55,729 nucleotides of DNA from a virus. The translations under genes and the position numbers were made by a program. The stretch is taken from positions 1-55,729 of IMG/VR virus record IMGVR_UViG_3300045988_139511; one strand, given 5' to 3'. Positions 1 through 55,729 of this stretch are shown here, one piece after another; position 1 is the stretch's first letter; the number at the start of each line of letters is the position of its first letter. The notes below the pieces were generated by a model. The model saw nothing but the letters and a program-made list of their open reading frames with translations. It was not told the origin of the DNA and ran no database searches.

Positions 1-55
1 AATTTTATAAAATCTACTAACAAAAATACTTTACTAGTTGATACTGAGGAGTATA
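1..55. repeat. Assembly overlap: bases 1-55 are identical to 55675-55729 (circular or terminally redundant genome)
   Basis: AATTTTATAAAATCTACTAACAAAAATACTTTACTAGTTGATACTGAGGAGTATA is present at both window ends. Confidence 0.9.
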
Positions 56-540
56 TATCAGTAGCATTATTTGAGGGACTACATAAAGCTATAGAGAGCT
101 ATGACATAGAGAAGAATGATAATTTTATCCCTTATTTATACCGTTGTGTAGACAATGCTTTAAAGAGCCAAGTAGGTAAGGATTGCGCTGATAAGAGAAT
201 AGTAAACGAGCAAGCAATTACATACACAGGGCTGGTGGCTATGCTAGGAGGTCAGGACTTATCTGATTTAGATAGGCTGGATACTTTTGTATCTGAGGAT
301 ACAGCTATAGAAAGATTAATTAATACAACTGAGGAGCCTGAAATGGTTAAGGAGTTTAGAAAAGCTAAGGGAGACCTAAAAGCTGACGTTATATTATGCT
401 ATACACTAGAGGAGGACTTACAACAAAAGGCTATTTGTGAGGTCTATGGTGAGACTGAATATGAGGGTAAGGTAAAAGTTAGGGCTTGTAGAGTTAGAAA
501 AGAATTTAAAGAATTTTTATTAAGTTGTAACGGAAAGTAA
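1..540 (+). CDS. Sigma-70 family (ECF-like) sigma factor, C-terminal part; the gene starts at ATG 55540 and wraps the junction (about 224 aa in total)
   Basis: Frame 1 is open from base 1. Region-2-like FIPYLYRCVDNALKSQ and a C-terminal region-4-like HTH. In frame with 55540..55674 through the overlap. Confidence 0.7.
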   Translation, partial: NFIKSTNKNTLLVDTEEYISVALFEGLHKAIESYDIEKNDNFIPYLYRCVDNALKSQVGKDCADKRIVNEQAITYTGLVAMLGGQDLSDLDRLDTFVSEDTAIERLINTTEEPEMVKEFRKAKGDLKADVILCYTLEEDLQQKAICEVYGETEYEGKVKVRACRVRKEFKEFLLSCNGK

Positions 541-556
541 AGAGATTAAGTATTAC
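526..556 (+). promoter_or_regulatory. M-class promoter TGTAAC-N19-TATTAC (copy M1)
   Basis: TGTAAC 526-531, exactly 19 nt, TATTAC 551-556, TGTAA box 561-565; 43 nt upstream of ATG 599. Confidence 0.6.
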
Positions 557-598
557 ATAGTGTAAGTTAAATAAATAAAAAACAGGAGGAGATTAATT

Positions 599-1084
599 AT
601 GATATTAGAAAGAAATGGAGAACGCTTAGGGACTGTAGGAGAAAAAACAAACTACAGAACTGTTCATGGAGAAGATATACACGTAGGGGACATAGTTAAA
701 GCTGGAATTATGGGAGGACTTATTACAGTAGTTGAGCCTATGGTAAAAGGGGACAACGGATTAGGAGAAGAAAAAGCTTTTGTAATGGGTATAGAAATGA
801 CTTGTAACGACGCTGAGGGAACTGTAGAAGGAGCTAAGATATTAGAAATAGTTAAGCCTTACACAGCTTTAGAGCTAGGGGAAAAACTAGGAAGGTGCGA
901 CGTGGTTGTATCTGATAAGGAAATTGAAAAAGAGAAAACAACTAAGGACGCTGGCGAGGAGTTAGCTTATAAAATATTCTTTGGAATAATTGATAAGGCT
1001 ATCAAAGATTTAAAAGAGGCTAACAAAGATTATCACGGCTTAGAGTTTATTAAAACAGTATTAACTGAGGGAGGACTTAGATAG
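599..1084 (+). CDS. Hypothetical protein
   Basis: 161-aa ORF with an AGGAGG SD upstream; first gene after M1. Confidence 0.6.
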   Translation: MILERNGERLGTVGEKTNYRTVHGEDIHVGDIVKAGIMGGLITVVEPMVKGDNGLGEEKAFVMGIEMTCNDAEGTVEGAKILEIVKPYTALELGEKLGRCDVVVSDKEIEKEKTTKDAGEELAYKIFFGIIDKAIKDLKEANKDYHGLEFIKTVLTEGGLR

Positions 1085-1266
1085 TGGCTATAGTAAATAG
1101 TAAATCAGGATTAACAGTCTCAGTTAATATTGAGACAGGTAGTGAGTTTAATGTAGCAGAGCAAGTTAAAAACAGAGTAGAGAAAGCATTACAACAAGTG
1201 GTAAATGAGTGTTCTACAGAGTTTTATAGAAATATAAAAGCAGATATAAAGATAACTTTAGAATAG
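1084..1266 (+). CDS. Hypothetical protein (GTG start overlapping the upstream stop)
   Basis: 60-aa ORF, TAGTG overlap suggests translational coupling. Confidence 0.45.
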   Translation: MAIVNSKSGLTVSVNIETGSEFNVAEQVKNRVEKALQQVVNECSTEFYRNIKADIKITLE

Positions 1267-1287
1267 TTGTAGGAGGAAATAGTAGTA

Positions 1288-1380
1288 ATGGATAAGAAGG
1301 ATAATAAGAAAGTTAAAAAACCATTAGTCTACTCACCTTTAATGGTATCAATAAAAGAATTAACAGGGGGAACAAAATAA
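1288..1380 (+). CDS. Possible 30-aa basic peptide
   Basis: AGGAGG at 1271-1276, ATG 1288, stop abuts the next start (TAATATG). Confidence 0.3.
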   Translation: MDKKDNKKVKKPLVYSPLMVSIKELTGGTK

Positions 1381-1381
1381 T

Positions 1382-2047
1382 ATGAGTATGTTTACTGCAA
1401 GAGGAGCAGACGCTAAGGCTAACGCTCAAAAAGAGAAAATGGATTTATCAAAGGTATATTACAGATTTAAGTCAGGGGAAAGTGCTAAGGTCAGAGTATT
1501 AGGATTAGTAGACTATGTAGAGTACAAAGCTCATAGCTCATTTACTCACAAGGTTTATACTCAGCCATGTGTAGGAGTAACTGGTAAAGAGTGTCCTTTA
1601 TGTGTAGCTAGTAAATCAGGTATAGAAGGGTTTGAGGAGCTATACGCTAAGAAAAGATACGTATTTGTATTCGGAGATTTAGAAACTGGTACATTAAAAG
1701 CTGTGGACGTATCTAAAAATCAAGCTAAGAAGTTAATAGCTGATATAGAAGAATATGCAGACGATATTAATGATATAGCATTTAACTTAAAGAGAACAGG
1801 AGAAAAGACAGATACTACATTTAGTTTAAATCCTATCTTGAAATTAAAAGGAGACGACGCTGAGAAGTTTGAGGCTCTAGCAGGATTAGAAGTTACAGAC
1901 CAATATTTTAACGACGTATTAGTACCTAGAAGTTACGATATGCAAGTAGAAATATTAAAAGAGGCTGGCTATCCAGTTGAGGAATATTTTGAAGTAAAAG
2001 AGACAGCTAATGATACAGCTGTAGAAGGAACAGAAGAAAACTTTTAA
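1382..2047 (+). CDS. ssDNA-binding protein (gp32/gp2.5-like)
   Basis: H-x7-C-x8-CxxC zinc-type motif (FTHKVYTQPCVGVTGKECPLC) and an acidic C-terminal tail ending in Phe (EGTEENF). Confidence 0.55.
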   Translation: MSMFTARGADAKANAQKEKMDLSKVYYRFKSGESAKVRVLGLVDYVEYKAHSSFTHKVYTQPCVGVTGKECPLCVASKSGIEGFEELYAKKRYVFVFGDLETGTLKAVDVSKNQAKKLIADIEEYADDINDIAFNLKRTGEKTDTTFSLNPILKLKGDDAEKFEALAGLEVTDQYFNDVLVPRSYDMQVEILKEAGYPVEEYFEVKETANDTAVEGTEENF

Positions 2048-2100
2048 GCTGTCCCTCCAGCTGGTGGAGGTTATGCTTAATTGATAATATGGGTACCCAA

Positions 2101-2131
2101 GGGGACTGGCCACGGCTGGTCCCTTTTTTTT
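2101..2131 (+). terminator. Intrinsic terminator
   Basis: GGGACTGG..CTGGTCCC hairpin followed by T8. Confidence 0.7.
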
Positions 2132-2135
2132 ATTT

Positions 2136-2166
2136 GGTAACAAAGACGACTAAAAAACAGTATTAC
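2136..2166 (+). promoter_or_regulatory. M-class promoter (M2, GGTAAC-N19-TATTAC)
   Basis: GGTAAC 2136-2141, 19 nt, TATTAC 2161-2166, TGTAA box 2171-2175. Confidence 0.55.
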
Positions 2167-2202
2167 TATATGTAAATAAATTAGAACAGAGGAGGAGATA
2201 TT

Positions 2203-3117
2203 ATGAGCTTATTTAGCAGGGAAAAGGCTCAGAAATTAAGAGAAAGGGTAATTGATAAAGAAAGTGAGAGAGGACAGAGGTTAGCTGGTGGCTTATGGAA
2301 TATGTTTAATGAGTTACACTCTATGGACTACTACGAGGATAAAGAGATAGAGGAGCTGTTACTAAAACAGAAACAGCATGAGGTAGAGGTAATGGACTTC
2401 TTTAAGACACTACCAAAGGACGTAGTAACATTTAGTCCCTCAGGAGCTGGGAAATGCAGGAGAGAGCTGGTATATAAGGCTAATAGGACTAAAAAGGATA
2501 TAATACAAAAGTACCCATATCAAAGACGTTGGACTAGAAATAGTACAGCCGTACACGGTGCCGTACAAACAGACCTGCTATATGCAGAGAAGAAATTAGC
2601 TAAGCCTATATTTACCGTAGCTAGAATGAAGGGTACTGGACTTCCAGCGTGGGAGAGTAACTTAAAGACAGTTAAAAGAATATCCCATAAAGGTGTAGAC
2701 TTTGCAGTATACGGAATGATGGACGGGGTATTAATTTATACGCCTGACGGCAGTAAGATAGGCTTTGAGTTTAAGACTAAGAGTACTACGATAGGTACTG
2801 TAGGTCATTACAAAATGAAGGACGCTGGGGCTGACCATAAGTTACAATGTGTAGCATACTCTATATTGTTTGGTATTGACGAGTATATTATCACTTATGA
2901 AAGTGTAGCTAAAGACGGCTGGACTAAGGGTGAGGAGGCTAAGCCTGACCTGAGAACTTTTTATCATAAGGTAACTGAGGAGGATAGGCAGGGGCTACTA
3001 GATAAGTGGGCTGAGACGGCTAAGGCTTATTATGAGAAGGAGCTACCTGAGAGAGAAGTAGATAAATGTATTTTCTGTCCTTATAAGACTGTTTGTGAGG
3101 TGGCTGATAATGAGTAA
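2203..3117 (+). CDS. PD-(D/E)XK Cas4/RecB-like exonuclease with an Fe-S cysteine cluster
   Basis: MDG..FEFKTK (D..ExK), QCVAYS motif, one N-terminal Cys (GAGKC) plus C-terminal CIFCPYKTVC. Confidence 0.7.
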   Translation: MSLFSREKAQKLRERVIDKESERGQRLAGGLWNMFNELHSMDYYEDKEIEELLLKQKQHEVEVMDFFKTLPKDVVTFSPSGAGKCRRELVYKANRTKKDIIQKYPYQRRWTRNSTAVHGAVQTDLLYAEKKLAKPIFTVARMKGTGLPAWESNLKTVKRISHKGVDFAVYGMMDGVLIYTPDGSKIGFEFKTKSTTIGTVGHYKMKDAGADHKLQCVAYSILFGIDEYIITYESVAKDGWTKGEEAKPDLRTFYHKVTEEDRQGLLDKWAETAKAYYEKELPEREVDKCIFCPYKTVCEVADNE

Positions 3118-3400
3118 TAAGATATTTATAGAAAATACTGAGGACTTAATAGGGCTTATTGGTGGTTACGATACAGAGGACTACAAGGTAATAGAAGAAG
3201 GGGACTGGGTATCTAGTGGTAAATATGAAGAAAAAGAGTGCATTATACAGGATATTAATACAGGTAAATATTATAGAATATTTGCAGATAGAACAGGCTC
3301 TTATTATTCAGATTACTATTACAACTATTATTCTGAGGCTGTGGAAGTTGAACAGATAGAAAAGGTAATTACCTGCTGGGAGGTAGTGTCTAATGAGTAA
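3110..3400 (+). CDS. Hypothetical protein (Tyr-rich)
   Basis: GAGGTGG SD then ATG 3110; I prefer this to the track start at 3095. Confidence 0.5.
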   Translation: MSNKIFIENTEDLIGLIGGYDTEDYKVIEEGDWVSSGKYEEKECIIQDINTGKYYRIFADRTGSYYSDYYYNYYSEAVEVEQIEKVITCWEVVSNE

Positions 3401-3899
3401 TAAGATATTAGCAATGGACTTATCTTTAAACCTACCAGCTATGGCAGTATTAGAGATAAGGGACGGTAGAGCGTGGATAGTTGATACCTACTATGTAGAT
3501 AATAAGAAAAGGACAAAGGCTACTACAGCTGAGAAGTTATCTAACATAGCCGATACATTAGAGACAATATCTGAGACACATAAAGATATAACTCATATAG
3601 TTAGAGAAAAAGGTTTTTCTAGGTTTGCTAATACCACTCAGTTATTATTTAGGGTAGTTGGTGTATCAGACCTAGCAGGAGTTAAATTATTTAGCTGTAG
3701 GGATATTGAGGAGCTGACACCTACTACAGTTAAAAGGTTTGTAGCTGGTAATGGTAAAGCTGATAAGGAAGAAGTAGAGGACGGAGTAAGGGAGTTATTA
3801 GCTCCTGAACAAAGAGAATATAAATTCTATAGCGACGACGTATCTGACGCTGTAGCTGTAGGACTAGCCTACTATATTAAAAGGGGATTATTAAAATAA
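3393..3899 (+). CDS. ruvC: RuvC-like Holliday junction resolvase
   Basis: ILAMDLS (D), VREKGF (E) and DDVSDAVAVGLAY acidic motifs typical of the RuvC fold. Confidence 0.7.
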   Translation: MSNKILAMDLSLNLPAMAVLEIRDGRAWIVDTYYVDNKKRTKATTAEKLSNIADTLETISETHKDITHIVREKGFSRFANTTQLLFRVVGVSDLAGVKLFSCRDIEELTPTTVKRFVAGNGKADKEEVEDGVRELLAPEQREYKFYSDDVSDAVAVGLAYYIKRGLLK

Positions 3900-3912
3900 T
3901 TGGAGGTATAAT

Positions 3913-4167
3913 ATGACATTTGATAATATATTAGCAGATTTAAAATTAGGTAGAAAAGTAATGAGAAAGGGCTGGAACGGTAAGGGAATGTATATTTATT
4001 ATGTACCAGCTCAGAGCTATCCAGCCGTAACAGAAATAGCTAAAAAGGAGTTTGGGACTATGGTACCTTATGGGGCTTATATAGCTATGAAAACGGCTCA
4101 GGGAAACGTGGTACCATGGTTAGCAAGTCAAACAGATATTTTAGCTGAGGACTGGGTACTGATTTAA
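3913..4167 (+). CDS. DUF2829 (MW1434-like) protein, Tad2-family candidate
   Basis: LKLGRKVMRKGWNGKGMYIYY and VPWLASQTDILAEDWVLI are hallmark DUF2829 motifs. Confidence 0.7.
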   Translation: MTFDNILADLKLGRKVMRKGWNGKGMYIYYVPAQSYPAVTEIAKKEFGTMVPYGAYIAMKTAQGNVVPWLASQTDILAEDWVLI

Positions 4168-4174
4168 TTACAAA

Positions 4175-4207
4175 AGGGACTACTAAAATAGTGGTCTCTT
4201 TTTTTTT
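4175..4207 (+). terminator. Intrinsic terminator
   Basis: AGGGACTACTA/TAGTGGTCTCT hairpin plus a T-run. Confidence 0.7.
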
Positions 4208-4212
4208 ATTAT

Positions 4213-4243
4213 TGTAACGATAAATAATATTACTCAGTATTAC
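4213..4243 (+). promoter_or_regulatory. M-class promoter (M3)
   Basis: TGTAAC 4213-4218, 19 nt, TATTAC 4238-4243, TGTAA box 4248-4252. Confidence 0.6.
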
Positions 4244-4274
4244 TCTATGTAAGTAATTTAATAGGAGGTTAAAT

Positions 4275-4523
4275 ATGGAGGTTAAAATTGATGTTAATCA
4301 GCAACAAATAAGCAGAGGGGATATAGTTCGTTATGCAGGTAGAAACTGTATAGTAGTTGAAGAAAGGTTTACTCCAAGCTGTATGCTAATTAATTTAGAA
4401 ACAGGGGTAGTAATTGAAGGATATAATAACATTGTTGAATTAAGAAAAGTGCGCGACATAACATTACTGGCTAAGTTAGACGAGGTAGTATTAAACAAGA
4501 AAAAGCAGGAGGTACCGTTTTAA
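4275..4523 (+). CDS. Hypothetical protein
   Basis: 82-aa ORF with a GGAGG SD. Confidence 0.55.
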   Translation: MEVKIDVNQQQISRGDIVRYAGRNCIVVEERFTPSCMLINLETGVVIEGYNNIVELRKVRDITLLAKLDEVVLNKKKQEVPF

Positions 4524-5092
4524 TGTTTGGCAAGTTGACTGTAAATACTGGCTCAATGTACTCAGGGAAAAGCTCTGAGCTATTGAGACAAGGGGAGAGG
4601 CACCTACTAGCAGGTCATAAGGTAGTATTTATTAAGCCAGCGATAGACCTAAGATATGCTAAGGACGAGATAGTAACACATACAGGAGCTAAGGTTGAGG
4701 CTATTAGAGTTAGAGGAATAGATAATATAGCTGGTATGGCTCAGGTAGTGGAGGCTGACGTAATACTAATAGACGAGGTACAGTTTTTTGATAGCTGGTT
4801 ATCTATACAGATAATGGAGCTAATAGCAAAAGGTAAGCATGTGTATTGTTCAGGCTTAGATATGGACTTTATGGGGGAGCCTTTTAGTTTAACAGCCGAC
4901 CTAATGGCTAGGGCTGATGTAGTTAATAAGTTTAAGGCTGTATGTGCTGGTTGTGGAGCTGACGCTACATACTCGGGCAAGAACGCTAAGGCCAGTAAAA
5001 GAACTAGGATAGAGCTAGGAGCTAAGGAACTCTATATACCACTTTGTAGGGAGTGCTTTAACAAACAGAAGGAGACAGGTCAGGTATGCTAG
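4523..5092 (+). CDS. tdk: Thymidine kinase
   Basis: P-loop GSMYSGKSSELL, DEVQFF, C-terminal CAGCG...CRECF zinc motif. Confidence 0.85.
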   Translation: MFGKLTVNTGSMYSGKSSELLRQGERHLLAGHKVVFIKPAIDLRYAKDEIVTHTGAKVEAIRVRGIDNIAGMAQVVEADVILIDEVQFFDSWLSIQIMELIAKGKHVYCSGLDMDFMGEPFSLTADLMARADVVNKFKAVCAGCGADATYSGKNAKASKRTRIELGAKELYIPLCRECFNKQKETGQVC

Positions 5093-5283
5093 AGATACAA
5101 GGGCTGAGAAATAAAGTAAATAATATAGAGGCTGAGCTTAAAGAACTAGGAGCTTTAACAATATCCGACAGCTTTTTTATATTAAAAGCAAGAACAGCAA
5201 TTATACAAGCTGAGCTTATGTTAAATATTTTAGAGGAAAACTTAAAAGAATTAAGAAGAAAAGAGTTAGTTAGTGAGGAGTAG
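5086..5283 (+). CDS. Hypothetical coiled-coil protein
   Basis: 65-aa ORF overlapping the tdk stop. Confidence 0.45.
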   Translation: MLEIQGLRNKVNNIEAELKELGALTISDSFFILKARTAIIQAELMLNILEENLKELRRKELVSEE

Positions 5284-5290
5284 TTAATAT

Positions 5291-5758
5291 ATGAAAATTA
5301 AAAAGAGAGCTTTAAAAGTTGGGCAAAAAGTAGTATTAGTGGATAGAGTCCCTGACGGTGAAATAGTGGGAGGATATGTTGTTGAAATGAGAAGGTTGTT
5401 AGGAAAAGTAGCGACAATAAGAAAGGTGCATGAGGACCATTTTAAAATTTTAGAAGACATTGACGACTTTTTTTGGGATTATAAATTTATAAAAGAGATA
5501 AAGCCAGTTTCAAAAGTTCATAGTGTAAATGATTTTGTTTATGAGGATTACATTTTACCAGTCAGATATACTTTAGAAAAAGTAATTGAAAGTGGTAATG
5601 CTGTTATATGTTGGGTTGAGGACAATGAAACAATGAAAATGATAAAAACAGTTGCAAAATGTCAAGAAGGCGACAGATTTGACTTACATAAAGGTGTTGA
5701 AATCTGTATGTATAAAACATTAAGAAAGATTGCAGATAAGAATTTAAAGAGATTTTAA
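5291..5758 (+). CDS. Hypothetical protein
   Basis: 155-aa ORF in the operon. Confidence 0.55.
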   Translation: MKIKKRALKVGQKVVLVDRVPDGEIVGGYVVEMRRLLGKVATIRKVHEDHFKILEDIDDFFWDYKFIKEIKPVSKVHSVNDFVYEDYILPVRYTLEKVIESGNAVICWVEDNETMKMIKTVAKCQEGDRFDLHKGVEICMYKTLRKIADKNLKRF

Positions 5759-5775
5759 TTAAGAGGAGTGTAGCC

Positions 5776-6429
5776 GTGGTGATAGTAGTAGGTGGAATGA
5801 TAGGGCTAGGTAAGTCTAGTGTGGCTAAATTATTAGGGGAGAGATTAGGTACACAGGTATTTTATGAGAGTGTTGAGGATAATAAGATATTACCTTTATT
5901 CTATACAAGCTCTGAGGAAGAAATACAAGCTAAAAGATACCCATTTTTATTGCAATTATATTTCTTAGATACTAGATTTAAAAGTATTAAGGAGGCTCTA
6001 GTAGATGATAACAACGTGCTTGACAGGTCAATATATGAGGACTGGTATTTTGCTAAGGTTAATAGAGATTTAGGAAGAATATCAGACCTAGAGTTTGAGG
6101 TATACGAGAGCTTAGTTAATAATATGATGGAGGAGTTAGCTGAGTTACCAAAGAAAAGCCCTGATGTGTTTGTATATCTAAAGGGTAGTTTTGATACAGT
6201 ATTAGAAAGAATTAATAAAAGGGGTAGGGGTTACGAGCTGGACGAGAGCTTAGTAGATTACTACAGAGTATTATGGGAAGGTTACGACAGCTGGTTAGAA
6301 AATCATTATAAGGCTAGCGACGTTATTATAGTTGATATGGACGTAACTGACGTAGTAAATAATGAGAGCGACGCTGACGCTGTAGTAGACGCTGTAAAAG
6401 CTAAATTAAAAGAGTTAGGGAGGCTGTAA
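5776..6429 (+). CDS. Deoxynucleoside kinase (dAK/dGK family)
   Basis: P-loop GGMIGLGKSS, DRSIYED and RGRGYE motifs; GTG start after a GAGGAG SD. Confidence 0.75.
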   Translation: MVIVVGGMIGLGKSSVAKLLGERLGTQVFYESVEDNKILPLFYTSSEEEIQAKRYPFLLQLYFLDTRFKSIKEALVDDNNVLDRSIYEDWYFAKVNRDLGRISDLEFEVYESLVNNMMEELAELPKKSPDVFVYLKGSFDTVLERINKRGRGYELDESLVDYYRVLWEGYDSWLENHYKASDVIIVDMDVTDVVNNESDADAVVDAVKAKLKELGRL

Positions 6430-6431
6430 GT

Positions 6432-6656
6432 ATGTTATACGGAGAGACTAAGATAGCTGTAAACAATAAAAAGACTATGAGACTAGTATGCCCTAACTGT
6501 GGCGAGGGGTTTATTAAAGTAAATGAGCCAGCAGGGGCTACAGATAGACACGGCTTTACACTTTTTGGAGTAACGGCTCCGAGCTGTAATAATTGTGGAG
6601 CTAACTTTACAGTTATGATAGATAAAACATTGAAAATAACAATAGAAAGACAGTAG
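6432..6656 (+). CDS. Small zinc-ribbon protein
   Basis: CPNC ... CNNC pairs. Confidence 0.5.
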   Translation: MLYGETKIAVNNKKTMRLVCPNCGEGFIKVNEPAGATDRHGFTLFGVTAPSCNNCGANFTVMIDKTLKITIERQ

Positions 6657-6692
6657 GGGGCTATGGCTCCCTTAAATATGAGGAGGCAGACA

Positions 6693-6944
6693 ATGACAAG
6701 AAAAGAGGCACTATTAGGAGTATTTAATATAGGGATATATACAGACACTATCACAACAGTATTATTATCAGTTAAACATAAGGACTATCCTAGAGCTGAG
6801 ATAATAGCTGTACCGAGAGAAAACTTTGAATTAAAGGCTAAATACATAGCAGAGTATTATAATGAGGAGCTAGTATTAAAGAATTGTGAAGATATTAAAA
6901 TAGTAAACGTAAGAGCGATAAATAAAGAGGGAGGAGCAGTCTAA
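6693..6944 (+). CDS. Hypothetical protein
   Basis: GAGGAGG SD 6 nt before ATG 6693 (the track start at 6663 lacks an SD). Confidence 0.45.
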   Translation: MTRKEALLGVFNIGIYTDTITTVLLSVKHKDYPRAEIIAVPRENFELKAKYIAEYYNEELVLKNCEDIKIVNVRAINKEGGAV

Positions 6945-7372
6945 TGAAAAAGATATATTTAGCTAGTCCATTTTTTAATGAGACTGAAATTGAGACAATG
7001 AGTAAAGTATTAGAAATATTAAGAGGTAAGGGATTAGATGTATTTGCTCCATATGAAAACCAAAATAAACATTTAGAGTTTGGTACTAAGGAGTGGAGAG
7101 AGGCTACATTTAACGGAGACGTAGCTGGAATAGATAGAGCTGACGTGGTTGTAGCCATAGTAGCTGGTAACTACTGTGATAGTGGGACAGCGTGGGAGAT
7201 AGGTAATGCTGTAGCAAAAGGTAAGCCAGTAGTAATAGTTAATCCTACTAAGGATACAATTAATTTAATGATAAGTGATAGCTTACACGCTTATATAGAT
7301 AGCTTTAAGGCGCTAGAGGTATACAATTTTGAGACGTTAGCTAAAATCACGTATGATAATTATGTATGGTAG
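6944..7372 (+). CDS. Nucleoside 2-deoxyribosyltransferase family protein
   Basis: MKKIYLASPFFN ... DSGTAWEIG motifs of the NDT/Rcl fold. Confidence 0.7.
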   Translation: MKKIYLASPFFNETEIETMSKVLEILRGKGLDVFAPYENQNKHLEFGTKEWREATFNGDVAGIDRADVVVAIVAGNYCDSGTAWEIGNAVAKGKPVVIVNPTKDTINLMISDSLHAYIDSFKALEVYNFETLAKITYDNYVW

Positions 7373-7385
7373 GAGGTAGCAGGTA

Positions 7386-8555
7386 ATGGAAAAGATATTA
7401 GCAATTATAGGAATGATAGTTATAGTAGGTATCTGTTATCTATTCTCTAAGGGGAAAAAAGAAATTAACTGGAAGAGTGTAGGGATAGCCTTTGTAGGTC
7501 AATTAGTTCTCGCTCTAGTATTGATTAAAACTCCAGCATGGAAGTTAGTAGAGTTGATTTCAAGAGGGTTTGAGTGGTTACTGGCACAGAGTAGCGAGGG
7601 TATAAACTTTGTGTTTGGTGGAATATCAGATAACTTTGTATTCTTCATTAATTCATTATTGCCGATAGTATTTATTTCAGCTATTATGGGACTACTATTC
7701 CACTTTGGTATTATTCAAAAGTTTATTTCTGTAGTTGGATTATGTGTAGCTAAGATATTAAAAGTAGATACTTTAGTAGCTGTAAATAGTGTTACTAATA
7801 TGTTTTTAGGTCAGTCAGAGAGTTTATTTGTAACTAAGTCCTATTTACCTAACGCTAAGGATAGTGTAATATTCGCTACTTTAGTAGGAGGTATGACTAG
7901 TATATCAGTATCAGTAGTGGGCTTATACGCTGGGTTTGGTGCTAGTATGGAGTGGATTATAGTAAGTATGCCACTAACAGTATTTAGTACATTTGTATTA
8001 ACTCAAATAGTAATGCCGACTAAGTATGAGCCAGTTGAGGAGTTAGTAGTAGAGAATGATAAGGGAGTTAACTTTATTGATACTATGATGTCATATGCTA
8101 CTACAGGGTTTAAGTCAGTAATAGGTATAGCTGTAGCTCTAATGGTATTTATATCTTTAGTATATATGGTAAATAACTTATTAGGCTTTGTAGCTCCGTG
8201 GTTAACTATTGAGAAGATACTAGGTGTAGTATTCTATCCCTTATCTTTATTAATGGGAGTGCCTTTTGGTGAGATAGGAGTAGTATCTGAGATATTAGCT
8301 ACTAAGTTAGCTCTTAATGAGGCTGTAGCGTTTGGATTACCTCAATTCGCTATGTTATCAGCTAACGCTAAGGCTATGATGACTGTAGCTCTTTGTGGTT
8401 TTGCAGGATTTGGCTCAATAGGAATTTTAATAGGTGGTTACTCAGCTGTAGCTCCTAAGAAAATACCAGTAGTAGCTAAGCTAGGAGTAAAGGCTTTATT
8501 AGTGGCTACGTTAGTAAACATATTAACAGGGGCCGTAGTAGGTTTAATGTTATAG
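7386..8555 (+). CDS. nupC: NupC-family concentrative nucleoside transporter
   Basis: 389-aa polytopic membrane protein. The N-terminal INWKSVGIAFVGQLVLALVL region and overall layout look like NupC/CNT. Confidence 0.7.
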   Translation: MEKILAIIGMIVIVGICYLFSKGKKEINWKSVGIAFVGQLVLALVLIKTPAWKLVELISRGFEWLLAQSSEGINFVFGGISDNFVFFINSLLPIVFISAIMGLLFHFGIIQKFISVVGLCVAKILKVDTLVAVNSVTNMFLGQSESLFVTKSYLPNAKDSVIFATLVGGMTSISVSVVGLYAGFGASMEWIIVSMPLTVFSTFVLTQIVMPTKYEPVEELVVENDKGVNFIDTMMSYATTGFKSVIGIAVALMVFISLVYMVNNLLGFVAPWLTIEKILGVVFYPLSLLMGVPFGEIGVVSEILATKLALNEAVAFGLPQFAMLSANAKAMMTVALCGFAGFGSIGILIGGYSAVAPKKIPVVAKLGVKALLVATLVNILTGAVVGLML

Positions 8556-8568
8556 GAGGTTTGAGACA

Positions 8569-8742
8569 ATGGAGGTAATTATAGTATTATTAATAGCTGT
8601 TGCGATAGCTGTAGGGGCAATAGCAATATTAACAGCTTTAATAAATACAGTATTAGTAGCTCTAGGGTTTTCAGCTATAAGCTGGTGGACTGTAGTGCTG
8701 ATATTAGCAATAATAAGGCTGGCTAAATGGTTAACAAATTAA
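8569..8742 (+). CDS. Small membrane protein (57 aa, two hydrophobic segments)
   Basis: GGAGG SD, ATG 8569; too short to appear in the ORF track. Confidence 0.45.
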   Translation: MEVIIVLLIAVAIAVGAIAILTALINTVLVALGFSAISWWTVVLILAIIRLAKWLTN

Positions 8743-8749
8743 GAGACTG

Positions 8750-8775
8750 GAGAGCTGTAAAAGGCTCTCTTTTTT
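8750..8775 (+). terminator. Intrinsic terminator
   Basis: GAGAGC..GCTCTC hairpin plus T6. Confidence 0.75.
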
Positions 8776-8787
8776 ATTATTTAATTA

Positions 8788-17995: not shown

Positions 17996-17999
17996 TTAT

Positions 18000-18707
18000 A
18001 TGAAATTGAGAAAGAAAATAGCTGTAGCTCTATTAGCTGGGCTATTGATAGCTGGAGGAGCTGTTATCTATTCAGATATTACAGCTCTAGTAGCTACTAA
18101 GAATATGCAAATAGAGGAGCTACAGGATAATGTAAATAATAAACAACAGGAGCTGGATAGTAAACAGGTAGAGCTGGATAGTAAACAGATAGAGTTGGAT
18201 AGTAAACAGGTAGAGCTGGACAATGTAAATAATAAAATGAGGCAACTAGAGGAGGATAAGGAGGCTATATGGCAGGAGCTAAATAATAAGAGCAAAAAGC
18301 TGGAACAGTTTGAGGCCATACTGTCCTCCTCTGTTATTAAGATAACGCTGGAGGAGCTTGACCTGTTTTTTAGATTAGTTGAGGCTGAGGCAGGCAACGA
18401 GAGTATGAGGGGCAAGATAGCTGTGGCCAACGTAGTTATCAATAGAGTTAGAGATAGTAGATACCCCGATACTGTTAAGGGTGTTATATACCAGCCACAT
18501 CAATTCGAGCCAGTAATAAACGGACATATAAATAAAACAGCTCCAGCAGATAGTAAGGAGGCTGTATTGAGAGCTTTAAGAGGGGAGCAAGTAGTACCAG
18601 CTGATACTATTAGCTTTTGGGCTACATATCTAGATAGTTCCCACGAGCTTTGGAGCCTGCCTATTACGGCGAGGATAGGAGTACACGTATTCACTAATAA
18701 ATATTAA
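18000..18707 (+). CDS. Membrane-anchored SleB/CwlJ-type cell-wall hydrolase with a coiled-coil repeat
   Basis: N-terminal TM segment, ELDSKQ(V/I) tandem repeats, and a C-terminal VEAEAGNES...AVANVVINRV...QPHQFEPV Hydrolase_2 signature. Confidence 0.7.
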   Translation: MKLRKKIAVALLAGLLIAGGAVIYSDITALVATKNMQIEELQDNVNNKQQELDSKQVELDSKQIELDSKQVELDNVNNKMRQLEEDKEAIWQELNNKSKKLEQFEAILSSSVIKITLEELDLFFRLVEAEAGNESMRGKIAVANVVINRVRDSRYPDTVKGVIYQPHQFEPVINGHINKTAPADSKEAVLRALRGEQVVPADTISFWATYLDSSHELWSLPITARIGVHVFTNKY

Positions 18708-18885
18708 GGGGGCATATTATGAAGGTAATAGAGCTAAAGGATAGGAAAGTAAGAGAATTAACACATAGTCAATTTATAGTATATACGGAGCAGGTAAGAG
18801 CAGGAAAGAGCCACGACGAGGCTTTGAAATATTGCTTAAATAACGAGTTAAATGTAGCAGATTTTCTGTATAACAATTTAAAGGA

Positions 18886-18909
18886 GAGGAGCCATTAAGC
18901 TCCTTTTTT
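18886..18909 (+). terminator. Intrinsic terminator
   Basis: GGAGC..GCTCC hairpin plus T6. Confidence 0.7.
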
Positions 18910-18957
18910 ATTGTCTCAAACTTTCTTAAAAAAGTTTAATTTTTTTTATAAAAAATA

Positions 18958-18986
18958 TTGACACATTTGAGACAGTAGTATATAAT
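18958..18986 (+). promoter_or_regulatory. E-class early promoter E2
   Basis: TTGACA 18958-18963, CATTTGAGAC, 17-nt spacer, TATAAT 18981-18986; GTCTCAAA inverted copy at 18911. Confidence 0.8.
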
Positions 18987-19056
18987 AATATATGTAAGGT
19001 GGTTGAGACACCTGAGACACACACACAAAACAAACAGATTAAAGGAGAGATTAACA

Positions 19057-19572
19057 ATGATGAAATTTGGAGCAAAAGTAGAAATGAGATTAAATGGGAA
19101 AATAGTAGCTGGAGTAGTTTATGACTATAACGCTGATATGAGCAAAATATGGGTAGAAACTACTGAGGATATATATGTAGTTAATGCTGAGGACGTAACT
19201 GTAGTTACTGAGCCAGCTAAGCACCCTAGAAAAGCTAAAAAGGTAGCGTCAGGTTCTTTAGAGTTCGGTACTATGATTACTGAGGATATATTCGGAGAAA
19301 GAGAGGCTAGATACCAAACAGCTTACTTTACTATAAAATCAAATAAACTAACAGCTGAGGAGCTAGAGGCTTTATATGATAAAGCTGAGGAGCTATTACT
19401 AGCTGAGTTAGAGGACGTAGTAGACTGTTCTCGTACAGGTTGCCCTGTTATAGAAGATAACTACTACGGAGACGCTATAGAGTTTACAGCTGACCACGGT
19501 TGTATAACTGAGGCTAAGGCTGAAATTAAAAAGGCATGGAAGGGTGTAAAAGCTCAACTAGGTCTTAGATAA
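19057..19572 (+). CDS. Early hypothetical protein
   Basis: AAGGAGAG SD then ATGATG at 19057. The track start at 19003 would run through the promoter leader. Confidence 0.6.
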   Translation: MMKFGAKVEMRLNGKIVAGVVYDYNADMSKIWVETTEDIYVVNAEDVTVVTEPAKHPRKAKKVASGSLEFGTMITEDIFGEREARYQTAYFTIKSNKLTAEELEALYDKAEELLLAELEDVVDCSRTGCPVIEDNYYGDAIEFTADHGCITEAKAEIKKAWKGVKAQLGLR

Positions 19573-19599
19573 TTATAGGGGGCTAAATGCCCTCCGTAA

Positions 19600-19617
19600 C
19601 CGAATATTAATAATCAA
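19600..19617. promoter_or_regulatory. 18-bp AT palindrome (copy 2, CCGAATATTAATAATCAA)
   Basis: 16/18 match to the family consensus. Confidence 0.45.
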
Positions 19618-19645
19618 AAAAATTAAAAAAATTATCTCAAAATTA

Positions 19646-19674
19646 TTGACACATTTGAGATTGTGTAGTATAAT
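19646..19674 (+). promoter_or_regulatory. E-class early promoter E3
   Basis: TTGACA, 17 nt, TATAAT. ATCTCAAA/TTTGAGAT inverted repeat brackets the -35. Confidence 0.8.
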
Positions 19675-19767
19675 AATAAATGTAGTGAGGGACACGGTAC
19701 CAGCTCAGCAGGAGCGACACAGATACGAGAAACTACAAATTAACACACAAATCAGAGGAGAGAAATA

Positions 19768-19950
19768 ATGAAGAAATACAGAGGACATTTAGAAATATAT
19801 TTGGAGGCTGAGCTGTGGGATACAGATGCTGTGGAGCTTAAATGTGTCGACTTATTCGGAGCTGTTCAAGAGCTGGCTGGAGTAGTTAGTAGATTACAGA
19901 AAAACTACGGAGAGAGCTTTACTATAAAGAGCTTTTTAAGGGAGGTATAG
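19768..19950 (+). CDS. Early hypothetical protein
   Basis: GAGGAGAG SD; 60 aa. Confidence 0.5.
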   Translation: MKKYRGHLEIYLEAELWDTDAVELKCVDLFGAVQELAGVVSRLQKNYGESFTIKSFLREV

Positions 19951-19953
19951 GAT

Positions 19954-20271
19954 ATGAGTAATAGAGACAGAATAGAAAAGGCTGTAATAGCCTTAGGATA
20001 TGAGATAGGCTGTTATAGTAGCCTAATGGATAAATTATCTCAGGTAGCACTTAAAAAGGTACTGGCTGAGATAGAGCAGGACTACAGCGACGTATTTATT
20101 AATATAGATAGAAAGTTACATATAGTAGAGATAGCTACAGTAGATAACGAGAAAGATTTTACAGTATGGTCTGCTATAGAGTATTTTAGTAACTACGGTA
20201 ATTTAGAGGACGCCCTAGACAATGGAAACATTACAGAGAGGCAATACCAGCAGATAAAGAGCTGTATATAG
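19954..20271 (+). CDS. Early hypothetical protein
   Basis: 105-aa ORF with a GGGAGG SD. Confidence 0.55.
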   Translation: MSNRDRIEKAVIALGYEIGCYSSLMDKLSQVALKKVLAEIEQDYSDVFINIDRKLHIVEIATVDNEKDFTVWSAIEYFSNYGNLEDALDNGNITERQYQQIKSCI

Positions 20272-20273
20272 AG

Positions 20274-20296
20274 AGAGCCGAAAAGGCTCTTTTTTA
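20274..20296 (+). terminator. Intrinsic terminator
   Basis: AGAGCC..GGCTCT hairpin plus T6. Confidence 0.75.
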
Positions 20297-20332
20297 TTGT
20301 CTCAAATCTTCTCAAAAATATTTTAAAAAATA

Positions 20333-20361
20333 TTGACACATTTGAGATTATACTGTATAAT
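20333..20361 (+). promoter_or_regulatory. E-class early promoter E4
   Basis: TTGACA 20333-20338, 17 nt, TATAAT 20356-20361. Confidence 0.8.
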
Positions 20362-20452
20362 AAATAATGTAATCAGGGAACGGAACCAGCTGAAAACAGC
20401 GACACAGAGACAATGGCTACAGAGAACACACAAATCAGAGGAGAGATTAACA

Positions 20453-20755
20453 ATGACAAAGAAAATGACTAAGAGAGAGTACAATAAGGAATTAACTATA
20501 TTAGAGGCTAAACTAGCTGAGGTTAGAGCAGAGCTAGAAAAAGAAAAACTAGTAATAAGGGAGCTAATAACTACAGGAGCTAACTGCGATAACTCTATAG
20601 AGCTAGTAAAAGCTGGCGAGAGGGCTAACAAGCTAGTAGATAAAAAATGTGAAATTACGGAGGCTATACAAGTTTTAGAGATAGCCTATAGTCGTAGAGA
20701 CTGGTCTTATTGTGATTATGTACTAAATGAATTGGTAGGATTAAATATAGATTAA
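20453..20755 (+). CDS. Early hypothetical coiled-coil protein
   Basis: GAGGAGAG SD then ATG 20453. The track start at 20333 coincides with the promoter. Confidence 0.55.
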   Translation: MTKKMTKREYNKELTILEAKLAEVRAELEKEKLVIRELITTGANCDNSIELVKAGERANKLVDKKCEITEAIQVLEIAYSRRDWSYCDYVLNELVGLNID

Positions 20756-20760
20756 TAGAA

Positions 20761-20785
20761 GGGAGCTAAGTAGCTCTCTTTTTTG
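20761..20785 (+). terminator. Intrinsic terminator
   Basis: GGGAGC..GCTCTC hairpin plus T6. Confidence 0.7.
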
Positions 20786-20888
20786 TTGTATCATTTTTTA
20801 ATACAACCTCCAGCAGATAGAGCCAAAGGACCCAGTAAAAATAATTTAGTAGATACCAGCTGTAACAGGGGCCACGGTCTCAAACTGT

Positions 20889-20906
20889 ATTAAATATTAA
20901 TAATAG
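20889..20906. promoter_or_regulatory. Degenerate copy of the 18-bp AT palindrome (ATTAAATATTAATAATAG)
   Basis: Core ATATTAATAAT retained, ends mutated. Confidence 0.3.
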
Positions 20907-21121
20907 TTTTTTATAGACATAAATACAGCAGGTGCTGGAGCTATTAGTATTACTACGCTGTAGGACATAAGCAATAAACACGCTCTGTAATTTTGTTTTA
21001 AATTTTAATATAAGTATCAAAGTATAAATATTAGATTTTAAAAAATCTGAGAGCTTGTTTACTGTCAGAATTGATACTAAGCTATATTAAATTTTAATAC
21101 AGACAAAAACAGTATAATTTT

Positions 21122-21150
21122 TTGACGTGTTAGAAAAAATCTAGTAAAAT
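21122..21150 (+). promoter_or_regulatory. Sigma-A-type promoter
   Basis: TTGACG, 17 nt, TAAAAT. Confidence 0.5.
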
Positions 21151-21176
21151 ATTACATATAGTAAGGAGCTGATAAT

Positions 21177-21362
21177 ATGAACTTTATGGAGCTAAAAATA
21201 GCTTTTAAACAGATAGGGTATGAGATATATAACGGTAGGGACTATAGAGGTACTGGGTACTTTATAGACGACGGTAGTAATGTTATCTATGCTGGCTCTA
21301 CTATACGGGAGGTTAATAATACATATGCAAATATAAAAAGGGATAGGAGAGATATGCAATGA
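21177..21362 (+). CDS. Hypothetical protein
   Basis: 61-aa ORF with an AAGGAG SD. Confidence 0.5.
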   Translation: MNFMELKIAFKQIGYEIYNGRDYRGTGYFIDDGSNVIYAGSTIREVNNTYANIKRDRRDMQ

Positions 21363-21508
21363 TAGAGAGACTACCAGTAGCTACGGCTCTAGTATTAGCT
21401 GGTTTAATATGTTTTATATTAAGTCAAAGACCAGCACTATCTAAAAAAGAAGAAAAAGAATTAAGAGAGCTGGACGGTATAATAGCTCGAACTTATGGGG
21501 GGAAATAA
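21359..21508 (+). CDS. Small single-pass membrane protein (49 aa)
   Basis: ATGA and TAATG overlaps couple it to both neighbours. Confidence 0.45.
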   Translation: MIERLPVATALVLAGLICFILSQRPALSKKEEKELRELDGIIARTYGGK

Positions 21509-21831
21509 TGAAAATATTTAAACTAAGGGACATAAAAAAGAGATACTATAGAGAGGCTATTAGAGCCTTTATAGATACGGCTGATATAAAAGACATTGAC
21601 AGCTTATGTAGAGCTGTAGAATTTAATAAGAGCTTAACTATGGAGGAGTATGGAGCTATATACTACGCTGTAGCTCATATGAGACAGAGATACCTAACAG
21701 CAGAGCCTAGAGTAGTAGTAGCTACTATGGACGCTATTAATGCTGGAGCTGTAGATAAATTTGAGGATACATTAAAGAGTAAGCAATATGAGGAGCTAGA
21801 GCTGGCTCCTTTTTATCGTCCTAAAACTTGA
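21508..21831 (+). CDS. Hypothetical protein
   Basis: 107-aa ORF. Confidence 0.55.
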   Translation: MKIFKLRDIKKRYYREAIRAFIDTADIKDIDSLCRAVEFNKSLTMEEYGAIYYAVAHMRQRYLTAEPRVVVATMDAINAGAVDKFEDTLKSKQYEELELAPFYRPKT

Positions 21832-21845
21832 ATAATAATAATCAA
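21828..21845. promoter_or_regulatory. 18-bp AT palindrome (copy 4, TTGAATAATAATAATCAA)
   Basis: Overlaps the stop codon of the upstream gene. Confidence 0.45.
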
Positions 21846-21864
21846 AAAATATATGTATAAAGTG

Positions 21865-21893
21865 TTGACACATTTGAGACATTAATATATAAT
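21865..21893 (+). promoter_or_regulatory. E-class early promoter E5
   Basis: 29 nt identical to E1. Confidence 0.8.
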
Positions 21894-22003
21894 TAATTAT
21901 GTCAGGAGGAGCTGATAGGAAAACTAAATAAAGACCTGAGGTCTTTACTGGTATATATAGCTCTAACTGAGAATATTACACACAAAACGAGGAGAGATTA
22001 AAT

Positions 22004-22219
22004 ATGGAGAACAAAGAACAATACATGAGAGAGATTAGAAAGAAAAGAGCTAGACTATTAGCTAAGAAAAGAAGAAAAATAGAAAGACTGGAGCTACTAG
22101 TAAAGACAGGTCTAGGAATAGCAGGTACAGGAATATTTTATTTATTCTTTGGTTATATCGGATTATCAATAGTAGGAGCCTATGCAATGATTAAGAAGTA
22201 CATAGAAATAGCAGAATAG
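22004..22219 (+). CDS. Early small membrane protein
   Basis: Basic N-terminus followed by hydrophobic segments. Confidence 0.55.
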   Translation: MENKEQYMREIRKKRARLLAKKRRKIERLELLVKTGLGIAGTGIFYLFFGYIGLSIVGAYAMIKKYIEIAE

Positions 22220-22226
22220 AAAATAC

Positions 22227-22250
22227 GGAGCCAGCTGAGGCTCCTTTTTT
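22227..22250 (+). terminator. Intrinsic terminator
   Basis: GGAGCC..GGCTCC hairpin plus T6. Confidence 0.75.
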
Positions 22251-22488
22251 ATTATCAATTTATCAGTATAGAGCCTATTTATTAACAGTTTCTTAAATTT
22301 AATGCGACATACTTATAATGGGTACCCTGTCGCAAGCTAGTAGGCGAAAGAAAACTCCTGAAAACTACTGCCCTAAACTACTGTTAAAACAGTAAAACTA
22401 AACAGAAAACTAACAGAAAACTAAACAGTAAAAAACACCTACAAGCTAGTAAATATCTGCTTTTGAGATAGATTAGTAGCTTGTAAAA

Positions 22489-22528
22489 AACTGGTTTATA
22501 ACTGGTTAGAATAAAGTATTAACTGGTT
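22489..22528 (+). repeat. Three phased AACTGGTT boxes (11- and 21-bp spacing) upstream of the terS-like gene
   Basis: 22489, 22500 and 22521; preceded by about four 12-bp CAG(T/A)AAAACTAAA repeats at 22400-22440. Confidence 0.6.
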
Positions 22529-22559
22529 AGATAAACCGTATAAAGGAGGATAAAAATAT

Positions 22560-22934
22560 ATGGGTAGAGAGAGACTGACTGCGACACAAAAAAAGGCTAT
22601 CGAGTTGCTAGTTATGAAAGATATAGAAAGGAAAACTAATAATCAGATAGCCGAGGAGTTAGGTGTAGATAGAGCCACGCTTTATCGTTGGAAGAATAAG
22701 CCTGAATTTAACGACGCTCTTATAGAGAGAGCTGAGGAGTTTAACAGGTCTTTTTTACCTGATACATATAGTACGCTTAGAAATATTATGGCCTATGGAC
22801 AAGACGCTCATAAGCTAAAGGCTATAGAGCTAATGCTTAAAAATCAGGGTAGACTTAAAGACGTACAGGAACAGACTACTACAGTTAAGGCTGAGGTATC
22901 TACAGAGGACGTACTAAAGGAGCTAGGGCTATAA
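22560..22934 (+). CDS. terS: HTH protein of the phBC6A51/terminase-small-subunit type
   Basis: LTATQKKAIELLV...NNQIAEELGVDRATLYRWKNKPEFNDAL. Confidence 0.45.
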   Translation: MGRERLTATQKKAIELLVMKDIERKTNNQIAEELGVDRATLYRWKNKPEFNDALIERAEEFNRSFLPDTYSTLRNIMAYGQDAHKLKAIELMLKNQGRLKDVQEQTTTVKAEVSTEDVLKELGL

Positions 22935-23091
22935 CAGGTGCTTTTAAGGGGTACCTATTTTATGGGTTGGATATGGACTTAATAATAGAGCTAAATAATA
23001 GAGCTTTATTTGTAGTCTTTATCCAGCTCTTTTTTTTATACCTTTTTACTGTCTCAAAAGCGTACAAATGATACTGAAAAGTTATTAAAAA

Positions 23092-23264
23092 TTTGAGGGC
23101 TATTAAATGGCTTAACTCTGTAAAAACTTTTAAACTTTTAATCTATTTGAGACAAAGTTTGAGACTTGAAGAAAAAATATAAACTTTTTAGAGCTTTTGT
23201 ATCATTTTTTGAGAGTTGAAAATTTTTTGTATATTTTTTATAGTTGAGACAATGAGACAGAGAC
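23092..23264 (+). repeat. Cluster of about 7 direct TTGAGAC-type half-sites in a non-coding AT-rich tract
   Basis: 23092, 23146, 23158, 23208, 23243, 23253, 23260; same core as the E-class operator. Confidence 0.55.
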
Positions 23265-23382
23265 AGCAGGTACTGGCTCCAGCAGATACCCACGGAGGGG
23301 GATAGCCCCCTAATATTTCCCAAAATAAAGCCTATTGAAAATATCTATAGTAAAAATAACTCAGCTACCAACAGCTACCAAC

Positions 23383-23413
23383 TGTAACGACCAGTCTAAT
23401 TTATTTGTATTAA
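23383..23413 (+). promoter_or_regulatory. M-class promoter (M8)
   Basis: TGTAAC 23383-23388, 19 nt, TATTAA 23408-23413, TGTAAC box follows. Confidence 0.6.
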
Positions 23414-23459
23414 TAGTTGTAACAAGTAAATTACTAATAAAAAGACAGGAGGTGGATAT

Positions 23460-23642
23460 ATGAATTTAGTAGATAACTATGTAACAAAAGTACTAAGCAG
23501 AAAAGAGGTAGACCTTAACGGTGAGCCGTGGGTAATTTATAGAGTAATAGCTGTAGCTTACGGTCATAACGCTGTATGTACTTTATCATATCCAAAGACT
23601 GAGGAGCCTGAGGTAAAAGTAGGCTTTAAATTTTTAGCATAA
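23460..23642 (+). CDS. Hypothetical protein
   Basis: 60-aa ORF with an AGGAGG SD. Confidence 0.5.
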   Translation: MNLVDNYVTKVLSRKEVDLNGEPWVIYRVIAVAYGHNAVCTLSYPKTEEPEVKVGFKFLA

Positions 23643-23657
23643 AGCGAGGACGTATAT

Positions 23658-24464
23658 ATGAAACAGATAAGACATAAAAACACATTAACAGCTACAGAAC
23701 TAGAGGAGCTACTGGCTACAAAGGCATTTACTCCGGTAATAAATGAGCTAACGCCTGAGGAGAATAAAGCTCCCGAGGTTACGGCCTTTGAGAGTATAAA
23801 CCTTTTTAGATATTCTATCGAGGACTACAGGGAGGAGTACAATACTAAAAAGCTACCTACGGCTTACGAGTACGCTGAGGCGTATCAGAGGCATACAAAG
23901 CGTATCATATTATCAAAGAACTTTAAGCGTATGACAGGCTGGAAATACCGATATACTAAGGCGCTACATAAAGCTATATGGAATAGAGCTACTAGGGCAT
24001 ATATAAGCTATATGATAGAGTATCACGCTAAACTAGTATTACAGGGGATAGCTGGAGTAGAAGTGGTATCCAGTAAGAGGCTAGACCTTAAAGGTATTGA
24101 CCTGCTGGTACGTGATTATAGACTAGGTGTACAGGTGCCAGTACATATTTATAAATGCAGTAGCTCAGGCCTTGTCTACAGATATAAAAAAGAGGGAAAG
24201 CTCTTACAGTTTAAGAGAGAAAAAGGGCGTATCTATGCTAGGGCTAGCTGGACTAAATTTGATAATAAAATATACAGCAAGAGAAACACTACAGCTCACT
24301 TAAATTTATTCTATCAGGACGTAGAGCAGGATAATGGACTAGTAAATAATATTAATGGATACCCTTTATTAAAATCGGGGTATATAAGAACTAGATACAA
24401 GGAGTTTATATCAGTAAAATGGGCGTATCTAAATAACTTATTTGATAGATATGTAACTAAATAA
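23658..24464 (+). CDS. Hypothetical protein (268 aa)
   Basis: Long ORF with no motif I recognise. Confidence 0.6.
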   Translation: MKQIRHKNTLTATELEELLATKAFTPVINELTPEENKAPEVTAFESINLFRYSIEDYREEYNTKKLPTAYEYAEAYQRHTKRIILSKNFKRMTGWKYRYTKALHKAIWNRATRAYISYMIEYHAKLVLQGIAGVEVVSSKRLDLKGIDLLVRDYRLGVQVPVHIYKCSSSGLVYRYKKEGKLLQFKREKGRIYARASWTKFDNKIYSKRNTTAHLNLFYQDVEQDNGLVNNINGYPLLKSGYIRTRYKEFISVKWAYLNNLFDRYVTK

Positions 24465-24486
24465 TATATTTGTATCATTTATTGAT

Positions 24487-24581
24487 ACAGGTTGTTTTAA
24501 TAGCTGGTACGTAAGTACATATATATAACTGTATTATTATTTCTATAGATATATATACTATATGTACCAGTAGCTGTAACA
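24487..24581. repeat. Dispersed repeat locus A (blocks R1, R3, R2) shared with 49471-49580
   Basis: R1 24487-24510, R3 24509-24524, R2 24563-24581. Confidence 0.7.
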
Positions 24582-24687
24582 AATAAAACAGCGTATCTAT
24601 ACCCTAGTTAGGTCAGAAAAATGGCGTATCTAATTACTAGCTGTTAGTACCTAGTACCTAACTACTTTAATATATAGGAGGTTTAAT

Positions 24688-24990
24688 ATGTTAGAGCAGA
24701 CTATACTAGAAAAAATAAACCAGCTGGAGCAACAAATACTAGTACATTCTATAATGTATTACAGATTAGGAGCCAGCATATGGGACGACTTTATGTATGA
24801 TAGAAAAGCTAAGGAGCTACAGAGTCTAATAGAGGCTAATCCTGATGAGTTTAAAGCGAGTATATTATATAATGACTTTAAATTATTTAGCTGGGAGAGT
24901 GGATATGACCTACCGTTATGGGACAGCCATTACACAGCTGTAGCCATATGGTTGGTTGAGTATCATAAGCAACAGGGAGGAACTGTATAA
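24688..24990 (+). CDS. Stand-alone protein resembling domain Ia of NAD-dependent DNA ligase
   Basis: INQLEQQILVHSIMYYRLGASIWDDFMYDRKAKELQSLIEANPDEF parallels the LigA N-terminus by eye. Confidence 0.4.
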   Translation: MLEQTILEKINQLEQQILVHSIMYYRLGASIWDDFMYDRKAKELQSLIEANPDEFKASILYNDFKLFSWESGYDLPLWDSHYTAVAIWLVEYHKQQGGTV

Positions 24991-25004
24991 ACATAGTAGG
25001 GGGA

Positions 25005-25030
25005 GGAGCTTAACGGCTCTTTTCTTTTTT
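25005..25030 (+). terminator. Intrinsic terminator
   Basis: GAGC..GCTC hairpin plus a T-rich tail. Confidence 0.65.
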
Positions 25031-25039
25031 ATCTCTGTT

Positions 25040-25057
25040 TTGATTATTATTATTCAA
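25040..25057. promoter_or_regulatory. 18-bp AT palindrome (copy 5, TTGATTATTATTATTCAA)
   Basis: Its centre lies about 64 bp upstream of the inferred E6 start. Confidence 0.45.
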
Positions 25058-25077
25058 AAAATATTTTCAAAAAAGTA

Positions 25078-25106
25078 TTGACACATTTGAGACGATAATA
25101 TACAAT
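25078..25106 (+). promoter_or_regulatory. E-class early promoter E6
   Basis: TTGACA, CATTTGAGAC, 17 nt, TACAAT. Confidence 0.75.
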
Positions 25107-25224
25107 TAATATTGTCAGCAGGAGCTACAGCTGATACGGCTACTCAGCCACAACAGAGCGACCAGCTCTCAGAGGTGCCAGCCTCACACACTAAACAGAT
25201 TTTAAAGTAAAGGAGATAGATATA

Positions 25225-25680
25225 ATGGAAAAGATATTATTTAAGTTTATGAAAGCAAAATACAACGAGGCTGTTAAGACTGGTAAAGTAAGAGGGCAAG
25301 TAGCTGAGTATATCAACTACGGAGACTGGAGATTAGAGATTAACTTTGTATATGAGACAATAAAGGTAATAACACCAACTAAAAACATAGTACACAGCGT
25401 AGAGCTGTTTGAGGCTGTACTGGACGCTATCTTAACAGGAAATACTAAATATATAGATAAGCTAGTAAGCGCTGTAAAAATAGCAAATAACAGAGGCGTT
25501 AAGGTAAAGAGGGCTGATGGAGACATTAAAATAACTGACGCTTACTTTAGAGCTGACGGTACTATAGGAATATGGGTACAGATTTATGATAAAGAAAGTG
25601 AGAGAGGCTATCGTAGACGTACTACTACTGTAGACTATGATAACTTTATAAATACAATGGAGATAGCTGGAGCTTTATAG
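25225..25680 (+). CDS. Early hypothetical protein
   Basis: 151-aa ORF with an AAGGAG SD. Confidence 0.6.
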   Translation: MEKILFKFMKAKYNEAVKTGKVRGQVAEYINYGDWRLEINFVYETIKVITPTKNIVHSVELFEAVLDAILTGNTKYIDKLVSAVKIANNRGVKVKRADGDIKITDAYFRADGTIGIWVQIYDKESERGYRRRTTTVDYDNFINTMEIAGAL

Positions 25681-25715
25681 CTCCTACTCCTGAAAAAATA
25701 TTTTAAAATTTACTA

Positions 25716-25744
25716 TTGACACATTTGAGACATTGCTATATACT
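25716..25744 (+). promoter_or_regulatory. E-class early promoter E7
   Basis: TTGACA, CATTTGAGAC, 17 nt, TATACT. Confidence 0.75.
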
Positions 25745-25800
25745 AAGCACATAAAGTAAATGAGACAAAAGACACACACAGATTAAAGGAGAGATATAAT

Positions 25801-26745
25801 ATGAAAAACGTAGATAAGATAATAGCTAAAATGGTAAAGGAGATACCTACTACAGACTGTATCGCTGTAGACTTATTCGGAGCTACAGATATAAAGGAAA
25901 TATTAGAAAGAACTATAAACACTTTAAATAAAGTAAATAATGACACTTTAGAATTTCCTAGCCAAAGAGATAAGAGAAAAGCCATTACAGTATTAAGTAA
26001 TTTTATAAAGAAATATGGAGTATACGGAATAGAGCTTTACGGAGAGGACTGGTTAAAAGAGTACTCAGAGGATAGCTATAATATGGTAGTTGATAATATA
26101 GTTAAAAAAGCTAAAAAGGTCGTGGCTGAGGCTCCAGCTCCTGAGGCTGTAGAAGTGGCTGAGGAGCCAGCTACAGATAAGCCTAGAGTAATAGGCTACG
26201 CTAGGGTATCAACTAGAGAGCAAAACTTAGACAGACAAATAAAAGCTCTTAAAGAGTACGGCTGTGATACTATATTAGAAGAAAAGAAAACAGGAAAAAA
26301 TATGGACAGATTACAACTACAAACTTTATTAAATACAGTTAAGGCTGGGGATACTGTAGTAGTATCAGAGCTTACAAGAATATCAAGAAGTACAGCAGAC
26401 CTGCACAACTTAGTAAATGAGCTGGACGCTAAAGGTGTTACTTTTAAGAGCTTAAAAGAGAGCTGGATAGATACTACTACAGCTCACGGTAGACTAGTAT
26501 TTACTATGTTAGCTGGTGTAGCTCAATTCGAGAGAGAGCTGATGTTAGAGAGACAGGCTGAGGGTATCGAAGTAGCTAAGGAGAGAGGCGTAAAATTTGG
26601 TAGAAAACTAGATAAGGACGCTAACTTAGCTAGAGCTGTGGAGCTTTATAAAGAGGGTAAATATCCAGCTGGTGAGATAGCTAAAATGTGTAAAATGTCA
26701 AGAGCTACATTATATAGAAGGTTAAAAGATTTAGGACTAGTTTAG
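25801..26745 (+). CDS. Small serine recombinase (resolvase/invertase family) with a ~125-aa N-terminal extension
   Basis: VIGYARVSTREQNLDRQ catalytic-Ser motif, SRSTADL, FERELMLERQ, C-terminal HTH (MSRATLYRRL). Confidence 0.8.
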   Translation: MKNVDKIIAKMVKEIPTTDCIAVDLFGATDIKEILERTINTLNKVNNDTLEFPSQRDKRKAITVLSNFIKKYGVYGIELYGEDWLKEYSEDSYNMVVDNIVKKAKKVVAEAPAPEAVEVAEEPATDKPRVIGYARVSTREQNLDRQIKALKEYGCDTILEEKKTGKNMDRLQLQTLLNTVKAGDTVVVSELTRISRSTADLHNLVNELDAKGVTFKSLKESWIDTTTAHGRLVFTMLAGVAQFERELMLERQAEGIEVAKERGVKFGRKLDKDANLARAVELYKEGKYPAGEIAKMCKMSRATLYRRLKDLGLV

Positions 26746-26759
26746 GCTAGTCTTTTTTT
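26735..26759 (+). terminator. Intrinsic terminator
   Basis: GACTAG..CTAGTC hairpin plus T7. Confidence 0.7.
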
Positions 26760-26804
26760 ATGCCTCAAAATAGGTATTTGAGACAGCAATACTTATAAGT
26801 ATCT

Positions 26805-26827
26805 GTATCTCCTGTCCTAGATAGTAG
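26805..26827 (+). promoter_or_regulatory. 23-nt late-region motif GTATCTCCTGTCCTAGATAGTAG (copy 1 of 2)
   Basis: 20/23 identical to 42189-42211; directly upstream of the terL SD. Confidence 0.4.
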
Positions 26828-26840
26828 GGAGGTTGATACT

Positions 26841-28556
26841 ATGAAAAGGAACTATATAGAGCAAGAGCTTTATAGATTACAGCAGGCTCAGGACTTACTA
26901 GCTCTAAGATTGAGGAGTAAGGACTATGTAGACGAGGAGGATAGGCTGTACTTAATAGATAAGCTAAAAATGATAGCTAGAGAGTACAGAAAACTTAGAG
27001 GCTCCGTAGACGTCCTATACTTTGCTTACGAGTATTTTAGCGACGAGAGAAACCCCGAGAATGAAAATAACTTAATGCCAGCAGGAGCTACAATGGAAAA
27101 CGCTCCAGCATTCCATTACGAGCTATGTAGTACGCTAGACAGTCTAAATGATGATATAACTAAAAAAATAGGCTGGTCAGTACCTAGAGGACACGCTAAA
27201 AGTGCCTACTTATCAAACGTATTCCCAGTACATCAGATAGTATATGATAAAAGACATTATATATTAATAATATCAGAGACTGAGGGAATGTCTCAAAAGT
27301 TTATTGAGTGGGTAGGAGACCAGCTTAAATTTAATAAGAAGTTAAGAGAGGACTTTGGAGACCTTCTTAGTCCTAATAAAATGAAGAATATAGAAGATAA
27401 TCAAGGTGGCTTTGTTACAGCTAACAGGATTAAGGTACAAAGTGCCTCAATAGGTAAACAGCTGAGAGGTGCGAGACATGGGGCCTATAGACCTGATTTA
27501 GTAATACTGGACGACTTAGAGAGTAGTAAGAATACAAATACTAGAGAGCTAAGAGAAAAGAATTTACATTGGTTTAACTCTGTAGTTATGCCGATAGGGG
27601 ACATAACACGCACGGCGTATATTTATATGGGTACGCTGGTACACGGTCAGGGGCTATTGCCAGCCGTTTTAAAGAGGTCTGATTTTAATAGTAAGATATA
27701 CTCAGCTATAGTCTCAGAGCCTGACAGGGTGGACTTATGGCAGAAATACGAGGACATACTGAGGGACCTAGATAACCCTGACAGAGCTGAGGACGCTGAC
27801 GCCTTTTATTATGAAAATAGAGAGGAAATGGATAAAGGAGCTAAAACCTTATGGAATAGCCGTTTCCCTTATAAAGACCTTATTAATATTAAGATTAATG
27901 TAGGCTCAAAAGCCTTTGCTAGTGAATACTTAAATAGACCTAGCGACGACGAGAGCTGTATATTTAAAAAGCAATACTTTACATATTACAATGAGCTAGA
28001 CCTGAGATTTGATAAGGGTAGATATTTCACTAGTGATAATACAGCCCTAGAGGTCTACAGCTTTTGGGATATAGCTATAGGTAAAAACCGTAGGTCTGAC
28101 TATAACGCCATAGTTACTATAGGAGTTAATAGGCGTACTGGAGTTATCTATATACTGGACGCATGGGCTGACAAAATACCTATGCACGAGGCTTTAAAAG
28201 TGGCTCAGCAAAAGATAGCAACTTTTAGGCCTAAACTCTTTGGAGTTGAGGCTGTTCAGGCTCAGTATGATATGTATAGACAGCTTAACGAGAAAACTAT
28301 TAAAGCTGGATTTTATGGGACTAGAGTAATGCCTGTTAATCCTAGAGGCAAAAAAGAGGATAGAATAGAGCAACTGGAGCCACTAGTGGAGCAGGGATAT
28401 ATTAGATTTCATAAGAGCCAGCGTTTGCTATTAGAAATGTTAGAGCTATTTGGTAGCCACGACCACGACGACCTACCTGACGCTCTAGCCTCAGTAGTAG
28501 ACTTATCAGGAAAACAAAGAAGAAAAACATATTATAGAAAGCCAGCAGGTATTTAA
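26841..28556 (+). CDS. terL: Terminase large subunit
   Basis: Walker A-like VPRGHAKS, Walker B LVILDDLES, C-terminal nuclease-type acidic motifs; its position precedes the portal gene. Confidence 0.8.
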   Translation: MKRNYIEQELYRLQQAQDLLALRLRSKDYVDEEDRLYLIDKLKMIAREYRKLRGSVDVLYFAYEYFSDERNPENENNLMPAGATMENAPAFHYELCSTLDSLNDDITKKIGWSVPRGHAKSAYLSNVFPVHQIVYDKRHYILIISETEGMSQKFIEWVGDQLKFNKKLREDFGDLLSPNKMKNIEDNQGGFVTANRIKVQSASIGKQLRGARHGAYRPDLVILDDLESSKNTNTRELREKNLHWFNSVVMPIGDITRTAYIYMGTLVHGQGLLPAVLKRSDFNSKIYSAIVSEPDRVDLWQKYEDILRDLDNPDRAEDADAFYYENREEMDKGAKTLWNSRFPYKDLINIKINVGSKAFASEYLNRPSDDESCIFKKQYFTYYNELDLRFDKGRYFTSDNTALEVYSFWDIAIGKNRRSDYNAIVTIGVNRRTGVIYILDAWADKIPMHEALKVAQQKIATFRPKLFGVEAVQAQYDMYRQLNEKTIKAGFYGTRVMPVNPRGKKEDRIEQLEPLVEQGYIRFHKSQRLLLEMLELFGSHDHDDLPDALASVVDLSGKQRRKTYYRKPAGI

Positions 28557-28571
28557 TCCTGTGGCTTTTTT
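28541..28571 (+). terminator. Weak intrinsic terminator or attenuator
   Basis: GCCAGCAGG/CCTGTGGC bulged stem plus T6. Confidence 0.45.
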
Positions 28572-28591
28572 ATTTTATAAGGAGGAGTTTT

Positions 28592-30100
28592 ATGAATATG
28601 AATAAAAGACATAATCTCTTTGCTACTGGTGAGGTATTCCCTCCTCAGGCTCATTATAGAAGGATAAAGAGATATAGAGTTAATAAGAAATTATTTGAGG
28701 GACATCATTGCGACGTATTTAAAAAGAATATGTCAATAGAGGGGAGAGCTAAGGAGCTGTTATATGTATCGGTTAACTTAGCAGGTACTATCTGTAAAAA
28801 GTCTGCTGACTTCCTTTTTGGTGAGGACCTAAAAGTACTAGCAGGTAATGGCTCACACACGAAGGAGCAGGAGGCACTAGATAGGTTTTATGAGGAAAAC
28901 CACTTAAATATTATGTTGTATGAGAGTGCTTTATCTAATGCCTACAAAGGAGACGCCTTTATAAAGGTTAGATATGGTCAGGAATACGCTGGAGAGTTAC
29001 CACCTGAGCTGGACGAGCCTAGAGTAATCATAGAGACTATTAACCCTGAGTTTGTATATCCTGAGGCTATGGAGTGGGATAGAAATAAAATTAAATGTTA
29101 TCACATAGCTATACCATACTACTCAGAGAGTGCTGACGAGTGGATACTAAAGGTAGAGAGCCACTATGCAGGTAAAATAATTTACTGTGATTATGATATA
29201 ACTCCATTGTATTTTAACTCTGATAATGAGGTAGAGAGATTTACTATTAATGGGGCTGTAGAGGGGACAGCCGTAGCTGTAGCTACTGGAGTAAATGTAC
29301 CTTTAATAGTACATATTCCTAATACTGGCTCAGTAGAGGGCTGGGAAGGTAAGGACGACCTTACAGAACACCATGCCTTACTAGATGAGATTAATAATAG
29401 ATTATCTCAAATATCAGATATATTAGACAAACACGCTAACCCAGCTCTAGCTGTACCAGCTGGACTATTAGCTGAGGACGAATACGGTAACGCTCAGTTT
29501 AGAGTAGCTACAGATAAGGTCTTTGAGGTAATGGGTAAAGAGGACATAGTACCTCAGTATATTACGTGGTCTAGTAATCTTAATGAGGCTTTTCAGGAGC
29601 TAGATAGATTAATAGAGCTATTACTTATGAGTGCTGAGGTACCTCCAGTAGTTTTAGGTAAGGAGACTGGTACAAGTGGTACAGGCTCAATGGCTATTAA
29701 ATGGCAAATGAATAGCTTATTAGCTAAGGTTAATAGAAAGAGACAGTATTACGCTAAGGGTATTAAGCAGGCTCTTTATATAGCTCAGAAATTAGAGGAG
29801 GCTCTAGGGATAGCCGACTATGTAGTAACAGTACCTAACTTACATTTTCAGGACGGACTACCTAAGGACGATATGGAGCAGGCTAATATTATGTCTATTA
29901 GAACTAATGGAGCTAAAACTATGTCTCAAAAGACAGCTATTATGTTATTAAATAATATGACAGAGGAGCAGGCAGAGCAGGAGATAGAGAGAATAAATGA
30001 GGAGGCTGAGGCTGAGACAGTAACAGCTACTCCTGACCTATTCAATGAGCCAGCTGGTGCTAATCCTTTTGAGACTGATAATGAGATAGGAGAGCTATAA
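28592..30100 (+). CDS. Portal protein
   Basis: 502 aa, follows TerL, acidic C-terminus. Confidence 0.75.
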   Translation: MNMNKRHNLFATGEVFPPQAHYRRIKRYRVNKKLFEGHHCDVFKKNMSIEGRAKELLYVSVNLAGTICKKSADFLFGEDLKVLAGNGSHTKEQEALDRFYEENHLNIMLYESALSNAYKGDAFIKVRYGQEYAGELPPELDEPRVIIETINPEFVYPEAMEWDRNKIKCYHIAIPYYSESADEWILKVESHYAGKIIYCDYDITPLYFNSDNEVERFTINGAVEGTAVAVATGVNVPLIVHIPNTGSVEGWEGKDDLTEHHALLDEINNRLSQISDILDKHANPALAVPAGLLAEDEYGNAQFRVATDKVFEVMGKEDIVPQYITWSSNLNEAFQELDRLIELLLMSAEVPPVVLGKETGTSGTGSMAIKWQMNSLLAKVNRKRQYYAKGIKQALYIAQKLEEALGIADYVVTVPNLHFQDGLPKDDMEQANIMSIRTNGAKTMSQKTAIMLLNNMTEEQAEQEIERINEEAEAETVTATPDLFNEPAGANPFETDNEIGEL

Positions 30101-30120
30101 AGCTCTCTTTTCTTTTTATT
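30090..30120 (+). terminator. Intrinsic terminator
   Basis: GAGAGCT/AGCTCTC hairpin plus a T-rich tail. Confidence 0.65.
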
Positions 30121-30125
30121 GTAGT

Positions 30126-30143
30126 TTGAATATTAATAATCAA
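30126..30143. promoter_or_regulatory. 18-bp AT palindrome (copy 6, TTGAATATTAATAATCAA)
   Basis: Abuts the SD of the next gene. Confidence 0.5.
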
Positions 30144-30156
30144 AAGGAGGGCAAAT

Positions 30157-31122
30157 ATGACACAGGACAGATACGAGGAGATATTAAGCAGGGTATTAAA
30201 AGCATATGGCAAGAAAAGACCTGAGATAGCTCCGAGAGTTGTGGATAAAAATATAGATAGAATTATAAAGACCTACGCTGAGGCTTATAAAGAAGTTTAC
30301 TCCTTTTTGGTTGACGCTGTAGCTGATATAGGAACTAGTACAAATGTTACAGCTCAGGCTAGTATATTAGTCCAGCTGGAGGAAAAATTAAGCCAGCTTA
30401 ATAATAAAGTAGCTGAGGAGCTTAACAACTCATTAGCTGAGGCTTATATAGAGGGGCAAGCTATGCACGCTGTAGCTACTGAGACAGTTAAAACTATTGA
30501 GGAGCTTATGGTAGCTGTACCATACTCTCTATTAAATCACGATAAAATAGCTCAGGCTAGTATGGATACTTTTGAGGACTTACTTTTTGTTACTCAGCAC
30601 ACTTCAAAAGAGAGTAAAAAAGTTATTAGAGAGATAGTAGCGAAACATATCCAGCTAGGAGTAGCAACTAATCAGGGACACAGGGAAATAATGAACAGAA
30701 TTAAAAAGGAGCTTAGTAGAGAAAACCTAAAGAGGCTTATATCAGATAAGGCTCTAGTAGGGATAATAGACGCTAAGGGGAGACGCTGGAAATTAAAGAC
30801 CTATATAGAGCTGATAGTAAAGACTAAGCTACAGCACTTACACATAGAAGGACTAAAAGACCACGCTTTAGAGGACGGCTATGACCTAGCTAGAATACCG
30901 AGCAAGGGAGCTACTGACGCCTGTAGTAATTTTGAGGGTATGGTAATTAGTTTAAATGGTATGGAAAAAGAATTTCCTAGCTATGAGAGCCTTAAAGCTA
31001 CAGGGCTAATATTTCACCCTAATTGCAGACATACACCAGTACCAATAGCTGAGTTTGACTTATTGCACGAGGACGATAAAAAGCTACATAAGAAATTATT
31101 AAGTAATTTAAAAAATATTTAA
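30157..31122 (+). CDS. Minor head / head morphogenesis protein (SPP1 gp7 / Mu F-like)
   Basis: C-terminal HPNCRHT motif; position after the portal gene. Confidence 0.7.
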   Translation: MTQDRYEEILSRVLKAYGKKRPEIAPRVVDKNIDRIIKTYAEAYKEVYSFLVDAVADIGTSTNVTAQASILVQLEEKLSQLNNKVAEELNNSLAEAYIEGQAMHAVATETVKTIEELMVAVPYSLLNHDKIAQASMDTFEDLLFVTQHTSKESKKVIREIVAKHIQLGVATNQGHREIMNRIKKELSRENLKRLISDKALVGIIDAKGRRWKLKTYIELIVKTKLQHLHIEGLKDHALEDGYDLARIPSKGATDACSNFEGMVISLNGMEKEFPSYESLKATGLIFHPNCRHTPVPIAEFDLLHEDDKKLHKKLLSNLKNI

Positions 31123-31283
31123 TAATACTACTTATTAAAATTGCTTTGTCGTGCCTTTGTATATAGATAGGGTAGGGAACACAAAGACGGCTAGTTAATT
31201 AGCTGTCTCCCTCCCTTTAAATACTGGAGCTGTACCCTTTCACGGTATGGCTCTAAATTTTAAAAAGGGGAGGAAGTAATAAT

Positions 31284-31832
31284 ATGAGTAATCCAGTTAA
31301 AGTAGACGAGCCTGTAAAGGAGCCTATTAAAGAGCCTACACAGGAACCGACTAAGGAGCCTAAGGAGCCGTCTGAGCCAGTAAGGGAAAACAAGGAACCT
31401 AAAGAGCCTAAGGAGCCAGCTACTGACTACTCTAAAGAGGTAGAAAATTTAAGAGCTGAAATAGTTACATTAACAGAGAAGGCTGGAAAGGTTGAGACAG
31501 TCTCAAAAGAAAACGAGACATTAAAGAAAGATATTGAGACAAAGGATACTAGGTTAAAAGAGTACGAGGAGCTTATTACTAAATTAGTAGAGACTAAACT
31601 AGGTCAAGTACCTGAGGAATATAAGGAGCTTATACCTGATAACTTAGATTTAACTCAAAAATTAAACTGGTTAGATAAGGCTGAGGCTAAGGGCTTATTT
31701 AATAAGGTAGAGAAGAAAAAGCCTAACGTAGAGATAGGAAAGCCTATGAATATAGAGCCTGAGAATGTTGATACAACTAAGCTAACAGGTAGTCAATTAC
31801 TTAAACTTGCATACAACACTATAAAAAAATAA
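31284..31832 (+). CDS. Scaffolding protein with an N-terminal KEP repeat tract
   Basis: KEPIKEPTQEPTKEPKEPSEP...KEPKEPKEP followed by coiled coil; position before the capsid gene. Confidence 0.6.
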   Translation: MSNPVKVDEPVKEPIKEPTQEPTKEPKEPSEPVRENKEPKEPKEPATDYSKEVENLRAEIVTLTEKAGKVETVSKENETLKKDIETKDTRLKEYEELITKLVETKLGQVPEEYKELIPDNLDLTQKLNWLDKAEAKGLFNKVEKKKPNVEIGKPMNIEPENVDTTKLTGSQLLKLAYNTIKK

Positions 31833-31845
31833 CAAATGACTTGAG

Positions 31846-31881
31846 CTGTAGTTAAAAGATATATAACTATAGTTTTTTTTT
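31846..31881 (+). terminator. Strong intrinsic terminator between the scaffold and capsid genes
   Basis: 9-bp stem CTGTAGTTA/TAACTATAG plus T9. Confidence 0.7.
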
Positions 31882-31912
31882 ATTTTACTAAAGAGAATTG
31901 AGGGGGAGAATT

Positions 31913-32782
31913 ATGGCAGTATTATTAGAACAAGCCAAGTTATTAACTCAGGACGTTTTACAAAGAGGAGTTATTATGACAATGGTACAAACGTCAGGAG
32001 TAATGGAGAAATTACCATTTATTGAAGTAGTAGGCTCAGGATATGCTTACGACATCATGGAGGAGTTACCTAATGTAGAGTACAGAGCTGTTAATGGTCA
32101 ATATACAGAGGGAGTATCAGACATTAAGCAAACTGTAGAGAGATTAGTAATTTTAGGGGGAGACGTTGACGTAGACATATTCTTAGCTAAAACTCACTCT
32201 AATATCAATGACATAAGAAGTTTACACACAGAGGCAAAAGCTAAGGCTGTAGCTAGAAAGTTTGAAAAAGACTTCTTTGAAGGAACTGGAGAAAGCAACT
32301 CTATTAAAGGATTAGATAAGAGATTAGCTGAGCATATAGCTGGTACAGAAATTAAGTCAACTGGTATTACATTAGACGGATTAAATGAATTATTAGACGC
32401 TGTAGTAGACGGTGCTGATTGTTTATTTATGTCTAAGAAAATGAGAAGAGAGTTAATGGGCTTACTTCAAACTTCTAACCACTATATAGAGAATGGTACA
32501 GACGCCTTTGGTAGACCTGTAGCTCTTTACGGTGGAGTAGAAATTAGACCAGTAGACGACAGCTTAATACCTGATAAAAAGATATACGCTGTTAAGTTTG
32601 GTACTGATATGTACGTACACGGATTATCTAACGGAGGTATCCAAGTTAAAGACTTAGGAGAGTTAGATACTAAACCCTGTTACAGAACTCGTATAGAGGC
32701 GTATCTAGGGCTGGCTACTAAGCACAAAAAATGCTTTGCTGTTTTAAATACAGCTGGTGAAATGGCTAGAGCTAAGAAGTAG
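31913..32782 (+). CDS. Major capsid protein
   Basis: GGGGGAG SD then ATG 31913; size and position. Confidence 0.7.
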   Translation: MAVLLEQAKLLTQDVLQRGVIMTMVQTSGVMEKLPFIEVVGSGYAYDIMEELPNVEYRAVNGQYTEGVSDIKQTVERLVILGGDVDVDIFLAKTHSNINDIRSLHTEAKAKAVARKFEKDFFEGTGESNSIKGLDKRLAEHIAGTEIKSTGITLDGLNELLDAVVDGADCLFMSKKMRRELMGLLQTSNHYIENGTDAFGRPVALYGGVEIRPVDDSLIPDKKIYAVKFGTDMYVHGLSNGGIQVKDLGELDTKPCYRTRIEAYLGLATKHKKCFAVLNTAGEMARAKK

Positions 32783-32857
32783 TAAAGTTAAACAGGAGGG
32801 GCTACATAGTCTCTCCATTTTTTCTTTGTATACGGATTACAGTAAACAGCAAGGTAG

Positions 32858-33295
32858 GTGTATAAAGTGGATAAAACAACAGAAATTAGTAATTATATTG
32901 ATGAAAATATTTATCATAGTAAAGTATGGGATACAGCAGATAGTAAAGCGAGAGTAAAAGCTGTTAATAACTCTGAGCGTATCTTAAAGAGAGTACTTAG
33001 AAAGTATTTAGCTGACGAGGTACCGATAGAGTATATAGCAGAGCAAGCTGTATATTTAATGAGAATTGATGATACATTTTTAAGAGCTGAGCTAGGAGCC
33101 ACTAGTATCACGCTGGACGGTATCAGCGTCTCGATTAAAGATAAAGATAGGACAATAGCTCCAGCTGTTTTAGATAGCTTAGGGATTACACCTGACGCTA
33201 TTACAGGGGGCATATCTAGGAGAAAAGTGGGTAGCTATTCTACTTCTATCAGAGACAGCTACAGAGGCTACTCTTTTAGGAGGAGGCTGAGATAA
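32858..33295 (+). CDS. Head-tail connector (gp6-like) protein
   Basis: GTG start (alternative GTG at 32867); call rests on position. Confidence 0.45.
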   Translation: MYKVDKTTEISNYIDENIYHSKVWDTADSKARVKAVNNSERILKRVLRKYLADEVPIEYIAEQAVYLMRIDDTFLRAELGATSITLDGISVSIKDKDRTIAPAVLDSLGITPDAITGGISRRKVGSYSTSIRDSYRGYSFRRRLR

Positions 33296-33606
33296 TGCTA
33301 GGATATTTACCATATAACCTACAGGTAAAGCTAATAATTAAGTCTAATGAGCTGGATAAATGGGGTAAGCCGATAGTATCTGAGAGCGAGGAGCTACATA
33401 GGTGCTATATTAGAGAGGTAACTACTTTAGAGGAAAGTTATAACTCGAAAGAGCTTAAATATACTATGGTCTTTGGTATAGAAGGTAACTCCAAAATAAC
33501 AGCAGGGGATACTGTAGAGAGTAATAATGTAAGGTATGAAGTAATAAAGACTAGGAAAATTAGGGACCTATCAGGTGAGGTCATAACTACGCTGGTGTAT
33601 GTGTAA
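33295..33606 (+). CDS. Head closure / head-tail adaptor protein
   Basis: ATG overlaps the upstream stop; call rests on position. Confidence 0.45.
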   Translation: MLGYLPYNLQVKLIIKSNELDKWGKPIVSESEELHRCYIREVTTLEESYNSKELKYTMVFGIEGNSKITAGDTVESNNVRYEVIKTRKIRDLSGEVITTLVYV

Positions 33607-34043
33607 TGAGTGGTAGCTGTGAGATATTTATTTCTCGTAGGTTAAAGAAAATGGGAACTAATACCCACGAGGTAGTAAAAAAGAGAATGACTAATATTAC
33701 TAAAGACTTACATAGAGTAGCCACAGACTTAACTCCTTATAAGGACGGAGGACTAGAACAGTCAGGGAGCTACAGGAACAGAGCCAATAAAAACAGCTTT
33801 GTTAGTACAGTTACTTTTGGAGCTAAAGGTAAGACTTACTTATATGCTGAGAAAATGCACGACGGTAATTATAACTTAGGAGAAGGCTCACGAGCTAAGA
33901 ACAGCTCAGGAGTTAAAACCATTTACTCAGATAAGACCTTTAAGGTAGGTAAGGGATACCTTAAAGAAACAGCAAAGGCCTGTCAGGAGGGCTATAAAAA
34001 GTATTTAGAAAAAGACGTAATATATGACTTAGATAGGGGGTAG
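33606..34043 (+). CDS. HK97 gp10-like tail-head joining protein
   Basis: Size, position and the LTPYKDGGLEQS...YAEKMHDG pattern. Confidence 0.5.
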   Translation: MSGSCEIFISRRLKKMGTNTHEVVKKRMTNITKDLHRVATDLTPYKDGGLEQSGSYRNRANKNSFVSTVTFGAKGKTYLYAEKMHDGNYNLGEGSRAKNSSGVKTIYSDKTFKVGKGYLKETAKACQEGYKKYLEKDVIYDLDRG

Positions 34044-34046
34044 CTT

Positions 34047-34412
34047 ATGAGGATATTGGAAATAACAGAGTATATAGAAAATAAATCAGGTCTCACTATC
34101 TATCCTATACAATTTCCTACAGAGCTAGAGCAAGCTATAAAGGTAATGATAATAGCTAGCTCAGACGAGGGAGCAGGGGTTAAGGATATTACTATAGAAG
34201 TAATGACTAAAGCACTCCACCCAGCAGACGCTGAGGGATTAGCTTATAAAGTTATTGAGGCTATAGGAGCTATAACTGACGAGGACTTTTTAGATTATCA
34301 AATAATACTTTGTAGGTCCATGAATGAGCCTGATTATGAGGGAGAGACAAAAGCAGGAGCTTATGTATTCTCTTGTGATTTTCAGCTACTTGTTAGTAAG
34401 GTAGGTATGTAA
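34047..34412 (+). CDS. Tail completion protein
   Basis: Position. Confidence 0.4.
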   Translation: MRILEITEYIENKSGLTIYPIQFPTELEQAIKVMIIASSDEGAGVKDITIEVMTKALHPADAEGLAYKVIEAIGAITDEDFLDYQIILCRSMNEPDYEGETKAGAYVFSCDFQLLVSKVGM

Positions 34413-34415
34413 TTA

Positions 34416-34835
34416 ATGACAATTCAAAAAAGGAAAATGGCAGGGCTGGACGTAGCCGTAGCCATTAATGGAATGGTTATAGGTGGTCAGGTGGACGCTG
34501 ACTTAACGAGAGAGGCTCTAGTAATAGATACAACTAGTAAAGATACTGGGGACTATAGTACAGCTATGACACGTATTAAAAAATGGTCTGTAGAATGTGC
34601 TGGCTTTACTCTTATTAATGACGAGAGTTATGGGCTATTATTAGACGCTTTTGAGGCAGGGACTAAATTAGATTTAGAAATAAATCATAAATCATATAAA
34701 CATTTTTACTATAGAGGACAGGTTATAGTTACAGAATTTCCTGAGAGCTATCAAGCTAAGGACGCTGTAAAGTATACTCTGTCTCTTTTAGGTGTCTCAA
34801 AATTAGAGAGACATAGAAAAACAGAGGAAGAATAG
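34416..34835 (+). CDS. Major tail protein paralogue 1
   Basis: 139 aa, TP901-1-type size; shares DTT(S/C)KD...W(S)(V/I)...G motifs with the next ORF. Confidence 0.55.
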   Translation: MTIQKRKMAGLDVAVAINGMVIGGQVDADLTREALVIDTTSKDTGDYSTAMTRIKKWSVECAGFTLINDESYGLLLDAFEAGTKLDLEINHKSYKHFYYRGQVIVTEFPESYQAKDAVKYTLSLLGVSKLERHRKTEEE

Positions 34836-34850
34836 AGGAGGACTTAAATA

Positions 34851-35273
34851 ATGTCAGTTACAGCAGGTATGGACATACTATTAAAAGTTAATGTAGCAGA
34901 GACAGGCTCACCAGCTCAGTACGTGGCTATAGCAGGTCAAAGAGGGGCTACACTTAATAGAAGTAGAGACACTATAGATACTACTTGTAAAGATAGTGCT
35001 GGTGGTTGGAAAACTTCTATAGCAGGTATGGGAGAGTGGTCTATAGATACAGACGGTATCTTAATTGACGGAGACGAAAACTTTGCTAAATTAGAAAAAG
35101 CATTTATAAACAGAGAAATATTAAAGGTACAAATGGTTAACTCAAAAACTGGAGCAGGATATGAGGGAGACGTAGTTATTACAGATTTCCCACTAGAGGC
35201 TCCATATGACGACGCTATGACATACTCTTTATCATTGGCAGGAGCTGGAGAGCTTAAAGCTGTACCAGCTTAG
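34851..35273 (+). CDS. Major tail protein paralogue 2
   Basis: 140 aa; DTIDTTCKDSAGGWKTSIAGMGEWSI..., ends LSLAGAGEL. Confidence 0.6.
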   Translation: MSVTAGMDILLKVNVAETGSPAQYVAIAGQRGATLNRSRDTIDTTCKDSAGGWKTSIAGMGEWSIDTDGILIDGDENFAKLEKAFINREILKVQMVNSKTGAGYEGDVVITDFPLEAPYDDAMTYSLSLAGAGELKAVPA

Positions 35274-35320
35274 GCTGAGTTATCAAGAAAGAAATAGCAA
35301 AAAACTGAATAACACATATA

Positions 35321-35351
35321 GAGGCAGTCTCAAAAGCTGTCTCTTTTATTT
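35321..35351 (+). terminator. Intrinsic terminator
   Basis: GAGGCAG/CTGTCTC hairpin plus TTTTATTTT. Confidence 0.6.
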
Positions 35352-35369
35352 TAGCTAAGGTAAAAGAAA

Positions 35370-35387
35370 TTGATTATTAATATTCAA
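35370..35387. promoter_or_regulatory. 18-bp AT palindrome (copy 7, TTGATTATTAATATTCAA)
   Basis: Exact reverse orientation of copy 6. Confidence 0.5.
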
Positions 35388-35415
35388 GTATTTAATTTTG
35401 GGAGGAATAAACACT

Positions 35416-35721
35416 ATGAAAAAATTTGTAACTATTAACGCTGATAAGGCTAGAAATTTAAGATATACATTTAACTCATTAATGATATTAGAGGAGCAAT
35501 TAGATAAGCCTATTACTGAGTTAGGTAACAATATCTCATTTAAAGATATTAATTTACTTGTATGGGCTGGACTATTACATGAGGAGCCAGCACTAACTAG
35601 AGAGCAAGCTGGGGACATTATCGACGCTTGTATAGAAAATGAAGGACTACAGGTATTAATTGAAAAGGCAGGACAGGCTCTGTCTGCTACATTTGGTAAC
35701 ACAGTTAAGCCAAAAAAGTAG
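35416..35721 (+). CDS. Tail assembly chaperone (gpG-like)
   Basis: GGGAGG SD then ATG 35416; precedes the tape measure gene. Confidence 0.65.
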   Translation: MKKFVTINADKARNLRYTFNSLMILEEQLDKPITELGNNISFKDINLLVWAGLLHEEPALTREQAGDIIDACIENEGLQVLIEKAGQALSATFGNTVKPKK

Positions 35722-36110
35722 TAGGCTCAGCTGATACTGGATACATGGAGGGGGAGGCTGTTTTAGCTCCTCCTCCTTCTTTTTTTGACATATTAGAGGA
35801 ATACTACGGAGCCTGTGTGGGGGACTTACATATAGCTCCATCTGAGTTTTGGTTAATGACGCCAGCTGAGGCAGAGATAGCTGTAAAGTACAACACTAAG
35901 AGCAGATTAACTCTTTTAGATAATGCTAGCTTTGCTGTTTATAACTCTATAGGTAAAGCTCTAGGAGGCAAGAAGTGGGAGCCATTATTTAGTAAGGCTG
36001 AGCAAAAACAAAAGCAAGCAGAGACAAAGATAAACAAAGAAGATAAGCAGAAAGAGCTTAACTACTTAAAAGAATTATTTAAGAAAAATAAGGAGGAGTA
36101 TAATGGCTAG
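35416..36110 (+). CDS. Tail assembly chaperone frameshift fusion (gpGT-like), -1 shift at 35718
   Basis: The downstream ORF (35745..36110) is in the -1 frame and has no SD of its own. Confidence 0.6.
35712..35718 (+). other. Programmed -1 frameshift slippery heptamer A_AAA_AAG
   Basis: CCA AAA AAG TAG in the zero frame. The -1 frame stays open from here to 36110. Confidence 0.7.
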
Positions 36111-38922
36111 TAATGATATTTTAGTAACGCTGAGAGCCGATATGAAGGACTTACAAAATTCCTTTAAGAGCTTACAGAATAATCTAACTGGTGCTGAAAA
36201 GAATACTACTAGCCTATCTAATGTACTAAGTAAGATAGGTAAGGTAGCTGGTCTAGCTGTATTAGGTAAGCAGGTAATAGACTTAGGCAAGGACATAGTA
36301 GAGACTGGTAAGAGCTTTGAGTATGAAATGAGTAAAGTTAGTGCTATATCAGGAGCTACAGGAGATGACTTTATAGCTCTTACTAATTTAGCTAAAGAGC
36401 TAGGCTCTACTACAGCTTTTAGTGCCTCAGAGGCGTCTCAGGGTATGCAGTATTTATCCATGGCAGGCTGGAAAACTCAGGATATAATGGCAGGTCTACC
36501 AGCTATCCTAAATTTATCTATAGCCTCAGGTTCAAACCTTGCAAGAGTAGCAGATATAGCGTCGGACGCTATGACAGGTTTCGGTATGCAAGCTAACGAG
36601 GCTGGACACTTTGCCGACGTGTTAGCATATGCAAGCTCTAACGCTAACGTAAACGTAGAATTATTAGGAGAGAGCTTTAAGTACGTAGCTCCATTAGCTC
36701 AAACTACTAACCAATCTATGGAGACTGTGGCTAGTGCTATCTCTAAATTAGGAGACGCCGGTATTAAGGGAAGTGAGGCCGGTACAGCTTTAAGAGCAAT
36801 ACTTAACAGATTAGCGTCAGGTAATGCCTCAACAGTTAAGGCTATGAATGAGCTAGGAGTAGCTATCTATGATAATGACGGTAAAATGAGAAGTATTAAT
36901 ACTATCATAGGGGATGTTACAAGAGCTACGGCTGGAATGAGCGACGAGCAGAAAAATAATTATTTCACTATGATAGCAGGTATGGAGGCTCTATCAGCGT
37001 GGAACGTATTAATGGGAGTTGGTGAGGAAGGACTTAACAGCTTTACAGCAGAGTTAGAAAAAGCTGACGGCTCAGCTCAGGCCATGGCTGATACTATGTC
37101 CGATAACCTTAAAGGCTCTATTGATAGCTTAGAGAGTGCTTTGGAAGGTCTTAAAATAGCTCTTTATGAGAAAGTTAAGGAGCCAGTAAGAGCCGTGGTG
37201 GACGGTATTACTGAGGCTATTGACTGGGTAATGAATTTAGATAAATGGTTTAACGCCCATAAAAGTACTGTTATAGCTCTAGGTAGTGCTTTTCTAATCC
37301 TGACAGCTGGTATAGCTGGCTTTAATTTATATTTAAAGTCAGGGGCTATCATAGGAGGACTAACTACATTAGCTAAAACTATATCCACAGTTATTAAAGT
37401 AGCGTGGGGCTTAAATGTAGCCTTTTTAGCTAATCCTGCTACGTGGGTAGCTATGGGTATTATGGCTCTTGTATTAGCTGGTATAGCTCTATGGAAGAAC
37501 TGGGATACTGTTAAGGCTAAAGCTGTAGAAGTATGGGGAACTATTAAGGAGGTTTTCTCTCAAACGTGGGAGGCTATAAAAACTAAGTGTTCTGAGATAT
37601 GGAACGCTGTAAAAGGGTATCTATTAGAAGTGTGGAACTCTATTAAAGAGGTGGCTAGCTCAGTATGGACAGCTATATCTAACTTCTTTGTATCTATATG
37701 GGAAGGTATAAAAAATTGCTTTAATATAGCCTTAGAGTTTATTAAAGGTATTGTATCAACTGTATTTACTGTAGTTAAGACCATTGTAGAGACTATATGG
37801 AACGCTATAGTAGCTGTATTCCAAGCTGTTTGGGATAAAATAGGTGGAATAGTTAAGGTTGCTGTAGGTATTGTTAGAGCTATTATTGTGGGAACTTTTC
37901 AAGCTATTATGATATTTATAGCTATGATATGGACAGGTATTTGTACTGTATTTAAAACAGCGTGGGACTACTTAAAGAAAACAGTATTTAAGTATGTAAC
38001 TGATATATACAATGACATTAAAAATAAATTTAATGAAGTTAAAACATATATAACAAATATAGTCAACGAGTGGAAAACTATCATATTAAATAAGTGGACC
38101 GAGATTAGAACTAATGTACTAAATAAGGTCAATGAGGTTAAGACTGATATAGTTAATAAATGGAACGATATTAAATCTTATTTATTCTCTAAACTTACTG
38201 AAATTAAAAATGACGTAGTTAATAAGTGGAATGAAATTAAGAATAATATTGTTAACCTAGTAACTAATATCAAGACAGCTTTATTAAATAAGTGGAATGA
38301 GATTAAGACAGACGCTTTAAATAAGTGGAACGCTGTAAAGGCTGACGCTATGGCTGTTTGGAATAATGTCAAGTCTGCTATTATGACGCCTGTTAATAAT
38401 ATAAAAACTAATGTAACTAATGCTTTTAACTCTCTAAAGTCAAATGTATTAGGAGCGTGGAACGGTATTAAATCAGGTATAGCTGGAGTAGTCAACGGTA
38501 TCATTAGAATGATAAATAGTATGATAGGAGCTATGAATAAATTTAGCTTTGACGTGCCTGAGTGGGTACCTGTAATGGGGGGTAAGAGCTTTGGTTTTAA
38601 TATCCCTAAGATACCTGAGGTTAGCTGGCACGCTAAAGGTGGTATATTCACTAAGCCAACTGTAATAGGTAATCACGGCTTTGGTGAGGCTGGTAAGGAG
38701 GCTATATTACCACTACACAAGTTACCAAAGTTAATAGGTATAGATAAACAGCAGGAGCTTATAGATAAAATCTTAGCAGGTGAGGCTGGAGCTACTGGTG
38801 GAGGTAATACTTCTATCCATATTGAACATTTTGAGAACAACAGAGAGCAGGACGTAGCACAGCTAGCTAAAGAGTTAGAGTACTACAGACAACGCTACAA
38901 TTTTGCTAAGGGGGTAAGATAA
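36103..38922 (+). CDS. Tape measure protein
   Basis: 939 aa, TMP N-terminal domain, central TM helices, NKWNEIK-type Trp repeats. Confidence 0.85.
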   Translation: MASNDILVTLRADMKDLQNSFKSLQNNLTGAEKNTTSLSNVLSKIGKVAGLAVLGKQVIDLGKDIVETGKSFEYEMSKVSAISGATGDDFIALTNLAKELGSTTAFSASEASQGMQYLSMAGWKTQDIMAGLPAILNLSIASGSNLARVADIASDAMTGFGMQANEAGHFADVLAYASSNANVNVELLGESFKYVAPLAQTTNQSMETVASAISKLGDAGIKGSEAGTALRAILNRLASGNASTVKAMNELGVAIYDNDGKMRSINTIIGDVTRATAGMSDEQKNNYFTMIAGMEALSAWNVLMGVGEEGLNSFTAELEKADGSAQAMADTMSDNLKGSIDSLESALEGLKIALYEKVKEPVRAVVDGITEAIDWVMNLDKWFNAHKSTVIALGSAFLILTAGIAGFNLYLKSGAIIGGLTTLAKTISTVIKVAWGLNVAFLANPATWVAMGIMALVLAGIALWKNWDTVKAKAVEVWGTIKEVFSQTWEAIKTKCSEIWNAVKGYLLEVWNSIKEVASSVWTAISNFFVSIWEGIKNCFNIALEFIKGIVSTVFTVVKTIVETIWNAIVAVFQAVWDKIGGIVKVAVGIVRAIIVGTFQAIMIFIAMIWTGICTVFKTAWDYLKKTVFKYVTDIYNDIKNKFNEVKTYITNIVNEWKTIILNKWTEIRTNVLNKVNEVKTDIVNKWNDIKSYLFSKLTEIKNDVVNKWNEIKNNIVNLVTNIKTALLNKWNEIKTDALNKWNAVKADAMAVWNNVKSAIMTPVNNIKTNVTNAFNSLKSNVLGAWNGIKSGIAGVVNGIIRMINSMIGAMNKFSFDVPEWVPVMGGKSFGFNIPKIPEVSWHAKGGIFTKPTVIGNHGFGEAGKEAILPLHKLPKLIGIDKQQELIDKILAGEAGATGGGNTSIHIEHFENNREQDVAQLAKELEYYRQRYNFAKGVR

Positions 38923-39635
38923 TGAGTACTAGAAGGGATAAGAGAGGTTATTTCTTTGTTTACAATGGAGTATCTTCTAAACAGTTTAAGATAGGTATAA
39001 AGACAGCTCCTATAAGGACTATACCTGAGAGAAAAGTAAATACTATAGAGGTGCCGTTTAGAGACGGCTCCCTTACTTTAGATACTGGTACTTACGGTAC
39101 ATTTACTATAGATTTTGAGTGTCTAGTAGTGGGGAGCTTTACTCCTCAGCACATTAGAAAAATAAAACGCTGGTTATCTGAGCCTTTTGGTAAGTTGCAA
39201 GTAAGCGACGAGCTGGAGCTGGAGTACGAGGCTAAAATGATAAGTAAGGTAGATTTTGAGGAGTTAGTAGAAAATACTGGCTCTTTTTTAATTACCTTTG
39301 AGTGTCAGCCTTACGCTCACTATAGGCAGGGGCTTTGTCTGCATACTGTCTCAAATAATACAGAGATACATAATGAGACAGATACTATAGCTCTACCGTA
39401 TATGAAGGTCTACGGCTCAGGGAATATAACATTAACTCTTAACGGTGAGCCTATTACCTTTAAGGGAGTATCTGAATATATAGAGGTAGATAGTGAGCTA
39501 ATGGAGTGCTTTAAGGACGACAATGTACTTAATGACAAAATGATAGGTAATTTCCCCATCTTTAAAGTGGGAATAAATACTATTGTATCAAATGCCTCAA
39601 AGATAGATATTTTACCACGCTGGAGAGCCTTATAA
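38922..39635 (+). CDS. Distal tail protein (Dit)
   Basis: 237 aa immediately after the TMP. Confidence 0.65.
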   Translation: MSTRRDKRGYFFVYNGVSSKQFKIGIKTAPIRTIPERKVNTIEVPFRDGSLTLDTGTYGTFTIDFECLVVGSFTPQHIRKIKRWLSEPFGKLQVSDELELEYEAKMISKVDFEELVENTGSFLITFECQPYAHYRQGLCLHTVSNNTEIHNETDTIALPYMKVYGSGNITLTLNGEPITFKGVSEYIEVDSELMECFKDDNVLNDKMIGNFPIFKVGINTIVSNASKIDILPRWRAL

Positions 39636-39677
39636 TATAGGACTACTCCTGTACTTATAAGTAGGAGGGGATAACGA

Positions 39678-41852
39678 ATGATAACACTATATAAACCAAC
39701 TGAGACGGACTTTACACATAACGGGGAGGCTGTCTTAGATAATATAACCATATCAGCTGTTATCCTTCATAAACTTAATGGGGAGTACTCTTTAGAAATT
39801 GAGTTATCGAAGGACGACAGAGGCAAATATAAATTATTAAGACAGCACAGTATTATTAAGGCGTGTGGTCAGCTATTTAGACTGTACTCTCAGGAGAATA
39901 TACAAGATACAGAGGTAAAGATAAAGGCTGTATTATACCACATTACTTATGATATTAACTTAGATATTATAGAGGACTACAGAGCTGTAGACTGTAAAGC
40001 AGACTTTGCATTAAGTAAGGTAGTGCTAGATAAGAGATTTACTGTATTAGAGACAGATATTGAGACTATTAGTACAGCCTACTTTGTGGACGAGCTACCA
40101 TTTGACGGTATACATAAAAAGATACTAGAAAGGTGGGGAGGAGAGCTATTACAGGATAATTTTAATATAGGTATTAAAAAGACTATAGGTATTATATCTC
40201 CAATAGCTGTAACATTTAGAAAGAATATAGCAGGCTTTACGGAGACTAGAGACTATAAGGGAGTATATACAAGAATTAAGCCAGTAGGTAAAGACGGTAT
40301 CACTATAGGAGACGTTAATAATGGAGACGACTGGTTAGTATCTCCTAGAGCTGGAGACTACTTTAAGGTATTATCTGCTGTACTTAAATTTGAGGATATA
40401 GAAAGTCCTTTGGAGCTAAAAGGTAAAGTATTAAATGAGCTTTGGGGAGTAGTAGACCTGCCTGTAGTATCTTTTAAAATAGACTTTATAGACCTATCGA
40501 ATACAGTAGAGTATAAGAGATTTAGTAACCTTAGGGGTCTTAATACTGGGGATACTATAAAAATATATCACGAGTATTTTAATGTAAACCTAGTAGCTAA
40601 GGTACAGGAGACTAAGCGTAACGCCATTACTGGTGAGGTTGAGGAGTTAGTATTAGGAGACCTAGTTAATGACTTTATACAAGGAGTACAGAGTGCTGTA
40701 GAGGACTATGTAGAAAAAAAGGGTAATACTGTTCTTAAACAGACTAAAGATATGATAAGCCTAGAAGTGTCTGAGGTAAGAAAGGAAATGGAGACCAGCT
40801 ACGACGAGCTAGGTAATGCTATAGAAAGCACTAACGAGGTAGTAACTACTTTAAAGGGTAAGCTATCAGTAACAGCTGAGGAAATTAGAGGAGAGTTATC
40901 TAACCTAAAGGAATACGCTGACGGTAGAATAGACAGTAATACGGCGCTTATCTCTCAGACAGCTACTGAGATTAGGGGAGAGGTAGCTAATGAGGTAAAA
41001 GGACTGGACGGTAAAATATCTAGTAATACGTCTCTAATATCTCAAACAGCTACTAATATTAGGTCTGAGATTTCTAATAAGGTAAAAGGGCTAGACGGCA
41101 AAATATCTAGTAATACGTCTCTTATAAATCAGACAGCCTCAGATATACGGTCAGAGGTATCTAAGAGCGTGGACACGCTAGACGGTAAAATAGCTACAGC
41201 AAACAGTAGCATACATCAGAACGCTAGTAGTATTTCTACTAACATCTCAGAGGTAAATAAAGTCAAAAATAAAGTTAGTGGATTAGAGACTATAGTAAGT
41301 TCAAATACTACTAGTATTAGTCAAACGGCTAATAAGGTGGAGATAGTGGCTCAGGCTCAGGCTGACGGTATCTTAAAAGGTAAGACTTATACTTTTGACG
41401 GTAGTGGCTTTAAAATAGGGGGAACTGGTACAACAAAAGCTGAGCATACTGATACATATAGTAAATGGATACATAGCGACGGCTCTTATACTAAGATAGG
41501 TACGACTGGGCTAGAGAGATACTCTAGTAATTTTAATGGAGGTAAGCCATATCAGTACTACACTTATTTAGGCTCAATATATGGGGCCACATCTAATACC
41601 TATGTGCGCTGTAATTTTCCTGAGGAGTTCAAAGGTAAGGACTATGTAGTAAGCTGGTGGGCTGGTAATGCTATACCTGAAAATCATTCGGACTTAATAT
41701 ACGTATGTAACGTAGAAATGTACGACGAGAGTACTAAAGGCTTAGGATACGTAACAGTATTACCTAAATTAATGGTGCGTAATCCTAACAGCTCTGAAAC
41801 ATATCCAGCCTACAGAGGAAAATTAAATGTTATGTATATGGGCTTTTTATAA
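39678..41852 (+). CDS. Tail-associated lysin / Tal-type baseplate hub with coiled-coil repeats
   Basis: N-terminal LYKPTETDFTHNGEAVL prophage-tail-endopeptidase-type start; repeated SSNTSLISQTAT.IRSE units. Confidence 0.65.
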   Translation: MITLYKPTETDFTHNGEAVLDNITISAVILHKLNGEYSLEIELSKDDRGKYKLLRQHSIIKACGQLFRLYSQENIQDTEVKIKAVLYHITYDINLDIIEDYRAVDCKADFALSKVVLDKRFTVLETDIETISTAYFVDELPFDGIHKKILERWGGELLQDNFNIGIKKTIGIISPIAVTFRKNIAGFTETRDYKGVYTRIKPVGKDGITIGDVNNGDDWLVSPRAGDYFKVLSAVLKFEDIESPLELKGKVLNELWGVVDLPVVSFKIDFIDLSNTVEYKRFSNLRGLNTGDTIKIYHEYFNVNLVAKVQETKRNAITGEVEELVLGDLVNDFIQGVQSAVEDYVEKKGNTVLKQTKDMISLEVSEVRKEMETSYDELGNAIESTNEVVTTLKGKLSVTAEEIRGELSNLKEYADGRIDSNTALISQTATEIRGEVANEVKGLDGKISSNTSLISQTATNIRSEISNKVKGLDGKISSNTSLINQTASDIRSEVSKSVDTLDGKIATANSSIHQNASSISTNISEVNKVKNKVSGLETIVSSNTTSISQTANKVEIVAQAQADGILKGKTYTFDGSGFKIGGTGTTKAEHTDTYSKWIHSDGSYTKIGTTGLERYSSNFNGGKPYQYYTYLGSIYGATSNTYVRCNFPEEFKGKDYVVSWWAGNAIPENHSDLIYVCNVEMYDESTKGLGYVTVLPKLMVRNPNSSETYPAYRGKLNVMYMGFL

Positions 41853-41854
41853 AA

Positions 41855-41872
41855 TTGAATATTAATAATCAA
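41855..41872. promoter_or_regulatory. 18-bp AT palindrome (copy 8, TTGAATATTAATAATCAA)
   Basis: Identical to copies 6 and 9. Confidence 0.5.
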
Positions 41873-41886
41873 AAGGGAGAGATATA

Positions 41887-42171
41887 ATGTTTATTATATA
41901 TAGCAAACAAACAGGAAATATAATATCAGCTACAGGCTCAGACCTGTATACAACTATAAAGGATATGTACCCAGTATCCTATATAGATTATGAGATAGTA
42001 TACGACTGTATGAATATATCAACTGACGAGGCTGTATTACAGGATATTAACGGATACAGAGTGGACCTAGAGACAAAGGAGATAGTACCTGTTGGTACTA
42101 AGAAATACACTATAGAGGAGCTAATGTCTTTAGGTCTATTATCTGAAAAAGACTTATATAAACTTAGATAA
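41887..42171 (+). CDS. Hypothetical protein
   Basis: 94-aa ORF with a GGGAGAG SD. Confidence 0.5.
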   Translation: MFIIYSKQTGNIISATGSDLYTTIKDMYPVSYIDYEIVYDCMNISTDEAVLQDINGYRVDLETKEIVPVGTKKYTIEELMSLGLLSEKDLYKLR

Positions 42172-42188
42172 ATTACTTATTAAATACC

Positions 42189-42211
42189 GTATTTACTGTG
42201 CTAGATAGTAG
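42189..42211 (+). promoter_or_regulatory. 23-nt late-region motif GTATTTACTGTGCTAGATAGTAG (copy 2 of 2)
   Basis: 20/23 identical to 26805-26827; upstream of the tail fibre gene. Confidence 0.4.
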
Positions 42212-42245
42212 ATATGGTATCATTTTTTTTTAAAGGAGGAATACA

Positions 42246-45200
42246 ATGGCTAATAGAACGTACTGTATGTTAATTGATATTAAAAGAGACATATTTGAGA
42301 TTATAAAACTTAAGCCAATAGATACAGGTAATAAGCTACACATAAAATTTTCTGAGGACGGAAAACCTGTAGACCTTACAGGACAAACTGTAAAATTTAT
42401 AGCTAAAAAGCCTGACGGTACAGGTGTTTATAATTTTGCTGAAATAATCGACGCTAGGGCTGGAGAGATAGAGGTAAAAATAACTAATCAGATGACAGCC
42501 GTAGATGGAGAGCTTGATTGTGAGATAGAGATAGAGGGTAAAGAGTTAATTACTACTATGACCTTTTATATTACAGTAGATAGAAAATTAAATGACGGTG
42601 ATTTTATAGAGAGTACTAATGAGTTTACAGTATTACAAAAAGCTATTAGAGACTCCTACGAGGCTATAGAGCTAATGGAGACTAAGACTAACACTAAATT
42701 AGAGCAGGTACAGTCTCAGGTAAATACAGCTATAAAAGGTATGAATAGTAAGGCTGATACTAAGTTATCACAGTTACAGTCTCAGGTAAATACAGCTATA
42801 TCTAATATGAATAATACTACTAATACTAAGCTGGCTCAGTTACAGGCTCAGGTAAATACAGCTATTGAGGGAATGAATGAGACAACTGATACAAAGTTAG
42901 TGGACCTACAGCAACAAGTAACAACAGCTATTGCTAGTATGAATAGTAAGGCTGATACTAAGTTAACACAGGTACAGTCTCAGGTAAATAATAAGCTAAC
43001 AGCTATACAGGGACAAGTTGATACATTAGGTTCAACTCTTACTAAAAAGGTAAATGATAAGGTAACAGAGGTTACAGCTACTCAAAATACATTGACTAGT
43101 AAAGTAAATGCTAAGATAGTAGAGTTTACTAATACTGTTAATACTAAAATTACAGAACACACTAGCACTATTAACTCAAAAGTAGCTGAGGTTGATAATA
43201 AGTTACAAACTGTAAATAATAAAATATCAGAGGTTAACTCAACTGTCTCAAATGCTAATTCGACAGTAACGGTATTAAAGAGGGACGTATCTACGGCTAT
43301 AGCTGGTATAGATACTAAGATGGACAGTAAATTAGCTAATAAGTCAGATAAAAATCACACTCACACATCAATACTGGCTACTAATTTATCAGGACAAACA
43401 GTATCTTTAGATACATATAACCTAGCGTCAGGCTCTCCTCAGGTGGCTCATTACTATTGTCCAACTGATGGAGGGGGTAGTGGTATTACTGGTAGACCTA
43501 ACGATAACACTAAGAGCGCCTTTTCTTTAAAGGTCGAGATAATTAGGTGGGCTAATTCTACAGACTATATAACTAAACAAACATATATAAGAGGTGCCGA
43601 GAAGGTTATATATATAAGATATTGTACTAATGGTACGTGGTCAGCGTGGGAAAAGGTGTATACTTCAAACAATAAACCTACTCCAGCAGATATAGGAGCG
43701 TCAGCTAGTAACCATACTCACGACAGCGTGTATCTAGGTAAAACAGCTAAGGCTACAAGTGCTACAATAGCTGATACTGCTAAAGCTGTGGAGTGGGCTA
43801 ATGTAACTGGAAAACCTACTTCATTCGCTCCCACTAGTCATAACCATGATAGTAGTTACTTAAAGCTAAGTGGTGGAAAAATATCTATGGCTGATTATTA
43901 TGGCTTAGTTATCCAAAGAAATCACGCAAGTAATGGAAGTAGTATAGCTTTTAGTAATACTACTGAACAGTTAGGGGGCGTTGGCTTCCAAACTGGTAAA
44001 TTTGTAGTTAGTAGTGGGACTAATACACATGGAGACTTAATGTTAATTACGGCTACTGACGTTACACTAGGCAGTAAAAATGTTACAGCGAGTAAATTTA
44101 CCGGAGCCTTGTCAGGTAATGCCTCAACGGCTACTACGCTACAAACAGCTAGAACTATTAACGGTACGTCTTTTAACGGTAGTGCTAATATAACAACAGC
44201 CAACTGGGGTACAGCTAGAAATATTACTATAGGTAGTACAACTAAATCTGTAAACGGCTCAGCTAACGTAAGCTGGTCTCTATCTGAAATAGGAGCTAGT
44301 GCAAGTAACCATACACATAGTTATCTACCTTTAAGTGGTGGGACTATGACAGGTAAGATAACTACTAGTCATAATACTACTACCTATATAGCAGGTAATC
44401 AGGGTAATGCTTTAATAAACTCCTCAACTACAGCAGGAGCCTACGTTATGCTTTATAGATACCCTTCTAATAATGGTTATTTTACTATGGGAGGCTATCA
44501 AGATAAATACTTATTACAGTATACAAATAAGTCTACCGTAGACGCTGGGACTAACACAGTTAATAAGTCAGTAACATTATTAGATGAGAGTGGTAACACT
44601 AGATTTGCAGGGACAGTATCAGCTCCTACATTTACCGGAGCCTTATCAGGTAACGCCTCAACGACTACAAAGTTACAAACAGCTAGAACTATTAACGGTA
44701 CGTCATTTGATGGTACTGGAAATATTACTACAGCTAACTGGGGTACAGCTAGGACTATTACAATAGGTAATACTAGTAAGTCTGTTAATGGGGCTGGTAA
44801 TGTAAGCTGGTCTCTATCTGAAATAGGGGCTAGTACAGGTGCTGTAGCTAATACGGTAGCACAGAGAGACCATAACTCCGACCTTAGTGTTAGATTAGTT
44901 AGGGCTACATATAGCGACCAAACATCTATATCAGGAGCCTTAGCATTTAGAGTAAATAATAATTCTGACAACTATGTAAGATTTTGCTCTAATACTACAG
45001 CTATAAAAAACTGGTTAGGATTAGGCAGTATTCCTACACACGCTCCGTTAATAACTAATCTTAACTCTCAATTACAGAGTGGCTGGTATAGTTTAAATCC
45101 TAGTACCTCAGGTAGACCGTCAGGTGTGGACTATGGAGTAGTACTGCAAATGAAGTGGTATAACGGTGCCGACTTCTATCAGATATGTATAACCTCTGAT

Positions 45201-45263
45201 AACGCTAGGATGTATACTAGAGGTTATATTAATGGGGGATATACTAGTTGGAATGAAAAATAG
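42246..45263 (+). CDS. Tail fibre / receptor-binding protein with a BppU-like N-terminus
   Basis: BppU_N-like start (DTGNKLHIKF...GQTVKFIAKKPDG), TKL.Q.QSQVNTAI coiled-coil repeats, internal ~205-bp duplication. Confidence 0.75.
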   Translation: MANRTYCMLIDIKRDIFEIIKLKPIDTGNKLHIKFSEDGKPVDLTGQTVKFIAKKPDGTGVYNFAEIIDARAGEIEVKITNQMTAVDGELDCEIEIEGKELITTMTFYITVDRKLNDGDFIESTNEFTVLQKAIRDSYEAIELMETKTNTKLEQVQSQVNTAIKGMNSKADTKLSQLQSQVNTAISNMNNTTNTKLAQLQAQVNTAIEGMNETTDTKLVDLQQQVTTAIASMNSKADTKLTQVQSQVNNKLTAIQGQVDTLGSTLTKKVNDKVTEVTATQNTLTSKVNAKIVEFTNTVNTKITEHTSTINSKVAEVDNKLQTVNNKISEVNSTVSNANSTVTVLKRDVSTAIAGIDTKMDSKLANKSDKNHTHTSILATNLSGQTVSLDTYNLASGSPQVAHYYCPTDGGGSGITGRPNDNTKSAFSLKVEIIRWANSTDYITKQTYIRGAEKVIYIRYCTNGTWSAWEKVYTSNNKPTPADIGASASNHTHDSVYLGKTAKATSATIADTAKAVEWANVTGKPTSFAPTSHNHDSSYLKLSGGKISMADYYGLVIQRNHASNGSSIAFSNTTEQLGGVGFQTGKFVVSSGTNTHGDLMLITATDVTLGSKNVTASKFTGALSGNASTATTLQTARTINGTSFNGSANITTANWGTARNITIGSTTKSVNGSANVSWSLSEIGASASNHTHSYLPLSGGTMTGKITTSHNTTTYIAGNQGNALINSSTTAGAYVMLYRYPSNNGYFTMGGYQDKYLLQYTNKSTVDAGTNTVNKSVTLLDESGNTRFAGTVSAPTFTGALSGNASTTTKLQTARTINGTSFDGTGNITTANWGTARTITIGNTSKSVNGAGNVSWSLSEIGASTGAVANTVAQRDHNSDLSVRLVRATYSDQTSISGALAFRVNNNSDNYVRFCSNTTAIKNWLGLGSIPTHAPLITNLNSQLQSGWYSLNPSTSGRPSGVDYGVVLQMKWYNGADFYQICITSDNARMYTRGYINGGYTSWNEK

Positions 45264-45273
45264 GAGGTAATTT

Positions 45274-45780
45274 ATGTATAGAGTTTATTTGAATATAGAG
45301 ACTAATATAGTAGAGCAGGTATTTGACTTAACAGCAGAGCCTGCTCTAACCGATACGCTAAAAGAAGATACTTTTGGTAATGGAATGTACTGCATAGATA
45401 CAGAGGAGCCTGTAGGCTTTAATCAAAAGTATAATGCCGATACTGAGACATTTGAGATTAATCCTGACTATGTTGAGCCTGATACTACAGTAATACCTAA
45501 TAAGGCTGACGTAGTAGAGAAAAAAACAAAAGAATTAGAAATAGGTATATATCTAACTCAAAGCGCCGTTGACTTCTTGTTAATGTCAACTGCGTCTGAG
45601 ATTAGTATAAAAAATATAAAAGAAAAAGGAGATAAAACTATTATGGCTGGATATTTAGCAATGAGAATTATTAAGGGAATGTTAAACTACAAAGAGGTTA
45701 TTATGAGATACCCTGAGTACAAAGAGGAAATTGATTTTATATTAAAAGCTGAGGGAAAAGGTGATTTAATAGTAGCATAA
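45274..45780 (+). CDS. Hypothetical protein (possible fibre assembly factor)
   Basis: The call rests on position only. Confidence 0.4.
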   Translation: MYRVYLNIETNIVEQVFDLTAEPALTDTLKEDTFGNGMYCIDTEEPVGFNQKYNADTETFEINPDYVEPDTTVIPNKADVVEKKTKELEIGIYLTQSAVDFLLMSTASEISIKNIKEKGDKTIMAGYLAMRIIKGMLNYKEVIMRYPEYKEEIDFILKAEGKGDLIVA

Positions 45781-53554: not shown

Positions 53555-53706
53555 ATAAGATAACTTTAAAAGGTGGGTATATACCGACTAGGCTAGAAGG
53601 TGAGGAACTACAAAAATATCTACAGGAGCGTAAGAGAGGTACTGGCTCCCATAGGTCTAAAAAGGACTACAGGAGACGAGAAAAGCATATAAGGAGAGAT
53701 TATTAA
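53530..53706 (+). CDS. Possible 58-aa basic protein (GTG start)
   Basis: AAGGAAG 10 nt before GTG 53530; the frame is open up to the terminator. Confidence 0.35.
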   Translation: MGKANKSIDKITLKGGYIPTRLEGEELQKYLQERKRGTGSHRSKKDYRRREKHIRRDY

Positions 53707-53732
53707 GGGAGCTGTAACAAGCTCTCTTTTTT
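53707..53732 (+). terminator. Intrinsic terminator (same sequence as 14653)
   Basis: GGGAGCTGTAACAAGCTCTC plus T6. Confidence 0.75.
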
Positions 53733-53743
53733 ATTTGTATTAC
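53713..53743 (+). promoter_or_regulatory. M-class promoter (M11)
   Basis: TGTAAC 53713-53718, 19 nt, TATTAC 53738-53743, TGTAA box follows. Confidence 0.6.
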
Positions 53744-53773
53744 CCTATGTAAAAACATTTGGAGGATATAGAA

Positions 53774-54100
53774 ATGACATTAAATACAAAGAGACAATTA
53801 GAAGTAAATTTATTCGAGGTTAATGGAAGATACTACGTGAGAACTAGAGAAGTAGCTGGAGTGTTAGGAGTTAAACAGCCCTTTGAGTTTACAGCTAATA
53901 TAAAGAGAGTACTAGGGGATAAGGTTATATTATCAGGAGACAAGACTGAGACATTTAGAGACACTACTGAGGACGATAATAGAACTACTTTTATATCAAC
54001 TAAGGACCTATTTAGGTTTTTATACTGTGGGGATATATGCCATAAGATGATAGGGGCAAAAGTTAAAGAGTTAAAAGATGAATTAATTAATTATTTATAG
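53774..54100 (+). CDS. Hypothetical protein (possible Bro-N/KilA-N-like DNA-binding domain)
   Basis: GGAGG SD 8 nt before ATG 53774. Confidence 0.45.
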   Translation: MTLNTKRQLEVNLFEVNGRYYVRTREVAGVLGVKQPFEFTANIKRVLGDKVILSGDKTETFRDTTEDDNRTTFISTKDLFRFLYCGDICHKMIGAKVKELKDELINYL

Positions 54101-54125
54101 GAGCTGTAACCACAGCTCTTTTTTA
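54100..54125 (+). terminator. Intrinsic terminator
   Basis: GAGCTGT/ACAGCTC hairpin plus T6. Confidence 0.75.
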
Positions 54126-54137
54126 TTTACTCTAATT

Positions 54138-54155
54138 TTGATTATTAATATTCAA
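54138..54155. promoter_or_regulatory. 18-bp AT palindrome (copy 10, TTGATTATTAATATTCAA)
   Basis: Overlaps the first base of the M12 -35. Confidence 0.5.
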
Positions 54156-54185
54156 GTAACCAGCTGTAAATATATCTAGTATTAA
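54155..54185 (+). promoter_or_regulatory. M-class promoter (M12, AGTAAC-N19-TATTAA)
   Basis: AGTAAC 54155-54160, 19 nt, TATTAA 54180-54185. Confidence 0.5.
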
Positions 54186-54203
54186 CTCCTGAGGTGATAT
54201 TAA

Positions 54204-55175
54204 ATGATGAAAATAAAAGGACAAGAGCTAGACATTAATTACTATGAGGAGCTGGAGCCTTATTTAGATAAATTTGAGCGTATGCAGATTAGGGGTGAGG
54301 AGCTTACAGCCTGTAGCCCACTAAGAGACGAGAGGAGACCGAGCTTTAGTATTAACTTAGGTACTGGACTATGGATAGACAGAGGGGGAGAAGGTATTAA
54401 CAGCAGGGGCAATATAGTCTCATTGCTGGCTCATTTGAGACAGGAGACCTATGAGGAGACAGCCGACTATTTACTAGAGGTCTACGGCCATATACTGGAT
54501 AATGCCGACGAACTAACATTAGATTTACAGTTAGAGCTGGAGCCTGCTGAGGTTACTCTATTAGCTCAGGAAAAATATGAGAATAGAATTAATAAACCTA
54601 GCGAGTATCTCAAAAGTAGAAAGATAGATATTGAGACACAAAAACTATTTAATACTGGTATATCTGAAAAGGGGGACGCTATCTGCCTACCGTGGCACGA
54701 CTGGCGAGGTCGAATTATTAATATGAAGTATAGAAAGATAAATAGTAAGGAGTTTTGGTACAGCTCAGGAGGTCAGCCAGTCAAAAAGCATTTATATGGG
54801 CTATTCTTAGTCTTAGAGCTACATAAGAAACAGCGTAGGTATAATAAGACCTTATCTCCTGTTTACTTAGTAGAGAGTGAGATAGACGCTTTATGTCTTT
54901 GGTCTATAGGTAAGCCAGCTATAGCATTTGGAGGCTCTAGCATATCAGAGCAACAGCAGGGGCTAATAGTGGATAAGTTGTCAGATTGTGAGCTAATACT
55001 GGCTACGGATAACGATAAAGTAGGTCAGAAGTTTAGAAAGGTATTAGCCAAAGAGCTAGGAGGCTATTTCATTATTAAAGAACTGGAGATACCTGAGGGG
55101 TACAAGGACGTAAACGAGTTGGAGCCTGAGCTAATAAATAATCTGAAACAAAATTTTATTAATTTTTTTAATTGA
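54204..55175 (+). CDS. TOPRIM DNA primase with a degenerate zinc-finger region
   Basis: VYLVESEIDALCLW (Glu), ILATDNDKVGQ (DxD). The N-terminal CSPLRDERRPSFSIN resembles the DnaG CPFH..TPSF motif but lacks the His/Cys ligands. Confidence 0.7.
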   Translation: MMKIKGQELDINYYEELEPYLDKFERMQIRGEELTACSPLRDERRPSFSINLGTGLWIDRGGEGINSRGNIVSLLAHLRQETYEETADYLLEVYGHILDNADELTLDLQLELEPAEVTLLAQEKYENRINKPSEYLKSRKIDIETQKLFNTGISEKGDAICLPWHDWRGRIINMKYRKINSKEFWYSSGGQPVKKHLYGLFLVLELHKKQRRYNKTLSPVYLVESEIDALCLWSIGKPAIAFGGSSISEQQQGLIVDKLSDCELILATDNDKVGQKFRKVLAKELGGYFIIKELEIPEGYKDVNELEPELINNLKQNFINFFN

Positions 55176-55364
55176 ATTAAGATAAAATAAAAAAACCGAC
55201 AAACTTTGTTGAATTGTGAATACTGGAGAAATAATTAGTGTTATTAAGTGCTGTAGAGATAATTTAATTATAAGATATATTATACAGTTTATATGATACA
55301 GAAAAACGTATATAATAAGCATGATGAAAAATGTCGAATTATTGTATATAAATTAAATAACCGA

Positions 55365-55408
55365 GTAGGTATAGCTATAAAAGTATAGCCGTATCTACTT
55401 TTTATTTT
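55365..55408 (+). terminator. Intrinsic terminator in the primase-sigma intergenic region
   Basis: 15-bp stem (1 mismatch, 2 G-U pairs), AAAG loop, TTTTTATTTT. Confidence 0.6.
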
Positions 55409-55480
55409 AATAAAGGTTATACGGAAAACTGTATCATAAAACTGTAATCAGTAATTTATTTTAATATTTTTTATTTAAGT

Positions 55481-55511
55481 TGTAACGAGCAGATAAAAAA
55501 AATCGTATTAC
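55481..55511 (+). promoter_or_regulatory. M-class promoter (M13) in front of the sigma factor gene itself
   Basis: TGTAAC 55481-55486, 19 nt, TATTAC 55506-55511; 28 nt before ATG 55540. Confidence 0.6.
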
Positions 55512-55539
55512 CTTTTAAAAAACACATTGGAGGTACTTT

Positions 55540-55729
55540 ATGAAAAACCTAAACACACAAAAGATTATTACAGAGAGAGTGGTTGAATACAAGAGAACAG
55601 GGGGGACTGTAAAAACTTGTATATACAATGAAATTTTTAATATGTTAACTCCTACTATAGAAAAGAGAGCTGTAAATTTTATAAAATCTACTAACAAAAA
55701 TACTTTACTAGTTGATACTGAGGAGTATA
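55540..55729 (+). CDS. Sigma-70 family (ECF-like) sigma factor, N-terminal part (continues at base 56 via the overlap)
   Basis: GGAGG SD then ATG 55540. 55540..55674 is 45 codons, in frame with 1..540. Confidence 0.7.
   Translation, partial: MKNLNTQKIITERVVEYKRTGGTVKTCIYNEIFNMLTPTIEKRAVNFIKSTNKNTLLVDTEEY
55675..55729. repeat. Assembly overlap (duplicate of bases 1-55)
   Basis: 55/55 identity. Confidence 0.9.

Follow-up and report, generated by a model that had tools for sequence, protein, structure and literature searches.

Lactobacilli that require deoxynucleosides use a nucleoside 2-deoxyribosyltransferase (NDT) together with dAK/dGK/dCK kinases and thymidine kinase (TK). Among phages, NARP3 combines a PnuC-like nicotinamide riboside transporter with a NadR-like enzyme, and has been shown experimentally to act in counter-defence (PMC13464706). 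Here we analyzed a 55,729-nucleotide stretch of viral DNA (IMG/VR record IMGVR_UViG_3300045988_139511; hereafter the window), in which an operon encodes TK, a deoxynucleoside kinase (dNK), NDT and a NupC-type transporter. From its gene content and context, we consider it probable that the operon at 4275-8742 is a dNTP-supply cassette that works through import and salvage and not through ribonucleotide reduction. This interpretation, first put forward in a sequence-only reading, is well supported because the genes are under purifying selection, occupy a slot held by Nrd genes in a related phage, show recurrent NupC-dNK linkage, and are preceded by a promoter-like motif common to replication operons.

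Phage identity and operon organization

The window is a 56-kb phage of gut Clostridia, with TerL and PolA 67% and 55% identical, respectively, to those of Clostridium phage vB_CtyS-FA70 (FA70), its closest cultured relative. As had been proposed, TK, dNK, NDT and NupC belong to a single operon, a tight, terminator-bounded unit that also contains six more small ORFs and in which all intergenic gaps are ≤17 nt (Table 1). All five gene calls of the sequence-only reading, including a dNMP kinase (DNMK), correspond to real ORFs with exact coordinates, and their family assignments were confirmed by Pfam scores far above gathering thresholds, with PHROGs concordant. DNMK had been placed in the next operon, but is located ~8 kb downstream, a distance that spans no fewer than four terminator-bounded units.

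Table 1. Features of the salvage operon, its boundaries and the DNMK locus.
Feature	Position	Strand	Evidence or remark
Intrinsic terminator	4172..4202	+	14-bp stem then T-run; ends preceding unit, upstream operon limit
Promoter-like motif GTATTACTCTATGTAA	4237..4252	+	23 nt 5' of first operon ORF
82-aa ORF, first operon gene	4275..4523	+	present in L021
Thymidine kinase, TK1-like (type II)	4523..5092	+	PF00265 143.8 bits (cut-off 20.6), 6e-42
65-aa ORF	5086..5283	+	overlaps TK stop by 7 nt
155-aa ORF	5291..5758	+	conserved across phage clade
Deoxynucleoside kinase, bacterial dAK/dGK/dCK type	5776..6429	+	PF01712 136.8 bits (cut-off 27), 1e-39
74-aa zinc-ribbon ORF	6432..6656	+	zinc-ribbon Pfam matches, all sub-threshold
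93-aa ORF, phrog_3915	6663..6944	+	phrog_3915 9e-13; orthologues only in L021, L022
NDT, probably type II	6944..7372	+	PF05014 92.3 bits (cut-off 28.8), 3e-26
NupC/CNT concentrative nucleoside transporter, full length, 389 aa	7386..8555	+	three Pfam CNT domains
57-aa ORF, two predicted transmembrane helices	8569..8742	+	directly 3' of NupC
Intrinsic terminator	8749..8770	+	ends operon; perfect sigma-70-type promoter 8825-8853 then follows
dNMP kinase, T5-type DNMK	16784..17329	+	PF21448 50.8 bits (cut-off 27.1), 2e-13; phrog_139 5e-46

Among the small ORFs, the first had no match in Pfam, PHROG or PADLOC, and the 65-aa ORF matched no family in Pfam or PHROGs. Homologues of the 155-aa ORF number 35 and come exclusively from metagenomic contigs, several of which are ~55 kb; the AF2 model of the ORF product (pLDDT 89.4) matched no fold in the PDB at E below 0.19, with a weak, partial likeness to SPO1 Acb4 (9e4w_J, prob 0.85, E 0.8). 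An ORF of the 57-aa type is always found immediately 3' of NupC in the PolA-type phage clade and is absent after chromosomal nupC; ORFs in the same position carry an LLNxxLxxxGL-like motif in L021, L022, L023, L011, L024, L025, L032 and L033.

The motif preceding the operon follows the pattern GTATTAMYNNWKGWAA, recognized by eye and defined post hoc, which has 8 matches where chance predicts 0.06. Of these eight, six lie just 5' of replication or recombination operons (2160, 4237, 10204, 10777, 51209 and 53737), the match at 10777 preceding PolA and that at 51209 the replication-ATPase and DnaB genes, such that salvage, PolA, helicase and exonuclease operons have the motif in common. In relatives it is retained 5' of TK, at 7577 in L021 and, in a looser form, at 7020 in L022, and also 5' of DNMK. 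Sigma-70 consensus promoters are used elsewhere in the phage, not ahead of the salvage operon. We infer that GTATTACTCTATGTAA functions as a promoter, and the operon appears to be co-transcribed with the replication genes. A weak sigma-70-like site at 7329-7357, of a quality no commoner than chance, could drive NupC separately.

Other features of the genome raise the question of whether the module instead serves chiefly as a fitness factor in a lysogenic or phage-plasmid carrier state, providing extra nucleoside scavenging for the host, and not as a lytic aid. The Pfam scan identified a ParM-like actin, RepL/DnaD-like HTH proteins, a serine recombinase and a divergent repressor-like HTH protein; on the basis of the ParM-like protein, recombinase and repressor-like HTH, the phage looks temperate or plasmid-like. 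Relatives are found in assemblies of C. difficile and C. perfringens isolates, where they form contigs of their own of 55 kb and 89 kb, and the 93-kb replicon pCP_P201 was deposited as a circular plasmid. Also consistent with carriage, the phage NupC shares 74% identity with chromosomal copies in Clostridium and is interspersed with them in an NJ tree. However, the salvage genes are situated within the replication block under the motif of PolA and helicase, with no moron-like isolated promoter-gene-terminator unit, and the partner DNMK is conserved even in FA70 and the Bacillus phage PK2. We therefore regard a primary role in the carrier state as unlikely, although the operon may be expressed there.

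Ribonucleotide reduction genes in the window and related phages

The sequence-only reading had noted neither a ribonucleotide reductase (RNR) nor a thymidylate synthase, and this was upheld. Of the 64 ORFs lying beyond the operon and structural block, 61 were scanned against Pfam (all but a primase homologue at 54204-55175 and two small ORFs on the minus strand), and ten ORFs without an assignment were scanned against PHROGs; these non-structural ORFs yielded no RNR, thymidylate synthase or dUTPase. Where the window has the salvage operon, the RuvC-to-PolA slot of FA70 contains NrdD, NrdG and dUTPase. PK2 possesses a class II RNR, TK, dUTPase and DHFR, of which the window lacks RNR, dUTPase and DHFR, while DNMK orthologues occur in FA70, PK2 and every PolA-type relative. 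In none of the phage-borne loci was NrdD detected at a distance of 10 kb or less from NupC, as expected if NrdD and NupC represent alternative supply strategies. In the Clostridium chromosome, the NupC homologue with 74% identity is encoded immediately behind nrdD-nrdG, a further point in favour of a dNTP-supply role.

The same context bears on a possible role in counter-defence, in which the module would refill dNTP pools emptied by host immunity of the dGTPase or dCTP-deaminase type, import bringing fresh deoxynucleosides and the kinases re-phosphorylating nucleosides freed by the defence. Precedent is provided by a phage importer and kinase pair directed against metabolite-depleting immunity (PMC13464706), and dNTP-depleting defences have been described in the literature. 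In the window, the unit preceding the operon, which contains RuvC, ends in a Tad2-like anti-Thoeris gene (Pfam scan), and a dAK/dGK-type kinase would be expected to act directly on dG released by a dGTPase. On the other hand, no host of this phage has been found to carry a dNTP-depleting defence, the operon genes gave no relevant PADLOC model match, the RNR in the slot of FA70 and PK2 points to ordinary supply, and the separation of NrdD from phage-borne NupC fits alternative supply strategies. Counter-defence is thus, in our view, improbable. We attach a similarly low probability to the wider proposal that a NupC-dNK core with TK, NDT and DNMK might constitute a dNTP reconstitution pathway in Clostridial phages, a metabolite-centred counter-defence in which fresh deoxynucleosides enter through a specialised Gly341-type CNT preferring deoxyribose. 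If true, this would be for dNTPs what the NARP systems are for NAD+, permitting replication in hosts that destroy dNTPs on infection.

Kinases and deoxyribosyltransferase

TK exceeds the cut-off of the NCBIfam equivalog NF003296 (187.8 bits vs 183) and aligns with PDB 8y7w (4e-36), including the P-loop and zinc-site cysteines. The dNK had no NCBIfam model match; its P-loop, DRS motif and Arg-rich lid align with those of the Mycoplasma dNK (PDB 2jaq; 6e-24). For DNMK, the PDB search gave no informative relative.

The active site of NDTs comprises a catalytic Glu nucleophile together with the Tyr, Asp, Asp and Asn of the deoxyribose site. In the alignment with 6evs, 1s2d and 1f8x, Y5, D59, D79, E85 and N107 of the window NDT match the equivalent residues, at positions that we take to be the active site of the L. 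leichmannii and L. helveticus enzymes; the window NDT also retains an Asp where N-glycosidases presumably carry Ser. Given this residue and a gap-free alignment to BpNDT (PDB 6evs; 9e-39) with 66 of 133 residues identical (50%), the alternative raised by the sequence-only reading, that the NDT-fold protein is a dNMP N-glycosidase, is unlikely. BpNDT has been reported as a type II transferase (PMC6270756), and the window enzyme is probably also of type II.

An NDT could, in principle, place an unusual base on deoxyribose, which the kinases and the phage polymerase would then incorporate, yielding non-canonical DNA that evades restriction. Kinases and a polymerase are encoded by the phage itself, NDTs take many base analogues, and a Mom-like gene is found near the module in some relatives. 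Yet the window itself has no Mom gene, its NDT is close to an ordinary type II enzyme, and no PurZ, 7-deazaguanine, dNMP hydroxymethylase or ThyA-like genes were detected among the scanned non-structural ORFs, leaving this route very unlikely.

The NupC transporter

For the import step, a non-nucleoside family had been named in the sequence-only reading as an outcome that would count against it; this outcome did not occur, as NupC aligned end to end with solved CNT structures (5l26, E 2e-55, query 6-388; 3tij, E 3e-52, query 4-388 of 389), and matches to Nucleos_tra2_N (72.8 bits, cut-off 27), Gate (30.5, cut-off 29.6) and Nucleos_tra2_C (159.4, cut-off 32.3) were obtained. We compared the nucleoside site of vcCNT, comprising Gln154, Thr155 and Glu156 (HP1), Glu332 (HP2), Phe366, Asn368 and Ser371. 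The window NupC retains G142-Q143-S144-E145 in HP1, N311-E312 in HP2, F339 and S344, and has Gly341 in place of Asn368, one of three ribose-contact residues. This Asn is invariant among human CNTs and vcCNT (PMC4139061). The position is occupied by Gly in 37 of 38 members of the Clostridial/phage clade and by Asn in all 64 ordinary homologues. NupC scores 293.9 bits against TIGR00804 (NupC/NupG subfamily), under the curated cut-off of 442, and is on this evidence a divergent superfamily member outside the subfamily model. Both the score and the change from Asn to Gly make its substrate uncertain.

The gene has a strong SD sequence (TAGGAGGT). Genomes of cultured phages essentially lack NupC homologues, and no description of a phage-borne NupC was found in the literature. 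The view that a transporter and kinase module is unusual for a phage holds for cultured phages but not for the uncultured clade of the window, where it is common.

Selection, synteny and recurrence

Purifying selection acts on all five genes as strongly as on the polymerase. Relative to L022, dN/dS was 0.018 for TK, 0.045 for dNK, 0.082 for NDT, 0.072 for NupC and 0.069 for DNMK, with 0.091 for PolA and 0.118 for RuvC; across comparisons the values ranged over 0.018-0.045 (TK), 0-0.045 (dNK), 0.06-0.08 (NDT), 0.07-0.08 (NupC) and 0-0.07 (DNMK). TK-dNK-NDT-NupC synteny is retained throughout the 55-kb clade.

Among 40 loci whose NupC shows 56% identity or more, dNK lies within ~2 kb (10 kb in L030) in 24, and NDT is adjacent in 3 further loci, whereas only 2 of 64 ordinary NupC loci have a nearby dNK, TK or NDT match. 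NupC-dNK adjacency extends to a minimum of five further backbones of phages or phage-plasmids, the linkage occurring in DnaE-type C. perfringens 89-kb contigs, a 226-kb contig, IMG/VR contigs L026 and L027, and pCP_P201, whose NupC, at only 32% identity, is still linked to dNK. This distribution indicates that module genes were recruited independently into several backbones. Also identified in pCP_P201 and the 89-kb contigs was an e(P4)/class B 5'-nucleotidase whose N terminus carries a hydrophobic, signal-like segment; this enzyme would provide an extracellular dNMP-to-dN step. Despite the 74% identity of NupC to a chromosomal Clostridium gene, the highly improbable notion that these genes are recent host captures with no adaptive role for the phage is already contradicted by low dN/dS (0.02-0.08) with dS reaching 0.65 and higher, conservation across a clade in which PolA has diverged to 58% identity, independent recruitment, and identical salvage proteins on dozens of contigs.

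Proposed pathway and comparison with described systems

In the import-and-salvage pathway that we propose, NupC in the host membrane would use an ion gradient to concentrate external nucleosides, probably deoxynucleosides, from sources that may include lysed neighbours or gut DNA. The type II NDT would transfer deoxyribose from whichever deoxynucleoside is available to other bases, rebalancing the four, after which TK would convert dT and dU, and dNK would convert dA, dG and dC, to dNMPs. DNMK would then form dNDPs and host NDP kinase dNTPs, for use by the phage family A polymerase. The data above show the identities of the genes, their intact motifs, the operon structure, selection, synteny and recurrence; for this pathway we infer substrates, flux direction, expression timing and benefit to the phage, and the scheme suggests that phage DNA is built partly from scavenged nucleosides. 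Given that host RNR is still available, salvage may merely supplement supply; and since CNT transporters usually also carry ribonucleosides, the imported species could be ribonucleosides destined for RNA or the general nucleotide pool.

Compared with bacterial NupC/CNT proteins (E. coli and B. subtilis NupC, vcCNT 3tij, CNT-NW 5l26), the window NupC aligns over its full length, has the three Pfam domains and retains HP1 GQ(S/T)E, HP2 NE, Phe366 and Ser371. It differs in being phage-borne and dNK-linked, in its 31-36% identity to ordinary NupCs and sub-cut-off TIGR00804 score, and in belonging to a Clostridial/phage clade with Gly at Asn368. The reduction or de novo modules of FA70 and PK2 (NrdD/NrdG, class II RNR, ThyA/ThyX, dUTPase, DHFR) share with the window operon a slot between recombination genes and PolA, a presumed purpose in dNTP supply and the partner gene DNMK; in contrast, the window is without reductase, thymidylate synthase or dUTPase and would rely on preformed deoxynucleosides and a transporter.

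Lactobacillus-type salvage likewise spreads one deoxyribosyl donor over all bases through NDT and makes dNMPs with non-TK kinases and TK, and the window genes resemble its components, with an NDT 50% identical to a characterized type II enzyme and a dNK of the same Pfam family. Unlike that system, the window pathway is viral, is encoded in one operon with its own importer, is accompanied by a T5-type dNMP kinase and occupies the position of ribonucleotide reductase in related phages. By the logic of its organization, the nearest described analogue of the window module is NARP3, in which a phage inner-membrane importer is similarly coupled to a kinase that traps the imported riboside for a pool needed in replication. 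The two differ in transporter (PnuC vs CNT), in substrate and product (NR and NAD+ vs deoxynucleosides and dNTPs) and in host (Enterobacteriaceae vs Clostridia), and, as NARP3 is defined by a PnuC-family importer and a NadR-family enzyme whereas the window proteins are of other families, the likeness is one of logic only.

Composition and putative regulation of the salvage operon

The open reading frames (ORFs) that the sequence-only reading had assigned to thymidine kinase (TK), deoxynucleoside kinase (dNK), a nucleoside 2-deoxyribosyltransferase-fold protein (NDT), a NupC-type transporter and a dNMP kinase (DNMK) all lie exactly where it placed them, and Pfam recovered the proposed family for each at scores well over gathering thresholds, with PHROGs concurring. 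TK also reaches the NCBIfam equivalog cut-off, and the alignment of dNK to the Mycoplasma deoxynucleoside kinase 2jaq shows an intact P-loop, DRS motif and lid; a PADLOC scan of the operon returned only a weak P-loop-type match of dNK to VakA, which was judged not meaningful. NDT aligns without gaps, at 50% identity, to the crystallised Bacillus psychrosaccharolyticus enzyme 6evs, reported as type II, i.e. transferring deoxyribose between purines and pyrimidines (PMC6270756). Because NDT is so close, without gaps, to a type II transferase, a dNMP N-glycosidase (Rcl/DNPH1-like) identity for it was rejected as unlikely.

As first proposed, TK, dNK, NDT and NupC share one operon, bounded by intrinsic terminators and comprising ten ORFs which overlap or are separated by gaps of no more than 17 nt, with a strong ribosome-binding site (TAGGAGGT) for NupC. 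DNMK had been placed in the next operon, but lies 8 kb further downstream, at a distance of at least four units. No function could be assigned to the six small ORFs of the operon. One of these, a conserved 155-aa ORF, yielded a confident AF2 model (pLDDT 89) with no PDB fold match (best E 0.19); its C-terminal part is weakly and partially similar to Acb4, the SPO1 anti-CBASS sponge (9e4w_J, prob 0.85, E 0.8), a similarity on which we do not rely. The unit immediately preceding the operon ends with a Tad2-like (Thoeris anti-defence 2) gene, which also occurs in L021, a PolA-type relative. The reported lack of ribonucleotide reductase (RNR) and thymidylate synthase was borne out by Pfam: of the 64 ORFs lying beyond the operon and structural block, 61 were scanned, and none matched RNR, ThyA/ThyX, dUTPase or dCMP deaminase; a PHROGs scan of ten unassigned ORFs was equally negative.

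Upstream of the operon, GTATTACTCTATGTAA sits 23 bases 5' of the first ORF. The pattern GTATTAMYNNWKGWAA occurs eight times in the window versus 0.06 expected, a statistic inflated because the motif was derived by eye, and six of the eight matches lie directly upstream of replication/recombination operons, the PolA and DnaB helicase operons among them. Two PolA-type relatives, L021 and L022, retain motifs of the GTATTACTCTATGTAA type ahead of TK, and L022 also has one ahead of the dNMP kinase. If the motif functions as we infer, its distribution would place the salvage operon in one regulatory class with the replication machinery. We also identified a second, distinct class of near-identical, perfect sigma-70-type promoters (TTGACACATTTGAGACA...TATAAT; seven versus 0 expected), differing from the GTATTAC...TGTAA motif of the replication operons. 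Rfam detected no riboswitch upstream of the operon, and no NrdR-box-like site was found at it. A chromosomal Clostridium locus (L008) carries an NrdR-box-like palindrome, ACACTATATATAGTAT, ~120 bp upstream of nrdD-nrdG-nupC, with one mismatch to the consensus, matches this good being no rarer than chance in that locus.

Features of the window and of related loci
Feature	Location	Strand	Remarks
Unrelated 101-aa ORF	3095-3400		at Mom-like position of relatives
Tad2-like gene	3913-4167	+	PF11195, 6e-24
Intrinsic terminator	4172-4202		upstream bound
Salvage operon	4275-8742	+
TK	4523-5092	+	Pfam TK
155-aa ORF	5291-5758	+
dNK	5776-6429	+	Pfam dNK
NDT	6944-7372	+	Pfam Nuc_deoxyrib_tr
NupC	7386-8555	+	three Pfam CNT domains
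Two-TM small protein	8569-8742	+
Two-TM small protein, relatives	L021 11178-11354; L022 11180-11425; L011 10543-10749
Intrinsic terminator	8749-8770		downstream bound
TTGACACATTTGAGACA...TATAAT sites	8825, 18958, 19646, 20333, 21865, 25078, 25716	+	upstream of small-ORF gene sets and recombinase gene
Family A DNA polymerase	10815-13964	+	parts 10815-12197 and 13035-13964
HNH endonuclease ORF	12415-12951
Divergent Cro/C1-type HTH	16186-16581	-
DNMK	16784-17329	+	Pfam DNMK
Sigma-70 region-4-like protein	17316-17636		small
SleB-type hydrolase	18000-18707	+	PF07486
NAD+-dependent ligase Ia domain protein	24688-24990	+	PF22745, 2e-19
Serine recombinase	25801-26745	+	N-terminal extension
ParM/ALP-like actin	47309-48229	-
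HTH_36/RepL-like protein	48635-49393	-
AT-rich intergenic regions	48230-48634; 49803-50237		short direct repeats
Mom-like gene, relatives	L022 5408-6181; L011 2816-3637		PF25680
Small ligase-domain gene, relative	L011 8026-8292		C. difficile-associated
e(P4)/class B acid phosphatase	L005 1646-2461; NZ_CP143272.1 88536-89351		larger C. perfringens elements with NupC, dNK, NDT
NrdR-box-like palindrome	L008 7024-7039		chromosomal locus

Phage identity and genome context

The window amounts to essentially an entire siphophage genome. In the large terminase it shares 67% identity with the Clostridium tyrobutyricum phages vB_CtyS-FA67 and vB_CtyS-FA70 (FA70, the closest cultured relative, of which we found no mention in the literature), in the family A DNA polymerase 55%, and most structural and replication genes have counterparts, in conserved order, in FA70 or Bacillus phage PK2. 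A non-phage origin was ruled out by synteny of terminase, portal and tail genes with FA70. Since dozens of public metagenomic contigs, many of 55-58 kb, carry proteins identical to those of the window, the phage is a member of an abundant, uncultured clade; one match derives from a human gut metagenome, and a genome-contig scan returned five loci, too few for naming a host.

The ParM-like, RepL-like, recombinase and HTH genes, together with the presence, in assemblies of C. difficile and C. perfringens isolates, of relatives on contigs of their own (55 kb and 89 kb), suggest a phage-plasmid lifestyle; no tyrosine integrase was found in the window. Adjoining the ParM-like and Rep-like genes, two AT-rich intergenic regions with direct repeats (e.g. 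ACTGAGTATATACT-like and ATATAGTTTAAT-like units) are possible candidates for partition and origin sites.

Several further features were observed. The HNH ORF splits the polymerase gene in two and is flanked by group I intron matches that fall short of the gathering score of 50 (RF00028; 33.3 and 26.1 bits); PolA is uninterrupted, at 760-800 aa, in three relatives (L022, L023 and L011). The ligase Ia domain protein is stand-alone, and its homolog in L011 lies within the salvage operon, between dNK and NDT. The SleB-type cell-wall hydrolase domain comes after a membrane anchor plus a coiled coil that contains QELDSKQ[VI]ELDSKQ repeats, in a gene block shared with the dNMP kinase and the sigma-70 region-4-like protein. 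Also, some relatives possess a Mom-like gene between exonuclease and RuvC.

Conservation and recurrence of the gene set

Comparison with relatives, at synonymous divergences of 0.05-0.7 and beyond, gave dN/dS values of 0.02-0.08 for TK, dNK, NDT, NupC and DNMK, equal to or lower than those of PolA (0.09-0.23) and RuvC (0.12). The order TK, dNK, NDT, NupC is kept across the 55-kb clade (L021, L022, L011, L012 and L023, the last without TK only since its contig ends), while the intervening small ORFs come and go; a subgroup of four loci (L024, L025, L032 and L033) possesses TK, dNK and NupC without NDT.

More than 120 NupC homologs were identified at 71-99% identity. Among 40 fetched loci with at least 56% identity, dNK lies within about 2 kb upstream of NupC (10 kb in L030) in 24, three more, all short contigs, have an adjoining NDT, and five correspond to chromosomal Clostridium nrdD-nrdG-nupC; at ordinary NupC loci (31-36% identity), any dNK, TK or NDT match was found in only 2 of 64. 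The linkage also recurs in backbones unrelated to the window, including C. perfringens 89-kb contigs with a DnaE-type polymerase, a 226-kb contig with TK, dNK and NupC back to back, and IMG/VR contigs that combine dNK and NupC with a primase. In pCP_P201, a complete 93-kb replicon deposited as a circular plasmid, a NupC only 32% identical to that of the window is followed by dNK and NDT, and in a further viral backbone (L004/L041) NupC lies inside the replication module without dNK. The same gene set was assembled independently with NupCs of two distant lineages, which favours its being a functional unit. An e(P4)/class B 5'-nucleotidase whose N-terminus contains a hydrophobic, signal-like segment is encoded by pCP_P201 and by the 89-kb contigs as well; this enzyme could convert extracellular dNMPs to nucleosides that NupC can carry.

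A chromosomal NupC copy, 74% identical, directly follows nrdDG. In a simple neighbor-joining tree of NupC without support values, used only for host/phage intermixing and disregarding the mistranslated rows L040 and L020, chromosomal copies fall among phage copies and PolA-type phages are not monophyletic for NupC; the gene has probably been exchanged between hosts and phages more than once.

Apparent replacement of a reductase by salvage genes

The strongest argument for the operon as an alternative dNTP supply route is a swap of genes in a single slot. Between RuvC and PolA, FA70 encodes NrdD, a radical-SAM activase, a C5 methyltransferase and a dUTPase, and the window carries TK-dNK-NDT-NupC; PK2 encodes a class II RNR, TK, dUTPase and DHFR, and a dNMP kinase is common to all three. 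Furthermore, no NrdD was found within 10 kb of any phage-borne NupC fetched. The cassette appears to replace the oxygen-sensitive anaerobic reductase of related phages.

The NupC transporter

Residues 4-388 of the 389 in NupC align to the concentrative nucleoside transporter structures vcCNT (3tij; E 3e-52) and CNT-NW (5l26; E 2e-55), and its score falls under the TIGR00804 cut-off. In the alignment to 3tij, with vcCNT numbering checked, conservation extends to the motifs of HP1 and HP2 and to residues Phe366 and Ser371, but Asn368 is replaced by Gly341. This asparagine belongs to a set of three ribose contacts said not to vary between human CNTs and vcCNT (PMC4139061). Glycine occupies this position in 37 of 38 members of the Clostridial/phage NupC clade, phage-borne and chromosomal alike, versus asparagine in all 64 ordinary homologs. 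This clade may recognise the sugar differently, a preference for deoxyribose being an attractive if speculative idea. In the PolA-type phage clade, the gene after NupC always encodes a small protein that contains an LLNxxLxxxGL-like motif and is predicted to have two transmembrane helices; the protein is absent after chromosomal nupC.

Among 50,697 phage records, megablast with the operon gave no match, and tblastn with NupC gave only nine, none credible and all below 41% identity (six cover at least 80% of the query, at no more than 33%). All nine were rejected as phage NupCs, being deposits in the style of 'SA 1306 Kay' (1.6 to 214 kb) that lack annotation and have the look of host contigs. 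IMG/VR scans returned only five contigs. PHROGs lists the family as phrog_25571, 'unknown function'; in one public source a cluster member already bears the name 'CNT family concentrative nucleoside transporter', so the phage NupC has been auto-annotated. As far as we found, a biological interpretation is missing from the literature, full-text searches for phage-encoded NupC, nucleoside permease or transporter having returned no describing paper.

Proposed role and alternatives

We consider import-and-salvage dNTP supply a reasonably likely role for the operon. The analysis demonstrates gene identity, operon structure, selection, synteny and recurrence, and we infer substrate, flux, timing and benefit as follows. 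During replication, the phage would place NupC in the membrane, concentrating external deoxynucleosides; NDT would reshuffle deoxyribose among bases, TK and dNK would generate dNMPs, and DNMK would convert these to dNDPs, leaving host NDP kinase to complete the dNTPs consumed by the phage polymerase.

Counter-defence against dNTP-depleting immunity is possible by analogy to NARP3, in which a phage PnuC importer and a NadR enzyme rebuild NAD+ (PMC13464706); however, the exchange of RNR for salvage genes favours ordinary supply, and no dNTP-depleting defence is known for the host. Alternatively, the operon could be a fitness factor in a carrier state, as the ParM-like, recombinase and repressor-like HTH genes and the separate contigs of relatives would allow, but the salvage genes stand behind the replication-class motif and are not moron-like in layout. 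Against a route to modified DNA, no base-synthesis genes were found in the scanned ORFs. Neutral hitch-hiking is contradicted by the selection and recurrence data.

Implications and relation to known systems

Should dNTP supply by import and salvage hold true, burst size in an abundant gut Clostridia phage group, which includes elements from C. difficile and C. perfringens assemblies, would depend on lumen deoxynucleosides, and the lysis of neighboring cells could sustain subsequent infections. In infected or carrier cells, nucleoside-analogue drugs and labels might also be taken up and activated, which could be exploited in selective killing or to tag phage DNA as it replicates in anaerobes. 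The clade with Gly for Asn368, whether phage-borne or nrdDG-linked on chromosomes, would provide a natural experiment in sugar recognition within a medically important transporter family.

To our knowledge, phage nucleotide-supply genes, although well known, are almost always intracellular, comprising reductases, thymidylate synthases and kinases. Phage TK, dNK, NDT and dNMP kinase are each familiar, all with PHROG families; the new element is the transporter, a membrane importer through which the cassette would couple phage DNA synthesis to the extracellular nucleoside pool.

What the first reader, a model, noticed from the sequence alone, without database searches (positions are those of the whole stretch)
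55481..55511. Fourteen-copy bipartite promoter TGTAAC-N19-TATTAC, with the -35 often embedded in the loop of the preceding terminator, and one copy driving the phage sigma gene
Exact 19-nt spacing between (T/G/A)GTAAC and TATTA(C/A/T) occurs 14 times. The sites start at 526, 2136, 4213, 10180, 10753, 14659, 16716, 23383, 51062, 51185, 53713, 54155 and 55481 on the + strand, and at 49459-49429 on the minus strand. Most copies also have a TGTAA/TGTAG box 4 nt downstream. All lie 25-45 nt upstream of replication, recombination or nucleotide-metabolism operons, and I found no copy in the 26.8-46.8 kb structural block. At 10180, 10753, 14659, 51185 and 53713 the TGTAAC is the loop of a GAGCTGTAAC..GCTC-T6 terminator, so the terminator and the next promoter physically overlap. 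An AAC-containing -35 paired with a (C/T)GTA-type -10 resembles known ECF sigma promoters such as the Bacillus SigX/SigW type. The phage encodes an ECF-like sigma (55540..540), and that gene is preceded by one of these sites, as expected for an autoregulated ECF sigma.
Basis: partly seen in the sequence, partly recalled or inferred. Interest (0 to 1): 0.75.

Follow-up and report, generated by a model that had tools for sequence, protein, structure and literature searches.

The report
Phage sigma factor's own promoter set
A 55.7-kb Clostridium-type phage-plasmid carries 14 copies of a three-box promoter in front of its DNA-replication and nucleotide-metabolism genes, most likely read by an unannotated sigma factor that the phage itself encodes; this is a new example of a well-known viral strategy.

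Summary
Exactly 14 sites match tGTAAC(a/g)A-N16-GTATTA(c)-N4-TGtAa at 24-35 bits, and nothing else at that spacing exceeds 12 bits. Spacing is invariant. All sites lie in the 11% non-coding DNA and point at the next gene; 13 lie 18-46 nt before its start codon. None lies in the structural block. Five have the -35 box inside an intrinsic-terminator hairpin whose T-tract forms the spacer.

The promoter reading is supported by comparison. Relatives keep the boxes while the spacers drift. Homologous sigma-like genes sit at the same position in four other Clostridium phage or prophage lineages. Each lineage has its own repeated motif, including one copy upstream of its own sigma gene. The -10 box tracks the N-terminal (sigma-2-like) segment and the -35 box tracks the C-terminal (sigma-4-like) helix.

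The "ECF" label is not supported. The protein is a divergent sigma-70-family member. It is nearest to BacL2 and sigma-H/group-3 factors, below ECF model cut-offs, and the promoters lack the ECF CGT -10.

The sigma gene also has conserved elements upstream of its promoter: an invariant TATAAT, two palindromes and a leader terminator.

Verdict: a new phage sigma/promoter pair. No transcription has been measured.

The parts
55481..55520 (+). Class-B promoter in front of the sigma gene (TGTAAC-N18-GTATTAC-N4-TAAAA)
   Evidence: 29.1 bits. TGTAAC and GTATTAC are invariant in 6 of 7 relatives while the spacer varies; the seventh has TGTCAC. The start codon is 28 nt after the -10.
55540..55729 (+). 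Sigma-like gene, 5' part (continues at 56-540 because the window is circularly permuted)
   Evidence: 224-aa ORF. Pfam Sigma70_r2 scores 23.1 bits. The best NCBIfam hit is BacL2. The AF2 model has pLDDT 87 and all top Foldseek hits are sigma factors.
1..540 (+). Sigma-like gene, 3' part (bases 1-55 repeat 55675-55729); stop codon at 538-540
   Evidence: The C-terminal helix KVKVRACRVRKEFKEFL aligns with region 4 of sigma-H structure 3mzy.
526..565 (+). Class-B promoter for 599-1084; its -35 box TGT-AAC also encodes Cys-Asn at the sigma C-terminus
   Evidence: 28.1 bits. It is conserved in L003, L004, L005 (as CGTAAC = Arg-Asn) and L007.
2136..2175 (+). Class-B promoter (GGTAAC variant) for the PD-(D/E)XK nuclease / RuvC / Tad2-like operon; terminator 2099-2126 lies just upstream
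   Evidence: 31.1 bits. Terminator. Orthologous sites in L001, L004, L005 and L008.
4213..4252 (+). Class-B promoter for the thymidine kinase / dNK / deoxyribosyltransferase / nucleoside-transporter operon; terminator 4172-4202 lies just upstream
   Evidence: 34.0 bits..
10180..10219 (+). Class-B promoter whose -35 sits in terminator hairpin 10173-10196; the T-tract is the spacer
   Evidence: 33.6 bits. Hairpin.
10753..10792 (+). Class-B promoter for DNA polymerase A; -35 in terminator hairpin 10745-10768
   Evidence: 33.2 bits..
14659..14698 (+). Class-B promoter; -35 in terminator hairpin 14652-14673
   Evidence: 32.1 bits..
16716..16755 (+). Class-B promoter for the dNMP kinase operon, divergent from the Cro/CI-type HTH gene 16186-16581 (minus strand)
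   Evidence: 32.9 bits..
23383..23422 (+). Class-B promoter for 23460-24464
   Evidence: 32.5 bits.
49420..49459 (-). Class-B promoter (TATTAT variant) for the HTH_36/RepL-like gene 48635-49393
   Evidence: 27.0 bits. Conserved in L001, L003 and L004. Pfam result.
51062..51101 (+). Class-B promoter that drives a roughly 105-nt untranslated RNA ending at the next terminator
   Evidence: 33.7 bits. No ORF follows. Fold z-score is -3.15. Conserved in L003, L004 and L008.
51185..51224 (+). Class-B promoter for the helicase-loader-like / DnaB operon; -35 in terminator hairpin 51172-51205
   Evidence: 31.2 bits. Hairpin energy -22 kcal/mol.
53713..53752 (+). Class-B promoter; -35 in terminator hairpin 53705-53728
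   Evidence: 35.1 bits..
54155..54194 (+). Class-B promoter (AGTAAC variant) for the Toprim primase; shortest leader
   Evidence: 24.2 bits. Conserved with a diverged spacer in L003, L004, L005 and L008. Pfam result.
55288..55316 (+). Candidate host sigma-A promoter upstream of the sigma gene (TTTATA-N17-TATAAT), overlapped by the palindrome ATACAGAAAAACGTAT at 55296-55311
   Evidence: The TATAAT is invariant in all 7 relatives, but the -35 is not conserved. Scores 10/12 in the consensus scan.
55363..55410 (+). Leader hairpin plus U-tract (intrinsic terminator) between the candidate sigma-A promoter and the class-B promoter
   Evidence: Fold z-score -3.74. The hairpin is kept in relatives with sequence changes.
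55419..55434 (+). Second copy of the palindrome ATACGG-N4-CTGTAT (candidate operator)
   Evidence: The ATACGGA...GTA core is invariant in 7 relatives. The two best whole-genome matches to the palindrome pattern (1 and 2 mismatches) are both upstream of the sigma gene.

Best explanation
The 14 sites are promoters read by host core RNA polymerase carrying the phage's own 224-aa sigma-70-family protein (55540..540).

Proposed geometry (inferred). The C-terminal sigma-4-like helix-turn-helix reads tGTAAC at about -36 to -31. The N-terminal sigma-2-like domain reads GTATTA at -12 to -7. Transcription starts at the purine of the conserved TG(T/A)AA box (T = -1, G = +1), which is 6 nt after GTATTAC.

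Proposed circuit (inferred). The sigma gene is first switched on from a conserved upstream region containing an invariant TATAAT, two palindromic candidate operators and a leader terminator. It then reinforces itself through its own class-B promoter. It turns on about a dozen replication, recombination and nucleotide-metabolism modules.

Insulation. Ten of the 14 promoters follow an intrinsic terminator within about 110 nt (within about 55 nt for nine of them), so each module is insulated and depends on the sigma. In five cases the terminator and promoter are merged: the -35 box lies in the hairpin and the T-tract is the spacer.

Shown here: motif statistics, placement, conservation, sigma-family membership, and co-variation across lineages. 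Inferred: binding, start site and timing.
For: (1) Clean separation of 14 sites with fixed spacing and fixed orientation, all in non-coding DNA.

(2) In relatives whose sigma is 63-86% identical, the boxes are kept at orthologous positions while the spacers diverge.

(3) These intergenic regions hold no alternative sigma-A-type promoter and mostly follow terminators.

(4) The protein belongs to the sigma-70 family. A family profile hits a sigma-H structure at 2e-11 and SigA, RpoS and FliA at about 1e-6. Foldseek's top hits are all sigma factors for a model of pLDDT 87.

(5) Homologous sigma-like genes (hhalign probability 96%, E 2.6e-9) sit after the primase gene in C. tyrobutyricum phage FA70 and in the C. 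sporogenes prophage; prophages of C. ljungdahlii and of a Clostridium MAG carry further homologues. Each lineage has its own repeated motif, including one copy upstream of its own sigma gene:
- FA70: TGTCACAATC-N11-CCTACATATA, 11 copies, with strict spacing.
- C. sporogenes: GTCACAA-N13-CCTACAT, 8 copies.
- C. ljungdahlii: GTCACAA-N14-CTATACAC, 5 copies.
- Clostridium MAG: GTCACAA-N12-C(C/A)GCTCATTATT, 7 copies.

(6) Domain-wise co-variation. Pairs that share the -10 box are 75-86% identical in the region-2-like segment, against 21-54% for other pairs. Pairs that share the -35 box are 57-76% identical in the region-4-like helix, against 15-31% for other pairs. The two links dissociate in opposite directions. 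Window versus P0014 gives 86% and 31% with the same -10 but a different -35. FA70 or C. sporogenes versus the MAG gives 25-29% and 62-76% with a different -10 but the same -35.

(7) The full motif is essentially absent elsewhere. One viral contig carries it and that contig is a relative. There are four single hits across 185,579 species genomes.
Against: - No transcript, start-site or binding data exist, and the host is unknown.
- The lineages compared infect different Clostridium species, so motif differences could in principle follow host factors rather than the phage protein.
- The -35-swap case (P0014/L006) rests on a single promoter on a 1.5-kb contig.
- Co-variation is counted over six lineages and is partly confounded by phylogeny.
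- The window protein itself is just below the Pfam Sigma70_r2 cut-off (23.1 against 24) and has no PHROG hit.
- Its nearest named family, BacL2, is described only as a 'transcriptional positive regulator', not as a proven sigma factor.
- The -35 of the candidate bootstrap promoter is not conserved.
Confidence: 0.74

Rival explanations
1. The sigma-like protein is the reader but acts as a promoter-bound activator of sigma-A holoenzyme, not as a sigma that replaces sigma-A. This would fit the description of BacL2 as a 'positive regulator' and resembles RinA/ArpU-type factors.
For: The best named family is BacL2, described only as a transcriptional positive regulator. Sequence matches to sigma models are weak for the window protein alone.
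Against: The -10 box ends in C/A in 13 of 14 sites and the -35 is not TTGACA-like, so sigma-A has nothing to hold. The protein has both sigma-2-like and sigma-4-like domains. Each domain co-varies with a different box, at sigma-type spacing.
Confidence: 0.1
2. The motif is read by a host alternative sigma, for example an ECF factor of the SigX type, and the phage sigma-like protein has another target.
For: The -35 TGTAAC and the 17-18 nt spacing equal the published B. subtilis SigX -35.
Against: The -10 lacks CG(A/T)C or CGT, since the base before G is A/T/C. The motif changes with the phage sigma clade, domain by domain. No other repeated motif is left for the phage sigma, and its own gene carries this one. 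The full motif does not recur in any of 185,579 species genomes.
Confidence: 0.07
3. These are host sigma-A promoters of weak consensus (GTAACA-N18-TATTAC) that need no phage factor.
For: This reading gives 4/6 + 4/6 matches. The 49459 copy is picked up by the sigma-70 scan as 9/12.
Against: The invariant bases (T1, G2, G25, the non-T last base, T36, G37) are not sigma-A determinants. The same genome uses perfect 12/12 sigma-A promoters elsewhere. Sister lineages replace the motif with sequences that resemble sigma-A promoters even less.
Confidence: 0.05
4. The boxes are operators for a repressor or another DNA-binding protein and are not promoter elements.
For: There are three GTA-containing boxes. 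Other repeated palindromes in the genome show that site-specific regulators exist.
Against: The boxes are not palindromic. They have strict orientation and distance to start codons and sit directly after terminators, with no other promoter available.
Confidence: 0.03

Closest known systems
Bacillus phage SPO1 gp28 (and gp33/34) with their middle and late promoters
   Same: A phage-encoded sigma-70-family protein redirects host core RNAP from sigma-A promoters to a phage-specific bipartite promoter class that serves DNA-replication genes (own knowledge; the SPO1 cascade is summarised in PMC13401047).
   Different: No detectable sequence relationship was found: no PHROG hit and no tblastn hit in 50,697 phage records. 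The consensus differs. This is a 55-kb temperate-looking phage-plasmid rather than a large virulent myovirus. A promoter of the same class lies upstream of the sigma gene itself.
B. subtilis ECF sigma X promoters (tgtAACnww / CGwCww)
   Same: The -35 hexamer TGTAAC is identical and the spacing is about the same.
   Different: The -10 is GTATTA(c) with a variable base in front, not CG(A/T)C. The protein is below ECF model cut-offs and ranks nearer to sigma-H and group 3. No anti-sigma gene was found.
BacL2 of the Enterococcus faecalis Bac41 bacteriocin locus (NCBIfam NF041508)
   Same: It is the best named family for both the window protein (E 1.4e-7, full length) and FA70 ORF33 (E 1.9e-8). BacL2 is a positive transcriptional regulator of a mobile-element operon.
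   Different: The scores (31-34 bits) are far below the family cut-off of 200, so this is a distant relative and not a member. BacL2's DNA target and its sigma status are not known to me.
Group-5 TcdR/BotR/TetR/UviA sigma factors of clostridial toxin and bacteriocin loci
   Same: They are small divergent sigma-70-family factors on clostridial mobile elements that read non-sigma-A promoters and tend to be autoregulated (own knowledge).
   Different: There is only a marginal BotR hit (E 0.042), and only for the FA70 homologue. The promoter consensus is different.
T4 MotA/AsiA middle promoters (sigma appropriation)
   Same: A phage-specific upstream box replaces the -35 at middle-gene promoters.
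   Different: T4 keeps a sigma-70 -10 (TAnnnT). Here the -10 is non-canonical and co-varies with a sigma-2-like domain.

Membership tests
Sigma-70 family (protein) | Region 2 (sigma-2 domain) homology | tested here: met
   Pfam Sigma70_r2 scores 23.1 bits (cut-off 24) for the window protein and 24.5 for the 91%-identical P0002. 12 of 81 family members hit it, with a best E of 6e-9. The family profile hits sigma-H structure 3mzy at 2e-11 and SigA, RpoS and FliA region 2 at about 1e-6.
Sigma-70 family (protein) | Region 4 (sigma-4 helix-turn-helix) homology and overall fold | tested here: met
   The profile alignment to 3mzy runs through region 4. For an AF2 model of pLDDT 87.4, the top 50 Foldseek PDB hits are all sigma factors, with SigH best at E 4.9e-4.
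Sigma-70 family (protein) | Binds core RNAP and directs promoter-specific initiation | not testable with these tools
   This needs biochemistry.
Sigma-dependent promoter class (DNA) | Two conserved boxes at fixed sigma-like spacing, oriented toward genes, in non-coding DNA | tested here: met
Sigma-dependent promoter class (DNA) | Promoter boxes co-vary with the cognate sigma domains across lineages | tested here: met
   Six lineages were compared. The -10 tracks the region-2-like segment and the -35 tracks the region-4-like helix. The sample is small.
ECF (group 4) sigma factors | Scores above threshold on ECF models | tested here: not met
   TIGR02937 scores 26.5 bits against a cut-off of 42.9. 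Pfam Sigma70_ECF hits 1 of 81 family members. ECF SigW scores only 1e-4, against 2e-11 for sigma-H. No ECF factor is in the Foldseek top 50.
ECF (group 4) sigma factors | Only sigma-2 and sigma-4 domains, no sigma-3 | tested here: inconclusive
   There are two confident helical domains (residues 4-107 and 159-221). The roughly 50-residue segment between them is highly conserved in this clade (up to 96% identity) but is modelled at pLDDT 58-70 with short helices.
ECF (group 4) sigma factors | Promoter with AAC in the -35 and CGT in the -10 | tested here: not met
   AAC is present in 14/14 sites. The -10 is nGTATTA with C before G in only 2 of 14.
ECF (group 4) sigma factors | Co-transcribed anti-sigma factor | tested here: inconclusive
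   The downstream gene 599-1084 has no Pfam or PHROG hit and has its own class-B promoter.
ECF (group 4) sigma factors | Own gene preceded by its cognate promoter (autoregulation) | tested here: met
   55481 is conserved in 6 of 7 relatives. The same arrangement is seen in the four other lineages. This is sequence-level evidence only.
BacL2 family (NF041508) | Score above the family cut-off | tested here: not met
   31.6 bits against a cut-off of 200.
SPO1 gp28-type phage sigma | Sequence homology to gp28 or known phage sigma families | tested here: not met
   There is no PHROG family at E <= 0.001 and no tblastn hit in the phage collection at E <= 0.01.

The most novel reading that the evidence does not exclude
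The BacL2-like proteins of Clostridium phages and prophages are a family of compact, mutually orthogonal sigma factors. In the six lineages compared, the -10 specificity (N-terminal domain) and the -35 specificity (C-terminal helix) vary independently. In this reading they work together with terminator-promoter cassettes, in which the -35 can sit inside the terminator hairpin. Every replication module would then be both insulated and gated by the one phage sigma. A further feature shared across all lineages is a start-site box nTG(A/T)AA.
Probability: 0.45. Interest if true: 0.65.

Novelty: new member of a known kind. Interest (0 to 1): 0.55.

Why it matters
It assigns a function and a DNA target to a small protein family that current phage and domain libraries do not name. 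That family has 214 clusters among 1.84 billion representatives.

It also gives a readable wiring diagram for a group of Clostridium phage-plasmids and prophages: sigma-A promoters, a gated sigma gene, and about a dozen sigma-dependent replication modules.

It offers five naturally diverged sigma/promoter pairs, which could serve as orthogonal expression parts for clostridia.

The domain-by-box co-variation is a rare case in which sigma specificity can be read from genomes alone.

Tried and rejected
- The whole window has no tRNA and no Rfam family at gathering threshold. A permissive Rfam scan of 50.9-55.7 kb gave only noise.
- Megablast of 20 kb against phages found only an 80-nt match.
- tblastn of the sigma against the phage collection found nothing.
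- Searching species genomes for close sigma relatives found none. IMG/VR held one.
- A profile of the close clade alone against PDB gave only noise. The wider family profile was needed.
- The first AF2 model, built from 14 sequences, was mediocre at pLDDT 74.6. It was replaced by an 81-sequence model.
- The two extra regex hits (6149 minus, 12881 minus) were rejected as chance. The site at 20861 remains only a weak off-spacing candidate.
- I considered DNA-hairpin promoters of the N4 type. I rejected them because only 5 of 14 sites have a hairpin and orthologous promoters switch between overlapped and separate forms.
- A mini-ORF in the sigma leader is not conserved.
- Literature searches found no description of this family, of phage FA70 transcription or of this motif.
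Full report
**What the window is.** The first and last 55 bases are identical, so the window is a circularly permuted complete genome of 55,674 bp at 36% G+C. Its genes include:
- large terminase, tail and lysis genes;
- a ParM-like partition gene;
- HTH_36/RepL-like and DnaD-like replication proteins;
- DnaB helicase, a Toprim primase and DNA polymerase A;
- several nucleotide-salvage enzymes;
- a Cro/CI-type repressor and a small serine recombinase.

Three DnaA boxes lie near 50.1 kb. The nearest cultured relatives by terminase are Clostridium tyrobutyricum phages FA67 and FA70 at 67% identity. I read it as a temperate phage-plasmid of a Clostridium-like host. The host itself is not identified.

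**Checking the observation.**
The regex gives 16 hits against 0.37 expected.
- Spacing is strict: 16 hits at N19 and 0-2 at any other spacing from 10 to 29.
- Aligning the 14 sites shows a three-box motif, tGTAAC(a/g)A - N16 - GTATTA(c) - N4 - TGtAa.
- The G before TATTA (14/14) and the T and G of the third box (14/14 and 13/14) were not part of the search pattern. They are therefore independent signal.
- A weight matrix over the three boxes scores the 14 sites at 24-35 bits. Nothing else in either strand exceeds 12 bits, and the maximum over 20 shuffled genomes was 15.5.
- The two extra regex hits are therefore chance.
- Relaxing the spacing by +/-2 adds only one weak candidate, at 20861.
- The genome is 89% coding, yet 12 sites are wholly non-coding and two overlap only the last 5-15 nt of a gene.
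- All 14 point at the next gene. The start codon follows the -10 box by 18-46 nt in 13 cases.
- None lies between 23.4 and 49.4 kb, which contains the structural and lysis block.

**Terminator overlap.** RNA folding and the terminator scan confirm the claim at 10180, 10753, 14659, 51185 and 53713. There, TGTAAC lies in a G+C-rich hairpin (TG in the stem, the rest in the loop), and the hairpin's T-tract fills the promoter spacer. Five more sites (2136, 4213, 51062, 54155, 55481) follow a terminator within about 110 nt, four of them within about 55 nt.

In relatives the same promoter can be merged with its terminator or stand just after it. For example, the helicase-loader promoter is merged in the window and L003 but separate in L001 and L008. 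The primase promoter is merged in L008 but separate here. So the overlap is a compaction of a general terminator-then-promoter cassette. It is not a hairpin-dependent mechanism.

**Not a sigma-A promoter.** The last -10 base is C or A in 13 of 14 sites, where sigma-A needs T. The invariant T1, G2 and G25 are not sigma-A determinants. The same genome holds a separate class of perfect TTGACA-N17-TATAAT promoters, seven of them with the conserved spacer CATTTGAGAC. The host's housekeeping consensus is therefore evidently standard. The class-B intergenic regions hold no alternative sigma-A-like promoter on the right strand.

**The protein.** The ORF 55540..540 encodes 224 aa.
- On its own it is nearly invisible to libraries. 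Pfam Sigma70_r2 scores 23.1 bits against a cut-off of 24. There is no PHROG hit and no phage tblastn hit.
- NCBIfam's best hit is the BacL2 family (E 1.4e-7, full length). Sub-threshold hits follow to the generic sigma-70/ECF model and to SigK, SigE, SigH and SigI.
- BacL2 is described as the positive transcriptional regulator of the enterococcal Bac41 bacteriocin genes.
- An exhaustive profile search finds only 214 clusters among 1.84 billion representatives. Nearly all are 170-300 aa.
- Only 12 of 81 members hit Sigma70_r2, 2 hit r4_2 and 1 hits Sigma70_ECF.
- A profile of those 81 members settles the superfamily. It hits a sigma-H structure (3mzy) at 2e-11 across regions 2 to 4. It hits SigA, RpoS and FliA at about 1e-6 and ECF SigW at 1e-4.
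- With that alignment AlphaFold gives pLDDT 87.4. There are two confident helical domains and a less confident but highly conserved middle segment.
- Foldseek's top 50 PDB hits are all sigma factors, led by B. subtilis SigH, SigD and SigB, C. thermocellum SigI and WhiG/FliA. None is an ECF factor.
- I therefore call it a divergent sigma-70-family protein, nearest to sigma-H/group-3-like factors, and not an ECF sigma.

**Linking protein and motif: close relatives.** Fourteen close homologues exist, all from metagenomes. In contigs whose sigma is 63-86% identical, the motif recurs at orthologous positions with the boxes intact and the spacers diverged. There are 5-11 copies per 20-kb locus. It is always present upstream of the sigma gene. 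The full three-box pattern is otherwise almost absent from public data. One IMG/VR contig carries it and that contig is a relative. There are four single hits in 185,579 species genomes, three of them the same Bacillus cereus-group locus.

**Linking protein and motif: distant lineages.** Phage FA70 has a 200-aa ORF (ORF33) directly after its DnaB and primase genes, the same position as here. Its family is homologous to the window's (hhalign probability 96%, E 2.6e-9) and also hits BacL2 best.

FA70 lacks the window's motif but has its own. It carries 11 copies of TGTCACAATC-N11-CCTACATATA with strictly fixed spacing, in front of the same kinds of genes. One copy lies directly upstream of ORF33.

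Three more lineages with homologous genes each have their own version:

| Lineage | Repeated motif | Copies |
|---|---|---|
| C. sporogenes prophage | GTCACAA-N13-CCTACAT | 8 |
| C. ljungdahlii prophage | GTCACAA-N14-CTATACAC | 5 |
| Clostridium MAG | GTCACAA-N12-C(C/A)GCTCATTATT | 7 |

In every case one copy lies upstream of the sigma-like gene. The most divergent member of the window's own clade (P0014, 49% identical) has TGTCAC-N17-GTATTAC upstream of its gene.

**Domain-by-box co-variation.** I aligned the six proteins and compared a region-2-like segment (window residues 84-112) and the region-4-like helix (residues 196-218).
- Pairs sharing the -10 box are 75-86% identical in the first segment. 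All other pairs are 21-54% identical.
- Pairs sharing the -35 box are 57-76% identical in the second segment. All other pairs are 15-31% identical.
- The two links come apart in opposite directions.
- Window versus P0014 gives 86% and 31%, with the same -10 but a different -35.
- FA70 or C. sporogenes versus the MAG gives 25-29% and 62-76%, with a different -10 but the same -35.

This is what a sigma that reads the -10 with domain 2 and the -35 with domain 4 predicts. It is hard to reconcile with a host factor reading the motif. Three caveats apply. There are only six lineages. The P0014 case rests on a single promoter. The lineages also differ in host.

**The third box.** All five lineages keep nTG(A/T)AA about 4 nt after their otherwise different -10 boxes. 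A feature that stays constant while the sigma-specific boxes change is best explained as the start site. That would be pyrimidine at -1 and purine at +1, placing +1 at the G, 6 nt after GTATTAC. It would put GTATTA at -12 to -7 and TGTAAC at -36 to -31. This is inference and the start site is unmapped.

**How the sigma gene is switched on.** I aligned the region between the primase gene and the sigma gene in seven relatives. Besides the class-B promoter, it shows:
- an invariant TATAAT at 55311-55316, which in the window has TTTATA 17 nt upstream, although that -35 is not conserved;
- a palindrome ATAC(G/A)G-N4-C(C/T)GTAT overlapping it at 55296-55311;
- a hairpin with a U-tract at 55363-55410 (fold z-score -3.74);
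- a second copy of the palindrome at 55419-55434.

The two best whole-genome matches to the palindrome pattern (1 and 2 mismatches) are these two sites; the remaining matches carry 2-3 mismatches and the total count (16) is at chance level (13.4 expected).

I propose that host RNAP starts here under the control of an unidentified operator-binding protein and the leader terminator. The class-B promoter then provides positive feedback. This would solve the bootstrap problem of a purely autoregulated sigma, but it is inferred.

**Comparison with known systems.** Functionally the system works like SPO1 gp28 and its middle promoters. There, host sigma-A promoters act first, then a phage sigma directs a phage-specific promoter class for replication genes. 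There is no detectable homology to known phage sigmas.

The -35 hexamer equals that of B. subtilis SigX. However, the -10, the protein's family scores and the fold ranking all fail the ECF membership tests. BacL2 is the closest named relative but lies far below its family cut-off.

**Verdict.** The promoter reading and the link to the phage sigma are well supported by comparative evidence. The ECF classification is not supported. This is a new, previously unannotated phage sigma/promoter pair, which makes it a new member of a known kind. It has two neat extras: terminator-embedded -35 boxes and genome-readable domain/box co-variation. No transcription has been measured.

Noticed in passing
window 8825, 18958, 19646, 20333, 21865, 25078, 25716 (+); also 46784: A second promoter class has a perfect sigma-A consensus, TTGACA-N17-TATAAT. 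Seven copies share the spacer CATTTGAGAC/T and most (e.g. 8825, 21865, 25078) a downstream TGTCA, which may be an operator. They precede small unknown ORFs, an SprT-like gene and the resolvase. GTCTCAAA/TTTGAGAC also occurs alone near 26770, just before the terminase gene.
   Followed up: partly
window 8788, 19600, 21828, 25040, 30126, 35370, 41855, 51041, 54138: An 18-bp near-palindrome TTGAATATTAATAATCAA occurs at nine loci, nearly all between genes (17 strand-hits against 0.23 expected). It lies 20-35 nt upstream of four sigma-A-type promoters, abuts two class-B -35 boxes and also occurs inside the late block. It is probably a binding site for an unidentified dimeric regulator.
   Followed up: partly
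window 51098-51211: The class-B promoter at 51062 is followed by no ORF. A structured leader of about 105 nt ends at the terminator that carries the next promoter's -35 box. This is a candidate small RNA next to the replication-initiation genes. It is conserved in L003, L004 and L008 and has no Rfam match.
   Followed up: partly
window 10815-13964: The DNA polymerase A gene is split into 10815-12197 and 13035-13964. Structured non-coding DNA and a 178-aa ORF (12415-12951) lie between the halves. Relative L001 has one 788-aa gene. FA70 has the same split, with an ORF annotated as I-HmuI-like endonuclease. Bases 12956-13035 are 90-94% identical to C. difficile phage CD1801 and C. perfringens phage CPQ4. 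This is probably a mobile intron, although Rfam did not call a group I intron.
   Followed up: partly
window 46953-50237: Plasmid-style maintenance region. It holds a ParM-like gene (47309-48229, minus strand) with a small partner gene and a set of CTGAGTATATAC-type repeats in 48230-48634. It also holds iterons and three DnaA boxes (TGTGGATAA) at about 50080-50115. These features suggest a phage-plasmid lifestyle.
   Followed up: no
window 526-531 / sigma codons 221-222: The -35 box TGTAAC of the next promoter doubles as the Cys-Asn codons at the sigma C-terminus. Relatives keep either TGT-AAC (Cys-Asn) or CGT-AAC (Arg-Asn), so the promoter seems to constrain the protein's tail.
   Followed up: partly
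window 54099-54120: This terminator hairpin has TGTAAC in its loop but no -10 box at N19. The working primase promoter (AGTAAC) lies 40 nt further on, after a copy of the 18-bp palindrome. In L008 the orthologous promoter is the merged type, so this looks like a merged cassette split by an insertion.
   Followed up: partly
L011 4917-4956, L012 2233-2272, L014 63-102 (Bacillus cereus group): A conserved intergenic locus in three B. cereus-group genomes carries TGTAAC-N18-GTATTAC-N4-TGTAAC, an exact match to the full phage motif. It may be a host ECF-type promoter or chance. It was not examined further.
   Followed up: no
window 3913-4167 and 7386-8555: By orthology to annotated relatives, the class-B regulon includes a Tad2-like (anti-Thoeris) gene and a nucleoside transporter (Nucleos_tra2). 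The transporter is an unusual phage cargo.
   Followed up: no
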